Shown piece after piece: positions 1 to 41,674 of a stretch of DNA of 41,674 bases (position 1 is its first letter; each line of letters begins with the position of its first letter). The DNA lies in contig DASWHU010000240.1 in assembly GCA_036398035.1 (NCBI GenBank), positions 1 through 41,674 on the forward strand. Direction: 5' to 3'. The notes under the pieces are model-generated. The model was not told the DNA's origin. It made no database searches and was given only the letters and a program-made list of their open reading frames with translations. This DNA is from Alphaproteobacteria bacterium. Its GTDB lineage: Bacteria; Pseudomonadota; Alphaproteobacteria; UBA7887. The position numbers and the translations under genes were made by a program.

Positions 1-17
1 GCTTCGGCGGAGTAGGC

Positions 18-647
18 TCACGCCTTGGCGCTCGGCCTGGACGCGACGCGCTCGTACCAGGCCGCGAGGTTGCCGAGCTCCGGCCCGGGCTTGAGCTTCG
101 ACCAGCCGGCGAAGTCGACCGTGACCAGCGCGGTGATATCGGCGATCGTGTAGCGTGACCCGGCGACGAAATCGCGTCCCGCCAGCACCTTGTCGAGAAA
201 CTTGAAGAACCTGTCGAGGCGCTCGCGGCCGCGCTCGGCAAGGGCTGCGATCTGCGCCACCTTGGCGGTCCCCGCCAGCGCCCGGTCCTTGAACCCGGGG
301 GTGGCATTGCGGAACGCCTCGCCCGCCGCCATAAAGCCGTCGATCTCCATGCGCCGCTGCCACATCTCGACCAGCGCCTGGTCGCGGGCGTCGGTCCCCA
401 TCAGCCGCGGCTCCGGCTGGAGCGCTTCGAAGTAGCGGCAGATCGCCACCGATTCCGCGATGCAGGTGCCGTCGTCGAGCTCGAGCATCGGCACCGTCGC
501 CGACGGGTTGCGGGCCACGTAGCCGGGCTCGTGCTGGGCGCGGGCGCGCAGGTCGACTTGCTCGACCGGCACCTCGATCCCCTTCTCGGCCAGGAAGATG
601 CGTACCCGGCGCGGGTTCGGCGCTCCCGCGAAGTCGTACAGCCTCAT
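18..647 (-). CDS. glutathione S-transferase family protein
   Basis: 209-aa ORF. It has an N-terminal thioredoxin-like GST pattern (MRLYDFAGAPNPRRVRIFLAEKGI...TVPMLELDDG...IAESVAICRYFE) followed by a helical C-terminal domain. Recognised by eye. Confidence 0.85.
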   Translation of the reverse strand: MRLYDFAGAPNPRRVRIFLAEKGIEVPVEQVDLRARAQHEPGYVARNPSATVPMLELDDGTCIAESVAICRYFEALQPEPRLMGTDARDQALVEMWQRRMEIDGFMAAGEAFRNATPGFKDRALAGTAKVAQIAALAERGRERLDRFFKFLDKVLAGRDFVAGSRYTIADITALVTVDFAGWSKLKPGPELGNLAAWYERVASRPSAKA

Positions 648-672
648 TGTCCCCTCCCCTATGTCGTGCCGC

Positions 673-1314
673 CTATCCCGCGGCGCACGCGGCCTCTGGC
701 TGCGCCCCCATCGCGGCCTCGATCGCCATCCTCAGCTCATCATAGCTTCGGCACACCGGAAAGGCCGGGAACTCCTCGGCCACGTTGTCGGGCGGGCGGA
801 ACAGGATGCCGGTGTCGGCGCGCGCCAGCATCCGGGTATCGTTGTAGGAATCGCCGATCGCAACGACCTTGAAGTTGAGCGACTGGAACGCCGCCACCGC
901 CCGCCGCTTCGGGTGGCGCTGGCGCAGGCGGTAGCCGGTAATGCGGCCGCCGGCGTCGATCGCCAGGGTATGGCAGATCAGCATCGGCCGGCCGAGCTGA
1001 TCCATCAGCGGCGCCGCCAGCTCGTAGAAGGTATCGGACAGGATCGCGACCTGGCAGCGCACGCGCAGCCAGTCGAGGAACGCCACCGCCCCCGGCAGCG
1101 GCGCCAACGCCTCGGCCGCCGCGCGGATGTCGGCGAAGCCGAGGCCGTGCTCGTCGAGCGCCTTGAGCCGGTGGCGCATCAGCGCGTCGTAGTCGGCCAC
1201 CTCGCGCGTGGTCAGGCGCAGCGCGTCGATTCCGGTCCGCTCGGCAAGCCCGATCCAGATCTCGGGCACCAGCACCCCTTCGAGGTCGAGGCAGGCGACA
1301 TACATGTCTCGCAA
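673..1314 (-). CDS. thrH: phosphoserine phosphatase / homoserine phosphotransferase ThrH (HAD superfamily)
   Basis: 213 aa. It is nearly colinear with what I recall of Pseudomonas aeruginosa ThrH (ACLDLEGVLVPEIWI..., ILSDTFYE..., GDSYNDT.ML). The HAD DxD motif is present at the N-terminus. Confidence 0.85.
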   Translation of the reverse strand: MRDMYVACLDLEGVLVPEIWIGLAERTGIDALRLTTREVADYDALMRHRLKALDEHGLGFADIRAAAEALAPLPGAVAFLDWLRVRCQVAILSDTFYELAAPLMDQLGRPMLICHTLAIDAGGRITGYRLRQRHPKRRAVAAFQSLNFKVVAIGDSYNDTRMLARADTGILFRPPDNVAEEFPAFPVCRSYDELRMAIEAAMGAQPEAACAAG

Positions 1315-1435
1315 GTCTCCGTCGGTCGCGTCGATGGCTGCGCCGTGGCAGCGCGCCGGTTCAGGAATTGGGTGCGGCGACGCCGAATGGGAAGCCGCGA
1401 CCGCCGGCCCGTCCGGTCACGCGGACCGGCATCGC

Positions 1436-2308
1436 TCAGCCCATGCCCGACGCGCCGATGCGTTCGGCGATCGCGACCGTGCGGTACATCGAGCGCAGCA
1501 CCGGCCGCTCGATCAGCTTGCCGTCGACCACCACCAGCCCGGTCCGGCTCTGCTCGAACGCGGCGATGATCCGCCGCGCGCGCTCGACCTCCTCGGCCCT
1601 CGGGCTGAAGGCGCGGTTGATCGGCGCGATCTGCCGGGGATGGATCGCCGCCTTGCCGGTGAAGCCGAGCGCGGCTGCGCGCCGGGCCTCCTCGGCCAGG
1701 CCCTCCGGGTCCTCGAGGTCGAGAAACGGCACGTCGATCAGGTCGAGGCCGGCGCCGGCGGCGGCATGGACCAGACGCGAGCGGGCATAAAGCAGCGACT
1801 CCCAGGCCAAGGTCGTGCGCAGCTCGGCCGCCATGTCGACCGCGCCGAACAGGAGCGAGTCCATGCGCGCGCTCGCGCGGGCGATGTCGAACGCCGCGTC
1901 CAGCCCGTCATTGGTCTCGATGATGACGTGCAGGCGGATGTCCGCGCACGCTGCGCCGGCGAGCAGGTCCGCGAGCAGGCGCACCTCGTCGGCGCACTTG
2001 ACCTTGGGCACCATCAGCGCCGGCGGCGGCGTCGGTGATTCGAGGATCGCGGAGATGTCCTTGAGCCCGTCGGCGGTGCGCAGGCTGTTGATGCGCACGA
2101 TCCTCTCGACGCCGTCGTCGGCCTGGGGCTCGGCGAACAAGGCCAGCGTCCGCGCGCGCGCCGCGTCCTTGTCGTGCGGCGCGATCGCGTCCTCGATATC
2201 GACGCAAACCATGTCGGCGCCGGTGGCCAGCGCCTTCGGGTACATCGCGGGCTTGTCGCCGGGCGCGAAGATCAGGCTGCGGCGCGCACGCACGGGTCGG
2301 TCGGACAT
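1436..2308 (-). CDS. HpcH/HpaI aldolase / citrate lyase beta subunit-like (CitE / malyl-CoA lyase-like) protein
   Basis: 290 aa. The segments RRSLIFAPGDKP...GADMVCVDIEDAI...IETN...GFTGKAAIHPRQI are typical of the CitE family. Confidence 0.75.
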   Translation of the reverse strand: MSDRPVRARRSLIFAPGDKPAMYPKALATGADMVCVDIEDAIAPHDKDAARARTLALFAEPQADDGVERIVRINSLRTADGLKDISAILESPTPPPALMVPKVKCADEVRLLADLLAGAACADIRLHVIIETNDGLDAAFDIARASARMDSLLFGAVDMAAELRTTLAWESLLYARSRLVHAAAGAGLDLIDVPFLDLEDPEGLAEEARRAAALGFTGKAAIHPRQIAPINRAFSPRAEEVERARRIIAAFEQSRTGLVVVDGKLIERPVLRSMYRTVAIAERIGASGMG

Positions 2309-2323
2309 GGCGGTTCCGAGGCT

Positions 2324-2866
2324 TCAGGGAGCGGCAACGGCGTGGATGTGGCTGCCGCCGTGGCGGGCGAGCAGCGCGCTCGCCGTCGCCGCGCGCTCGC
2401 GCTCGCGGACGCGCACCCAGACCACCAGCCCGCCGTCGGCGAGGTTGCGTTGGAACCGTTCGCTGTAGCGGTCCTCGACGAACTTCGACAGCACGCCCTC
2501 TACCGTGCTCTCGACCGCCGCGCCGGTCGTGGTGGCGACGCCCACCGGGCCGCCGACCGCATAGGCCATGCCGGCGGCGCCGATTGCGCCGATCGCCGAC
2601 AGCCCTTCGGCGATGGCCCGCGCCGCGGCTTCGACCGCGGTCTCGGGCGCCAGGTCCTCGCGCGGGGTGTCGGGCAGGTCGGCGAGCTGGTCGGGGCTCG
2701 GGATGCGGTCGTCGAAATGATCGGCGAGCGCGTCGTGCGGCGCCAGGATGCTCACGTCGGCGGCGTCGAAGCCGGCGCCCAGCAGTGACCGCAGCACGCC
2801 GCGGAACGCGCCGACGTCATCGAAGATCGCGGCACACAGATACGGGAAGTCCGGCTCGTCGACCAT
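2324..2866 (-). CDS. hypothetical protein (two small YflT/general-stress-like domains around a Gly/Ala-rich segment?)
   Basis: 180-aa ORF with protein-like composition, tightly spaced behind the CitE-like gene. The domain guess is by eye only. Confidence 0.55.
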   Translation of the reverse strand: MVDEPDFPYLCAAIFDDVGAFRGVLRSLLGAGFDAADVSILAPHDALADHFDDRIPSPDQLADLPDTPREDLAPETAVEAAARAIAEGLSAIGAIGAAGMAYAVGGPVGVATTTGAAVESTVEGVLSKFVEDRYSERFQRNLADGGLVVWVRVRERERAATASALLARHGGSHIHAVAAP

Positions 2867-2983
2867 CGGCGCTCCGCCTCGATTGCAGGCCGCGGCCAGT
2901 TGACATCAGCGCGCTCTCGCGGGCAACAGCCTCGTGTCGGCATGAACTCGCGCGGCAACTGGCACGCGGTCGGCGATCTCCGA

Positions 2984-3298
2984 TCACGGCCGAGGCACCG
3001 CGTCGTCCTCGATCTCCTCGACCGGCTGCATCGAGCCCGCGTCGATGATCAGGGTGCGCGGCGGCGCCGTCGATGCGCCGGACGCGCCGCCCGGAATGAA
3101 CGACACCCGGAACGCGGGATTGCCGTGGTGCATGATCGGCGTCAGCTCGACCACGCTGCCGTCGAACTCCGCCTTGATCCATTGCTCGATCATCCACGTC
3201 CGCCCGACCATGTGCACGAAGGTTGCGGACGCCGGCAACGCCGAAAGACAAGCCCCCGCAAGCAGCGTGCCCGCGGCGGCGAGGCGAAGGATCGACAT
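2984..3298 (-). CDS. small secreted hypothetical protein
   Basis: I trimmed the 146-aa track ORF to the internal ATG at 3298. This gives MSILRLAAAGTLLAGACLSALPASA, a plausible Sec signal peptide. The upstream part of the track ORF is Pro/Arg/Gly-rich. Confidence 0.5.
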   Translation of the reverse strand: MSILRLAAAGTLLAGACLSALPASATFVHMVGRTWMIEQWIKAEFDGSVVELTPIMHHGNPAFRVSFIPGGASGASTAPPRTLIIDAGSMQPVEEIEDDAVPRP

Positions 3299-3375
3299 GG
3301 TCACGTCCACGGTTCCCCCCGGCTCGGACCGGGCGCGATCGGTGCCACGGGCGGGCGGCGCGGCGAAGGGGCGCA

Positions 3376-3993
3376 CTACGGGGCCGTCGCCCGGACGCGG
3401 CGGACCAGCTCCCAGGTCTGCCAAGCCAGGTAGCCGAGCGCGCCCAGCGCGTAGGCGAGGAAGAAGACGTCAAACCAGCCCAGCCACGCGAACGGCCCGA
3501 TCAGATAAATGAAATCCTCGATCTCGAAGCCGTGGAAATAGGGGTGGGCGACTGCCTCGCTGCCGTGGCGGGTCTCGTTGGCGAGCCGCACCGCCAGCAC
3601 GGCCGGGTTGGACAGGGCGGCGGCGAGTCCCAGCGTCAGCGCCGCGCTGCCCAGCTCGCCCGCGGCGAGCCCGATGCCGGCGCCCAGATACATCATCGTG
3701 TAGTTGGCGGCGCCGACGGCATAGTCGAGATAATGGCCGAACCGCGAGGTGCGCCTGGTCGCTCGTGCCAGCTCGCCGTCGAGATGGTCGATGAACACCG
3801 CCAGCATGAACAGCCCGGCGCCGAGACCGAAGCGGCCTTGCGCGAGCGTCCAGCCGGCGAGCGCGCCAAGCGCGAAGGACAGGCCGGTCAGGTGGTTGGG
3901 CGCGATCGGGGTCCGCGCCAGCGTCTGCACCAGAAGCGCGCCGAGGCGTTGATCGTAGGGCACGCCCCTGGCTCCGGGTTTCAAGTCCGCCAT
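3376..3993 (-). CDS. CDP-alcohol phosphatidyltransferase family protein
   Basis: 205 aa and hydrophobic. It carries the signature D-x2-DG-x2-AR...G-x3-D-x3-D as DHLDGELARATRRTSRFGHYLDYAVG. Confidence 0.8.
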   Translation of the reverse strand: MADLKPGARGVPYDQRLGALLVQTLARTPIAPNHLTGLSFALGALAGWTLAQGRFGLGAGLFMLAVFIDHLDGELARATRRTSRFGHYLDYAVGAANYTMMYLGAGIGLAAGELGSAALTLGLAAALSNPAVLAVRLANETRHGSEAVAHPYFHGFEIEDFIYLIGPFAWLGWFDVFFLAYALGALGYLAWQTWELVRRVRATAP

Positions 3994-4009
3994 CGCGCGG
4001 CTCCGCAGA

Positions 4010-4999
4010 TCAGCGCAGATAGCCGTGGTCGCGGAACCAGGCGACCGCGTCGCTCAGCGCCTGTGCCGCCGGCCGCGGCCGGTAGCCGAGCTCGTCCCGT
4101 GCCCGCCGGCTCGAGTAGTACATGGGCTTGCGCGCCATGCGCGCGCCGTCGACCGTGGTCATCGGCTCGCGCCCGGTCACGCGCGCCGCGGCCTCGGCCA
4201 GATAGGCGACCGGCAGCACCGCGGCGTGCGGCAGCCGCAGCCGCGGCGGCCGCCGGCCGACCAGCAGCGCGACCTCGGCCAGGATGTCGCGGAGAGTCAT
4301 GTCCTCGCCGCCGAGGATGTAGCGGCGGCCCGGGAGGCCGCGCTCGAAGGCCAGCCAGTGCCCTTCCGCCACGTCGTCGACATGGACCACGTTCAGGCCG
4401 GTCTCGACATAGGCCGGGATGCGCCCGGTGGCGGCTTCAACGACCATCCGCCCGGTCGGGGTGGGGCGGATGTCGCGCGGGCCGATCGGGGTCGAGGGGT
4501 TGACGATCACCGCCGGCAGGCCCTCGCTGCGGGCAAGCTCGCGCACGGCCGCCTCGGCCAGGAACTTCGACCGCTTGTAGGGCCCGATCATGTCGTCGAG
4601 CGTCGCCGGCTGCTCCTCGTCGGCGGCGCTGCCGTCCGCCTTGGCGCCGAGCGCGGCGACGCTCGAGGTATAGACGATGCGCTTGACCCCGGCGTCCGCC
4701 GCCGCCCGCATCAGGGCGCGCGTGCCCTCGATGTTGACCTTCATCATCGCCGAGGGGTCGCGACACCAGATGCGGTAGTCGGCGGCGACGTGGAACAGCG
4801 CCTCGCAGCCGCGCACCGCCGCCGCCAGCGATGGCGGATCGGTGAGGTCGCCCTCGACCAGCTCGACCTCGAGACCGTCCAGGTTGCGCCGGTCGCCGGA
4901 TGCGCGCACCAGGGCGCGCAACGCCATGCCGCGGGCGAGCAGGCAACGGGCGAGCGCCGAGCCGACGAAGCCGGTCGCGCCGGTGATCAGCGCGGTCAT
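4010..4999 (-). CDS. NAD-dependent epimerase/dehydratase (extended SDR, HpnA / dihydroflavonol-reductase-like)
   Basis: 329 aa. It has the Rossmann motif ITGATGFVGSAL and the catalytic YKRSK (YxxxK) motif. Confidence 0.85.
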   Translation of the reverse strand: MTALITGATGFVGSALARCLLARGMALRALVRASGDRRNLDGLEVELVEGDLTDPPSLAAAVRGCEALFHVAADYRIWCRDPSAMMKVNIEGTRALMRAAADAGVKRIVYTSSVAALGAKADGSAADEEQPATLDDMIGPYKRSKFLAEAAVRELARSEGLPAVIVNPSTPIGPRDIRPTPTGRMVVEAATGRIPAYVETGLNVVHVDDVAEGHWLAFERGLPGRRYILGGEDMTLRDILAEVALLVGRRPPRLRLPHAAVLPVAYLAEAAARVTGREPMTTVDGARMARKPMYYSSRRARDELGYRPRPAAQALSDAVAWFRDHGYLR

Positions 5000-5104
5000 G
5001 CGCTCACGTCCTGGCGGTCATGACGCGCCACACGTCGCCGCGCGGGGCCAAACGGTGTAATCTTCCCTTGTGCCGGGATCGGCAAGATCGGATGAGCAAC
5101 CGCC

Positions 5105-5884
5105 ATGACCCACACCAATGTCACCAGGCTTGAGGAACTGCGCCGCGAAACCCTGGATACCGGCGTTCAAGATGAGCGCACGTTGCGCGTGCAGCTTGCC
5201 GCCGCGTACCGGATTTTCGACTACTTCGGCTGGCCGCAGCTCATTTTCGGCCACATCACGGTGCGCCTGCCCGGTCCGGACCGGCACTTCCTGATCAACC
5301 CGTTCGGGCTGCTATACCACGAGGTCACAGCATCCAATCTGGTCAAGATCGACCTCGATGGCAACATCGTCGGCAGCGGCGAGTACCCGGTCAACCCGGC
5401 CGGTTTCGTGATCCACAGCGCGATTCACGGCGCGCGCGAGGACGCCCATTGCGTGATGCACACCCACACCCGTGCAGGGATGGCGATCGCGGCCCTGAAG
5501 GATGGGCTAAATTGCTCAGATTTTGCTGGAATTTCTCTCTATAACCGCGTTGCGTACCATGATTTCGAAGGCCTGACCGTCCGCATGGACGAACGCGAGC
5601 GCCTGGTCCGGAGCCTGGCCGACAAGAACGTCCTGGTGTTGCGCAACCACGGCCTGTTGACCTGTGGCAAGACCATCGCGGAGGCGCTCTTGCGCATGTG
5701 CACCCTTCAGACCGCGTGCGAGGTCCAGCTGACCGCCCGCGCCGCCGGCGGCGCCCTGGTCGAGCCCTCGCCCGAGGTCTGCGAGCGGCACGCCGCCAGC
5801 TTCGATTCGGGTAATCAGAGCGCGCGCGTATTCGCCGCCCTGATGCGGCTGATGGACGAGCGCGATCCGAGCTATCGCAACTAG
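5105..5884 (+). CDS. class II aldolase/adducin family protein
   Basis: 259 aa. It has the metal-binding HTHT segment (AHCVMHTHTRAGMAIA) and the LRNHGLLTCG motif. Confidence 0.8.
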   Translation: MTHTNVTRLEELRRETLDTGVQDERTLRVQLAAAYRIFDYFGWPQLIFGHITVRLPGPDRHFLINPFGLLYHEVTASNLVKIDLDGNIVGSGEYPVNPAGFVIHSAIHGAREDAHCVMHTHTRAGMAIAALKDGLNCSDFAGISLYNRVAYHDFEGLTVRMDERERLVRSLADKNVLVLRNHGLLTCGKTIAEALLRMCTLQTACEVQLTARAAGGALVEPSPEVCERHAASFDSGNQSARVFAALMRLMDERDPSYRN

Positions 5885-6073
5885 CGTCCGCCGGCGCAAT
5901 CCCGGTCGTCTGGGTATCCGCCCGGTTACTTAGGGCGGAGGGGGACGGCGCCGCAGCCGCTCCCCGGTTCTTGTCGCGTCGCGGTTTTGCCATAGATTTC
6001 ACAGGGATGGGCGCGAGCGACAAGTCCCGCGTCGGCGCCTCGTTGGTGCTGGCCGGCCGGAAGACCCGCTGAG

Positions 6074-6655
6074 ATGTCGCAGATCGCGGTCACCGTATCG
6101 TCCCGATCTTCGCCCGGTTACCGGTTCGATCGCCTGTCGGTGATGGTGGTCGACGACAACCGCCACATGCTCAACCTGATCGCGGAAATCCTGCGCGGGC
6201 TGTCGATCCGCCGCCTGATCAGGCTCACCGACCCGGCGGACGCCTTCAAGGAGCTGCTGATCGCGCCGGTCGACATCATCGTCGTCAACCACGTCATGGA
6301 GCCGTTGACCGGCATCGAGTTCGCCAAGCTGGTGCGCTTCGGCGACGACAGCCCCGACCTGTTCGTGCCGATCATCATGGTCACCGGCTACAGCGACGCG
6401 GCGACGGTGCGGGCGGCGCGCGACGCCGGGGTGAACGAGTTCCTGGCCAAGCCGATCTCGGTCCGCGGCCTGTACACGCGCATCCTCGAGGTCATCGACC
6501 ACCCGCGCCCGTTCATCCGCTGCCCCGACTTCTTCGGCCCCGACCGCCGCCGCCAGGTGGTGCCGTTCGATGGCCAGGACCGACGCGTCAGCGCGCCGAG
6601 CGAATCGCCCGAAGGCGGCGCGGCGCAACTGATTCCGGTCGCCGCGCGCACGTGA
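6074..6655 (+). CDS. single-domain response-regulator receiver protein with Asn at the phospho-acceptor position
   Basis: 193 aa. By-eye alignment to CheY places VVDDN at the acidic pair, IIMVTGY at the conserved Thr and FLAKP at the conserved Lys. The D57-equivalent in DIIVVNHVMEPLTG is Asn72 (codon 6287..6289, AAC). Confidence 0.8.
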   Translation: MSQIAVTVSSRSSPGYRFDRLSVMVVDDNRHMLNLIAEILRGLSIRRLIRLTDPADAFKELLIAPVDIIVVNHVMEPLTGIEFAKLVRFGDDSPDLFVPIIMVTGYSDAATVRAARDAGVNEFLAKPISVRGLYTRILEVIDHPRPFIRCPDFFGPDRRRQVVPFDGQDRRVSAPSESPEGGAAQLIPVAART

Positions 6656-6677
6656 CCAGGTACCGGGACCCAAGCCG

Positions 6678-7208
6678 ATGACCAATCGCGACCGGCCAGG
6701 GGATGACGCCACCGCGGCGGCCCTCATTCGGATGCCGAACAAGATCAAGGACAAGGTCACCCTCGGCGGGCGGATCAAAGGAGACGGTTTCGACCCCAAG
6801 TTGCTGCAACGGGCCGAGCGCCGGGTCGAGGCGATGCGGGACGTGTTTCTGGACGCCGCGCGGGACGACATCGACCGGCTGGTCGCCGCATTGTCCAACG
6901 CCCAGACCGATGCCGCCCGGCGCGGTCGCCATCTCGACACGCTTGAGAAGATCGCGCACGAGATCAAGGGTTACGGCAGCCACATCGGCTACGACCTGTT
7001 GACCCGGTTCGCCGATTCGCTGTCGCTGTTCCTGCGCAAGGCGAAGACGACGGTTGCCGTGAAGCTCGAGGTGGCGGAGGTCCATGTCGACGCGATGCGC
7101 CTCGTTTACCATGACGGGCTGACCGGCGACGGCGGCGAGCAGGGCGCGGATTTGACCGCCGGCCTGCGCAGCGCGGTCGGCAGATACCTTCGCGCCGAGG
7201 ACTTCTGA
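6678..7208 (+). CDS. Hpt (histidine phosphotransfer)-like domain protein
   Basis: 176 aa. KIAHEIKGYGSHIGYDLL fits the Hpt consensus HxxKGxxxxxG, with the His codon at 6957..6959. The gene starts 22 bp after the receiver gene. Confidence 0.6.
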   Translation: MTNRDRPGDDATAAALIRMPNKIKDKVTLGGRIKGDGFDPKLLQRAERRVEAMRDVFLDAARDDIDRLVAALSNAQTDAARRGRHLDTLEKIAHEIKGYGSHIGYDLLTRFADSLSLFLRKAKTTVAVKLEVAEVHVDAMRLVYHDGLTGDGGEQGADLTAGLRSAVGRYLRAEDF

Positions 7209-7244
7209 ACCCCGCGGCCGGCGGCCGCTCGGCGAGCCGGAGCC

Positions 7245-7252
7245 GTCCTGCG
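7245..7252. repeat. left copy of the flanking direct repeat GTCCTGCG (putative target-site duplication)
   Basis: It is identical to the octamer at 7813..7820 and lies directly outside the left inverted repeat. Confidence 0.6.
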
Positions 7253-7273
7253 GGTGGTGTCTCAGTTTGAAAT
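7253..7273. repeat. left terminal inverted repeat GGTGGTGTCTCAGTTTGAAAT
   Basis: The reverse complement of 7792..7812 is GGTAGTGTCTCAGTTTGAAAT, which differs at one position. Confidence 0.8.
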
Positions 7274-7347
7274 CCGCGACCCCTGACGCGAGTGTCGCGT
7301 CCTGCCTTTGGCTTCTATAGGCTTAGCGGAAGCACGGGAGGCTGGCC

Positions 7348-7803
7348 TTGCGCGATACCACTCACGCACCTGAGCTGAAGACAGACCGCCTTATCGCGAG
7401 CGGCTTTGAGTTATCGGGACGGTGGGAGTTGGACACCGCTTCACGCGCACGATTCATCGGCGAAGCTCCGAAGCAACCGGGGGTCTACGCTTTTGCGGTG
7501 GACGGAAAGGTTCTTTATATCGGTTCCGCCCAGCGTGGCATCGCCAAACGGTTGCGTCGCTACGAAATCACCGAAATCCGGCTGACGGCGTTTCGCGTCA
7601 GAGCTTTGATAACCGAAGCGCTCGGGGACGGTTCCGAGGTTGCAGTGCTCACGATTGTCCCATGCTCAATGCGATGGAAGGGCCTTCCTGTGGACCTGAT
7701 CGCCGGACTTGAAGAGGGCCTCATTCGCGAGTTGCGACCAGAATGGAATATTCGCGGACTCGGCGCTCTGCGAAAGAAAACGGCTTCCGAAATTTCAAAC
7801 TGA
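7348..7803 (+). CDS. GIY-YIG nuclease family protein
   Basis: 151 aa. The TTG start lies 6 nt after a GGGAGG Shine-Dalgarno. Motifs seen are GVYAF (GIY), VLYIGSA (YIG), conserved Arg (RLRRY), conserved Glu (LEEGLIREL) and PEWN. The stop codon lies inside the right inverted repeat. Confidence 0.75.
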   Translation: MRDTTHAPELKTDRLIASGFELSGRWELDTASRARFIGEAPKQPGVYAFAVDGKVLYIGSAQRGIAKRLRRYEITEIRLTAFRVRALITEALGDGSEVAVLTIVPCSMRWKGLPVDLIAGLEEGLIRELRPEWNIRGLGALRKKTASEISN

Positions 7804-7812
7804 GACACTACC
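7792..7812. repeat. right terminal inverted repeat ATTTCAAACTGAGACACTACC
   Basis: It pairs with 7253..7273 (20/21) and contains the last codons and the TGA stop of the GIY-YIG ORF. Confidence 0.8.
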
Positions 7813-7820
7813 GTCCTGCG
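7813..7820. repeat. right copy of the flanking direct repeat GTCCTGCG
   Basis: It is identical to 7245..7252 and lies directly outside the right inverted repeat. Confidence 0.6.
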
Positions 7821-7883
7821 CGCCCGCTTGACCCGCCGGCGTGATGATGATTGGCTGATGTTCTTATTCTGTTCCAATGGCAT

Positions 7884-8174
7884 ATGGCCTCGCGGACGAC
7901 ATCGCGCGGTGCGGCGCCCGTCACCCTCGGCGAGCTTGCGGCCGAGGGCCGTCGCGTGTGGCTGTGGTGCGAGCGCTGCGCGCGCAGCCGCAGCATCGCC
8001 GCCACCGTGCTTGCCCGTCGCCTGCCCGCCGATTTGCCCGTGCCGCTGATCGGCCGCCGCGTCCGCTGCCGCATCTGCGGCGGGCGCGAAGTGCACAGCC
8101 GTCCGCACTGGCCGCCTGGCGAGACGGTGGCCTCGCATCGCTGGCACGACGGCGGCTCGGGAGCCGAGGAATGA
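7884..8174 (+). CDS. small zinc-ribbon (4-Cys) hypothetical protein
   Basis: I trimmed the track ORF to the ATG at 7884, giving 96 aa. The pattern LGELAAEGRRVWLWCERCARSRSI...RVRCRICGGREVHSRPHW, with two CxxC pairs, matches a small protein family I recall as common in Alphaproteobacteria. Confidence 0.6.
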   Translation: MASRTTSRGAAPVTLGELAAEGRRVWLWCERCARSRSIAATVLARRLPADLPVPLIGRRVRCRICGGREVHSRPHWPPGETVASHRWHDGGSGAEE

Positions 8175-8282
8175 CGCGCGTGGGCGCACGGGGCGGGCAG
8201 CGGAATCGCCCTAAATACCCCTGTGCAGAAGCAACAGCCCGGCACCCACGCGGGCGATGTCGGTCAAAAAAAAGCGCGCCGA

Positions 8283-9482
8283 ATGAACAAAGCGACCACT
8301 GCGACCCGAACCCCTGGCCTCGGGGTCGACGAGGCTGAACGGGCCGAGCTCCACCGCTACATCCGCCACATCGACCGCGCGCTCAACCGGCTGTGGAACC
8401 TGGGGCGCAACCTGGTGGTCGGCTGGCACCCGGCCGAGGCCGGCCTCAGGGTCCTGGTCATCCCGCATCACATGCTGCGCGAGCTCGCCGAGCAGGACGG
8501 CGACCTGCTGTGCGACGGCCATCGCGTGACCCATGCGCGCCTCGACGCGCTCGGCCGCCAGCTCGGCATCGAGCCGATCCAGGTGCGCCTTCCGAACCGC
8601 CCCGGGCGGCCCGGCATCGCCCACAAGGCGATCGAATCGGTGGTGCGCCGCTACAGCGTCACCAAGTCGAACCACCGCGCCGCGATCCTGCTCGACATCG
8701 TCGGCTTCTCGCTCTACTCGCCGCTCGAGCAGGTCACCCTGCTCAACAGCCTCGCGTTTTCGATCAACGTCGCCCAGAGCCGCGCGCTCGCCAACAAGCT
8801 GCGCATCGACGTGAGCCGCAGCACCACCGGCGACGGCTTCTATGTCTGGAATCGCGACGAGGGCCTCGAGGCCGACGTCAACCTGTTCTACCTGATGATG
8901 CTGGTGCTGGCCGACAACGCGCTCGCGCGGCACAAGGGCGCGCCCAGCGCAGTGCCGGTGCTGCGCTCGTGCTTCCATCTCGGCAGCCACTACGAGTACT
9001 ACCCGGCCGACGGGCTCAACCCGTCGGTCACCGGCTTCATCGTCGGTGATCTCACCATCGAGCTCGCGCGCATGGTCGGCAAGGCGTTGCCCGGGCAGGT
9101 GCTGATCGGCCAGTTCACGCGCCCGAAAGCCGGCGTGGGCGGACACGCGGGGGCCCTGTCGACGCTGGCTTTCGTCAGTCGCGCCCAAGACCGCCTCGAC
9201 CAGCTGCACGCACTCGAGCTTTCCGGCCAGCGCATCACGGCGATCAAGTGTTACCTTACCGGCAAGCGCATCGGCGGCGGTGTGTACAGCATCACCAAAT
9301 ACGCCCTCAGCGACAAGCACGGCCGGCAAAGGAACGTGTTCAACGCCAAGGTGAACATCTATCGAGGCGATGCCGACGTGCTCTATTTGGGCCTGGAGAA
9401 CAAGGACCTGGAACGTTTCGATGCCGAAGCTGCCGAGCCGCGCACGCGCGCCAGACCCGGTGTCCGGGCGAGCGTCGACTAG
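8283..9482 (+). CDS. divergent class III nucleotidyl cyclase (cyclase homology domain)-like protein with unassigned N- and C-terminal regions
   Basis: The ATG is at 8283; an alternative GTG lies at 8223. By-eye CHD landmarks are AAILLDIVGFS (first metal Asp, codon 8694..8696), TTGDGFYVW (second metal Asp, codon 8832..8834) and LRSCFHLGSH...VGDLTIELARMVGKALPGQVLIG, which corresponds to the RiGihtG...GdtVNlAaRle..a.pgqIlvs block. Confidence 0.55.
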   Translation: MNKATTATRTPGLGVDEAERAELHRYIRHIDRALNRLWNLGRNLVVGWHPAEAGLRVLVIPHHMLRELAEQDGDLLCDGHRVTHARLDALGRQLGIEPIQVRLPNRPGRPGIAHKAIESVVRRYSVTKSNHRAAILLDIVGFSLYSPLEQVTLLNSLAFSINVAQSRALANKLRIDVSRSTTGDGFYVWNRDEGLEADVNLFYLMMLVLADNALARHKGAPSAVPVLRSCFHLGSHYEYYPADGLNPSVTGFIVGDLTIELARMVGKALPGQVLIGQFTRPKAGVGGHAGALSTLAFVSRAQDRLDQLHALELSGQRITAIKCYLTGKRIGGGVYSITKYALSDKHGRQRNVFNAKVNIYRGDADVLYLGLENKDLERFDAEAAEPRTRARPGVRASVD

Positions 9483-9503
9483 GCCGCGCGGGCGCGGCGC
9501 CGC

Positions 9504-11093
9504 GTGACCACGCTCGCCGCGGCCGAGACCGCCTGCCGCGCAGCGCTGGCGGCGGACCCGAACGACGCCGATGCGCTCGACCAGCTCGCCCGCATCCAGC
9601 TGGAGCGCGCGCCCGAGCAGGCATTATCGCACTTGCTGCACGCGCATGCGGCGCGCGTCGGCGGTCGTCACGCCGAGGCGGTGCGGGCCGCACGCGAGGC
9701 GCTGCGGCGCGCGCCCGCGGACGTCGAAGCGCTCAACCTGCTCGGGCTCAGCCTGCGCGACCTCGGCGATCTCGACCAGGCGGTCGCGGTCTGGCAGCGC
9801 GCCGTCCGCACCGATCCCGCGCTCGCCGACCTGTGGCTCAACCTGGGCAAGGCGCTGTGCGAGGCCGGACGGGCGGAGGACGCCTTGGCGCCTCTCGCCG
9901 AGGCGCTGAGCCGGCGGCCCGACCATGGCGACAGCCTGCTCACGCTGGGCAACGCGCTGATCGCGCTCGAGCGCGCGCCCGAGGCGGCGGCGGCGTTCGA
10001 GTGCGGCCTCGCCGGCGATCCGCGCTCGGCCCGGCTGCACGCCAACCTCGCCCTCGCTCGCCGCCAATGCGGCGACCTCGACGGTGCCGAGCATCACCTG
10101 CGCCAGGCCGTCGCGCTCGCCCCGGCGCTGGCCGAGGCGCACAAGAACCTGGCCATGCTCGACCTGCTGCGCGGGCGCTTCGCCGACGGCTTCGACCGCT
10201 TCGCCTGGCGCTGGCGCGAGCAGCGCGCGTTCAACCGCCCGCGCCCGCTGCCGCAGCCGCCCTGGGACGGCAGCGCCCTTGGCGGGCGGACCATCCTGGT
10301 GTGGGGCGAGCAGGGCGTCGGCGACGAGATCATGTTCGCCTCGGCTTACCCCGAGGTGATCGCGGCGGCGGCGCGCTGCGTGGTCGAGTGCGAGGCGCGC
10401 CTGGTGCCGCTGTTCCAGCGTTCCTTTACCGGCGCACGCATCGTCGCCCGCACCGAGCCGCCGGCCGCGGAGCTCGCCGACCCCGCGATCGACCTGCAAT
10501 GCGCCGCAGGCGATCTGTGCCGCTGGCTCAGGCGGTCGCGCGAGGACTTTCCGGTGCCCGCGCCTTACCTGCTTGCCGACCCTGGGCGAATCGCGGCGGC
10601 GGTGGCACGCGTGCGGGCCCTCGGCGACGGCCCCAAGGTCGGGCTCGCCTGGCGCAGCCGCACGCCGGTGTGGGGCGCGGCGAAAAGTGCCCCGCTCGCG
10701 CTTTGGGATCCGATCCTGTCGGTGCCGGGGCCGGTGTGGATCGACCTGCAATATGGCGATTGCGCCGACGAGCGCGCGGCGGCCCGCGCCCGCCTCGGCG
10801 TGACAGTCCATCACGACCCCTCGGTCGACCAGATGGCGAGCCTCGACGACTTCGCCGCCCAGGTCGCCGCCCTCGACCTGGTGATCACCACCTCCAACAC
10901 CACCGCCCACATGGCCGGCGCGCTGGGGGTAGAGACCTGGCTGCTGCTGCCCCACATGCCCGACTGGCGCTGGCAGGCGACGGGCGAGGACTCGCTCTGG
11001 TATCCGCGCACGCGCCTGTTCCGCCAGCCCTCGCCCGGCGACTGGCGAACCCCGATCGAGTCGGTGGCGGCGGCGCTCAGGGGCCGGCTTTGA
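9504..11093 (+). CDS. TPR-repeat protein with a C-terminal glycosyltransferase family 9-like domain
   Basis: 529 aa with a GTG start. The N-terminal half has repeated TPR-like A..AL...P....AL..LG helices. The C-terminal half has ILVWGEQGVGDEIMFA and LVITTSNTTAHMAGALGVETWLLLP, which resemble the heptosyltransferase fold. Confidence 0.7.
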   Translation: MTTLAAAETACRAALAADPNDADALDQLARIQLERAPEQALSHLLHAHAARVGGRHAEAVRAAREALRRAPADVEALNLLGLSLRDLGDLDQAVAVWQRAVRTDPALADLWLNLGKALCEAGRAEDALAPLAEALSRRPDHGDSLLTLGNALIALERAPEAAAAFECGLAGDPRSARLHANLALARRQCGDLDGAEHHLRQAVALAPALAEAHKNLAMLDLLRGRFADGFDRFAWRWREQRAFNRPRPLPQPPWDGSALGGRTILVWGEQGVGDEIMFASAYPEVIAAAARCVVECEARLVPLFQRSFTGARIVARTEPPAAELADPAIDLQCAAGDLCRWLRRSREDFPVPAPYLLADPGRIAAAVARVRALGDGPKVGLAWRSRTPVWGAAKSAPLALWDPILSVPGPVWIDLQYGDCADERAAARARLGVTVHHDPSVDQMASLDDFAAQVAALDLVITTSNTTAHMAGALGVETWLLLPHMPDWRWQATGEDSLWYPRTRLFRQPSPGDWRTPIESVAAALRGRL

Positions 11094-11145
11094 CCTCGAT
11101 CAAGGACAGCGCCCCGCCGCCGGCGTGATCTGGCGGGCGACCGCC

Positions 11146-12474
11146 ATGACCGACCTGGTCGCAAAATACGGGCTGGCGCGGGTGCCGCGCTACACCAGCT
11201 ATCCGACCGCGCCCCACTTCGATTCGCGGATCGGGCCGGCCGCGCACCACGACTGGCTCGGCGCGCTCGACGCCGGCACGCGCGTGTCGCTCTACCTGCA
11301 TGTGCCATTTTGCGCGCGCCTGTGCTGGTACTGCGGCTGCCACACCACCATCACCCGCGATCCCGAGCGGGTTCACCGCTACGCCGACCTGCTCGCGCGC
11401 GAGCTCGACCTGGTGCGCGCGGCCCTTCCCGCCCGGCTCGCGGCCGGCCACGTCCATTGGGGCGGCGGCACGCCGACCATGCTCGGCGCCGGCGGCTTCA
11501 CCCGGATCGCCGCGCTGGTACGCGACCGCTTCGCGCTCACTGCCGACGCGGAGATAGCGATCGAGATCGACCCGCGCAGCCTCGACGCCGAGACCGCGCG
11601 CGCGCTTGCCGGCGCCGGCGTCACGCGCGCGAGCCTCGGCGTGCAGGACTTCACCTCCCGCGTCCAGCAGGCCGTCAACCGGGTGCAGCCGTTCGAGCAG
11701 GTGGCGCGGGCGGCAGCGTGCCTGCGCGCGCACGGCATCCGTGCGCTCAACTTCGACCTCATGTACGGCCTGCCGCACCAGACCGCCGCCGACGTCGGCC
11801 GCAGCGTCGACCTCGCCGTGCGCCTGGCCCCGGACCGTGTCGCGGTGTTCGGTTATGCGCATGTGCCCTGGCTCAAGCGCCATCAGCGGCTGCTCGATGA
11901 GGCGGCGCTGCCCGGTGCCGCCGCACGCCGCGTCCAGGCCGAGACCGCGGCAGCGCGCCTCATTGCCCACGGCTATGTCGCGATCGGGCTGGACCATTTC
12001 GCCCGCCCCGGCGACGCGCTTGCCAGGGCGGCGGCCGAAGGCCGGCTCCGGCGCAACTTCCAGGGCTACACCACCGACGACGCTCCGGCGCTGATCGGGC
12101 TCGGGGCGTCGGCAATCTCGACCCTGCCCCAGGGCTATGCGCAGAACGCGGGCGACCTGCGGCAATATCGCGGGCGGATTGCCGCCGGCCGGTTGGCGAC
12201 GGCGCGCGGGGTCGCGCTCGACGACGACGACCGGATCAGGCGGCGGATCATCGCCCGGCTGATGTGCGGCTTCGAGGCCGACCTCGGACCCGCCGACGGC
12301 GCGCTGGAGGTCGATCGCGGAACGCTCGCCGAGATGGCGCGCGACGGTCTGGTGGTCGGCGACGGCTCGCGGCTGCGCGTAACCGAGGCCGGCCGGCCGT
12401 ATGTGCGCACGGTCGCCGCGTGCTTCGACCGTTATCTGTCGTCGCGCGCAGGGCGCCACGCACAGGCCGTCTAG
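11146..12474 (+). CDS. hemN: oxygen-independent coproporphyrinogen III oxidase (radical SAM)
   Basis: Recognised from VPRYTSYPTAPHF, the radical-SAM box LYLHVPFCARLCWYCGC, and the overall length. I placed the start at the ATG giving MTDLVAKYG. Confidence 0.9.
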   Translation: MTDLVAKYGLARVPRYTSYPTAPHFDSRIGPAAHHDWLGALDAGTRVSLYLHVPFCARLCWYCGCHTTITRDPERVHRYADLLARELDLVRAALPARLAAGHVHWGGGTPTMLGAGGFTRIAALVRDRFALTADAEIAIEIDPRSLDAETARALAGAGVTRASLGVQDFTSRVQQAVNRVQPFEQVARAAACLRAHGIRALNFDLMYGLPHQTAADVGRSVDLAVRLAPDRVAVFGYAHVPWLKRHQRLLDEAALPGAAARRVQAETAAARLIAHGYVAIGLDHFARPGDALARAAAEGRLRRNFQGYTTDDAPALIGLGASAISTLPQGYAQNAGDLRQYRGRIAAGRLATARGVALDDDDRIRRRIIARLMCGFEADLGPADGALEVDRGTLAEMARDGLVVGDGSRLRVTEAGRPYVRTVAACFDRYLSSRAGRHAQAV

Positions 12475-12560
12475 CAGGTCGCGGCCGAAAACCGAAATTG
12501 GCTGCCGAGAAACTGTCTATACGATCGAATTAAATTAAAATCTCAACCGGCACGAAGCGC

Positions 12561-13013
12561 CTACGGCGTCCCGGTGACGGTCGCGATCAGCGGTGCCGAC
12601 TTCATCTCCAGGTGCCCCTCCTGGTAAACGCTGTAGCGGAACACGCCGTTGATCACGTGCGTGCCCGGGTAGGTCGGCGTGACCGCGACCGAGAACACGA
12701 CCTTGCCGTCGTCCATCTTGCCGGCAACGACCTCGTCCTCGAACGCGACGCCGCCGTCGGTCGATAGCTTGATGATCCGGTGGCGATAGACGTCGGTCAG
12801 CCCAAAACCCTCGCGCGGGGTCAACGTCGCCCGCACCGCCGTCGTCTCGCCCACCTTGGCGGTCGCGTTCTCGACCGTGATCGCGACCGGATCCTCGAAC
12901 GCCTGCGCGGCGGCGGCCGTTGTGCCGGCAAGCCCGGCGGCGACCGCGGCGAGCGCGGCCAAGGCGACGCGCCGCCCGCGGCGCACGAACCCTCCGACCG
13001 TGCCACTGCCCAT
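12561..13013 (-). CDS. small periplasmic beta-rich hypothetical protein (last gene of the PQQ-DH/Rieske operon)
   Basis: I trimmed the ORF to the ATG at 13013, which is preceded by GGGAGAG. The signal peptide is ...LAALAAVAAGLAGTTAAAAQA. The mature part has an alternating beta-strand pattern. Confidence 0.6.
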   Translation of the reverse strand: MGSGTVGGFVRRGRRVALAALAAVAAGLAGTTAAAAQAFEDPVAITVENATAKVGETTAVRATLTPREGFGLTDVYRHRIIKLSTDGGVAFEDEVVAGKMDDGKVVFSVAVTPTYPGTHVINGVFRYSVYQEGHLEMKSAPLIATVTGTP

Positions 13014-13180
13014 ATCTCGCTCTCCCATCGTCGCCGAGGATCGCCCGCGCCGCTTATCAAGAAGATCGGGCCAGCCGCGCAACTGGCGGCTGGCCCGGAA
13101 ACGGACTTTGGTCCGCGACTTTGCCGCTCAGCGGGCCGGCCACCGAACCGGCAGCCGGCCCACACAGGGGTCTTCGTCCC

Positions 13181-14896
13181 TTACTCGCCGAGCGCGAACG
13201 CCCAGATGACGCCGCCTTGCGGCACCACGGTGTCGGTGCCGAGCAGGTTGTTCATCAGGCCCTGCTGGAACGCCGGGTCGACGCCCCAGCCGGACGCCAC
13301 GGCGACGTACTGGACGCCGTCAACCTCGTAGGAGGCCGGCGGCGCCATGATGCCCGAGTTGGTGCGGAAGCCCCACAGCGCCTCGCCGGTCCTGGCGTCG
13401 TACGCCCGGAAGTACCGGTCGTTGGTGCCGCCGTTGAACACCAGGCCACCGCCGGTGGTGAGCAACGAGCCCCAGTTCATCATGCCGGGGTACAGCTGGC
13501 TCCAGACCTGCTCGCCAGTGTTGAGGTTCCACGCCTGGATCTCGCCGAAGTGCCGGGCACTCTTCTCGACCACGAAGCCGATGTCCGGAATGTCGACACC
13601 GGTCCACCACTGGCCGGCCACGTATTCCTGGACCTTGCCTTCCAGGAAGCCGCAATGGTTCTCGTTGGCGGGGATGTAGAGCAGGCCGGTCTTCGGGTTG
13701 TAGGCCTCGAACGGCCAGTCCTTGCCGCCCCACAGGCTGGGGCAGAAGCCGGCGTACTTGCCGGTGCCGGGCTTGCGGTCATCGTTGTAGGTCGGCCGCC
13801 CGGTGCTCGGGTCGATGCTCTTGAACACGTCCTGCTTGACGTAGGCCTTGGCGTCGACGAAGCCGATGCCGTTGGCCTTGCGCTCGAGCCAGTACAGGTA
13901 GCCGTTGCGGGCCGGCTTGATCAGGCCCTTCACCATTTTCCCGCCGTGCTCGAAATTGACCACCGTCGGCGCGTTCATCTCGTCCCAGTCCCACGAGTCG
14001 TTCCAGTGGTACTGGAAGTGACCCTTGATCGAGCCGTCCTTCGGATCGATCGCGATGGTCGACGAGGTGTAGAGGTTGTCACCCTCGCGCTGATCGCCGA
14101 ACCACGGCGAGCCGTTGCCGGCGCCCCAAAAGGTGAGGCCGAGCTCGGGATCGTAGGTGCCGGTGTTCCATACCGCACCGCCGCCGCGCTTCCACGTATC
14201 GCCTGGCCAGGTGTCGTTGCCGGGCTCGCCCGGGCCGGGAATGGTGAAGGTCTTCCAGGCCGGCTTGCCGGTCTCGGCGTCGAGCGCCTGGACGAAGCCG
14301 CGGACGCCGAACTCGCCGCCCGAGACCCCGACCATGACCTTGCCGTCGACGATCAGCGGCGCCATGGTCTGGTAGTAGCCAGTGTGGTAGTCCTCGACCA
14401 CCGTCTCCCAGACCACCTTGCCTGTCTTGGCGTCGAGCGCGAGCGTGGTGGGCTCGAGGCCGGTGAGGTAGACGTTGTTGCCGTAAAGCGCGACGCCACG
14501 GCTGGTGTTGTGCAATGCGCCGAAGTCGTCCGGCAGCTCGCGCCGATAGCGCCAGATCAGATCGCCGGTCGCCGCCTTGAGGGCGATGACCTGGGCATAG
14601 GGCGTGGCAACGAACATGACGCCGTCATTGACGATCGGCGGCGCCTCGTGGCCCGAGTCGACCCCGGTCGAGAACGACCATACCGGCTTCAGGCTGCCGG
14701 CATTTGCGGTGTTGATCTGATCCAGCGGACTGTACATCCAGCCCCAGTAATTGCCGCGCGTCATCAGCCAGTTCCCGGCTTCGGGATTGGTCAGTCTCTG
14801 GCTGGTGACGGTGCTGTAGTCGGACAGCATGCCTGCGGCCGCGACCGCAGGCATCAGGCCGACACCGAGCAGCGCAGCGTATTTAGCTACTTTCAT
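13181..14896 (-). CDS. PQQ-dependent dehydrogenase, methanol/ethanol family (no vicinal Cys-Cys; D-W-D motif)
   Basis: I trimmed the ORF to MKVAKYA, which is preceded by AGGGAGGA. It has a signal peptide. Propeller landmarks are GVSGGEFGVRGF, GGGAVWNTGTYDPELGL.FWGAGNGSPW and WDWDEMN. LHNTSRG sits where the family normally has CCDxxNRG. Confidence 0.85.
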   Translation of the reverse strand: MKVAKYAALLGVGLMPAVAAAGMLSDYSTVTSQRLTNPEAGNWLMTRGNYWGWMYSPLDQINTANAGSLKPVWSFSTGVDSGHEAPPIVNDGVMFVATPYAQVIALKAATGDLIWRYRRELPDDFGALHNTSRGVALYGNNVYLTGLEPTTLALDAKTGKVVWETVVEDYHTGYYQTMAPLIVDGKVMVGVSGGEFGVRGFVQALDAETGKPAWKTFTIPGPGEPGNDTWPGDTWKRGGGAVWNTGTYDPELGLTFWGAGNGSPWFGDQREGDNLYTSSTIAIDPKDGSIKGHFQYHWNDSWDWDEMNAPTVVNFEHGGKMVKGLIKPARNGYLYWLERKANGIGFVDAKAYVKQDVFKSIDPSTGRPTYNDDRKPGTGKYAGFCPSLWGGKDWPFEAYNPKTGLLYIPANENHCGFLEGKVQEYVAGQWWTGVDIPDIGFVVEKSARHFGEIQAWNLNTGEQVWSQLYPGMMNWGSLLTTGGGLVFNGGTNDRYFRAYDARTGEALWGFRTNSGIMAPPASYEVDGVQYVAVASGWGVDPAFQQGLMNNLLGTDTVVPQGGVIWAFALGE

Positions 14897-14962
14897 TGCG
14901 GATCCTCCCTCTGTCGTACGAAGCGAGCGCGGCACGAAGCGTGGACGAAGCCCAACTCCACC

Positions 14963-15541
14963 TCATGCCGGCTTCTTGAAGCCGACGGCACCTTCGAACT
15001 CGCCGGCGGCGACGATGACGCCATCCTCCACCTTTACCGGCAGGATGGCCAGTCGTCGCGGCGCTGGCCCGGCGACGACCTCGGCCATGTCGCCCGGATT
15101 GTACTCACTGCCATGGCAGGAGCAATAGAGAGTGTCGTTCTCGGGTTGCCACATCGACACCGGGCAACCCTGATGCGTGCATACCGCCGAGTAGACGACG
15201 ACACCCTCGGCCGCAAACCGGCGGGTCCGGTCGGTGATCGCCGCGTCGGCCAGCCGGATCAGGGCGACCTGGTTGAGCCGCGAGCCCTTGCGCACCGTCC
15301 CGGTGGCGGGATCGATCGGGTAGGCAATTTCCTGGGGGCCGCCGAGCGGCAGGTCGTCGACCTTGATGACCTCGCCCTTCTTGTCGCCCTTCAGGAACAC
15401 GAACCGGTCGCCGGGCTGGGGACGCATTTTCTCAGGGTTGTCGGCGGCGCGCACCGCGGCGAGTTTCAGGAACGGTAGCGCGGCACCCAAGCCAAGACCC
15501 GACCTGAGCAACGCCCGTCGTGCTTTTCCAAACGCTTGCAA
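14963..15541 (-). CDS. Tat-exported Rieske [2Fe-2S] protein
   Basis: 192 aa. The TTG start is preceded by GGAGA. The twin-arginine signal is KARRALLRSGLGLGAAL. The Rieske boxes are CTHQGC and CSCHGS, the disulfide-containing bc1/AioB type. Confidence 0.85.
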   Translation of the reverse strand: MQAFGKARRALLRSGLGLGAALPFLKLAAVRAADNPEKMRPQPGDRFVFLKGDKKGEVIKVDDLPLGGPQEIAYPIDPATGTVRKGSRLNQVALIRLADAAITDRTRRFAAEGVVVYSAVCTHQGCPVSMWQPENDTLYCSCHGSEYNPGDMAEVVAGPAPRRLAILPVKVEDGVIVAAGEFEGAVGFKKPA

Positions 15542-15626
15542 GGGGTTATCTCCAGTCCAGCCGTCGGTCCTCTCGCCCCCCGATAGATAACATCTCGGTG
15601 CCGCCGTTGCCAGGGGCGGGCGGCGT

Positions 15627-17429
15627 TCACGGCGCCAGCGCGAACGCGATCACCGCATCGCCCTGCGGGAACCCGAACAGGTGATGGCCGCCGGCTGCGA
15701 CCGCGACGTACTGGATGCCGTCGACCTGATAGGTAACCGGCGGCGCGTTGACCCCGGCGCCGCACTGGAACCGCCACAGCCGCGCGCCGGTGGCCGAGTC
15801 ATAGGCGTTGAGATAGCCGTTGCCCTCGCCCATGAACACCAGGTCGCCGGCGGTCGCCAGCACGCCGCCGAGCAGCACATCGTCGCTCTTGACCTGCCAG
15901 CGGATGCGGCCGGCGTCGGCGAGGTCGATGGCGCTGAGCGTGCCCCAGCGCGGCTCGTTCGCGACCTCGAGCACCGAATAGCGCCGCGCCGGCTTGTCCG
16001 CAGTCGCCGGCCGCTCGCGCACGCTGTAGGTGGTCGGCATGTGCAACGCCGCCAGATAGGCGAGCCCGGTGCGCGGATCGAACGAGGCCGGCGACCACGA
16101 CGCGCCGCCGCCCGCGCCCGGCGCGATGGTCACGCCTTCGCCGGTCGGGCGCCGGAACATGTTGCTTTGCGGGACGAACGGTTCCGACTTGAACAACAGC
16201 TCGCCGGTCGCGCGGTCGAGCACGTACATCCACCCGGTCTTGGACGCCGAGGCCACCGCCTTGACCGTGCCGCCGTCGCGCGCGAGGTCGACCAGCACCG
16301 GCGGCGTGCCGACGTCGTAGCCCCACAGGTCGTGCGGCACCTGCTGATAGAACCAGCGCAGCTCGCCGCTGCGCGCGTCGAGCGCCACCAGCGCCACCGT
16401 GTACAGGTTGTCGCCCGGGCGCGAGACGTCGTCCATCTGCGGCGCCGGATTGCCGGTGCCGAGATAGAGCAGCCCGAGCTCGGGATCGAGCGACGGCGTC
16501 GACCAGGTCGAGCCGCCGCCGACCTGCCACGCATCCGCGTACTCCGCCTGGCGCGCCCGCTCGGCGGCGATGTCACGTTCGAGCGCCACCCCGTCGGGCG
16601 TGTGCGTGCGCCACTCCCCTTCCCAGCCGTCGGCCTTGGTGGTGTACCAGCGCCACGCCTCGGCGCCGGTCTTCGCGTCGAAGGCGGCGAGATAGCCGCG
16701 CCGGCCGAACTGTCCCTCGAAGCCGATCACCGCGCCGAGCTGGTTGCCCTCGGCGTCATCGACATGCAGGCCGTAGCCCGCGCCGGTGACTCCCGCGATC
16801 ACCAGGCCGTCGAACACCAGCGGCGCCATGTTGGCGCCGAGCCCGCTGGCGCCGGTCACGCGCTGGCCGCGCAGCGGGTCGTCGGCGGCAAGCTCGGACA
16901 AGGTCTCGGTCGGCCTGGTGTCGGGGGCGGCGATGGTAACGTCCCATTTGACCGCGCCGGTGGCCTGGTCGAGCGCCACCAGCCGGCCGTCGGCGGTGGC
17001 CATGTAGACCGCGCCGTAGCCGAGCGCCGCGCCGCGGTTGGCCGGCCCGCAGCACAGCTTGTCGGTGACCATCTGGTGGCGGTAGCGCCAGACTTGCTCG
17101 CCGCTGGCGGCGTCGAGCGCGACCACGTCGTTGCGCGGCGTGGTCAGGTACATGATGCCGTCGGCGACCACGGGCGTGGCCTGGAACGTGGCGCTGATCC
17201 CGGTCTGGTAGATCCAGCGCGGCACCAGCCTCGCCACCGACGTGCGGTCGATCTGGTCAAGGCTCGAGAACCGATGGTGGGCGTAGCCGTGGCCATAGGA
17301 CAGCCAGTCGCCGCTGGCCGGCGACTCGGCCCGCAGCCGGGCATCGTCGACCGGGCCCGCCGCCGCCGCCGCGGCCAGCGACACGCCAAGCAGCGCCCCG
17401 GCAAGACTCGTCTTATGATGAGATTTCAT
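15627..17429 (-). CDS. PQQ-dependent dehydrogenase-family beta-propeller protein (Cys-Cys present; Gly at the catalytic-Asp position)
   Basis: 600 aa with a signal peptide (MKSHHKTSLAGALLGVSLAAAAAA). Landmarks are KLCCGPANRG and GGGSTWSTPSLDPELGLLYLGTGNPAP. PHDLWGYDVG sits where paralogs have W-D-x-D. Confidence 0.8.
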   Translation of the reverse strand: MKSHHKTSLAGALLGVSLAAAAAAGPVDDARLRAESPASGDWLSYGHGYAHHRFSSLDQIDRTSVARLVPRWIYQTGISATFQATPVVADGIMYLTTPRNDVVALDAASGEQVWRYRHQMVTDKLCCGPANRGAALGYGAVYMATADGRLVALDQATGAVKWDVTIAAPDTRPTETLSELAADDPLRGQRVTGASGLGANMAPLVFDGLVIAGVTGAGYGLHVDDAEGNQLGAVIGFEGQFGRRGYLAAFDAKTGAEAWRWYTTKADGWEGEWRTHTPDGVALERDIAAERARQAEYADAWQVGGGSTWSTPSLDPELGLLYLGTGNPAPQMDDVSRPGDNLYTVALVALDARSGELRWFYQQVPHDLWGYDVGTPPVLVDLARDGGTVKAVASASKTGWMYVLDRATGELLFKSEPFVPQSNMFRRPTGEGVTIAPGAGGGASWSPASFDPRTGLAYLAALHMPTTYSVRERPATADKPARRYSVLEVANEPRWGTLSAIDLADAGRIRWQVKSDDVLLGGVLATAGDLVFMGEGNGYLNAYDSATGARLWRFQCGAGVNAPPVTYQVDGIQYVAVAAGGHHLFGFPQGDAVIAFALAP

Positions 17430-17601
17430 TGTCCTTTCCCGCCTCCCTCGGCAACGGCGTCCCCGAACACCGATCTTGAAAGGGCGAGGCAGGCAAGTCT
17501 ACTGCGGCCGCCCGACCACCGCGCGCCGGCTCTTGCGCCGGTGCGTGGCGGTCGCCAAGTCTAGCAGTTCGCAGGCACCGTGAACGGATGAGGTCGAAGC
17601 G

Positions 17602-18489
17602 ATGACATCGGCAACCGGGACGACCCGCCCGGCGGACGCGACCGCGCGCCTGCGCGGCGTTCGCCGCACCGTCACCGGCATGCCCGCCTCCGACGGCGCC
17701 GGAGTGCGGCTGAGCCGGATCATCGGCCAGCCGGGGCTCGACATGGTCGATCCGTTCCTGCTCCTCGACGAGTTCAAGTCCGACCGGCCCGAGGACTACA
17801 TCGCCGGCTTCCCGGAGCATCCGCATCGCGGCTTCGAGACCGTCACCTACATGATCGCCGGGCGCGTCCGCCACGCCGACAACAAGGGCCATGCCGGCGT
17901 CATCGAGGCCGGCGGCGTGCAGTGGATGACCGCCGGGCGCGGCATCGTCCATTCGGAGATGCCCGAGCAGGAGGACGGCCTGCTGTGGGGCTTCCAGCTG
18001 TGGGTCAACCTGCCCGCCGCCGACAAGATGAAGCCGCCCGCCTACCAGGAGTTCCCCGCCGAGCGCATTCCCGCGGAGAGCCGCGACGGCGGCGTGGTCG
18101 TGCGCGTGATCGCCGGTACCACCGCGCCCGGCACCACCGGGCCCGTGACCGGCATCCCGACCGCGCCGGCCTATCTCGACGTGGCGCTCGCCGCCGGCAG
18201 CCGTTTCGAGGAGCCGCTGCCCGCGGCATCGAGCGCGTTCGTCTATCCGTTCCAGGGCAAGGTCCGCGTCGCCGGCAACGGCGCGGCCACCGAGCTTGCC
18301 GCGGGCACGCTCGGCCTGCTCGGGCCCGGCGACGTGGTGCGCATCGAGGCCGGCGACGACGACGCCCGCCTGCTGCTCGTCGCCGGCCGCCCGCTCGGCG
18401 AGCCGGTCGCCCGTTACGGCCCGTTCGTGATGTCGACCAAGGCCGAGCTGACGCGGGCCTACCAGGACTTCCAGGCCGGCCGCTTCTGA
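17602..18489 (+). CDS. pirin family protein
   Basis: 295 aa. Cupin metal-site motifs are HPHRGFETVTYM and QWMTAGRGIVHSEMP. Confidence 0.85.
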   Translation: MTSATGTTRPADATARLRGVRRTVTGMPASDGAGVRLSRIIGQPGLDMVDPFLLLDEFKSDRPEDYIAGFPEHPHRGFETVTYMIAGRVRHADNKGHAGVIEAGGVQWMTAGRGIVHSEMPEQEDGLLWGFQLWVNLPAADKMKPPAYQEFPAERIPAESRDGGVVVRVIAGTTAPGTTGPVTGIPTAPAYLDVALAAGSRFEEPLPAASSAFVYPFQGKVRVAGNGAATELAAGTLGLLGPGDVVRIEAGDDDARLLLVAGRPLGEPVARYGPFVMSTKAELTRAYQDFQAGRF

Positions 18490-18507
18490 GCGCGGCTTGC
18501 CCGCGCC

Positions 18508-19284
18508 TCAGCGACCCTTGAACACTGGCGCGCGCTTGTCGCGGAACGCGGTCATGCCCTCGATCCGATCCTCGGTCGCGAACGCGCGCAGCACCGCCTG
18601 GCGCTCGAAGGCAAGCCCTGCCGGCAGCCCGGTGGCGTAGGCCGCAAGCACCGCCTGCTTCGCCAGGGCCAGCGCCACCGGCGGCAGGCGGGCGAGCCGC
18701 TCGGCGAGTGCACGTGCCTCGGCGAGCGCCGTGCCGGGTGCGACCAGCTTCGAGACCAGCCCGGCACGGAGCGCGTCCTCGGCGCCGATCGGCTCGCCGG
18801 TCAGCATCATCCACATCGCCAGCGGCTTGCCCGCGATCCGCGTCACCCGCTGGGTGCCGCCGTCGCCGGGCAGCACGCCGATCTTGATCTCGGGCTGGCC
18901 GAAGCGCGCGTCGGCGGCGGCGATGATGATGTCGCAGACCAGCATCAGCTCGTGGCCGCCGCCGAAGGCGTAGCCCTCGACCGCGGCGATCAGCGGCTTG
19001 GCGAAGCGCTCGATCGCCGCCCAGTCGGCGTTGCGCCGCCCGTCGTCGAGCACCTCGGGCCCGCCGGCGTCGGTGAACTCCTTGATGTCGGCGCCGGCCG
19101 AGAACACTTTCGCGCCGCCGGTCAGCACCGCGCACTTGACCGCCGCGTCGGCGTCCGCCCAGGCCAGCTCCTCGGCCAGGCGGTGGATGACGGCGCGGCT
19201 CAGAGCGTTGCGCGCCTCGGGCCGGTTGAGGGTGAGCTGCAGCACCCCGTCCGCCGGCCGCGCGCTCAGTACGGTGTCGGTCAT
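18508..19284 (-). CDS. enoyl-CoA hydratase/isomerase (crotonase) family protein
   Basis: I trimmed the ORF to MTDTVLSARPADGVLQLTLNRPEARNALS. Further landmarks are FSAGADIKEF and GYAFGGGHELMLVCD. Confidence 0.85.
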   Translation of the reverse strand: MTDTVLSARPADGVLQLTLNRPEARNALSRAVIHRLAEELAWADADAAVKCAVLTGGAKVFSAGADIKEFTDAGGPEVLDDGRRNADWAAIERFAKPLIAAVEGYAFGGGHELMLVCDIIIAAADARFGQPEIKIGVLPGDGGTQRVTRIAGKPLAMWMMLTGEPIGAEDALRAGLVSKLVAPGTALAEARALAERLARLPPVALALAKQAVLAAYATGLPAGLAFERQAVLRAFATEDRIEGMTAFRDKRAPVFKGR

Positions 19285-19432
19285 CTCGCGTCCCTGGTGA
19301 GTCGCGGGCGCCGCCCGCGGGCTCGGCCTTGTACTGCGATGCCGCCGGCGCCGTCCACAGCCGGCGGTTTTTCGCCGGCCGGCTTTTGCGCTATACCAGC
19401 GCCCGCAGCGTGGCGCGGAGGGAGGGCCGACC

Positions 19433-20320
19433 ATGAACGAGTCGCAACCGAAGCTCGGTTACATCGGCATCGGCCTGATGGGGACGCCGATGGCCAGGCG
19501 CCTGATCGAGGCCGGCTATGACGTGACCGTCTGGGGCCGCAGCCCGGCCAAGATCGAGCCGGTGCTGGCGGCGGGCGCGCACCGTGCCGACGACGCCGCC
19601 GGCGTCGCGCGCGCCGCCGACATCGTGCTCACCTGCCTGTCGGATACCGCGGCAGTCGACGCGGTGGTGTTCGGCAAAGGCGGCATCGCCGCCGGCGCCG
19701 GCCCCGGCAAGGTGCTGGTCGACATGTCCTCGATCCGTCCCGACGCGGCGCGCGAGATGGCAGCGAGGCTCAAGGCCGAGACCGGCATGGGCTGGATCGA
19801 CGCCCCGGTCTCGGGCGGAGTCGCGGGATCGGAGTCGGGCAACCTCACGGTCATGGCGGGCGGCGCGCAACAGGACTTCGACCGGGTCGCGCCGGTGGTC
19901 GCGCACCTCGCCAAGCGCTTCACCTTGATGGGCCCCAACGGCGCCGGCCAGGCGACCAAGCTGATCAACCAGGTGCTGGTGGGGTGCACGGTCGCGGTGT
20001 TGTCGGAGGCGGCGAGCCTTGCGCTGCGGGCGGGAATCGACGCCGAGCGGATTCCGCAGGCGCTGGCCGGCGGGCGCGCTGATTCCTTGCCGCTGCAACA
20101 GTTCTTCCCGAAGATGGTCAAGGGCGACTTCTTCGTCGAGTCCCACCTGCGCACCATGCTCAAGGACCTCGAGACGGTGCAGGCGCTGGCGCGCGAGACT
20201 ACGACTGCGATGCCGATGACCGGCATGGCGACCGAGCTGCATCGGCTGATGATCCAGCGCGGCTTCGCCGACCGCGACGGCACCGCGCTCGCCATGCTCT
20301 ACCGCGCCGACCCCATCTGA
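19433..20320 (+). CDS. NAD(P)-dependent 3-hydroxyisobutyrate / 2-hydroxy-3-oxopropionate dehydrogenase family oxidoreductase
   Basis: 295 aa. GGAGGGAGG lies upstream. Landmarks are the Rossmann motif LGYIGIGLMGTPMARRL and DAPVSGG. Confidence 0.8.
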   Translation: MNESQPKLGYIGIGLMGTPMARRLIEAGYDVTVWGRSPAKIEPVLAAGAHRADDAAGVARAADIVLTCLSDTAAVDAVVFGKGGIAAGAGPGKVLVDMSSIRPDAAREMAARLKAETGMGWIDAPVSGGVAGSESGNLTVMAGGAQQDFDRVAPVVAHLAKRFTLMGPNGAGQATKLINQVLVGCTVAVLSEAASLALRAGIDAERIPQALAGGRADSLPLQQFFPKMVKGDFFVESHLRTMLKDLETVQALARETTTAMPMTGMATELHRLMIQRGFADRDGTALAMLYRADPI

Positions 20321-20340
20321 GCCAGGCGGCGAGCGGCAAC

Positions 20341-21534
20341 ATGGACATCCTCGACGGCATCCGGGTGCTCTCGTTCAACCACTTCCTGCTCGGGCCGGTG
20401 GGCGTGCAGGTGCTCGGCGACCTCGGCGCCGACGTGATCGCGATCGAGCCGGTCGAGGGCGCGTTCCAGCGCCGCTGGGGCGGCGCCAACCGGCGCGTCG
20501 ACGACGAGACCGTGCTGTTCCTGTGCGCGAGCCGCAACAAGCGGAGCCTGGCCATCGACCTCAAGGCGCCGGCAGCGAAGGAGATCGTCGAGCGGCTCAT
20601 CGCCGGCGCCGACGTGCTGTGCGAGAACTTCCGCCCGGGCGTGATGGACAAGCTCGGCTTCGGCTACGAGCGCGCCCGCGCGATCACGCCCTCGCTCGTC
20701 TACGCCTCGGCCTCGGGTTACGGCCAGGACGGGCCCTACCGCGACCGCCCGGGGCAGGACCTGATCGTCCAGGCGATGTCGGGGCTGATGAACATCAACG
20801 GCAGCGTCGACCAGCCGCCGATCCCGATCGGGGTCTCGGCCGCCGACCATCACGGCGCGCAGGTGCTCGCCATGGGCATCCTGGCGGCGCTGGTCCGGCG
20901 CGCGCGCACCGGCCGCGGCTGCCGGGTCGATGTGAACCTCTTATCCGCCGCCCTCGATTTACAGATGGAGTCGCTGGTCGCCTTCGCCAACGGCGCGCCG
21001 GTCTCGCAGCGCCCGCCGGCGCATATCGCCGGCTGGTACTACCCGGCCCCGTACGGCGTCTACCGCACCGCCGACGGCCATATCGCGATCTCGCTGGCGT
21101 CGATGACCACGCTCGCCGACGCGCTCGAAATGCCCGCGCTCGCCGAGGTCTCCGACGACGAGACCTTCACCCGCAACGGCGACATCGCGTCGCTGATACA
21201 GGAACGGGTCGCGGGGGTCGCCTGCGCCGAGGTCGAAGCGATGCTCGAGCGCCACAAGCTGTGGTACGCGCGGGTCAACGACTACACCGCGGTATTGAAC
21301 GACCCCCAGGTCAGGCACAACGGCTCGGTCATCACCACCGACAACGCCCACGGCACGCCGGTCAGGCTGCTCGCCCATCCGGTGCGCTACGACGGCGAGG
21401 TGCCGCCGGTGCGCATCCCGCCGCAGCCCTTGGGCGCCCAGACCGCCGACATCCTGGCCGAGCTCGGCTACGCGCGCGACGATATCGACCGCCTCGCCGC
21501 GGCCGGCGTGGTGCGGGTCGCCGGCCGCGCATAG
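20341..21534 (+). CDS. CaiB/BaiF family III CoA-transferase
   Basis: 397 aa. Landmarks are GIRVLSFNHFLLGPVGVQVLGDLGADVI, ENFRPGVMDKLG and PGQDLIVQAMSGLM. Confidence 0.85.
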   Translation: MDILDGIRVLSFNHFLLGPVGVQVLGDLGADVIAIEPVEGAFQRRWGGANRRVDDETVLFLCASRNKRSLAIDLKAPAAKEIVERLIAGADVLCENFRPGVMDKLGFGYERARAITPSLVYASASGYGQDGPYRDRPGQDLIVQAMSGLMNINGSVDQPPIPIGVSAADHHGAQVLAMGILAALVRRARTGRGCRVDVNLLSAALDLQMESLVAFANGAPVSQRPPAHIAGWYYPAPYGVYRTADGHIAISLASMTTLADALEMPALAEVSDDETFTRNGDIASLIQERVAGVACAEVEAMLERHKLWYARVNDYTAVLNDPQVRHNGSVITTDNAHGTPVRLLAHPVRYDGEVPPVRIPPQPLGAQTADILAELGYARDDIDRLAAAGVVRVAGRA

Positions 21535-21645
21535 GAGCGACACCGGCGAGCGCGCTGACGCTTGACGCCGCCAGCGGGTCTGTCGCCGGGGCGGACTTGG
21601 CGTTAAGATGGCGGGCGAAAAGAGATCGAACCGCGGAGGCCGGCC

Positions 21646-22611
21646 ATGCGGCGCTTTCCCGACTTCGAGCCCAAGGGCGTGATCCCGGCGACCCTGATGG
21701 CGTTCGACGACGACTTTGGAATCGACGAGGCCGGCGCGCGCAAGCATTTGCGCGACGTCGCCGCCACCCCGGGGCTCGCCGCGGTCACGGTCAACGGCCA
21801 CGCTTCCGAGGTCCACGCCTGCACGTTCGACGAGCAGCAACGCATCCTCGAGTTCTCGCTTGACGAGGTCGGCGACCGGCTTCCCGTGATCAACGGCGTC
21901 TACGCCGACGGCAGCCTCGAGGCGGCGCGCATCGCGCGCATGTCCGAGACGTGCGGCGCGGCGTGCCTGCTGGTGTTCCCGCCGCAGAGCATGATCATGG
22001 GCGGCCAGCTCCGCCCCGAGATGGCGCTCGGCCACTTCAAGACCATCGCCGCCGCCACCGACCTGCCGATTATCGTGTTCCAGTACCCGATGACCTCGGG
22101 CCTCGGCTATCCGTTCGACACCCTGCTCAGGATGGTCGACGAGGTGCCGACCATCCGCGCGATCAAGGACTGGTCGAACGATGCCATGCTGCATGAGCGC
22201 CACACCCGCACGCTTCAGTCCTTGGCGCGCCCGATCACCGTGCTCACCACCCACAGCGCCTGGTTGATGAGCTCGCTGGTGATGGGCGCGCAGGGGCTGC
22301 TGTCCGGCGCCGGCAGCGTCATTCCCGATCTTCAGGTCGCGCTGTTCGAAGCGGTGCAGGCCAAGGACCTCGCCCGCGCGCAGGCGATCAACGATCGCAT
22401 CTATCCTTTGTCGCAGGTGTTCTACGCGCCGCCGTTCCTCGACATGCACAACCGCATGAAGGAGTGCCTGCGCCTGCTCGGCCGCCTCGACAAGGCGGTG
22501 GTGCGCCCGCCGCTGATGAAGCTTAGCGAGGCCGAGATCGCGCGCCTGCAACAGGCGCTCGATGAGGCCGCGATCGCGCCCGAGGGTGCCCTCGGCCTCG
22601 CCGCCGAGTAG
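21646..22611 (+). CDS. dihydrodipicolinate synthase (DapA/NAL) family lyase
   Basis: 321 aa with GGAGG upstream. The overall pattern (GVIPATLMAF..., VNGHASE, PIIVFQYP) fits DHDPS-like class I aldolases. The substrate is unknown. Confidence 0.65.
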   Translation: MRRFPDFEPKGVIPATLMAFDDDFGIDEAGARKHLRDVAATPGLAAVTVNGHASEVHACTFDEQQRILEFSLDEVGDRLPVINGVYADGSLEAARIARMSETCGAACLLVFPPQSMIMGGQLRPEMALGHFKTIAAATDLPIIVFQYPMTSGLGYPFDTLLRMVDEVPTIRAIKDWSNDAMLHERHTRTLQSLARPITVLTTHSAWLMSSLVMGAQGLLSGAGSVIPDLQVALFEAVQAKDLARAQAINDRIYPLSQVFYAPPFLDMHNRMKECLRLLGRLDKAVVRPPLMKLSEAEIARLQQALDEAAIAPEGALGLAAE

Positions 22612-22671
22612 GCCCGGCCGAGGACTACGCGCCTTCGCCCCGCGCGCGTGCGTGCGGGGTCGCGCGTCATC

Positions 22672-24387
22672 ATGACCGGGCTGTTCGACCCCGGGCGGAT
22701 CGGCCCGGTCGAGATACCGAACCGCATCGTCATGCCGTCGATGACCACGCGCACGGCCGACGAGGCGGGCTTCGTCACCGACGACACCGTTGCCTACTTC
22801 GCCGCCCGCGCGCGCGGCGGGGTGGGCCTGGTCACGGTTGAGATGTCGGCGCCCGAGCCCGCCGGCCGCCATCGCCTGCGCGAGCTCGGCATCGCCGACG
22901 ACCGCTTTGTGCCCGGCCTCGGGCGCCTGGTCGCGGCGATCCACGACGCCGGCGCGCGCGCGGCGATCCAGCTTGGCCATGGCGGCGGCCACACCCGCGC
23001 GGACGTGTGCGGCGAGCCGCCGATCGCGCCCTCCGCTGTGCCGCATCAAGTCTTCGAGCGCACCATGGAGACGGTGGTTCCGGTGGCGATGACGCGGGCG
23101 CGCATCGGCCAGACCACCCGGGCGTTCGTCGATGCGGCGCTGCGCGCGCAAGCAGCCGGCTTCGACTGCGTCGAGATCCACGCCGCCCACGGCTACCTGA
23201 TCTCGCAGTTCCTGTGCCCGGCGGAGAACACGCGCACCGACGACTACGGCGGCGCGCTGGAGAACCGGGCGCGCTTCGGCCTCGACATCCTGCGCCGGGT
23301 CAAGGCGGCGGCCCCGGGGCTCGGGGTCATCTTCCGGCTCACGGTCGACGACTACTTCGCCGGCGGCATGCCCGCGGCCGACGGCATCCGCGTCGCCGAG
23401 TGGGCCGCGGCCGCCGGCGCCGACGCGATCCACGTCTCGGCGGGCCACTACCGCTCGCTGCCGGCGACCATGATGATCCCGCCGATGGCCATGCCCGAGG
23501 CGACCTTCCTGCACCTCGCCGCGGCGGTGAAGGCGCGCGTCGCGGTGCCGGTGATCGCGGTCGGCCGGCTTGGCGATCCCGCGCTGGCCAAGGCCGCGGT
23601 CGCGGACGGCAAGGCCGACTTCGTCGCGCTCGGCCGCGGCCTGCTTGCCGACCCCGACTGGCCCGACAAGGTCCGGCGCGGCGTCGCGCCCCGGCATTGC
23701 CTCGCCTGCCTCGCCTGCATCGACGGCATGCGCGCGGGCAGCCGGCTGCACTGCATCGTCAACCCGACCACCGGGCGCGAGCGCGCCTTCGCCGAGGCGC
23801 GCCCGCCCGCGGGCGAGCGCATCGCCGTGATCGGCGCGGGGCCGGCGGGCTTGTCCTATGCCGAGCTCGTCGCCGGCGCCAACCGGGTCACGGTGTTCGA
23901 GCGCGCCAAGGTGCTCGGCGGCGCGTTGAGGCTCGCCGCCCGGGCGCCGCTGTTCGAGAACGTCGCCGCCGCGCCGGCATCGTTCGCCGCCTACATATCC
24001 GCGCTCGAGGCCGCGTGCCGGGCAAAGGGCGTCGACATCCGCACCGGCACCGATCCGATGCGCGATCCGCGCCTGCTCGACGGGTTCGACCGGGTGGTCA
24101 TCGCCACCGGCGCCGGCTATCGGTTCTGGCTCAGGCCGGTGGTGCGCGCGCTGCTCGTGACCGGCCTCGCTCGCCTGCCGGGGCTGCGCGCCCTGCTCGC
24201 CCGCCCGCGGCTGCGCGACTGGTTCTACACCCGTGCGCGTGCGGGGCGCGGCGCCGCCCTCGCAGGGCGCGCGCCTCCCGGCCAGGTGGTCGAGGTAATC
24301 GGCGATGCGCGCCGGGCCGGCAAGACCGGCGCCGCCGTGCGCGACGCCTTCGAGGCCGCCCTTCTCCGCCCCGCAGTGCGCGGCTGA
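22672..24387 (+). CDS. NADH:flavin oxidoreductase (Old Yellow Enzyme family) fused to an FAD/NAD(P)-binding domain, 2,4-dienoyl-CoA reductase-like
   Basis: I trimmed the ORF to MTGLFDPGRIGPVEIPNRIVMPSMTT. Landmarks are GFDCVEIHAAHGYLISQFL, the Cys cluster RHCLACLACIDG, and then the dinucleotide fold IAVIGAGPAGLS. Confidence 0.8.
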   Translation: MTGLFDPGRIGPVEIPNRIVMPSMTTRTADEAGFVTDDTVAYFAARARGGVGLVTVEMSAPEPAGRHRLRELGIADDRFVPGLGRLVAAIHDAGARAAIQLGHGGGHTRADVCGEPPIAPSAVPHQVFERTMETVVPVAMTRARIGQTTRAFVDAALRAQAAGFDCVEIHAAHGYLISQFLCPAENTRTDDYGGALENRARFGLDILRRVKAAAPGLGVIFRLTVDDYFAGGMPAADGIRVAEWAAAAGADAIHVSAGHYRSLPATMMIPPMAMPEATFLHLAAAVKARVAVPVIAVGRLGDPALAKAAVADGKADFVALGRGLLADPDWPDKVRRGVAPRHCLACLACIDGMRAGSRLHCIVNPTTGRERAFAEARPPAGERIAVIGAGPAGLSYAELVAGANRVTVFERAKVLGGALRLAARAPLFENVAAAPASFAAYISALEAACRAKGVDIRTGTDPMRDPRLLDGFDRVVIATGAGYRFWLRPVVRALLVTGLARLPGLRALLARPRLRDWFYTRARAGRGAALAGRAPPGQVVEVIGDARRAGKTGAAVRDAFEAALLRPAVRG

Positions 24388-24430
24388 ACGAAGGGAAACC
24401 TGTCAAAACGGAGCTGGACTGGCGGCGGCG

Positions 24431-25582
24431 TCATTCCTGCGCAGGTAACGTCCCGGAAACGGGCGTGCTTTCCCGGGCCTGGTCGGCATCCGAAGTGACG
24501 ACGACCTGCTCGGGTCGCTCCCGCGCGTCGAGCGGAAAGACGCGCGCGGCGCGCGCGCGAATGAAAACGGACTGCTTGCCCTCGAGCCCGAGGGCCTCGA
24601 ATTCGGCACGAGACAACGTCGCCTCGACGACCGGCCGCTTCCCTCCGATCGAGAGTTCCACGCTGACCAGCGGCCCGGTGCGAATCACCTCGCGCACGAT
24701 GGCAGGAAGGCCCAGGCGCGCCTTGTCCAGCACGATCTCGACATCGTCCGGCCGCACGTAGGCGATCGCCGGGCCATCCGGCGCCCCGTGCGCGTCGGCA
24801 ATGGCGAAGTCGGTGTCGCAGACCACCGCCGTCCCGGCACGGATCACGCAGCTGAATCGATTCACGTCGCCAAGGAACTCGTAGACGAACGGCGTCGCCG
24901 GATGGTCGTAGATCTCAGCCGGCGCGCCCACCTGCGCGATTCGGCCCTGCTCCATCACGACCACCGTGTCGGCAAGCTCCAGGGCTTCCTCCTGATCGTG
25001 GGTCACGAACACGCTGGTGAGCCGCATCCTGTCGTGAAGACGCCTCAGCCAACGTCGCAGCTCTTTCCTGACCTTGGCGTCCAGTGCCCCAAACGGCTCA
25101 TCGAGCAGCAGGACGCGCGGCTCGATCGCGAGCGCGCGCGCGAGCGCGACGCGCTGCCTCTGGCCGCCCGATAGCTGCGAGGGGTAGCGCCGTGCGAATT
25201 GATCAATCTGCACTAAGTGCAGCAGCTCCAGCACCCGCCTGCGGATAGCGGCCTCGGAGATGCGCTCGCGGCGCGCCTTGACGCGCAGCCCGAAGGCCAC
25301 GTTCTCGAACACCGTCATGTGGCGGAACAGCGCGTAATGCTGGAACACGAAGCCGACCTGGCGCTCGCGCACGTGGCGGGCGCTTGCGTCCTCGCCGTCG
25401 AACAGCACCCGGCCCTGGCTCGGAAAGTCGAGCCCGGCGATGATCCGGAGCAGGGTCGTCTTGCCCGACCCCGACGGCCCGAGTAAAGCCACGAGCTCGC
25501 CGGGATCGATTCGCAGGCTCACGTCGTCGAGGGCGGTGAAGCGGTCGAACCGCTTCGTGACGTGCTGGACCTCGATGGTCAT
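24431..25582 (-). CDS. cysA: sulfate/thiosulfate ABC transporter ATP-binding protein
   Basis: I trimmed the ORF to [12 protein letters not shown]. Landmarks are Walker [10 protein letters not shown], the signature [15 protein letters not shown] and Walker B LLLDEPF. The call also rests on operon context with cysTW. Confidence 0.85.
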
Positions 25583-25593
25583 GACGGTGCTCC

Positions 25594-26460
25594 CTAACGC
25601 CGCCGCGTGGCCGCGAGCTCGGCGCCGTAGCGCCACTCCAGGACCGCCTTCAGCGCCAGCGTCACCAACGCAAGGAAGGCGAGCAGCGAGGCCACGGCAA
25701 AGGCGGCGGCGAAATCATACTCGTTGTAGAGGATTTCCACATGGAGCGGCACGGTGTTGGTGAGCCCGCGGATGTGGCCCGAGACCACGGAGACAGCCCC
25801 GAACTCGCCCATCGCGCGGGCGTTGCACAGCAGCACGCCGTAGAGCAGTCCCCACTTGACGTTGGGGAGCGTGACGCGCCAGAACGTCTGCCAGGCGCCG
25901 GCGCCCAGCGACAACGCCGCCTCCTCTTCCTCCGTCCCCTGTTCCTGCATGAGCGGGATCAGCTCGCGCGCGACGAACGGAAAGGTGACGAAGACCGTCG
26001 CCAGCACGATTCCGGGCACGGCGAAGATGATCTGGACGCCGTGCTCCGCGAGCCACGGGCCGAACCAGCCCTGGGCCCCGAACAGCAGCACGTAGACCAG
26101 GCCGGCGATCACGGGCGAGACCGAGAAGGGAAGGTCGATCAGGGTAGTGAGCACGCTCTTGCCAAGAAACTCGAACTTGGCGATTGCCCAGGCCGCGGCG
26201 AGCCCGAAGGCGACGTTGAGCGGCACGGCGATGGCGGCGGCGAGCAGAGTGAGTCGAATTGCTGCGGCGGCCTCCGGCTCGGTGACGGCGGCGAGGTAAG
26301 CGTCCACGCCGGCGCGCAATGCCTCGGCGAAGACCGTGACCAGCGGCAGCAACAGGAAGAGCGAGAGGAAGGCCAAGGCGAGCGCGGTCAGCGCCCAGCG
26401 CACACCCGCCGATTCCGTGGCCACCCGAGCCCTGCCGAGGTTTTCAAACTGGGTGGTCAT
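25594..26460 (-). CDS. cysW: sulfate ABC transporter permease
   Basis: 288 aa polytopic protein with the EAA-loop-like segment [21 protein letters not shown]. It lies immediately upstream of cysA. Confidence 0.8.
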
Positions 26461-26610
26461 CGCTCCGTCCGATCACTCCGCATCGCCCGGCACGCGGGGC
26501 CGATACGACCGACCCTAGCCGCTACCATTCACGCGCGCCGCATGTCACCGTGGAAAATTCACCCGTGCCATCGCGGGCGTTTCCCCGAAACCACCATTTG
26601 CCCATTCGTC

Positions 26611-27447
26611 TCAGGCTGGCGCCATGCGCACCCGGCTCCAGTGCTGAAGAAGGTTGATCAGGAGCAGGAGCACGAACGAGGCCAGCAGCATCACGGTGCC
26701 GATCGCGGTCGCGCCGGCGTAATCGTATTGCTCCAGTTTGATCACGATCAGGAGCGGGGCGATCTCCGATACCATGGGTAGGTTGCCGGCGATGAAGATG
26801 ACCGATCCGTACTCGCCCACCGCCCGGGCGAAGGCGAGCGCCACGCCGGTGAGCACCGCTGGCGCGATCGAGGGCAGGATCACGCGCAGGAAGATTTGCA
26901 GGCGATTCGCCCCGAGGCTCGCCGCTGCCTCCTCGAGCTCGACGTCGAAGTCCTGGAGCACGGGCTCCACGGTGCGGACCACGAACGGCAGCCCGATGAA
27001 CACGAGCGCGACCACGACGCCGGACGGCGCGAACGCCACCTTCATTCCGAGTGGCGCGAGGAACTGCCCGATCCATCCGTTCTCGGCATAGAGCGCGGCG
27101 AGCGAGATGCCGGCGACGGCGGTCGGCAGGGCGAACGGCAGATCGACCACGCCGTCCACGATGCGCTTTCCCGGAAAGCGGTAGCGCACCAGCACCCAGG
27201 CGACGAGGACGCCGAAGACGGCGTTGATCAGCGCGGCCAGCGCCGAGGCGCCGAAGCTCAGCCGATACGCGGCAAGCGCCCGCGGCGCGAAGACCGCGGC
27301 GAGAAAGTCGGCCGCGCCCATGCCGGCGGTGCGCATCACCATGGCGGCGAGCGGCACAAGCACGACTAGGCTCAGATACAGGAGGGTGAAGCCGAGCGCC
27401 GGCCCGAAGCCGGGCAGGATGCTCGGGCGGCGAACCCTAGAGGGCAT
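26611..27447 (-). CDS. cysT: sulfate ABC transporter permease
   Basis: 278 aa. The N-terminus ILPGFGPALGFTLLYLSLVVLVPL is typical of CysT/CysU. The EAA loop is LEEAAASLGANRLQIFLRVILP. Confidence 0.8.
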   Translation of the reverse strand: MPSRVRRPSILPGFGPALGFTLLYLSLVVLVPLAAMVMRTAGMGAADFLAAVFAPRALAAYRLSFGASALAALINAVFGVLVAWVLVRYRFPGKRIVDGVVDLPFALPTAVAGISLAALYAENGWIGQFLAPLGMKVAFAPSGVVVALVFIGLPFVVRTVEPVLQDFDVELEEAAASLGANRLQIFLRVILPSIAPAVLTGVALAFARAVGEYGSVIFIAGNLPMVSEIAPLLIVIKLEQYDYAGATAIGTVMLLASFVLLLLINLLQHWSRVRMAPA

Positions 27448-27667
27448 GCGTGGCCTCGCCGAGTGCCGCCGCTACCGGCACGCTCGCGGGCGTCGCGCCC
27501 CGCGCGGCTGCGGCGGGCCGAGGCAGGGTGCTGCGCATACTCCCGATCTCACCATTCGTCGAGGGCGACCGCAGCCGCGCCGGGACCCGGCGATATGACA
27601 GTGGCGGCGGTCGCGAATCAACGGCGCCGTCGCGGCCACGCCCGCGCCGCCCCGGCCGCGGGCGGCC

Positions 27668-28696
27668 CTATTGCGTCGTCTGGTAGATGGCGTCGAAGAT
27701 GCCGCCGTCGGCGAAGTGCTTCCGCTGCGCGGCCTGCCAGCCGCCGAACGCCTCGTCCACGGTGAAACGCTCGAGGTCGGGGAAGCGGTCGAGGTCCTCG
27801 GGCCGGGCGTGCTGCGGTTCATGCGGGCGGTAATAGTGAGCTGCAGCGACGCGCTGGCCGGCCGGCGCGTAGAGGTACTCGACATAGGCCCGGGCAAGGT
27901 CGAGCGTGCCGTGCCTCTCGGCGTTGGCCTCGACCACCGTCACCGGCGGCTCGGCGAGGATGCTGACCGAGGGAACGACGATCTCGAACTTGTCGGGGCC
28001 AAATTCCTCGACGGCTAGAAATGCCTCGTTCTCCCAGGCCACGAGCACGTCGCCGATGCCGCGCTGGACGAAGGTGTTGGTCGAGCCCCGCGCGCCCGTG
28101 TCCAATACGGGGACGTTCCTATAGATGGCGCCGACGAACTCTCGCGCCTTGCCCTCGTTGCCGCTCCACTTGCGGAGCGCGTAGCCCCAAGCCGCGAGGT
28201 AGTTCCACCGCGCCCCGCCCGAGGTCTTCGGATTCGGTGTGATGACCTGGACGCCGGACTTCACGAGGTCGTCCCAGTCCCTCACTCCCTTGGGGTTCCC
28301 CTTGCGCACCAGAAACACGATCGTCGAGGTGTAGGGCGCGCTGTTGTGCGGCAACCGTAATTGCCAGTCCTTCGGAATCAGGCCGGAGCGTGCCGCGATC
28401 TCGTCGATGTCGTAGGCCAGCGCGAGCGTCACCACGTCGGCGGGAAGCCCGTCGATGACCGAGCGCGCCTGCTTTCCGGAACCGCCGTGGGACTGCCTGA
28501 TCGTGACCGTCTCCCCGGTCGTCTCTTTCCAATGGCTCGCGAATTCCGCGTTGAACTCCTGATAGAGCTCGCGCGTCGGATCGTACGAGACGTTGAGGAT
28601 CGTTCGATCCGCCCAGGTCGGAGTGGGCGCGAGCAGCACTGCCGCCGCCATCGCGGCAACAGCGAACCGTCGTCCGCAAAGGCTTGTCCGAAACAT
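27668..28696 (-). CDS. periplasmic sulfate/thiosulfate-binding protein (Sbp/CysP)
   Basis: 342 aa with a signal peptide. Landmarks are [33 protein letters not shown] and [20 protein letters not shown]. Confidence 0.85.
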
Positions 28697-28723
28697 GCAC
28701 TGTGTCCTTCGCTGCTCAGCCGC

Positions 28724-29809
28724 TCACGCGCCGCGGCTGCGCATGTAGCCGAGGGTGGACAGCGGCGCGATGGCGACGGCGTTGTTGCGATAGGTCGACC
28801 AGCTGTCGTAGATGCGCCGGTTGATGTCGCCGTCCGCGGCGGTCTCGGCGACCACCTCGGCGCTGATCTCGAACCAGCGCTTGAGCACGTCGTCGGGAAG
28901 CGGGCCGATGGTGACGTCGTGCTCGGCGACCAGCCTCTGCAGCGCGACCGCGTTCTCGAAGTCGAACTCGGACAGCAGCAGCGCCGCCTCGACCGTCGCC
29001 GAATTGCGGACGATCGCCTGCAAGTCCTTGGGCAGCGCCCGGTACGCCTCGAGGTTGACCATCAGCGACTGCGCGGTGCCGGGCTCGTGCACGCCCGGGC
29101 CGTAGCAGTGCTTGGCGACCTTGTAAAAGCCGAAGGCGAGGTCCATCCACGGCCCGCCCCATTCGGCGGCGTCGATCACCCCCGACTGAAGCGCCGGCAT
29201 GATCTCGCCGCCGGGCAAGTTCACCGTCGTCGCGCCCATCCGGTTGAGCACCTCCGCCTGAAGCCCGGCCATGCGGATCTTGAGCCCCTTCACGTCGTCG
29301 AGCGAGCGCACTTGGTTGCGGAACCAGCCGACCATCTGCATGCCGGCATTGCCGGCGAGCCACGCGCGCAGGCCGAAGCCCTCATACAGCTCGTCCCACA
29401 GCGCCTGGCCGCCGCCGTAATAGATCCAGCCCATGTGCTCGTCGGGCGTGAGCCCGCCGGGCACCGATGAGAAGAACGCCGAGCTGCGGTTCTTGGCGAT
29501 CCAGTAATAGGGCGAATCGTGGCCGAGCTCGGCGTTGCCGTCGCGCACCGCGTCGAACACCTCGAATGCGGGCACGAACTCGCCGGCCGCGAACAGCTTC
29601 ACCTCGAGCCGGCCGTCGGACATCTCGCCGATGCGGTCGGCGATGCGCTGCGCGGCGATGCCGACGCCCGGGAAGTTGCGCGGCCAGCAGGTGACCATGC
29701 GCCAGCTCACCCGCCCTTGCGCGATCGCCGGGGCCGGCATCGCCGCCGCCGCGAGTCCTGCGCCCGCGCCCTTGAGCAATCCGCGTCGACTGGTTGGTTT
29801 CCCCGACAT
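28724..29809 (-). CDS. TRAP-transporter solute-binding protein (DctP-type, COG4663-like), Tat signal
   Basis: I trimmed the ORF to MSGKPTSRRGLLKGAGAGLAAAAMPAPAIAQG, which is preceded by GGGAGG. WRMVTCWPRNFPGVG is typical of this binding-protein family. Confidence 0.75.
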   Translation of the reverse strand: MSGKPTSRRGLLKGAGAGLAAAAMPAPAIAQGRVSWRMVTCWPRNFPGVGIAAQRIADRIGEMSDGRLEVKLFAAGEFVPAFEVFDAVRDGNAELGHDSPYYWIAKNRSSAFFSSVPGGLTPDEHMGWIYYGGGQALWDELYEGFGLRAWLAGNAGMQMVGWFRNQVRSLDDVKGLKIRMAGLQAEVLNRMGATTVNLPGGEIMPALQSGVIDAAEWGGPWMDLAFGFYKVAKHCYGPGVHEPGTAQSLMVNLEAYRALPKDLQAIVRNSATVEAALLLSEFDFENAVALQRLVAEHDVTIGPLPDDVLKRWFEISAEVVAETAADGDINRRIYDSWSTYRNNAVAIAPLSTLGYMRSRGA

Positions 29810-29961
29810 GTCGTGGCCTCCCTGCTTGCCGCCGGTTGCGGCCCTCCCCCGCCAGCATGGCGCAAGTAACCGGACGGCTACAAGCCCGCCGCCCCGCTTG
29901 CCGGCCGGGCCGCAAACGCGCCACAGTGGCGCCCGCAGCGACACCCAGCACGGAGCGAGCG

Positions 29962-30405
29962 ATGGCCGAGTTCCCCCTCAAGGTCGGCGACCAAGTCACC
30001 TTCGCCAAGACGGTCGGCGAGACCGACATCTACCTGTTCGCAGGCATCACCGGCGACTTCGCCGGCAACCACGTCAACGAGGAGTACATGAAGGGCTCGA
30101 GCTATGGCCGGCGCATCGCCCACGGCGCGCTCCTGATCGGCTACATGTCGACCGCCTCGACCATGATGATCAATACCTGCCTGCGGGCCGACATGACCGA
30201 GACCCCGGTCTCGCTCGGCTACGACCGGGTGCGCTTCACCGCCCCGGTGTTCATCAACGACACGGTCACGGTCACCTACCGGATCAAGGACACCGACCCG
30301 GACAGCCGCCGCAGCCGGTCGCAGATAACGGTCACCAATCAGACCGGCGAGACCGTCGCGGTCGCCGAGCACATCCTCAAATGGGTGCCGAACCAGCGGT
30401 CCTAG
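29962..30405 (+). CDS. MaoC-like (R)-specific enoyl-CoA hydratase / hot-dog fold dehydratase
   Basis: I trimmed the ORF to MAEFPLKVGDQV, with GGAG upstream, giving 147 aa. Landmarks are FAGITGDFAGNHVNEEY and RIAHGALL. Confidence 0.75.
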   Translation: MAEFPLKVGDQVTFAKTVGETDIYLFAGITGDFAGNHVNEEYMKGSSYGRRIAHGALLIGYMSTASTMMINTCLRADMTETPVSLGYDRVRFTAPVFINDTVTVTYRIKDTDPDSRRSRSQITVTNQTGETVAVAEHILKWVPNQRS

Positions 30406-31336
30406 CGCGGGCGAGGAACGCCTCGACCTCGGCGCGGCGGGGGATCGGCGCGACCGCGCCGTAGCCGATGGTAGCGAGCGCGGCGGCGGCGTTGGCGTAG
30501 GCGGCCGCGGCGAGCGGATCGCGCCCGGCGACGGTCTCGGCGAGAAACGCGCCGTCGAACGCGTCGCCCGCGCCGGAGGCATCGACGCAGGCGACCGCAT
30601 GGCCGGCGATCCGGCGGTGCTCCGCTCCCGTTGCGACCAGTACGCCTTCGGCGCCCATCTTCACCGCCACCACGCGCGCGCCGAGGTCGAGATACGCCGC
30701 GGCGATTTCAGCCACCCGCTCGCGCCCGGTCAGCAGCCGGCCCTCCTCGGCGTTGGTCAGCACGTACCAGGCCTGTGCGGCGGTGGCGTCGATCACCGCA
30801 CGCGCGCGCTCGAGCGGCCACAGCCTGAGCCTGAGGTTGGGATCGTACGAGACCCGCACGCCGCTCTCGTTGGCGAGCGCGACCGCGTGGGCCACGGCCT
30901 CGTACGCGCTGGCGCTGATCGCCTGGCTGATGCCGGAGACGTGCAGCACCTTGGCGTCGGCGATCATGTTTCCGGGCAGGTCGGCGGCGCGCATCCGGCT
31001 CGCGGCGCTACCCGTGCGGTAATAGGTGAAGTGGTGGCCGCTGGTGTCGTGGGTGATGAAGTAGACGCCGGTCTGGGCCTCCGGGTCGCGTTTCACCCCC
31101 GACGTGACGATTCCCTCCGCGCGCCACAGCTCCAGGAACGACTCGCCGAACGGATCGGCGCCGAGGGCGGTGACGTAGCCGACGCGCGCCCCCTGGCGGG
31201 CGGCGGCGATGGCGCAGTTCGAGGTATCGCCGCCGTAACCGGCGAGCCAGCGGTTGCCGCCGGAATCGGGCAGGCGGGTGAACTCGGCCAGCGGCTCGCC
31301 CAGACAGACGATGTCCGCCGGCACGGCCGCGCTCAC
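30377..31336 (-). CDS. kdgK: 2-dehydro-3-deoxygluconokinase (PfkB/ribokinase family sugar kinase)
   Basis: Only the C-terminal 319 codons of the 782-aa track ORF look like protein. The GTG start at 31336 overlaps the stop of the upstream gene (GTGA). Landmarks are DIVCLGEPLAEF, GGDTSNCAIAAARQG and VDASGAGDAFDGAFL. Confidence 0.75.
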   Translation of the reverse strand: MSAAVPADIVCLGEPLAEFTRLPDSGGNRWLAGYGGDTSNCAIAAARQGARVGYVTALGADPFGESFLELWRAEGIVTSGVKRDPEAQTGVYFITHDTSGHHFTYYRTGSAASRMRAADLPGNMIADAKVLHVSGISQAISASAYEAVAHAVALANESGVRVSYDPNLRLRLWPLERARAVIDATAAQAWYVLTNAEEGRLLTGRERVAEIAAAYLDLGARVVAVKMGAEGVLVATGAEHRRIAGHAVACVDASGAGDAFDGAFLAETVAGRDPLAAAAYANAAAALATIGYGAVAPIPRRAEVEAFLARARTAGSAPI

Positions 31337-31995
31337 CCCGCGGGCAGGCCGAGCGAGGCGCGCAGGCTCTTGCCGAGTGCCGTGATCTCGCCGCTCCGCC
31401 CGGCCAGGATCAGGCGCTCGTCGACCAGCCGCCCGCCCATGCCGATGAAGGCCGCGCCCGCGTCGAGATACTCCAGCACCTGCTCGGCGCGGATGCCCCC
31501 TGTCGGCACCAGCGGCACGCCGGGGAAGATCGACCTGAGCGCACTGACATGCGCCGGACCGCCGGCGCTCGAGACCGGAAAGATCTTGACCGCATCGGCG
31601 CCGGCGGCGCGCGCCGCCAGCACCTCGGTCGGGGTCAGCGCGCCGAGCAGCACCGGCACCCCGGCCGCATGGCACGGCGCGACGACCGCGGGGACGACGC
31701 ACGGCGAGACCACGAAGCGCGCGCCCGCGGAGAGGCAACGTTCGGCGTCTTGCTCGCTGGTCACGGTGCCGGCCCCGACCAGCACGCCCGGCCGAGCCGC
31801 GAGCGACTCGATCAGCGCCGGCGCGTCGGCGATGGTCATGGTGATCTCGAACACGTCGAAGCCCGCGTCGGCGAGCGCATCTACCGCCTGCTCCGCAGTG
31901 GTCGCCGCGGACGTGCGTATCACCGGCACGATCTTGGCCTCGACCAGCCGGCCGAGAAGACCGCCGATGTCCGCCGATGGCGCCGCCCGATTCAC
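31333..31995 (-). CDS. eda: 2-dehydro-3-deoxyphosphogluconate / 4-hydroxy-2-oxoglutarate aldolase
   Basis: 220 aa with a GTG start. Landmarks are IVPVIR, FEITMT, VGAGTV, VKIFP (Schiff-base Lys region) and VPTGGI. Confidence 0.8.
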   Translation of the reverse strand: MNRAAPSADIGGLLGRLVEAKIVPVIRTSAATTAEQAVDALADAGFDVFEITMTIADAPALIESLAARPGVLVGAGTVTSEQDAERCLSAGARFVVSPCVVPAVVAPCHAAGVPVLLGALTPTEVLAARAAGADAVKIFPVSSAGGPAHVSALRSIFPGVPLVPTGGIRAEQVLEYLDAGAAFIGMGGRLVDERLILAGRSGEITALGKSLRASLGLPAG

Positions 31996-32049
31996 GCGCG
32001 CGCGCCCTTCGTCCGCCCGGAGTCGATTGGCCGCCTATCCATTGCCGCC

Positions 32050-33249
32050 TCAGAATGCCCGCACCGGCACCTCGGCACCTCGCCGCTCGGCCGACAGATA
32101 GGCGCTGTAGATGGTCGAGATGCAGTCGGCGGCAAGCCGCGAATCGCTCTCGGCCTCTTCGCCATACGCGACCGTGCGGTAGAACGCCTCGATCTCCTGC
32201 GGGAAGCCGGTCATCTGGTCCTCGTCCGGGGCGGTGAACTGCCAGCCCTGCTTGGTGCCGGTCTTCTCGACCACGTAGATGTCCTTGAAGGTGGCGTCCA
32301 CCGGGTTGTAGGTGAGCATGGCGGTGTTGGGGTTGATGTTGCAGATCGCGCGGTGGTTGTTGGCGCATACCTCGAGCCAGTTGTGGATGCCGCCCATCAC
32401 GATCTCCGAGGCAAAGATGTCGGCCACGGTGCCGTCCTCGAAGGTCACGTGGATCGCCGCGAAGTCCTCGATGTCGTGATAGTCGGTGCGCAGGTGGCCG
32501 GCGTCGCGGTAGCCCTCGAGGCGGGTCAGCTCGTGGGTGCGCGCGCTCACTGTCGCCGGGCGGATCGGCCGGCCGTCGCGGGCGCGGCCCTCGACCCGCT
32601 TCAGGTACAGCGCCGCGCCCAGCGGGTGGCAGGCCTTGCCGATCATCGAGCCGCCGCCGCCCAGCCGCCAGAAGCCGTAGGCCTTGGAGTGCGACCCCGA
32701 ATGCGCTTCCTCGCCGTGCAGCCACAGGATCTGGGCGCCGGTCTTCTCGACGATCTCGCGCTCCTTCTGGATCGCCGGCGCATGGACCCAGTTCTCGGCG
32801 TAGAGGATGCGCCCGCGGCTCGCCTGCTCGGCCGCGAGCATGCGCTCGATGCTCGCCAGCGCACCGGCGAGCGCCGCCTGCTTGGGCGCGCCGCGGCCGT
32901 CGAAATCGGCCGAGCCGTCGCCGAAGTAGCCGGTCAGCGGTTTTTCCACGATCGCGAACCTGTCGCGCGCGAGCGCCGCCACCGCGATCGGCTCGTGGGC
33001 GGCCGGCGGCACGCAGACGTGGACAACCTCAGACTTGTCCAGCACCTCCTCGATGCTGCCGAGCGCGGCCAGCCCGTGGGCATCGGCGAACCGGCGCGCG
33101 TTCGCGGGCGTCGGCGAGTACACCCCGACCAGGTCGACGTCTGTGCCGTAGACCCTCCGGATGCCGTGGACGTGGAGCGCGGCGGCGAAGCCGGACCCGA
33201 CCAGGCCGGCGCGGACGGTCTTCCTGCTCACCAGCTTCCCTCCCCGCAT
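32050..33249 (-). CDS. Gfo/Idh/MocA family oxidoreductase
   Basis: The start is uncertain. One option is the ATG at 33249. The other is the GTG at 33231, preceded by GGAGGG, which gives VSRKTVRAGLVGSGFAA. The N-terminus has a Rossmann fold and the protein ends ...AYLSAERRGAEVPV. Confidence 0.75.
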   Translation of the reverse strand: MRGGKLVSRKTVRAGLVGSGFAAALHVHGIRRVYGTDVDLVGVYSPTPANARRFADAHGLAALGSIEEVLDKSEVVHVCVPPAAHEPIAVAALARDRFAIVEKPLTGYFGDGSADFDGRGAPKQAALAGALASIERMLAAEQASRGRILYAENWVHAPAIQKEREIVEKTGAQILWLHGEEAHSGSHSKAYGFWRLGGGGSMIGKACHPLGAALYLKRVEGRARDGRPIRPATVSARTHELTRLEGYRDAGHLRTDYHDIEDFAAIHVTFEDGTVADIFASEIVMGGIHNWLEVCANNHRAICNINPNTAMLTYNPVDATFKDIYVVEKTGTKQGWQFTAPDEDQMTGFPQEIEAFYRTVAYGEEAESDSRLAADCISTIYSAYLSAERRGAEVPVRAF

Positions 33250-33338
33250 GGCGCCGCCGGGGCTTGACAGTTTGCACATCCGCGGCCGAAGCGCTAACCA
33301 AGATTCGCGCCTCGGCGCGCGATGGAGGGCGGCGGCGT

Positions 33339-34583
33339 ATGCACGGGACGGTCGGTCTTGATCGGCGCGGGTGGGCTCGCGCCCTCGCCGCCGCGGTGGT
33401 CGCCGCACTCGCGCTCGCGGCCTGCTCCGAGAGCGACGAGGACAAGGCGACTGCGGCCTATGAGCGCGGCGACTTCCAAGCCGCGGGCGCCCTCGCCGGC
33501 GCGCTTGCCGCGGCCGGGAACCCGCGCGGGTTGGAGCTGCTCGCCCTGATGGCCGCCCAGGGCCTGGGACGCGCGATCGACTATGGCGAAGCGTTCGCGC
33601 TGATCGACCGCGCGATCGCGCTCAACCCGTCCTATGCGGACACGCGCGCCGCGATCGAGGCTCGTCGCACCGCCGCGACCGCGGCCTCCGCCAAGGCCTT
33701 CGATACCGGCGACTACGAGCGCGCCTACGACATCGCCAGGCCGCTCGCCGCATTCGGCGATGACGACAGCGCCCGGCTGGTCGACGCCCTGGTCACCGGC
33801 CACTACATCCGCCTGCCGGGATCGGACATGTCCTGGCGACGGTTCTGGGAGCAATGCAGCGGCAATACCCGGTTCGAGACCGAGGCCGAGGCCGAGGCTG
33901 GGTTCGATAGCGGCTGCGCCGGGCTGCATGCGGTCTGGGATGGACTGGTGGTCCGCGCCCTGCCCGGCGAGCTTCACGTCAAGATGACTCCCGGCCGCCC
34001 GGCGGCGCACCACGACATCACTCTGATGCTCGACCCGCCTCCCGACCCGGAGCTCGCCTCGCCCGGGCGCAAGGTGCGGTTCGCGGGCGTGGTCGCCGCA
34101 CGCGGCACGCCGAGCCGGCCCGACGTGCTCGCCCAAGGGGCGATCATCGGCCCGGCGCCGCTGACCGCCGAAGAGGCCAGCCATGAGCAGACGGTGGTTC
34201 TTCAGGCGGTGATGAACGCCTGCCAGACGCTGGTCGAGGAGCGCTTCCGCGCCGAGCTGATGCCGCAATGGGCGATCGAGGTCGAGGCGCAGGTGCGCGC
34301 CGGCGGCAGCCCGCGCAGCCGCGCCTTCTCGCTGTTCGTCGGCATCACCTCGGGGCCTGACGCATTCGCCCGCCAGGCCGACGGGACATGGCACGGCAGG
34401 TTCGACGGCACTGTGACCATCCAGAGCGTCGTTGCGCGCACCGCCCAGGTGACCGAGTACACCGCCGACTGCACCATCGACGGCGCGTACCGGCGCGGCG
34501 ACAGGCCGGGCGAGCACGGCGTGCTCAGCTTCGTCCGGGTTGCCGAGCCGCTGGTCGAATCGGCGCCCGCGCGCCTGCGGTAG
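33339..34583 (+). CDS. hypothetical lipoprotein with an N-terminal Sel1/TPR-like region
   Basis: I trimmed the ORF to the ATG at 33339, with GGAGGG 9 nt upstream. The lipobox is LALAAC. There are no recognisable catalytic motifs. Confidence 0.55.
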   Translation: MHGTVGLDRRGWARALAAAVVAALALAACSESDEDKATAAYERGDFQAAGALAGALAAAGNPRGLELLALMAAQGLGRAIDYGEAFALIDRAIALNPSYADTRAAIEARRTAATAASAKAFDTGDYERAYDIARPLAAFGDDDSARLVDALVTGHYIRLPGSDMSWRRFWEQCSGNTRFETEAEAEAGFDSGCAGLHAVWDGLVVRALPGELHVKMTPGRPAAHHDITLMLDPPPDPELASPGRKVRFAGVVAARGTPSRPDVLAQGAIIGPAPLTAEEASHEQTVVLQAVMNACQTLVEERFRAELMPQWAIEVEAQVRAGGSPRSRAFSLFVGITSGPDAFARQADGTWHGRFDGTVTIQSVVARTAQVTEYTADCTIDGAYRRGDRPGEHGVLSFVRVAEPLVESAPARLR

Positions 34584-34638
34584 GGACGGGCGAAGAGATT
34601 TGGCTGTCCGGCTAACGAACGGCCTACGCCGCCCGCGT

Positions 34639-35157
34639 TCAGTTGCGCTCGCCCTGCTCCGGGCTCGGCGTCCAGGCCGCGGCGCGCTTCTCGGCCTCGG
34701 CGATCTGTTCCGGGGTCAGGAAGTCCTTGAGCACGTCGAGGTGGCCCTCGGCGCCTTCGCGCCCGCGCTCGGCCGCGAGCAGGAACCACTTGTACGACTC
34801 GATCAGGTCCTGCTCGATGCCGCGTCCCTCGTCGTACATGTAGCCGAGGTTGGTCATCGCGTCGGGCAGGCCTTGCTCGGCCGCCCGCCGGTACCATATG
34901 ACCGCTTCCTTCTCGTTGGGAGGCACGCCCCGGCCCTTGCGGTACATGAAGCCGATGTTGTTCTGGGCCGTCGCGTCACCCGCCTCGGCCAACGGCAGCC
35001 ACTCCTTGAACGCGGTTTCGTAGTCGCGCACGGCGTAGGCGCGGTTGCCGGCGTCGAAGTCGGCCAGGCTCGCGGACGCAGCCCCGATCATGAGCGCGGC
35101 AATGCACGCCAAGGCCGCCTGCCTCAAACGTCCCGGCCGCGATTGCTTGCGGTCCAT
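34639..35157 (-). CDS. secreted Sel1-repeat protein
   Basis: I trimmed the ORF to MDRKQSRPG... It has a signal peptide ending ASASLA. The Sel1 repeats are DATAQNNIGFMYRKGRGVPPNEKEAVIWYRRAAEQG and LPDAMTNLGYMYDEGRGIEQDLIESYKWF. Confidence 0.8.
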   Translation of the reverse strand: MDRKQSRPGRLRQAALACIAALMIGAASASLADFDAGNRAYAVRDYETAFKEWLPLAEAGDATAQNNIGFMYRKGRGVPPNEKEAVIWYRRAAEQGLPDAMTNLGYMYDEGRGIEQDLIESYKWFLLAAERGREGAEGHLDVLKDFLTPEQIAEAEKRAAAWTPSPEQGERN

Positions 35158-35177
35158 GATTGGGCCGACTCCGCCGA

Positions 35178-35690
35178 TCAGTGCCCGCCGCCGCCGCCGC
35201 CGGCAACGTCGAGCTTGAGCTGTCGGCACATCTTGGATTGGCCGAAGAACAGCTCGCAGTCCGCCGTCTCGAGATCGTCCGACCGGCCCTTGAAATGCTC
35301 GACGATGAACTCCGCGACGTGCTTGACTTGACGGTGGTTCAGCAACTGGCGCGCGGGTCCGGGCGCCATCTCGCCGAGTTCCTCGAGCGTCATGCCGTCA
35401 TAGCAGTCGTGATCCTTGTAGGCGCCCCGCAAGTGATACATCATCCCCGTTCCGGGCCGACCGCAGGAGATCACTTCGATCATCTGGTCGAGCTCGAGAA
35501 TGGTCTGGCGGAAATTGATCGGCGTGCCGCCATAGCCCGGGCCGCCCATGCCGTGCCATTTGTGGCAGGTGATGCAGCCGGCCTGCTTGTAGATCGCGGC
35601 GCCCGGGAGCCTGCGTTGCATCTGCGCCGATGCCGGTGCAATCCACGCCATCGCCAGCAGACCGGCGAGCGCCACCGCCGCACCGCGCAT
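35178..35690 (-). CDS. periplasmic monohaem c-type cytochrome
   Basis: I trimmed the ORF to MRGAAVALAGLLAMAWIAPASA. It has a single CITCH haem-binding motif and ends in ...DVAGGGGGGH. Confidence 0.75.
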   Translation of the reverse strand: MRGAAVALAGLLAMAWIAPASAQMQRRLPGAAIYKQAGCITCHKWHGMGGPGYGGTPINFRQTILELDQMIEVISCGRPGTGMMYHLRGAYKDHDCYDGMTLEELGEMAPGPARQLLNHRQVKHVAEFIVEHFKGRSDDLETADCELFFGQSKMCRQLKLDVAGGGGGGH

Positions 35691-35862
35691 TGACTTGCCG
35701 CAAGTCCTCACTCGTTCCTCCCTGGCGCGGTCGCACCGCCCCTCCGGTCGCGCTCCGCCCCCCCGACAGCGGACGCATAGGCTCGCATGTACTGCAACCG
35801 CCCGTTCCAGACAACCCCCGCCGCCGGGCCGACCTGAGCGCGTCGCGGGGCACACCGCGCAG

Positions 35863-36300
35863 TCAATTCTGCTTGAAGTTCCAGCAGCGCGAATTTTGCC
35901 GCCCGCCCTCGGCCAGCCTCTCAGGCTGTCCCGACTCGAAGGACCTGACGAGGGCCAGGGCATCGAAATGACAGTGGCGGGGAATGTATTCCTTGAGCAG
36001 AAGGTCGTACTTCTCTTTGGCGTCCTTGACGCCGCCCTTGGCGGCGAGCGTCAGCCACGCGTAAGCCGAGATCACGTCGCGCGGTTCGCCGACGCCGTTG
36101 GCGAGCATGATGCCCAGCTCATACTGCGCCTGCGCATCGCCGGCCAGCGCCGCGGCCAGCCATTCCTGATGGGCGGTGTTGAAGTCGCCGGCGTCGTAGG
36201 CGTGCTTGCCGGAAATGAAGTCGGCGCGCACCGGCGCTCCGAGCCACAGTACCAGCAGCGCCAGCGCGACGCTCGCGGCGCGCCGCCATGTCCGCGTCAT
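35863..36300 (-). CDS. secreted Sel1-repeat protein (paralog of 34639..35157)
   Basis: I trimmed the ORF to MTRTWRRAASVALALLVLWLGAPVRA. The mature N-terminus, ADFISGKHAYDAGDFNTAHQEWL..GDAQAQYELGIML, parallels ADFDAGNRAYAVRDYETAFKEWL..GDATAQNNIGFMY of the other gene. Confidence 0.7.
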   Translation of the reverse strand: MTRTWRRAASVALALLVLWLGAPVRADFISGKHAYDAGDFNTAHQEWLAAALAGDAQAQYELGIMLANGVGEPRDVISAYAWLTLAAKGGVKDAKEKYDLLLKEYIPRHCHFDALALVRSFESGQPERLAEGGRQNSRCWNFKQN

Positions 36301-36383
36301 GGTCTTGCCCTCTCGCCGCCCGAACGCGCGACGGCCCGCGTCCGTCATCCAAACGCGGGCCGCCCACGCCGACCGCGGCCGGA

Positions 36384-36617
36384 TCAGCTCTGTTCCATCA
36401 GCGACATCGCCTTCTTGCGATCTTCGCCGACGCAGGTCTTGAGCGCCGTCACGCATCCCATCGAGTTGCCGGACTGGCACTGCTGGAGACCTGTCGTGCA
36501 CATCTCGACCTGCTCGGCAGAGGTCTGCTCCTCAGCCGACGGCCCGGCGGCAACGCCCGACACCGCGAAACCGGCGGTGGCCGCGGCCGCAATCAAAGCG
36601 ATGACCGATTTCCTCAT
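36384..36617 (-). CDS. 77-aa secreted four-cysteine protein
   Basis: The ATG at 36617 is preceded by GGGAGGA. The signal peptide is MRKSVIALIAAAATAGFAVSGVAA. The mature part has C-x6-C-x7-C-x6-C. Confidence 0.55.
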   Translation of the reverse strand: MRKSVIALIAAAATAGFAVSGVAAGPSAEEQTSAEQVEMCTTGLQQCQSGNSMGCVTALKTCVGEDRKKAMSLMEQS

Positions 36618-36957
36618 GCAATCCTCCCTGACGCTGCGGCCCGAGGCTGTTGGCCACACCGGGCCTGTTCGCACCGTTTCGTTGTCGACGGCGCCTTTGC
36701 CGCCGCCTCCTCCCCGTAGACGCAGGCGCCGCACCTGCCCGCCAACCGTTGCCCGTTGCTCTGCGGCAATCGATCATATTCACCCGGCCGGCGCCACGCA
36801 CGGCCTGCGTCGATCTTGAGGCCGGCCAAGAGTATCAATAGTTTCCGGCAAACGGAAGAGCGCAGGCAGCCTGCCTTAAGGAGCTTGCGTCGGGGCGTCG
36901 GCGCCGGCACCCTGTCGGGGCGCCCATGTCAGACCCCAGGGAGACGGCAAGGCGAAC

Positions 36958-37632
36958 ATGACCCCCGATGCGGCATTCAGGCGTGCCGGCGCCGGCGGCC
37001 TGCTCGCGGTCGCGGCCGCGGTGCTGGCTTATGGCGGCCCGGTCGGCGCCGGCCAGGACGGCGACATCCGCGAGTTCACCGTCGGCCTGACCGTCGACGA
37101 GCTGCCCGCGACCGGTTATCTCGGCTTCAAGTGCGGCAACAACGGCGCCAAGCCGGGCCGGGAGATCGCCGGCTGGACCGCCTTCGCCGAGTGCCCGCCC
37201 GACGACAAGGGCCTGCACGAGGTGGCGTTCGAGTACGACGATTCCGAAGTCCGGTTCAAGGACTTGGAGGGCACCGCGATCGCCGGCCACGAGGTCCTGA
37301 TCTCGCTCCTGTTCAACGACCAGGGGCAGGTCGAGGCCATCCGCGTGTTCACCAACCCGTTCGCGCGGCCCTACGAAAAGCGCCGGGCCCACATCCTGGC
37401 CAACAAGGTCAAGCACCGGTTCGGCAGCGAGGGCTGGACCTGCGTCAACCAGCAGCTTGCGGACGGCGAGTCGGACATCGCCGGCGTGTTCATCAAGGAA
37501 AGCTGCCGCAAGGACCTCGGCAACCGGTTCATCGACCTTCACACCAGCTTCTTTCGCCGCCACGGGCCCGAGGGCGAGACCATCGTCAACGCCACGTCTT
37601 TCGAGATCTGGCGCGAGGCCGCGCCGTCCTAG
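36958..37632 (+). CDS. secreted hypothetical protein
   Basis: 224 aa with a plausible signal peptide (GGLLAVAAAVLAYGGPVGAG) and protein-like composition. No motif recognised. Confidence 0.55.
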   Translation: MTPDAAFRRAGAGGLLAVAAAVLAYGGPVGAGQDGDIREFTVGLTVDELPATGYLGFKCGNNGAKPGREIAGWTAFAECPPDDKGLHEVAFEYDDSEVRFKDLEGTAIAGHEVLISLLFNDQGQVEAIRVFTNPFARPYEKRRAHILANKVKHRFGSEGWTCVNQQLADGESDIAGVFIKESCRKDLGNRFIDLHTSFFRRHGPEGETIVNATSFEIWREAAPS

Positions 37633-37666
37633 CCGGCCGCCGGTGCGCCGCCATCCCTGAAAAAAT

Positions 37667-37690
37667 GCGGCCCCTCGGTCGAGGGGCCGC
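37667..37690. terminator. stem-loop GCGGCCCCTC-GGTC-GAGGGGCCGC between convergent genes
   Basis: The stem is a perfect 10 bp. The A6 tract on the plus strand just upstream (37661..37665 region) becomes a U-tract for the minus-strand transcript of the PQQ-DH gene. Confidence 0.7.
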
Positions 37691-37707
37691 ACTCGGTCTC
37701 AAAGGGA

Positions 37708-37730
37708 CCCCGGCCGGTCGCCGGCCGGGG
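37708..37730. terminator. second stem-loop CCCCGGCCGG-TCG-CCGGCCGGGG
   Basis: The stem is a perfect 10 bp, located 20 bp after the stop of the minus-strand PQQ-DH gene. There is no clear U-tract. Confidence 0.4.
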
Positions 37731-37749
37731 CGCTGTCGTCCAAAGCCGC

Positions 37750-39567
37750 CTAGAGCGCGAACACCCACAGCACGTTGGCGTTGCGGATCTTCTCAAGGCC
37801 CGGAGTCGACGGAGCGAAGTATGTCGGCACCGTGCCCCAGCCGCCCGACGACACGGCGATGTACTGCTTGCCGTCGACGGCAAAGCTCATCGTCGGAGCG
37901 TCGGTCAGCGTGTTCATGTGGAAGCACCACAGCTCGTCCAGCGATTCATCGTCGAAGGCGCAGAACTTGCCCTCGTGCTGGGCGACGAACACCAGCCCGC
38001 CGGCGGTGCTGAGGACGCCCGCCATCACCGGATAGCGGGTGTCGACCTTGCGCACGATCCTGCCGGTGGTCACGTCGACCGCGGTCAGGCTGCCGGCCAG
38101 GCTCTTGCCGTCGCTGCTCTTCGCGGTGGTCACGTCCGGCATGCCGCCCGAGAACCACTCACGGAGCACATAGGAGCCCTCGGGACCCGGGGTCTCCTCT
38201 TCGTTGTTGACCGTGATGCAGCTCTCGATGGTCGGGATGTACGCCATCTTGGTGCGCGGGCTGTAGGACATCGGCATCCAGTTCTTGCCGCCCATCAGGT
38301 TGGGGCAGAACGTTGCCGACTTGTTGGTCCGGTTCGGCGTGTGCTCGGCCACGTAGACCTGCAGGTCGGAGTTCGGATTGTAGTCGAGCGGTACGCCGGT
38401 GACCTTGTCCAGACCGCGAGTCCAGTTGACCTCCTTGACGAACGGGATGCCGTAGATGAACTCGCCGTTGGTCCGGTCGATGGCGTAGAAGAAGCCGTTG
38501 CGGTCGGCATGGATAAACGCCTTCCGGTCGTTACCGCCGATATTGACGTTGACGAGGATGTTCTCGTTGATGCCGTCGTAATCGTACGGGTCGTTGGGCG
38601 TGTACTGGAAGTGGAAGGCCACCTTGCCGGTGTCGGCGTCGAGCGCGAACATGCCCGAGGTGTACAGGTTGTCGCCCGGGCGATACTCGTTGTCCCAGTC
38701 CGGGCCCGGATTGCCGACGCCCCAGTAGAGCAGGTTGGTGTCCGGGTCGTAGGAGCCGGTCTGCCAGGTCGAGCCGCCGCCGGTCAGCCAACCATCGTTG
38801 TCGTCCTTCCAGGTCTCGTGCCCCGGCTCGCCGGGCCCCGGAATGGTGTAGCGACGCCAGACCTCGTTGCCGGTGTTGAGGTCGACCGCGGCCAGCCAGC
38901 CGCGGATGCCGTACTCGGCGCCCGACACGCCGGTGATCGCCATGTCCTTGACCACCAGCGGCGCGATCGTGACCGTCTCGGCGACCGCCGGATCGGCGAG
39001 CTGCGTCTCCCAGACCAGCTCACCCGTGTCCTTCTTGATCCGCAGCATGCGCCCGTCGAGCGTGTTCATGATCACCGAGTCGCCCCACACGGCGACGCCG
39101 CGATTGTTGATCGCGCAGCAGGCGACGTTGCCTGCCCAGTCCTTGTCGACGCCCGGATCATAGGTCCACTTGACCATGTCGGGGCCCTGGCCCGCCTTGC
39201 GCAGGTCGATGGCCATCAGCTCGCTCCAGCCGTTGGCCATGTACATCGTGCCTGACTCGACGATCGGCGTGCCCTCGATGTTGCCGTAGCGCCAGAAGCC
39301 GCCGCCTTCGGTGCCGCCGAGAGCGATCGCCCAGGCCACCTTCAGGTCCTTGACGTTCGACTTGTTGATCTGGTCCAGCGGCGAGTAACGATCGGAATTG
39401 TAGGTCCGATGGACGGTCAGCCAGTCGTCGGCGTTCTTGGTTGCGTTCAAAAGGTCGTCAGCCGTAGTCATCTCGGCGGCCGACGCCGGCAGCGACATGG
39501 CAAGCGCGAGCAAGCCGGCGCCCACCGCTGCAAGGGTCGCAGCCGGTTTGGTCACTTTCTCTTTCAT
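37750..39567 (-). CDS. PQQ-dependent dehydrogenase, methanol/ethanol family, XoxF/ExaF-like with the lanthanide-type D-Y-D motif
   Basis: I trimmed the ORF to MKEKVTKPAATLAAVGAGLLALAMSLPASA, which is preceded by GGAGGA. Landmarks are NVACCAINNRG (vicinal Cys), GVSGAEYGIRGW, GGGSTWQTGSYDPDTNLLYWGVGNPGP and PYDYDGINE. Confidence 0.85.
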   Translation of the reverse strand: MKEKVTKPAATLAAVGAGLLALAMSLPASAAEMTTADDLLNATKNADDWLTVHRTYNSDRYSPLDQINKSNVKDLKVAWAIALGGTEGGGFWRYGNIEGTPIVESGTMYMANGWSELMAIDLRKAGQGPDMVKWTYDPGVDKDWAGNVACCAINNRGVAVWGDSVIMNTLDGRMLRIKKDTGELVWETQLADPAVAETVTIAPLVVKDMAITGVSGAEYGIRGWLAAVDLNTGNEVWRRYTIPGPGEPGHETWKDDNDGWLTGGGSTWQTGSYDPDTNLLYWGVGNPGPDWDNEYRPGDNLYTSGMFALDADTGKVAFHFQYTPNDPYDYDGINENILVNVNIGGNDRKAFIHADRNGFFYAIDRTNGEFIYGIPFVKEVNWTRGLDKVTGVPLDYNPNSDLQVYVAEHTPNRTNKSATFCPNLMGGKNWMPMSYSPRTKMAYIPTIESCITVNNEEETPGPEGSYVLREWFSGGMPDVTTAKSSDGKSLAGSLTAVDVTTGRIVRKVDTRYPVMAGVLSTAGGLVFVAQHEGKFCAFDDESLDELWCFHMNTLTDAPTMSFAVDGKQYIAVSSGGWGTVPTYFAPSTPGLEKIRNANVLWVFAL

Positions 39568-39792
39568 CAGAGCATCCTCCCCATAGACGTTCGCCCGCGC
39601 GCCTAGATCAGCCGGGCTTTCGGCCACCCCACTCGGGGCTCGCCCGACCCGGCGTCCCGGCGGTACGGTTTTGCTGGCCGCGCACCGGGCATCACGCGCG
39701 CCGGAGATGCGTAAAAGTCTGACAATCGCCGGCGGCTGAGTCAATTGCCGATCGCGGCGGAGTAACCGTCTGGTTAAGAACAATCGGAGAAC

Positions 39793-39808
39793 GGCATAGG
39801 CGTTGCCA
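39793..39808 (-). promoter_or_regulatory. possible sigma-54 type -24/-12 element (TGGCAACGCCTATGCC on the minus strand)
   Basis: The GG and GC dinucleotides have canonical spacing. The element lies about 225 nt upstream of the PQQ-DH start. This is a pattern match only, in GC-rich DNA. Confidence 0.2.
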
Positions 39809-39893
39809 TCAATCTGCGTGCGGCGCGGGTTCCGCCGCGTATCGGCTTGTGCGAGACTTGGCCAACCAGCCCGCGCCGACCTCGCCGCCTGTC

Positions 39894-40946
39894 ATGGAAA
39901 GCCACCCGATCGACTGCGCGCCTGCCCTGCCGGAGCGGTTCGAGGACATCGAAGCGCTCGAGGACGTCCTCTCGGCGCCGACCGCGCAGCTGGTCGAGGA
40001 CCTCGGCCGGCTCGACGGCGATGTATTGGTGCTCGGGGTCGGCGGCAAGATGGGGCCGACGCTTGCGCGGCTCGCCAGGCGCGCGGCGCCGGCCAAGCGC
40101 GTGGTCGGGGTGGCGCGGTTCACCGACAAAGCCTTGCGCGCGCGCCTCGAATCGTGGGGCGTGGAGACCATCGCCTGCGACCTACTGGACCGCGCCGCGC
40201 TCGCCGCCCTGCCGCGGCTCGCCAATGTCGTGTTCATGGCCGGGCGCAAGTTCGGCGCCACCGCCGCCGCCGCCGACACCTGGGCGATGAACGCTCTGGT
40301 CCCGGCCGCCGTCGCCGAGGCCTTCGCCGCATCGCGGATCGTCGCCTTCTCGACCGGCTGCGTCTATCCGTACCTGCCGGCCGCCGGCGGCGGCGCCACG
40401 GAGAAGACCGCGCCCAGCCCGCCGCCCGGCGACTACGCCTGGTCGTGCCTGGCCCGCGAGCGGCTGTTCGAGTACGCCTCGCGCCGCTTCGCCACCGCGG
40501 GCCGGCTGATCCGGCTCAACTACGCCATCGACATGCGTTACGGCGTGCTCCACGACATCGCCCGCGCGGTGTTCGCCGGCGCGCCCGTCGATCTCGCCAC
40601 CGGCCATGTCAACGTGATCTGGCAGGGCGACGCCAACGCGCAAGCGTTGCGTGCGCTGGCTCACTGCACCTCGCCGACCTCGCCGCTCAACGTCACCGGG
40701 CCCGAGACGGTCAGCGTGCGCGCCCTGGCCCACGCCTTCGCCGAGCGGTTCGGCAAGCCGCCGCGCTTTGCCGGCACCGAGTCGGCGACCGCGTGGCTCA
40801 GCGACAGCACCGCCGCCCGCCGCCTGTTCGGCGCGCCGCGGGTGCCGTTGTCGCGCATGATCGACTGGACCGCGGACTGGACGCTGCGCGACGGCGCGAG
40901 CTACGACAAGCCGACCCGGTTCGAGGTCCGCGACGGACGGTTTTGA
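39894..40946 (+). CDS. NAD-dependent epimerase/dehydratase-like extended SDR, atypical (Y-x3-C instead of Y-x3-K), paralog A
   Basis: I placed the start at ATG 39894 (MESHPIDC) by analogy with the paralog B N-terminus. Landmarks are the Rossmann motif LGVGGKMGPTLA, FSTGCVYP, and GDYAWSCLARE where the family has YxxxK. Confidence 0.7.
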   Translation: MESHPIDCAPALPERFEDIEALEDVLSAPTAQLVEDLGRLDGDVLVLGVGGKMGPTLARLARRAAPAKRVVGVARFTDKALRARLESWGVETIACDLLDRAALAALPRLANVVFMAGRKFGATAAAADTWAMNALVPAAVAEAFAASRIVAFSTGCVYPYLPAAGGGATEKTAPSPPPGDYAWSCLARERLFEYASRRFATAGRLIRLNYAIDMRYGVLHDIARAVFAGAPVDLATGHVNVIWQGDANAQALRALAHCTSPTSPLNVTGPETVSVRALAHAFAERFGKPPRFAGTESATAWLSDSTAARRLFGAPRVPLSRMIDWTADWTLRDGASYDKPTRFEVRDGRF

Positions 40947-41674
40947 TGGACGTCCTTGCGCCGCACACGCTGCCCGCGCGCCTCGACGACGAGGCCGCGC
41001 TCGAGGATCTGCTGTCCACGCCGAGCCAGGCGCTGATCGACGACCTCGCGCGCCTCGACGGCGACATCGCGGTGCTCGGCGTCGCCGGCAAGGTCGGCCC
41101 GACGCTGGCGCGGCTCGCCAAGCGCGCGGCGCCGGACAAGCGGGTGATCGGCGTCGCCCGGTTCTCCCAGCCCGAGATCCGCGAACGCCTCGAGTCATGG
41201 GGCGTCGAGACCATCGCCTGCGACCTGCTCGACCGCGACCAAGTCGCCGCGCTGCCCAAGCCGGCCAATGTCGTGTTCATGGCCGGGCGCAAGTTCGGCA
41301 CCACCGGCGACGAGCCGCTGACCTGGGCGATGAACGTGCTCGTTCCGGCGATCGTCGCCGAGGCGTTCGCGGCCTCGCGCATCGTCGCCATCTCGACCTT
41401 GTGCGTCTACCCGTTCACCCCGGTCGCCGACGGCGGCGCCGGCGAGGACACGGTGTGCGCGCCGCCCGGGGAGTACGCCAACTCGTGCATCGGGCGCGAG
41501 CGCGCCTTCGAGTACGCCGCCGCCGTCCACGGCACGCGAGGCCGGCTGATCCGCCTGGCCTACGCCATCGACATGCGCTACGGCGTGCTCCACGAGATCG
41601 CGAGCCGGGTGCGCGCGGGCGAGCCCGTCGACCTTGCCACCGGCCACCTGTCGCTGATCTGGCAGGGCGACGCC
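40946..41674 (+). CDS. NAD-dependent epimerase/dehydratase-like extended SDR, paralog B (3' end beyond the window)
   Basis: This ORF is not in the track because it runs off the window end. My own translation from the ATG at 40946 (which overlaps the TGA of paralog A by 1 nt) gives MDVLAPHTLPARLDDEAALEDLLSTPSQALIDDLARLDGDIAVLGVAGKVGPTLARL...STLCVYPF...GEYANSCIGRE...IWQGDA. It is colinear with paralog A. Confidence 0.75.
   Translation, partial: MDVLAPHTLPARLDDEAALEDLLSTPSQALIDDLARLDGDIAVLGVAGKVGPTLARLAKRAAPDKRVIGVARFSQPEIRERLESWGVETIACDLLDRDQVAALPKPANVVFMAGRKFGTTGDEPLTWAMNVLVPAIVAEAFAASRIVAISTLCVYPFTPVADGGAGEDTVCAPPGEYANSCIGRERAFEYAAAVHGTRGRLIRLAYAIDMRYGVLHEIASRVRAGEPVDLATGHLSLIWQGDA

Follow-up and report, generated by a model that had tools for sequence, protein, structure and literature searches.

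The window analysed here (an entire contig of 41,674 nt from an alphaproteobacterial MAG, read on the forward strand) contains, between an Hpt gene and a Zn-ribbon gene, a 560-bp element that is bounded by inverted repeats and flanked by direct repeats and whose only gene is predicted to encode a GIY-YIG nuclease. In the initial annotation it was taken for either a new kind of minimal mobile element or a homing endonuclease gene with an unusual footprint, and the question raised by the locus is whether the nuclease moves the element or is carried by it. Literature searches that combined GIY-YIG with terms for IS or MITE yielded no paper in which GIY-YIG is mentioned, and in the literature searched no GIY-YIG gene is described as cargo of an IS or of a mobile insertion cassette (MIC).

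The coordinates of the features are collected in Table 1. The inverted repeats (21 nt, 20/21 complementary) were recomputed and came out as first described; in a search of the 41.7-kb window with 3 mismatches allowed the repeat matched at two sites only, which were its two arms, and no such arms arose in 100 shuffles of the sequence. The direct repeat GTCCTGCG adjoins both outer ends of the inverted repeats in the geometry of a target-site duplication, and its length of 8 bp is also the modal one in the group of related ends described below (48/85 end pairs). The exact direct repeat around the element is 10 bp long (CCGTCCTGCG), and a boundary drawn there had been offered as an alternative; a 10-bp duplication was rejected on comparison with 85 other end pairs, which gave 8 bp, and the extra CC is the end of the right repeat, to which a CC in the left flank happens to correspond. 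The interior was confirmed to be less GC-rich than its surroundings (G+C 58% in the element vs 69% in the flanks).

Table 1. Features of the 560-bp element (7253–7812) and its flanking duplication, in window coordinates
Feature	Position	Strand	Remarks
Left target-site duplication GTCCTGCG	7245..7252	.	Identical to 7813–7820; adjoins left repeat
Left terminal inverted repeat GGTGGTGTCTCAGTTTGAAAT	7253..7273	+	IS1/IS6-type GGnnnTG end; 20/21 vs right repeat
Leader (74 bp), left repeat to ORF	7274..7347	+	Holds hairpin 7285–7301 and ribosome-binding site GGGAGG 7336–7341
Cargo gene, nuclease with predicted GIY-YIG fold (151 aa)	7348..7803	+	HEX9647574.1; conserved residues, AlphaFold/Foldseek, dN/dS
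Right terminal inverted repeat, reverse complement GGTAGTGTCTCAGTTTGAAAT	7792..7812	-	20 bases shared with ends of transposase-bearing elements
Right target-site duplication GTCCTGCG	7813..7820	.	Adjoins right repeat

The hairpin in the leader (GACGCGA-GTG-TCGCGTC) and a third CGTCCTGC inside the element (7298–7305) were both present as annotated. At the equivalent position the third copy reads CGTTTTGC in two related copies of the element (L148 and L149) and is therefore coincidental; a functional role for it was rejected for want of conservation in these copies. The leader itself is a feature of one sub-lineage (the window, L148 and L149, the latter two with a related leader) and is missing from relatives of ~480 bp (L007, L015 and L017), in which the repeat lies ~20 bp from the ATG. 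It matched nothing in Rfam and showed neither a promoter nor a terminator consensus; when the whole element and the window were scanned for Rfam families, tRNAs, promoters and terminators, there were likewise no matches.

The ORF is the only sizeable one that fits in the element, and its TTG start 6 nt past GGGAGG, its stop codon in the right repeat and its status as sole gene were all found as annotated. Neither a reverse transcriptase nor any other ORF accompanies it in the 560 bp, and in this the element is unlike the Penelope-like elements, in which a reverse transcriptase is linked to the GIY-YIG gene. The protein is named 'GIY-YIG nuclease family protein' by NCBI. Its matches to the Pfam profiles were below threshold (GIY-YIG, PF01541, E 0.12, 13.1 bits vs a gathering cut-off of 22.6; GIY_YIG_2, PF20815, E 0.046, 14.1 bits vs 22.4), and NCBIfam gave weak matches to the UvrC N-terminal domain alone (E ~1e-4). 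When 30 homologs were aligned, the catalytic positions (Y47 of GVY, Y57 and G59 of LYIG, R68, E122 and N134) were invariant or at least 90% conserved. An AlphaFold model built from this alignment (pLDDT 85.9, pTM 0.81) had T4 EndoII (2wsh) as its best Foldseek match (E 3e-7, TM 0.67/0.76), and the 16 best PDB matches were all GIY-YIG enzymes, EndoII being followed by Hpy188I and the UvrC N-terminal domain. Because the catalytic positions are conserved, the model is confident and the PDB matches agree, the assignment of a GIY-YIG fold to the predicted 151-aa product stands despite the weak profiles; the identity claimed from the sequence landmarks was thus borne out by residues and modelled fold and not by the Pfam profiles. 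As modelled, the protein consists of a single EndoII-like domain with no extra DNA-binding domain. The same fold and the same catalytic GIY/YIG/Arg/Glu/Asn positions are predicted to be shared with T4 endonuclease II (DenA), Hpy188I and the UvrC N-terminal domain; identity to T4 endonuclease II is ~21%, and unlike that enzyme the protein is encoded in an IS-derived cassette. Between copies of the gene dN/dS was 0.22–0.55, and the ORF is therefore under purifying selection.

The ends of the element were then sought elsewhere by a DNA scan with the repeat core TTTCAAACTGANNCACTACC as query, which returned at least 120 loci from JGI metagenomes and at least 120 from IMG/VR. Elements bounded by ends of the form GGTAGTG(NN)TCAGTTTGAAA occur by the hundreds in metagenomes, in viral contigs and on plasmids. 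Among the matches listed, the end pairs enclose 136–4,797 bp, and 22/40 and 26/45 of them (48/85) have a perfect 8-bp duplication, the duplicated sequences being unrelated to one another; 8 bp was the modal length throughout the group, transposase-bearing pairs included, with 7 or 9 bp now and then. A homolog of a ~300-aa DDE transposase was encoded in 26/120 (JGI) and 52/120 (IMG/VR) loci, and a GIY-YIG homolog in 0/240, again among the matches listed. The same ends are borne by protein-free MITEs of 136–600 bp, and they flank a 1.5-kb element in which an alpha/beta-hydrolase gene accompanies the remnant of a transposase. Since ends and duplication recur in elements that have no GIY-YIG gene, this gene is not needed for the architecture. 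The right end of the window element is identical to the ends of three transposase-bearing elements (L051, L058 and L138) at 20/20 positions and the left end at 19/20, the left repeat being 1 base off the consensus GGTAGTGTCTCAGTTTGAAA of these IS1-family ends.

Versions of ~3 kb with these ends encode the DDE transposase, which carries the label 'IS1 family' in NCBI annotation. Its best NCBIfam match was transpos_IS1 (E 3e-17 to 9.5e-20; 63–71 bits vs a curated cut-off of 100), and one copy (L021) narrowly exceeded the Pfam cut-offs for DDE_Tnp_IS1 (25.2 vs 24.1) and DDE_Tnp_IS240 (28.1 vs 27). Homologs with 59–66% identity on plasmids of Mesorhizobium loti, Hoeflea and Acidiphilium multivorum are called 'IS1 family transposase' by PGAP. 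Two of the plasmid elements were delimited, one in Acidiphilium multivorum (NZ_CP041717, L138; 2,634 bp, 8-bp duplication AAGCCGAG) and one in Mesorhizobium loti (CP050295; 3,370 bp, 8-bp duplication CGCTGGTG). They resemble the window element in their ends (19/20 left, 20/20 right) and in the length of the duplication, and differ from it in size (2.6–3.4 kb vs 560 bp) and in having a DDE transposase; the long forms of the group also carry a P63C-domain protein and, at the left end, a small ORF ending ...AAAARW, both of which the window element lacks. IS1 direct repeats are 8–9 bp long (ISfinder). GGnnnTG ends are a feature of the IS1 and IS6 families (PMC6807381). The label 'IS1 family' for the parent elements is a sequence-based, probable assignment that rests on the best profile hit, the PGAP naming of homologs, the end motif and the duplication length. 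By tblastn no IS1-family transposase gene was found within the 41.7-kb contig.

The nuclease gene and the transposase genes share the way in which they end. The ORF has its stop codon (7801–7803) within the right repeat, at a distance of 9 bp from the element end, and this repeat encodes the last codons ...SEISN together with the stop. Transposase ORFs likewise stop 9 bp from the element end in L021, L050, L095 and L106 (tails ...KSN*, ...NSN*, ...ISD* and ...FSN*), as does the annotated transposase CDS of the Acidiphilium element, this being the last ORF of the IS1-family elements. MITEs of the end group keep remnants of such tails, for instance ...GAYKKKISN in L089. Free-standing homologs of the nuclease, found on genomes and plasmids (Rhodovastum, Shinella, Gluconobacter and Rhizobium plasmids among them) at 38–49% identity, have no inverted repeats and stop right past WNRRG; those obtained by a protein scan of genome contigs were six distant homologs only, all of them without repeats. 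The tail ...RKKxxSEISN is confined to the repeat-bearing clade and resembles transposase tails such as KKRGSYKKKISN, and in the GIY family as a whole (1,584 clusters at 50% identity) the C-terminal tail is reached by a handful of members only. To judge from these sequences, the position of the stop codon in the repeat is probably inherited from the transposase gene. In one database protein (P0091) the antisense of a transposase 3' fragment is fused with the C-terminal half of the nuclease gene, so that transposase DNA and GIY DNA must once have been together in one genome. We infer that a GIY-YIG gene was captured from this large free-standing family without inverted repeats, took the place of an IS1-family transposase gene and became fused to its last codons and to the stop in the right end.

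Copies of the cassette were present at other sites. Homologs with 54–98% identity were found in metagenomes, most of them ending in ...SEISN, the translated right repeat, and in each of the contigs examined for several of these homologs the gene was surrounded by the same repeats. Together with the window, seven distinct insertion sites are known (the window and six others). Perfect 8-bp duplications, mutually unrelated in sequence, were present at 4/7 of them (GTCCTGCG in the window, CAACTTTG in L008, AGGCTATG in L007 and GGTATCAT in L149), and further copies with different flanking 8-mers, for which a search had been proposed with the initial annotation, thus exist. At L015, L017 and L148 no flanking duplication was found, which may be due to chimeric metagenome assembly or to recombination between copies. 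The shortness of the contigs was discarded as a sign of multicopy repeats, the median contig of the collection being ~1 kb anyway. Neither a blastn search of PLSDB plasmids with the whole element nor a protein scan of IMG/VR for GIY relatives gave a match. Over the range of ~50–98% identity the ORF is conserved and always associated with these ends, which is more than would be expected of a random passenger.

The seven sites and their unrelated flanking 8-mers argue for transposition and not homing, and homing as the mode of movement was rejected. With the homing genes of this superfamily (I-TevI and the Seg proteins of T4) the element has in common that a GIY-YIG catalytic domain is encoded by a selfish element; unlike them it has neither a linked DNA-binding domain nor an intron or intein, it lacks a conserved homing site, and it has inverted repeats and 8-bp duplications at insertion sites of unrelated sequence. 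Homing does not produce 8-bp duplications or inverted repeats. The suggestion of a homing endonuclease gene with an unusual footprint was accordingly dropped.

Taken together, the element is very probably a non-autonomous IS1-family derivative, that is a mobile insertion cassette, that is moved in trans by a cognate DDE transposase and in which the GIY-YIG gene is cargo. It has the ends of an IS, no transposase gene and one gene unrelated to transposition, and its duplication has the length found in the parent IS group (8 bp). The DDE transposase of this group, supplied in trans, would have recognised the GGTAGTG..TCAGTTTGAAA ends, made an 8-bp staggered cut in the target and inserted the element between the genes for the Hpt and Zn-ribbon proteins, and repair of the staggered cut would have given rise to the GTCCTGCG duplication. 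The captured gene would since have been kept by selection as a working nuclease, predicted to be EndoII-like, and not as the mover of the element. Mobilisation in trans, like the capture event and the role of the nuclease, is something we infer; the architecture and the presumed mobility of the element need nothing new. Of the proposal of a new minimal mobile element, the genuine insertion with repeats and duplication remains, and the part that finds no support is the nuclease as engine, the ends being those of an IS1-family group.

Elements of this sort, MICs and MITEs that a cognate transposase mobilises, form an established category (PMC3129680). The example closest in organisation is MIC231, a mobile insertion cassette derived from IS231 in Bacillus cereus (De Palmenaer et al. 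2004, as cited in PMC3129680). MICs share with the window element the IS-type inverted repeats, a duplication of parental length, the absence of a transposase and the presence of one gene not concerned with transposition, and their mobilisation is presumed to occur in trans, through the cognate transposase (PMC3129680). The parent of MIC231 belongs to the IS4 family and not, as here, to the IS1 family; the window element differs further in that its cargo is a GIY-YIG nuclease and that the ORF of this cargo continues into the last codons that the parent transposase uses, stop included, within the right end. With bacterial MITEs the element has in common that it is small and non-autonomous and has IS ends with a duplication, and it is unlike them in being mostly filled by an intact protein-coding gene under selection.

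The insertion site itself bears on whether the copy in the window can still move. The same-species contigs recovered from different metagenomes through exact matches to the Hpt and Zn-ribbon proteins are all occupied at the same site (8/8), and among them no empty site was found; the empty site as reconstructed from the window reads GAGCCGGAGCCGTCCTGCGCGCCCGCTTGACC. In a relative (L145, Hpt 60% identical) the Hpt and Zn-ribbon genes lie ~90 bp apart with no element between them, and the insertion is therefore lineage-specific. The search for an element-free Hpt to Zn-ribbon region was thus successful, at the level of synteny, in this relative and not within the species. It is plausible, though less likely than not, that the window copy is an immobile relic of an old single insertion, vertically inherited in a genome without a partner transposase: besides the uniform occupancy, the consensus mismatch in the left repeat and the absence of a transposase from the contig are consistent with it, but the duplication is perfect and the ORF intact, and one Logan contig (L144, SRR10376053) breaks off precisely where the left duplication does (...GTCCTGCG), which is no more than a hint of a branch point between occupied and empty alleles, since such a branch point would cause a contig to end there. 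This reading concerns present activity alone and is compatible with an origin of the copy as a mobile insertion cassette.

A nearer relation between the nuclease and the fate of its element is improbable, but it was considered: the IS1-family transposase would move the cassette and the nuclease would be a selfish accessory that aids the persistence or spread of a transposase-less IS1 derivative. Such an enzyme might cleave alleles that lack the cassette, or the flanks of the donor, and the cassette would be copied when the break is repaired; alternatively it might be an addiction or exclusion nuclease by which loss of the cassette is penalised. T4 EndoII is a nuclease that acts on host DNA. 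That it is the nearest fold, that the dN/dS values given above extend over a deep divergence with the ends retained, and that a lineage with no transposase of its own persists across many metagenomes all fit an accessory of this kind, as do the surroundings of the repeat-less plasmid homologs, which neighbour toxin-antitoxin genes and a thermonuclease gene. Against it, no PADLOC defence family matched the protein; site-specific homing is not seen, the sequences of the insertion sites being unrelated; and the copy in L008, from which a premature stop has removed the last 15 codons, persists all the same in three samples. In a weaker form, the GIY protein may conceivably have some role in the persistence or spread of its element.

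That the nuclease acts in its own right as transposase or integrase, in a new class of minimal transposon, cutting repeats and target with an 8-bp stagger, agrees with its being the sole ORF of the element, with its intact catalytic residues under purifying selection and with the constant association of the gene with these ends within its clade, but is very unlikely, because ends and duplication arise in hundreds of elements without the gene (protein-free MITEs included), and also in view of the DDE transposase carried instead by the full-length versions, the lack of an extra DNA-binding domain in the single-domain model, the absence of repeats from homologs outside the clade and the nature of GIY-YIG enzymes as hydrolytic nucleases, for which we know of no strand-transfer activity.

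If the element is the transposase-less derivative of a very abundant and poorly annotated IS1-family group for which we take it, the apparent 'GIY-YIG transposon' is a false lead, and what the cassette offers is a nuclease gene kept by selection inside a non-autonomous element over a deep divergence. Should the nuclease help the cassette to spread or persist, it would represent a strategy new among hitch-hiking elements, and a nuclease-armed mobile insertion cassette would be an undescribed hybrid of transposon parasitism and homing-like drive. Independently of the nuclease, the GGTAGTG..TCAGTTTGAAA ends with their 8-bp duplication can be used to annotate MITEs, cassettes and cargo-bearing ISs in soil, aquatic and viral metagenomes. 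Within the end group the variants GGTAGTG, GGTGGTG and GGCAGTG were seen, and its target sites showed a mild preference for C at positions -1 and -2.

The elements of approximately 3 kb that are bounded by the same ends as the window element (coordinates in the table) are more than simple insertion sequences of the IS1 family, as they carry genes beyond the transposase. A P63C-domain protein is encoded alongside the transposase in the element of locus L051, and a small ORF with the C-terminus ...ARA..LS.E.R..IA..AA.ARW is located at the left end in five loci (L021, L050, L051, L106 and L130). In L021, L050 and L106 the left repeat contains the opening of its reading frame, and the copy on the Mesorhizobium plasmid has a small ORF, annotated as 'histone H1', at the equivalent left-end position. 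Judging by their appearance, the P63C-domain and left-end small ORFs are accessory genes conserved in an IS group that carries cargo. The element in locus L071, with an intact alpha/beta-hydrolase gene and a transposase reduced to a remnant, is a further non-autonomous, cargo-bearing derivative of this group.

Elements with the IS ends of the window element
Element	Locus	Coordinates	Ends and duplication
~3-kb IS1-family element	L051	5650-8827	
~3-kb IS1-family element	L021	160-3163	
~3-kb IS1-family element	L050	81-3333	
~3-kb IS1-family element	L106	4818-8267	
~3-kb IS1-family element	L139	1799-5168	
1,538-bp derivative	L071	329-1866	perfect ends; duplication AACAATTA

A DNA scan for the ends showed that they are very common in viral-classed contigs (at least 120 IMG/VR loci, L150-L269), and the IS group is therefore often located within phage or prophage DNA; the transposase of the group was found in 52 of the 120 end-bearing loci among the matches listed.

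The database protein P0091 (149 aa) is a chimeric ORF. Its residues 1-75 match what the 3' part of the IS1-family transposase gene encodes in antisense, as seen in 15 loci; its residues 76-149, which end in SEISN, are the GIY-YIG protein of the cassette from its midpoint to the C-terminus. Among the GIY-YIG homologs without inverted repeats, many have an N-terminal extension of ~70 aa (...KIRAL..AG.S.TEIA.FL.IRYQHVRN.L...), including those in L003-L006 (Sphingomicrobium, Microvirga, Sphingomonas and Sphingopyxis MAGs). This extension looks like a helix-turn-helix (HTH) domain; P0068 has two tandem modules, each comprising a putative HTH and a GIY-YIG domain, and the extension is absent from the proteins of the cassette clade.

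With regard to the insertion site, the Logan contig L144 (SRR10376053) shares its response-regulator and Hpt genes with the window, and it stops precisely at the G that closes the left copy of the duplication (...GAGCCGTCCTGCG). Such a contig end would be the expected assembly-graph branch point if the sample held both occupied and empty alleles. On the right flank, a TTGAC(A)-like motif was observed 10-15 bp outside the right end in four of the GIY-cassette insertions (the window, at 7828-7840, and the cassette loci L007, L015 and L017), which may reflect insertion of the cassette immediately upstream of promoters, or else chance.

What the first reader, a model, noticed from the sequence alone, without database searches (positions are those of the whole stretch)
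12561..17429. Operon of two dissimilar PQQ dehydrogenases flanking a Tat-exported Rieske protein, with no cytochrome c
**Gene order**
Four co-directional minus-strand genes are separated by gaps of 85, 66 and 167 bp:
- PQQ-DH (15627..17429).
- Rieske protein (14963..15541), with an RRALL twin-arginine signal and CTHQGC...CSCHGS boxes.
- PQQ-DH (13181..14896).
- A small signal-peptide beta-rich protein (12561..13013).

**Why it is unusual**
- Characterised methanol/ethanol-family quinoproteins pass electrons to soluble c-type cytochromes or to a fused haem domain. No cytochrome gene is present in this operon.
- The Rieske boxes are of the disulfide-bearing bc1/arsenite-oxidase small-subunit type. 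That type normally forms a stable periplasmic complex with a catalytic subunit.
- This points to an undescribed periplasmic quinoprotein-Rieske redox complex, possibly a heteromer of the two propellers.
Basis: partly seen in the sequence, partly recalled or inferred. Interest (0 to 1): 0.75.

Follow-up and report, generated by a model that had tools for sequence, protein, structure and literature searches.

The report
Rieske protein paired with PQQ dehydrogenase
A periplasmic PQQ alcohol-dehydrogenase-like enzyme that has lost the usual cysteine pair is encoded next to its own small exported Rieske iron-sulfur protein in bacteria of several phyla, which suggests that the Rieske protein replaces cytochrome c as electron acceptor; the second PQQ gene next to it here is only a recent neighbour.

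Summary
The four minus-strand genes exist exactly as described. The proposed DH–Rieske–DH unit is not conserved.

**Conserved module**
- The order is Tat-signal Rieske (14963–15541), then DH2 (13181–14896), then a 150-aa Ig-like protein (12561–13013).
- Searching from the Rieske protein, 53 of 58 genome loci have a DH2 orthologue directly downstream.
- Searching from DH2, 53 of 64 metagenome loci have the Rieske gene in the cluster. Six of these have the permuted order DH2–small protein–Rieske.
- The taxa include Alpha-, Beta- and Gammaproteobacteria, Rokubacteria, Gemmatimonadota and Vicinamibacterales.

**DH2 and Rieske features**
- DH2 keeps the metal and PQQ residues and the lanthanide-type Asp (WDWD).
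- DH2 universally lacks the vicinal Cys-Cys. No cytochrome c is a conserved neighbour.
- The Rieske protein is 45% identical to the Thermus bc-complex Rieske domain. It has the disulfide cysteines and the Ser/Tyr box II pattern linked to high potential.

**DH1 (15627–17429) is a bystander**
- Its orthologues stand alone between pirin and HemN in relatives.
- It has no orthologue in any of about 140 module loci.
- Its family has Gly in place of the catalytic Asp.

**Best reading**
The Rieske protein is the dedicated electron acceptor of a Cys-Cys-less, probably lanthanide-type PQQ alcohol dehydrogenase. This is inferred, not shown. I found no description of it in the literature or in curated family libraries.

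The parts
14963..15541 (-). Rieske [2Fe-2S] protein, 192 aa, TTG start. It has a twin-arginine signal (RRALL) with a VRA|A peptidase-type motif. Box I is CTHQGC and box II is CSCHGSEY. It is the proposed electron acceptor of DH2.
   Evidence: - PF00355 scores 36.6 bits.
- The best solved relative is the Thermus thermophilus bc-complex Rieske soluble domain 1NYK/3FOU (E = 3e-38), at 45.4% identity over 152 aa.
- C121, H123, C126, C140, C142 and H143 are invariant in the family, and R8/R9 are nearly invariant.
- All curated bc1, b6f and AioB models score below their cutoffs.
13181..14896 (-). DH2: an 8-bladed PQQ propeller of the methanol/ethanol family, 571 aa, with a Sec-type signal. The metal and PQQ site is intact and has the lanthanide-type Asp (W302-D303-W304-D305). 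The vicinal Cys-Cys is replaced by A-L-H129.
   Evidence: - TIGR03075 scores 549.8 bits, above the 480.05 cutoff.
- The best solved relative is PedH-type 6ZCV (E = 1e-105).
- E195, N274, D303, D305, R133, W243, R330 and H129 are invariant in alignment A3.
- None of 50 + 80 family members has CC, and nearly all have WDWD.
- Orthologues are 52-77% identical and lie directly after the Rieske gene.
12561..13013 (-). Small exported protein (SML), 150 aa, with an Ig-like beta-sandwich fold. It is the third member of the module in the clade whose DH2 is at least 65% identical. Its function is unknown, and I predict it is an accessory or docking subunit.
   Evidence: - There are no Pfam, NCBIfam or PDB sequence hits.
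- It has 51 homologues, all unnamed or called hypothetical.
- In the AF2 model residues 41-150 are all-beta with pLDDT of 94 or higher.
- Foldseek finds only generic Ig-like folds, with TM-scores of about 0.5 or less.
- It is present after DH2 in 34/52 genome loci and 22/63 metagenome loci, exactly those with DH2 identity of 65% or more.
13067..13097 (-). Strong GC hairpin (12-bp stem, 11 G-C pairs) with a T-containing tail in the DH2-SML gap. It may be an attenuator or an mRNA-stabilising element. This is tentative.
   Evidence: It was found by the consensus scan. The region had 2 such sites against 2.7 expected in shuffles, so this is not statistically significant. Conservation was not checked.
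15627..17429 (-). DH1: an adjacent PQQ-like propeller, 600 aa. It is NOT part of the conserved module. It keeps the Cys-Cys but has Gly in place of the catalytic Asp (LWGYD), and it has a 24-aa insertion before the metal-Glu position.
   Evidence: - TIGR03075 scores 432.1 bits, below the 480.05 cutoff.
- WGYD/WGLD is present in 41/41 family members sampled, and the Glu position is Q, R or S.
- Orthologues are solitary.
- Pirin-DH1-HemN synteny without the cassette is seen in L085, L087 and L169.

Best explanation
**What the unit is**
The functional unit is a three-gene periplasmic module: Rieske, then DH2, then the small protein. It is not the four-gene row.
- DH2 is a Sec-exported PQQ propeller of the methanol/ethanol dehydrogenase family, probably lanthanide-type. 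It oxidises an alcohol to an aldehyde and leaves PQQ reduced.
- DH2 does not hand electrons to a dedicated c-type cytochrome as MxaF, XoxF, ExaA, PedH and Mdh2 do. Its partner is the co-encoded Tat-exported Rieske protein of the disulfide-bearing bc1 type.
- The Rieske protein is probably released into the periplasm by signal peptidase. Its exposed [2Fe-2S] tip takes the electrons one at a time from PQQH2, much as a Rieske cluster oxidises quinol at the Qo site of bc complexes.
- DH2 has lost the vicinal disulfide that lies over PQQ in cytochrome-linked enzymes. It has an invariant His there instead, which I take as an adaptation to the new partner.
- The reduced Rieske protein then passes electrons to a high-potential acceptor encoded elsewhere, such as a soluble cytochrome c or a terminal oxidase.
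- The Ig-like small protein is an accessory or docking subunit confined to one clade.
- In this genome the module was inserted recently between an unrelated solitary propeller gene (DH1) and hemN.

**Shown**
- Gene content, conservation of linkage, active-site and cluster motifs, and absence of a conserved cytochrome gene.

**Inferred**
- Electron flow from DH2 to Rieske, cleavage of the signal peptide, high redox potential, lanthanide use, an alcohol substrate, and the identity of the final acceptor.
For: 1. **Linkage from the Rieske side.** 53/58 species-level genome loci have a DH2 orthologue (52-77% identical) directly downstream, and one more has it directly upstream.
2. **Linkage from the DH2 side.** 47/64 metagenome loci have the Rieske gene directly upstream. 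Six more have the order DH2-SML-Rieske, and one has a Rieske gene on both sides. Linkage therefore survives rearrangement.
3. **Breadth.** The module occurs in Alpha-, Beta- and Gammaproteobacteria, Rokubacteria, Gemmatimonadota and Vicinamibacterales. The Rieske family comprises 87 clusters at 50% identity with E <= 1e-30.
4. **Co-inheritance.** Rieske and DH2 pairwise distances correlate at r = 0.84 (0/2000 permutations) and at r = 0.79 within one clade.
5. **Same compartment.** The Rieske protein has a twin-arginine signal, and 52/59 members have an [AVS]-x-A motif before the mature domain. DH2 has a Sec-type signal.
6. **No conserved cytochrome c.** No recurrent neighbour cluster carries CxxCH, and none is in the window's row of genes.
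7. **Loss of the Cys-Cys.** DH2 has lost it in all 130 members examined, while keeping Glu, Asn, Asp and the lanthanide Asp.
8. **Internal control.** A third propeller on the same contig (37750-39567) has the Cys-Cys, and a mono-haem cytochrome c lies 1.8 kb downstream of it.
9. **Rieske box II.** It reads C-x-C-H-x-[S/T]-x-[Y/F] in nearly all DH2-linked members. By established knowledge of bc1 Rieske proteins, this Ser and Tyr raise the potential. Thermus, which oxidises menaquinol, has Gly there.
10. **Alcohol oxidation fits the context.** 39/135 loci carry an aldehyde-oxidising enzyme nearby: a Mo-hydroxylase pair or an NAD aldehyde dehydrogenase.
11. **Tip and loop change together.** The Rieske tip residue and the DH2 loop that replaces Cys-Cys co-vary (57/57 and 39/46).
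Against: - There is no experimental or structural evidence of contact or electron transfer. No multimer model could be made with these tools.
- 10/64 DH2-type loci have no Rieske gene within 5 kb, and no cytochrome either. The pairing is therefore not obligatory in cis.
- A few family Rieske genes sit beside a 4-haem SoxA/TsdA-like cytochrome or stand alone (L004/5/7, L011, L022, L026). The Rieske protein may be a more general shuttle.
- The tip-loop covariation follows two clades, so it amounts to one or two evolutionary events.
- The mirror-tree correlation shows co-inheritance, not contact.
- The onward acceptor is unidentified. L033 alone has a mono-haem cytochrome c directly upstream of DH2.
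- Lanthanide use, redox potential and signal cleavage are read from motifs only.
Confidence: 0.62

Rival explanations
1. DH1, Rieske and DH2 form one operon-encoded complex, possibly a heteromer of the two propellers that shares the Rieske protein.
For: - The four genes are co-directional with short gaps, and no terminator-like site was found between DH1 and Rieske.
- A close relative (DH1 85% identical) keeps the same DH1, 87 bp, Rieske junction.
- Read-through transcription in this lineage cannot be excluded.
Against: - DH1 has no orthologue in 63 genome loci or 79 metagenome loci that carry the module.
- DH1 orthologues at 80%, 74%, 68%, 73% and 62% identity are solitary. Three of them lie between pirin and HemN with no room for the cassette.
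- DH1 keeps the Cys-Cys typical of cytochrome-linked enzymes, but its family lacks the catalytic Asp and the metal-binding Glu.
- Where two propellers do share a Rieske gene (L010, L068), both are DH2-type duplicates.
Confidence: 0.06
2. The Rieske protein is a general soluble periplasmic electron shuttle. It is co-regulated with DH2 but is not its specific or direct acceptor. DH2 reduces some other carrier, and the Rieske protein serves several enzymes, for example the neighbouring Tat-exported Mo-hydroxylase or multi-haem cytochromes.
For: - Family members occur next to a 4-haem SoxA/TsdA-like cytochrome (L004/5/7) or alone (L011, L022, L026).
- A Tat-signal Mo-hydroxylase large subunit (32 loci) and its 2Fe-2S subunit (28 loci) lie near the module. 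The large subunit is on the same strand in 18 of them.
- 10/64 DH2-type loci lack a nearby Rieske gene.
Against: - Adjacency to DH2 is far more frequent than to anything else: 53/58, against 32/135 for the Mo enzyme.
- Linkage persists through gene-order permutation.
- Distances co-vary at r = 0.84.
- Loss of the Cys-Cys in DH2 is universal in the clade.
- No alternative carrier is conserved next to DH2.
Confidence: 0.2
3. The Rieske protein keeps its Tat signal as a membrane anchor, as bc1 Rieske subunits do. It tethers DH2 to the membrane as a stable two- or three-subunit enzyme that feeds a membrane partner. This is a variant of the main model, not an alternative to electron transfer.
For: - Its closest relatives are anchored bc-complex subunits.
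- The RR-to-mature-domain spacing is about 30 residues and includes a hydrophobic stretch.
Against: - The hydrophobic stretch is short (about 15-17 residues), contains Gly and Pro, and is followed by an [AVS]-x-A motif in 52/59 members. That is typical of cleaved signals.
- No cytochrome b or other membrane partner is a conserved neighbour.
Confidence: 0.15
4. The adjacency has no functional meaning, or DH2 is not a working quinoprotein.
For: - Nothing has been measured.
- PQQ synthesis genes are not on this contig.
Against: - All PQQ and metal-site residues are invariant under strong conservation.
- DH2 scores above the curated family cutoff.
- Linkage is conserved across phyla.
Confidence: 0.03

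Closest known systems
PQQ alcohol/methanol dehydrogenases with a dedicated cytochrome c partner: MxaFI-MxaG (cytochrome cL), XoxF-XoxG, ExaA-ExaB (c550), PedE/PedH, Mdh2-Mdh2G
   Same: - Both are periplasmic 8-bladed PQQ propellers of TIGR03075 with the same Glu/Asn/Asp metal site and, like XoxF, ExaF and PedH, the extra lanthanide Asp.
- The best solved relative is PedH-type 6ZCV (E = 1e-105).
- Both have a small dedicated redox protein encoded next to the enzyme.
- Aldehyde-oxidising enzymes are often nearby.
   Different: - The partner gene encodes a Rieske [2Fe-2S] protein, not a haem c protein.
- The vicinal Cys-Cys is absent in every member.
- There is no MxaJ/XoxJ-like binding protein. 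One clade has an Ig-like 150-aa protein instead.
- Mdh2 of Methyloversatilis has cytochrome Mdh2G (PMC5023235).
Thermus thermophilus bc-complex Rieske protein (PDB 1NYK, 3FOU)
   Same: - It is the closest sequence relative: E = 3e-38 and 45.4% identity over the whole soluble domain.
- It has the same box I and box II, including the disulfide cysteines.
   Different: - The protein here is stand-alone, with no cytochrome b or c1 genes nearby.
- Its N-terminal signal is probably cleaved rather than a membrane anchor.
- Box II has Ser (CSCHGSEY) where Thermus has Gly (CPCHGGVY).
- Its partner is a quinoprotein rather than a membrane quinol site.
Arsenite oxidase AioAB and relatives, in which the Rieske small subunit AioB serves a periplasmic dehydrogenase
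   Same: - A Tat-signal, disulfide-bearing Rieske protein acts as the electron exit of a periplasmic substrate dehydrogenase and hands electrons to soluble high-potential carriers.
- AioB chains are detectable relatives (E of about 3e-9).
   Different: - The catalytic partner there is a Mo-bisPGD / 3Fe-4S enzyme co-exported through Tat. Here it is a Sec-exported PQQ propeller.
- TIGR02694 scores 41 bits against a cutoff of 95.65, so this protein is not an AioB.
Quinohaemoprotein alcohol dehydrogenases (type II, e.g. 1KV9, 1YIQ, 1KB0) and membrane glucose dehydrogenase
   Same: - They show that the PQQ propeller can be wired to different acceptors: a fused haem domain or ubiquinone.
- They are close in sequence (E = 3e-90).
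   Different: - DH2 has no fused haem domain and no membrane anchor.
- Its acceptor would be a separate iron-sulfur protein.

Membership tests
PQQ-dependent dehydrogenase, methanol/ethanol family (NCBIfam TIGR03075) | Score above the curated whole-protein cutoff (480.05 bits) | tested here: met
   DH2 scores 549.8 bits. DH1 scores 432.1 bits and does NOT meet the cutoff. The third propeller on the contig scores 547.1 bits.
PQQ-dependent dehydrogenase, methanol/ethanol family | Metal-binding Glu and Asn, the catalytic Asp, and the PQQ-contact Arg and Trp residues | tested here: met
   In DH2, E195, N274, D303, R133, W243 and R330 are invariant in alignment A3 and align to the PedH motifs. In DH1 the Asp is Gly in 41/41 members and the Glu position is Q, R or S, so DH1 does not meet this feature.
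PQQ-dependent dehydrogenase, methanol/ethanol family (cytochrome-linked enzymes) | Vicinal Cys-Cys disulfide over PQQ | tested here: not met
   DH2 has A-L-H in its place. No member among 50 genome-derived and 80 metagenome-derived sequences has CC. DH1 and the third propeller do have it.
PQQ-dependent dehydrogenase, methanol/ethanol family (cytochrome-linked enzymes) | Cognate c-type cytochrome encoded with the enzyme | tested here: not met
   No recurrent neighbour cluster carries CxxCH. None lies within 20 kb in the window.
Lanthanide-dependent PQQ alcohol dehydrogenases (XoxF / ExaF / PedH type) | Additional Asp two residues after the catalytic Asp (DxD) | tested here: met
   WDWD is present in 49/50 sequences and in 78/80. 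D305 is invariant in A3.
Lanthanide-dependent PQQ alcohol dehydrogenases | Lanthanide binding and lanthanide-dependent activity | not testable with these tools
   This needs metal analysis and enzyme assays.
High-potential, disulfide-bearing Rieske proteins (bc1 / b6f / arsenite oxidase type) | Box I C-x-H-x-x-C and box II C-x-C-H, with the two extra cysteines that form the disulfide | tested here: met
   The window has CTHQGC and CSCHGS. C121, H123, C126, C140, C142 and H143 are invariant, and 65/66 locus-derived members have box I.
High-potential, disulfide-bearing Rieske proteins | Twin-arginine export signal | tested here: met
   R8 and R9 are at least 90% conserved. Whether the signal is cleaved cannot be tested here.
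Cytochrome bc1 / b6f Rieske subunit (QcrA, PetA, PetC equivalogs) | Curated model cutoff, and partnership with a cytochrome b gene | tested here: not met
   NF050121 scores 100.5 bits (cutoff 275), TIGR01416 43.5 (cutoff 97.4) and NF045928 50.2 (cutoff 250). No cytochrome b was found among the window genes scanned or among recurrent neighbours.
Arsenite oxidase small subunit AioB (TIGR02694) | Curated cutoff, and an adjacent AioA molybdopterin subunit | tested here: not met
   The score is 41.2 bits against a cutoff of 95.65. The adjacent catalytic gene is a PQQ propeller.

The most novel reading that the evidence does not exclude
A soluble, high-potential periplasmic Rieske protein is the physiological oxidant of a widespread clade of lanthanide-type PQQ alcohol dehydrogenases.
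- Its cluster-ligand histidine docks into the PQQ funnel, which is opened by loss of the Cys-Cys ring and lined by the invariant His129.
- It oxidises PQQH2 by proton-coupled one-electron steps. In effect this is a soluble, two-protein copy of the Qo-site reaction of bc complexes.
- In many genomes the same Rieske protein also accepts electrons from the neighbouring Tat-exported Mo-hydroxylase. That would wire a complete periplasmic alcohol-to-aldehyde-to-acid route into the respiratory chain without a dedicated cytochrome c.
Probability: 0.3. Interest if true: 0.82.

Novelty: new variant of a known kind. Interest (0 to 1): 0.66.

Why it matters
- **A new kind of acceptor.** As far as I know and could find, every characterised 8-bladed PQQ alcohol or methanol dehydrogenase passes electrons to haem c (a separate cytochrome or a fused domain) or, in membrane enzymes, to ubiquinone. 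An iron-sulfur acceptor would be a new way to wire quinoproteins into respiration.
- **A route to studying the Cys-Cys disulfide.** The role of this disulfide in electron transfer has not been settled experimentally, as far as I recall. Here a whole clade has replaced both the disulfide and the partner at once.
- **Relevance to soil bacteria.** The module occurs in soil-associated phyla that are hard to culture (Rokubacteria, Gemmatimonadota, Acidobacteriota) and carries the lanthanide signature. It therefore bears on how lanthanide-dependent carbon oxidation is coupled to energy conservation in soils.
- **Better annotation.** All three proteins currently carry uninformative names, and no curated family covers the Rieske protein or the small protein.
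- **It can be tested.** Cultured carriers exist for experiments: Azohydromonas, Variovorax, Methylibium, Pseudaquabacterium and Roseicella.

Tried and rejected
- **Base composition as evidence of horizontal insertion.** DH2's lower GC comes from codon positions 1 and 2. Its GC3 is 0.91, like its neighbours, and only the Rieske gene is lower at 0.81. This was inconclusive, so I relied on synteny instead.
- **Promoter and terminator scan of 12300-17800.** It found no promoter-like sites and 2 terminator-like sites against 2.7 expected. Transcript structure cannot be decided from this.
- **Small protein.** Sequence searches against Pfam, NCBIfam and PDB gave nothing. The fold search found only generic Ig-like sandwiches, so the fold assigns no function.
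- **Literature.** Seven full-text searches and four papers read for 'Rieske' alongside PQQ or lanthanide enzymes found no description of the pairing. The Mdh2 lead in Methylibium and Methyloversatilis was rejected because Mdh2 has a cytochrome c partner, and the Rieske protein in that paper is the bc1 subunit. Subscription-only literature was not searchable.
- **Linker-fused Rieske-DH2 chain for AlphaFold.** I did not attempt it.
- **Tip-loop covariation as proof of contact.** I considered and rejected this because it follows the two clades.
- **XoxF3 identity for DH2.** I considered and rejected this. The XoxF3 systems described in PMC10875860 co-localise with XoxG and cytochromes, and DH2 lacks the Cys-Cys.

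Full report
**1. Observation**

The window is a complete 41,674-bp contig of a metagenome-assembled alphaproteobacterium. The four minus-strand ORFs are at exactly the stated coordinates and match the deposited proteins HEX9647582, HEX9647581, HEX9647580 and HEX9647579. The gaps are 85, 66 and 167 bp.

DH1 (15627-17429) and DH2 (13181-14896) are both PF01011 propellers. DH1 is only about 31% identical to DH2-type propellers. The Rieske ORF (14963-15541) has the RRALL, CTHQGC and CSCHGS features. No gene of the row, and none within 20 kb, has a haem-binding CxxCH motif.

**2. What each protein is**

- **DH2** scores 549.8 bits on TIGR03075, the methanol/ethanol family (cutoff 480.05). Its best solved relative is the PedH-type ethanol dehydrogenase 6ZCV (E = 1e-105).
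- **DH1** scores 432.1 bits, below that cutoff, and aligns to solved enzymes in two pieces around insertions.
- **The Rieske protein** passes PF00355 but falls far below every curated bc1, b6f or AioB model. Its clear nearest relative is the soluble domain of the Thermus thermophilus bc-complex Rieske protein (1NYK/3FOU, E = 3e-38, 45.4% identity over 152 residues).
- **The small protein** (12561-13013) hits nothing in Pfam, NCBIfam or PDB sequences.

**3. Synteny starting from the Rieske protein**

The Rieske protein belongs to a family of stand-alone proteins of about 190 aa. A word-index search found 1530 hits, and the exhaustive search found 87 clusters at 50% identity with E <= 1e-30. The cluster ligands, the disulfide cysteines and the twin arginines are invariant or nearly so.

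A scan of one genome per species returned 63 family loci. They come from Alpha-, Beta- and Gammaproteobacteria, Rokubacteria, Gemmatimonadota and Vicinamibacterales. They include cultured Azohydromonas, Methylibium, Variovorax, Pseudaquabacterium and Roseicella.

- In 53 of the 58 loci with enough downstream sequence, the next gene on the same strand is a DH2 orthologue, 52-77% identical. One further locus has it directly upstream.
- The small protein follows DH2 in 34 of 52 loci. These are exactly the loci whose DH2 is at least 65% identical to the window's.
- DH1 never finds an orthologue. Its 29-36% hits only overlap DH2-type genes.

**4. Synteny starting from DH2**

A DH2 family profile scanned against metagenome contigs gave 80 loci.

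- Of the 64 with at least 700 bp upstream, 47 have the Rieske gene directly upstream.
- Six have the permuted order DH2, small protein, Rieske.
- One has a Rieske gene on both sides.
- Ten have none within 5 kb.

None of the 80 has a DH1 orthologue. The linkage therefore holds in both directions and survives rearrangement. Rieske and DH2 pairwise distances across 48 loci correlate at r = 0.84 (0/2000 permutations) and at r = 0.79 within the small-protein clade. This shows co-inheritance as a unit. It does not show contact.

**5. DH1 is a bystander**

DH1 belongs to its own well-conserved family, with members 60-85% identical.

- In relatives with DH1 at 74% and 68% identity, the gene lies between a divergent pirin gene (68% identical) and a convergent hemN (61% and 56%). 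DH1's stop is 7-23 bp from hemN's stop, and there is no Rieske gene, DH2 or small protein.
- A relative at 80% identity has the same DH1/hemN abutment.
- Two others, at 73% and 62%, are solitary in different contexts.
- Only a relative at 85% shares the junction DH1, 87 bp, Rieske.

In the window the same pirin and hemN genes flank a 3.15-kb segment that holds the three-gene module. The module was therefore inserted at this site within a narrow lineage. Composition neither supports nor contradicts a recent transfer.

**6. Active sites**

The DH2 family keeps the metal-binding Glu (GGEFGVRG), the Asn (GDNLY), the catalytic Asp and the lanthanide-type Asp two residues later (WDWD). It also keeps the Arg and Trp residues that contact PQQ. 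It has no vicinal Cys-Cys in any of 130 sequences. The motif x-A/Q-L-H-N/P, with an invariant His129, occupies that position.

The DH1 family is the reverse. The Cys-Cys is conserved, the catalytic Asp is Gly in 41/41 members (WGYD/WGLD), and the Glu position is variable behind a 24-residue insertion.

A third propeller on the contig (37750-39567) has the full canonical site, including the Cys-Cys and DYD. A mono-haem cytochrome c gene lies 1.8 kb downstream on the same strand. On one contig, then, the Cys-Cys enzyme sits near a cytochrome c and the Cys-Cys-less enzyme sits next to a Rieske protein.

**7. Rieske details**

Box II reads C-x-C-H-x-[S/T]-x-[Y/F] in nearly all DH2-linked members. 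In bc1 Rieske proteins this Ser and Tyr hydrogen-bond the cluster and raise its potential. That is established knowledge and was not tested here. Thermus, which oxidises menaquinol, has Gly at the Ser position.

The stretch between RR and the mature domain is about 30 residues. In 52/59 members it ends in an [AVS]-x-A motif. I read this as a cleaved Tat signal that yields a soluble periplasmic protein. This is an inference.

**8. The small protein**

It has 51 homologues, all unnamed. Residues 41-150 fold as an all-beta Ig-like sandwich with pLDDT of 94 or higher. Only generic structural neighbours were found, with TM-scores of about 0.5 or less. It has no cysteine and only one invariant histidine, so it is unlikely to be a redox carrier. 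I treat it as an accessory or docking subunit.

**9. Context**

Beyond the three module genes, the recurrent neighbours are these:
- a Tat-signal molybdopterin subunit with a 2Fe-2S subunit, of the aldehyde oxidase / IorAB type;
- an NAD aldehyde dehydrogenase directly after DH2 in the clade without the small protein;
- a divergent sigma-54 activator in the same clade.

At least one aldehyde-oxidising enzyme is present in 39 of 135 loci. This is a lower bound because many contigs are short. It fits an alcohol-to-aldehyde role for DH2.

Cytochrome c genes are sporadic. One locus (L033) has a mono-haem cytochrome c directly upstream of DH2-Rieske. A few Rieske genes are paired with a 4-haem SoxA/TsdA-like cytochrome instead of DH2.

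**10. Mechanism proposed**

- **Shown:** the module, its conservation, the motif pattern and the lack of a conserved cytochrome.
- **Inferred:** DH2 oxidises an alcohol with PQQ and probably a lanthanide. The Rieske cluster, exported folded by Tat, accepts the two electrons singly from PQQH2. Its potential should lie above that of PQQ/PQQH2, and Rieske clusters are natural quinol oxidants. The loss of the disulfide ring and the invariant His at that position adapt the PQQ funnel to the new partner. The reduced Rieske protein delivers electrons to a cytochrome c or an oxidase encoded elsewhere.

The Rieske tip residue and the DH2 loop change together (57/57 and 39/46). This follows the two clades and is only consistent with the model.

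**11. Rivals**

- The two-propeller heteromer is contradicted by synteny and by DH1's active site (confidence 0.06).
- A general shuttle that is not DH2's direct acceptor remains possible, because of the cytochrome-paired and orphan Rieske genes and the ten DH2 loci without a Rieske gene (0.2).
- A membrane-anchored version is a variant of the main model (0.15).
- Meaningless adjacency or a dead DH2 is very unlikely (0.03).

**12. Comparison with what is known**

- The system works like the MxaF/XoxF/ExaA/PedH-cytochrome c pairs, with an iron-sulfur protein in the cytochrome's place.
- It also works like the arsenite oxidase Rieske subunit in being the exit of a periplasmic dehydrogenase.
- DH2 is a member of TIGR03075. 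It fails two features typical of the cytochrome-linked enzymes: the Cys-Cys and a cognate cytochrome.
- The Rieske protein is a bc1-type Rieske by its motifs, but it is not a QcrA, PetA, PetC or AioB by curated cutoffs or by partners.

Seven full-text searches and four papers on novel lanthanide-type PQQ enzymes gave no mention of a Rieske partner. NCBIfam (June 2026) and Pfam have no model for this Rieske family or for the small protein. Subscription literature could not be searched.

**13. Verdict**

What is there is a widespread and apparently undescribed three-gene module. Its most likely role is a Rieske-linked, Cys-Cys-less, lanthanide-type PQQ alcohol dehydrogenase. I rate it a new variant of a known kind, with interest 0.66. 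My confidence is about 0.95 that the module is a real conserved unit, and about 0.6 that the Rieske protein is DH2's direct electron acceptor.

Noticed in passing
window 15627-17429 (-) and its family (P0121-P0240): The DH1 family (about 600 aa, 60-85% identical, many soil and marine metagenomes) keeps the vicinal Cys-Cys and the GDN Asn. It has Gly in place of the catalytic Asp (WGYD/WGLD in 41/41 members), a variable residue at the metal-Glu position, and a 24-aa insertion before it. It is always solitary. It may be a PQQ propeller with a non-canonical or non-catalytic site.
   Followed up: partly
window 37750-39567 (-) and 35178-35963 (-): A third PQQ propeller lies on the same contig (TIGR03075 547 bits, PedH-like E = 3e-101). 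It has the full canonical site (ACC, GAEYGIRG, GDNLY, YDYD). A mono-haem cytochrome c (CITCH; PF00034 at 23 bits, cutoff 21.3) lies about 1.8 kb downstream on the same strand, flanked by two Sel1-like repeat proteins.
   Followed up: partly
window 13067-13097 (-): A 12-bp, nearly all-GC hairpin followed by ATCTTCTTGA lies in the 167-bp gap between DH2 and the small protein. It might lower or stabilise expression of the downstream gene. It is not statistically distinguishable from chance in the scan.
   Followed up: no
L004 / L005 / L007, about 7001-9194 (locus coordinates of L004): A member of the same Rieske family (60% identical) is followed by a 509-514 aa four-haem cytochrome with SoxA/TsdA-like domains instead of a PQQ propeller. 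Another mono-haem cytochrome lies upstream. The Rieske family therefore has at least one other kind of partner.
   Followed up: partly
e.g. L037, L044, L053 (upstream of Rieske); L013, L014, L063 (downstream of the small protein): A Tat-signal molybdopterin subunit (about 760-910 aa, MoCoBD_1/2) and a 2Fe-2S subunit of about 150 aa (Fer2_2) lie beside the module in 32 and 28 of 135 loci. They are often on the same strand and have no cytochrome subunit. They might share the Rieske protein as acceptor.
   Followed up: partly
L010, L068 (tandem DH2 copies); L043, L046 (two divergent modules); L106 (Rieske on both sides): Some genomes duplicate DH2 behind one Rieske gene or carry two complete modules back to back, one with the small protein and one without. 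Where two propellers share a Rieske gene, both are of the DH2 type.
   Followed up: no
L009, L010, L021, L030, L031, downstream of the small protein: Two further conserved proteins of unknown function (about 212 aa and 125 aa, both with signal-like N-termini and no Pfam hit) follow the small protein in a group of alphaproteobacterial MAGs.
   Followed up: no
L054, L056-L058, L060, L065, L066: In the clade without the small protein (Azohydromonas, Methylibium, Variovorax, Dokdonella), DH2 is followed by an NAD aldehyde dehydrogenase (PF00171). In several of these loci the pair is preceded by a divergent sigma-54 activator of the AcoR type. This suggests an inducible alcohol catabolic operon in cultured strains.
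   Followed up: partly
window 8223-9482 (+): A 419-aa ORF with good coding signal (GC3 0.89) has no Pfam hit. It lies downstream of a response-regulator gene and an Hpt-domain gene (6074-7208) and upstream of a TPR protein.
   Followed up: no
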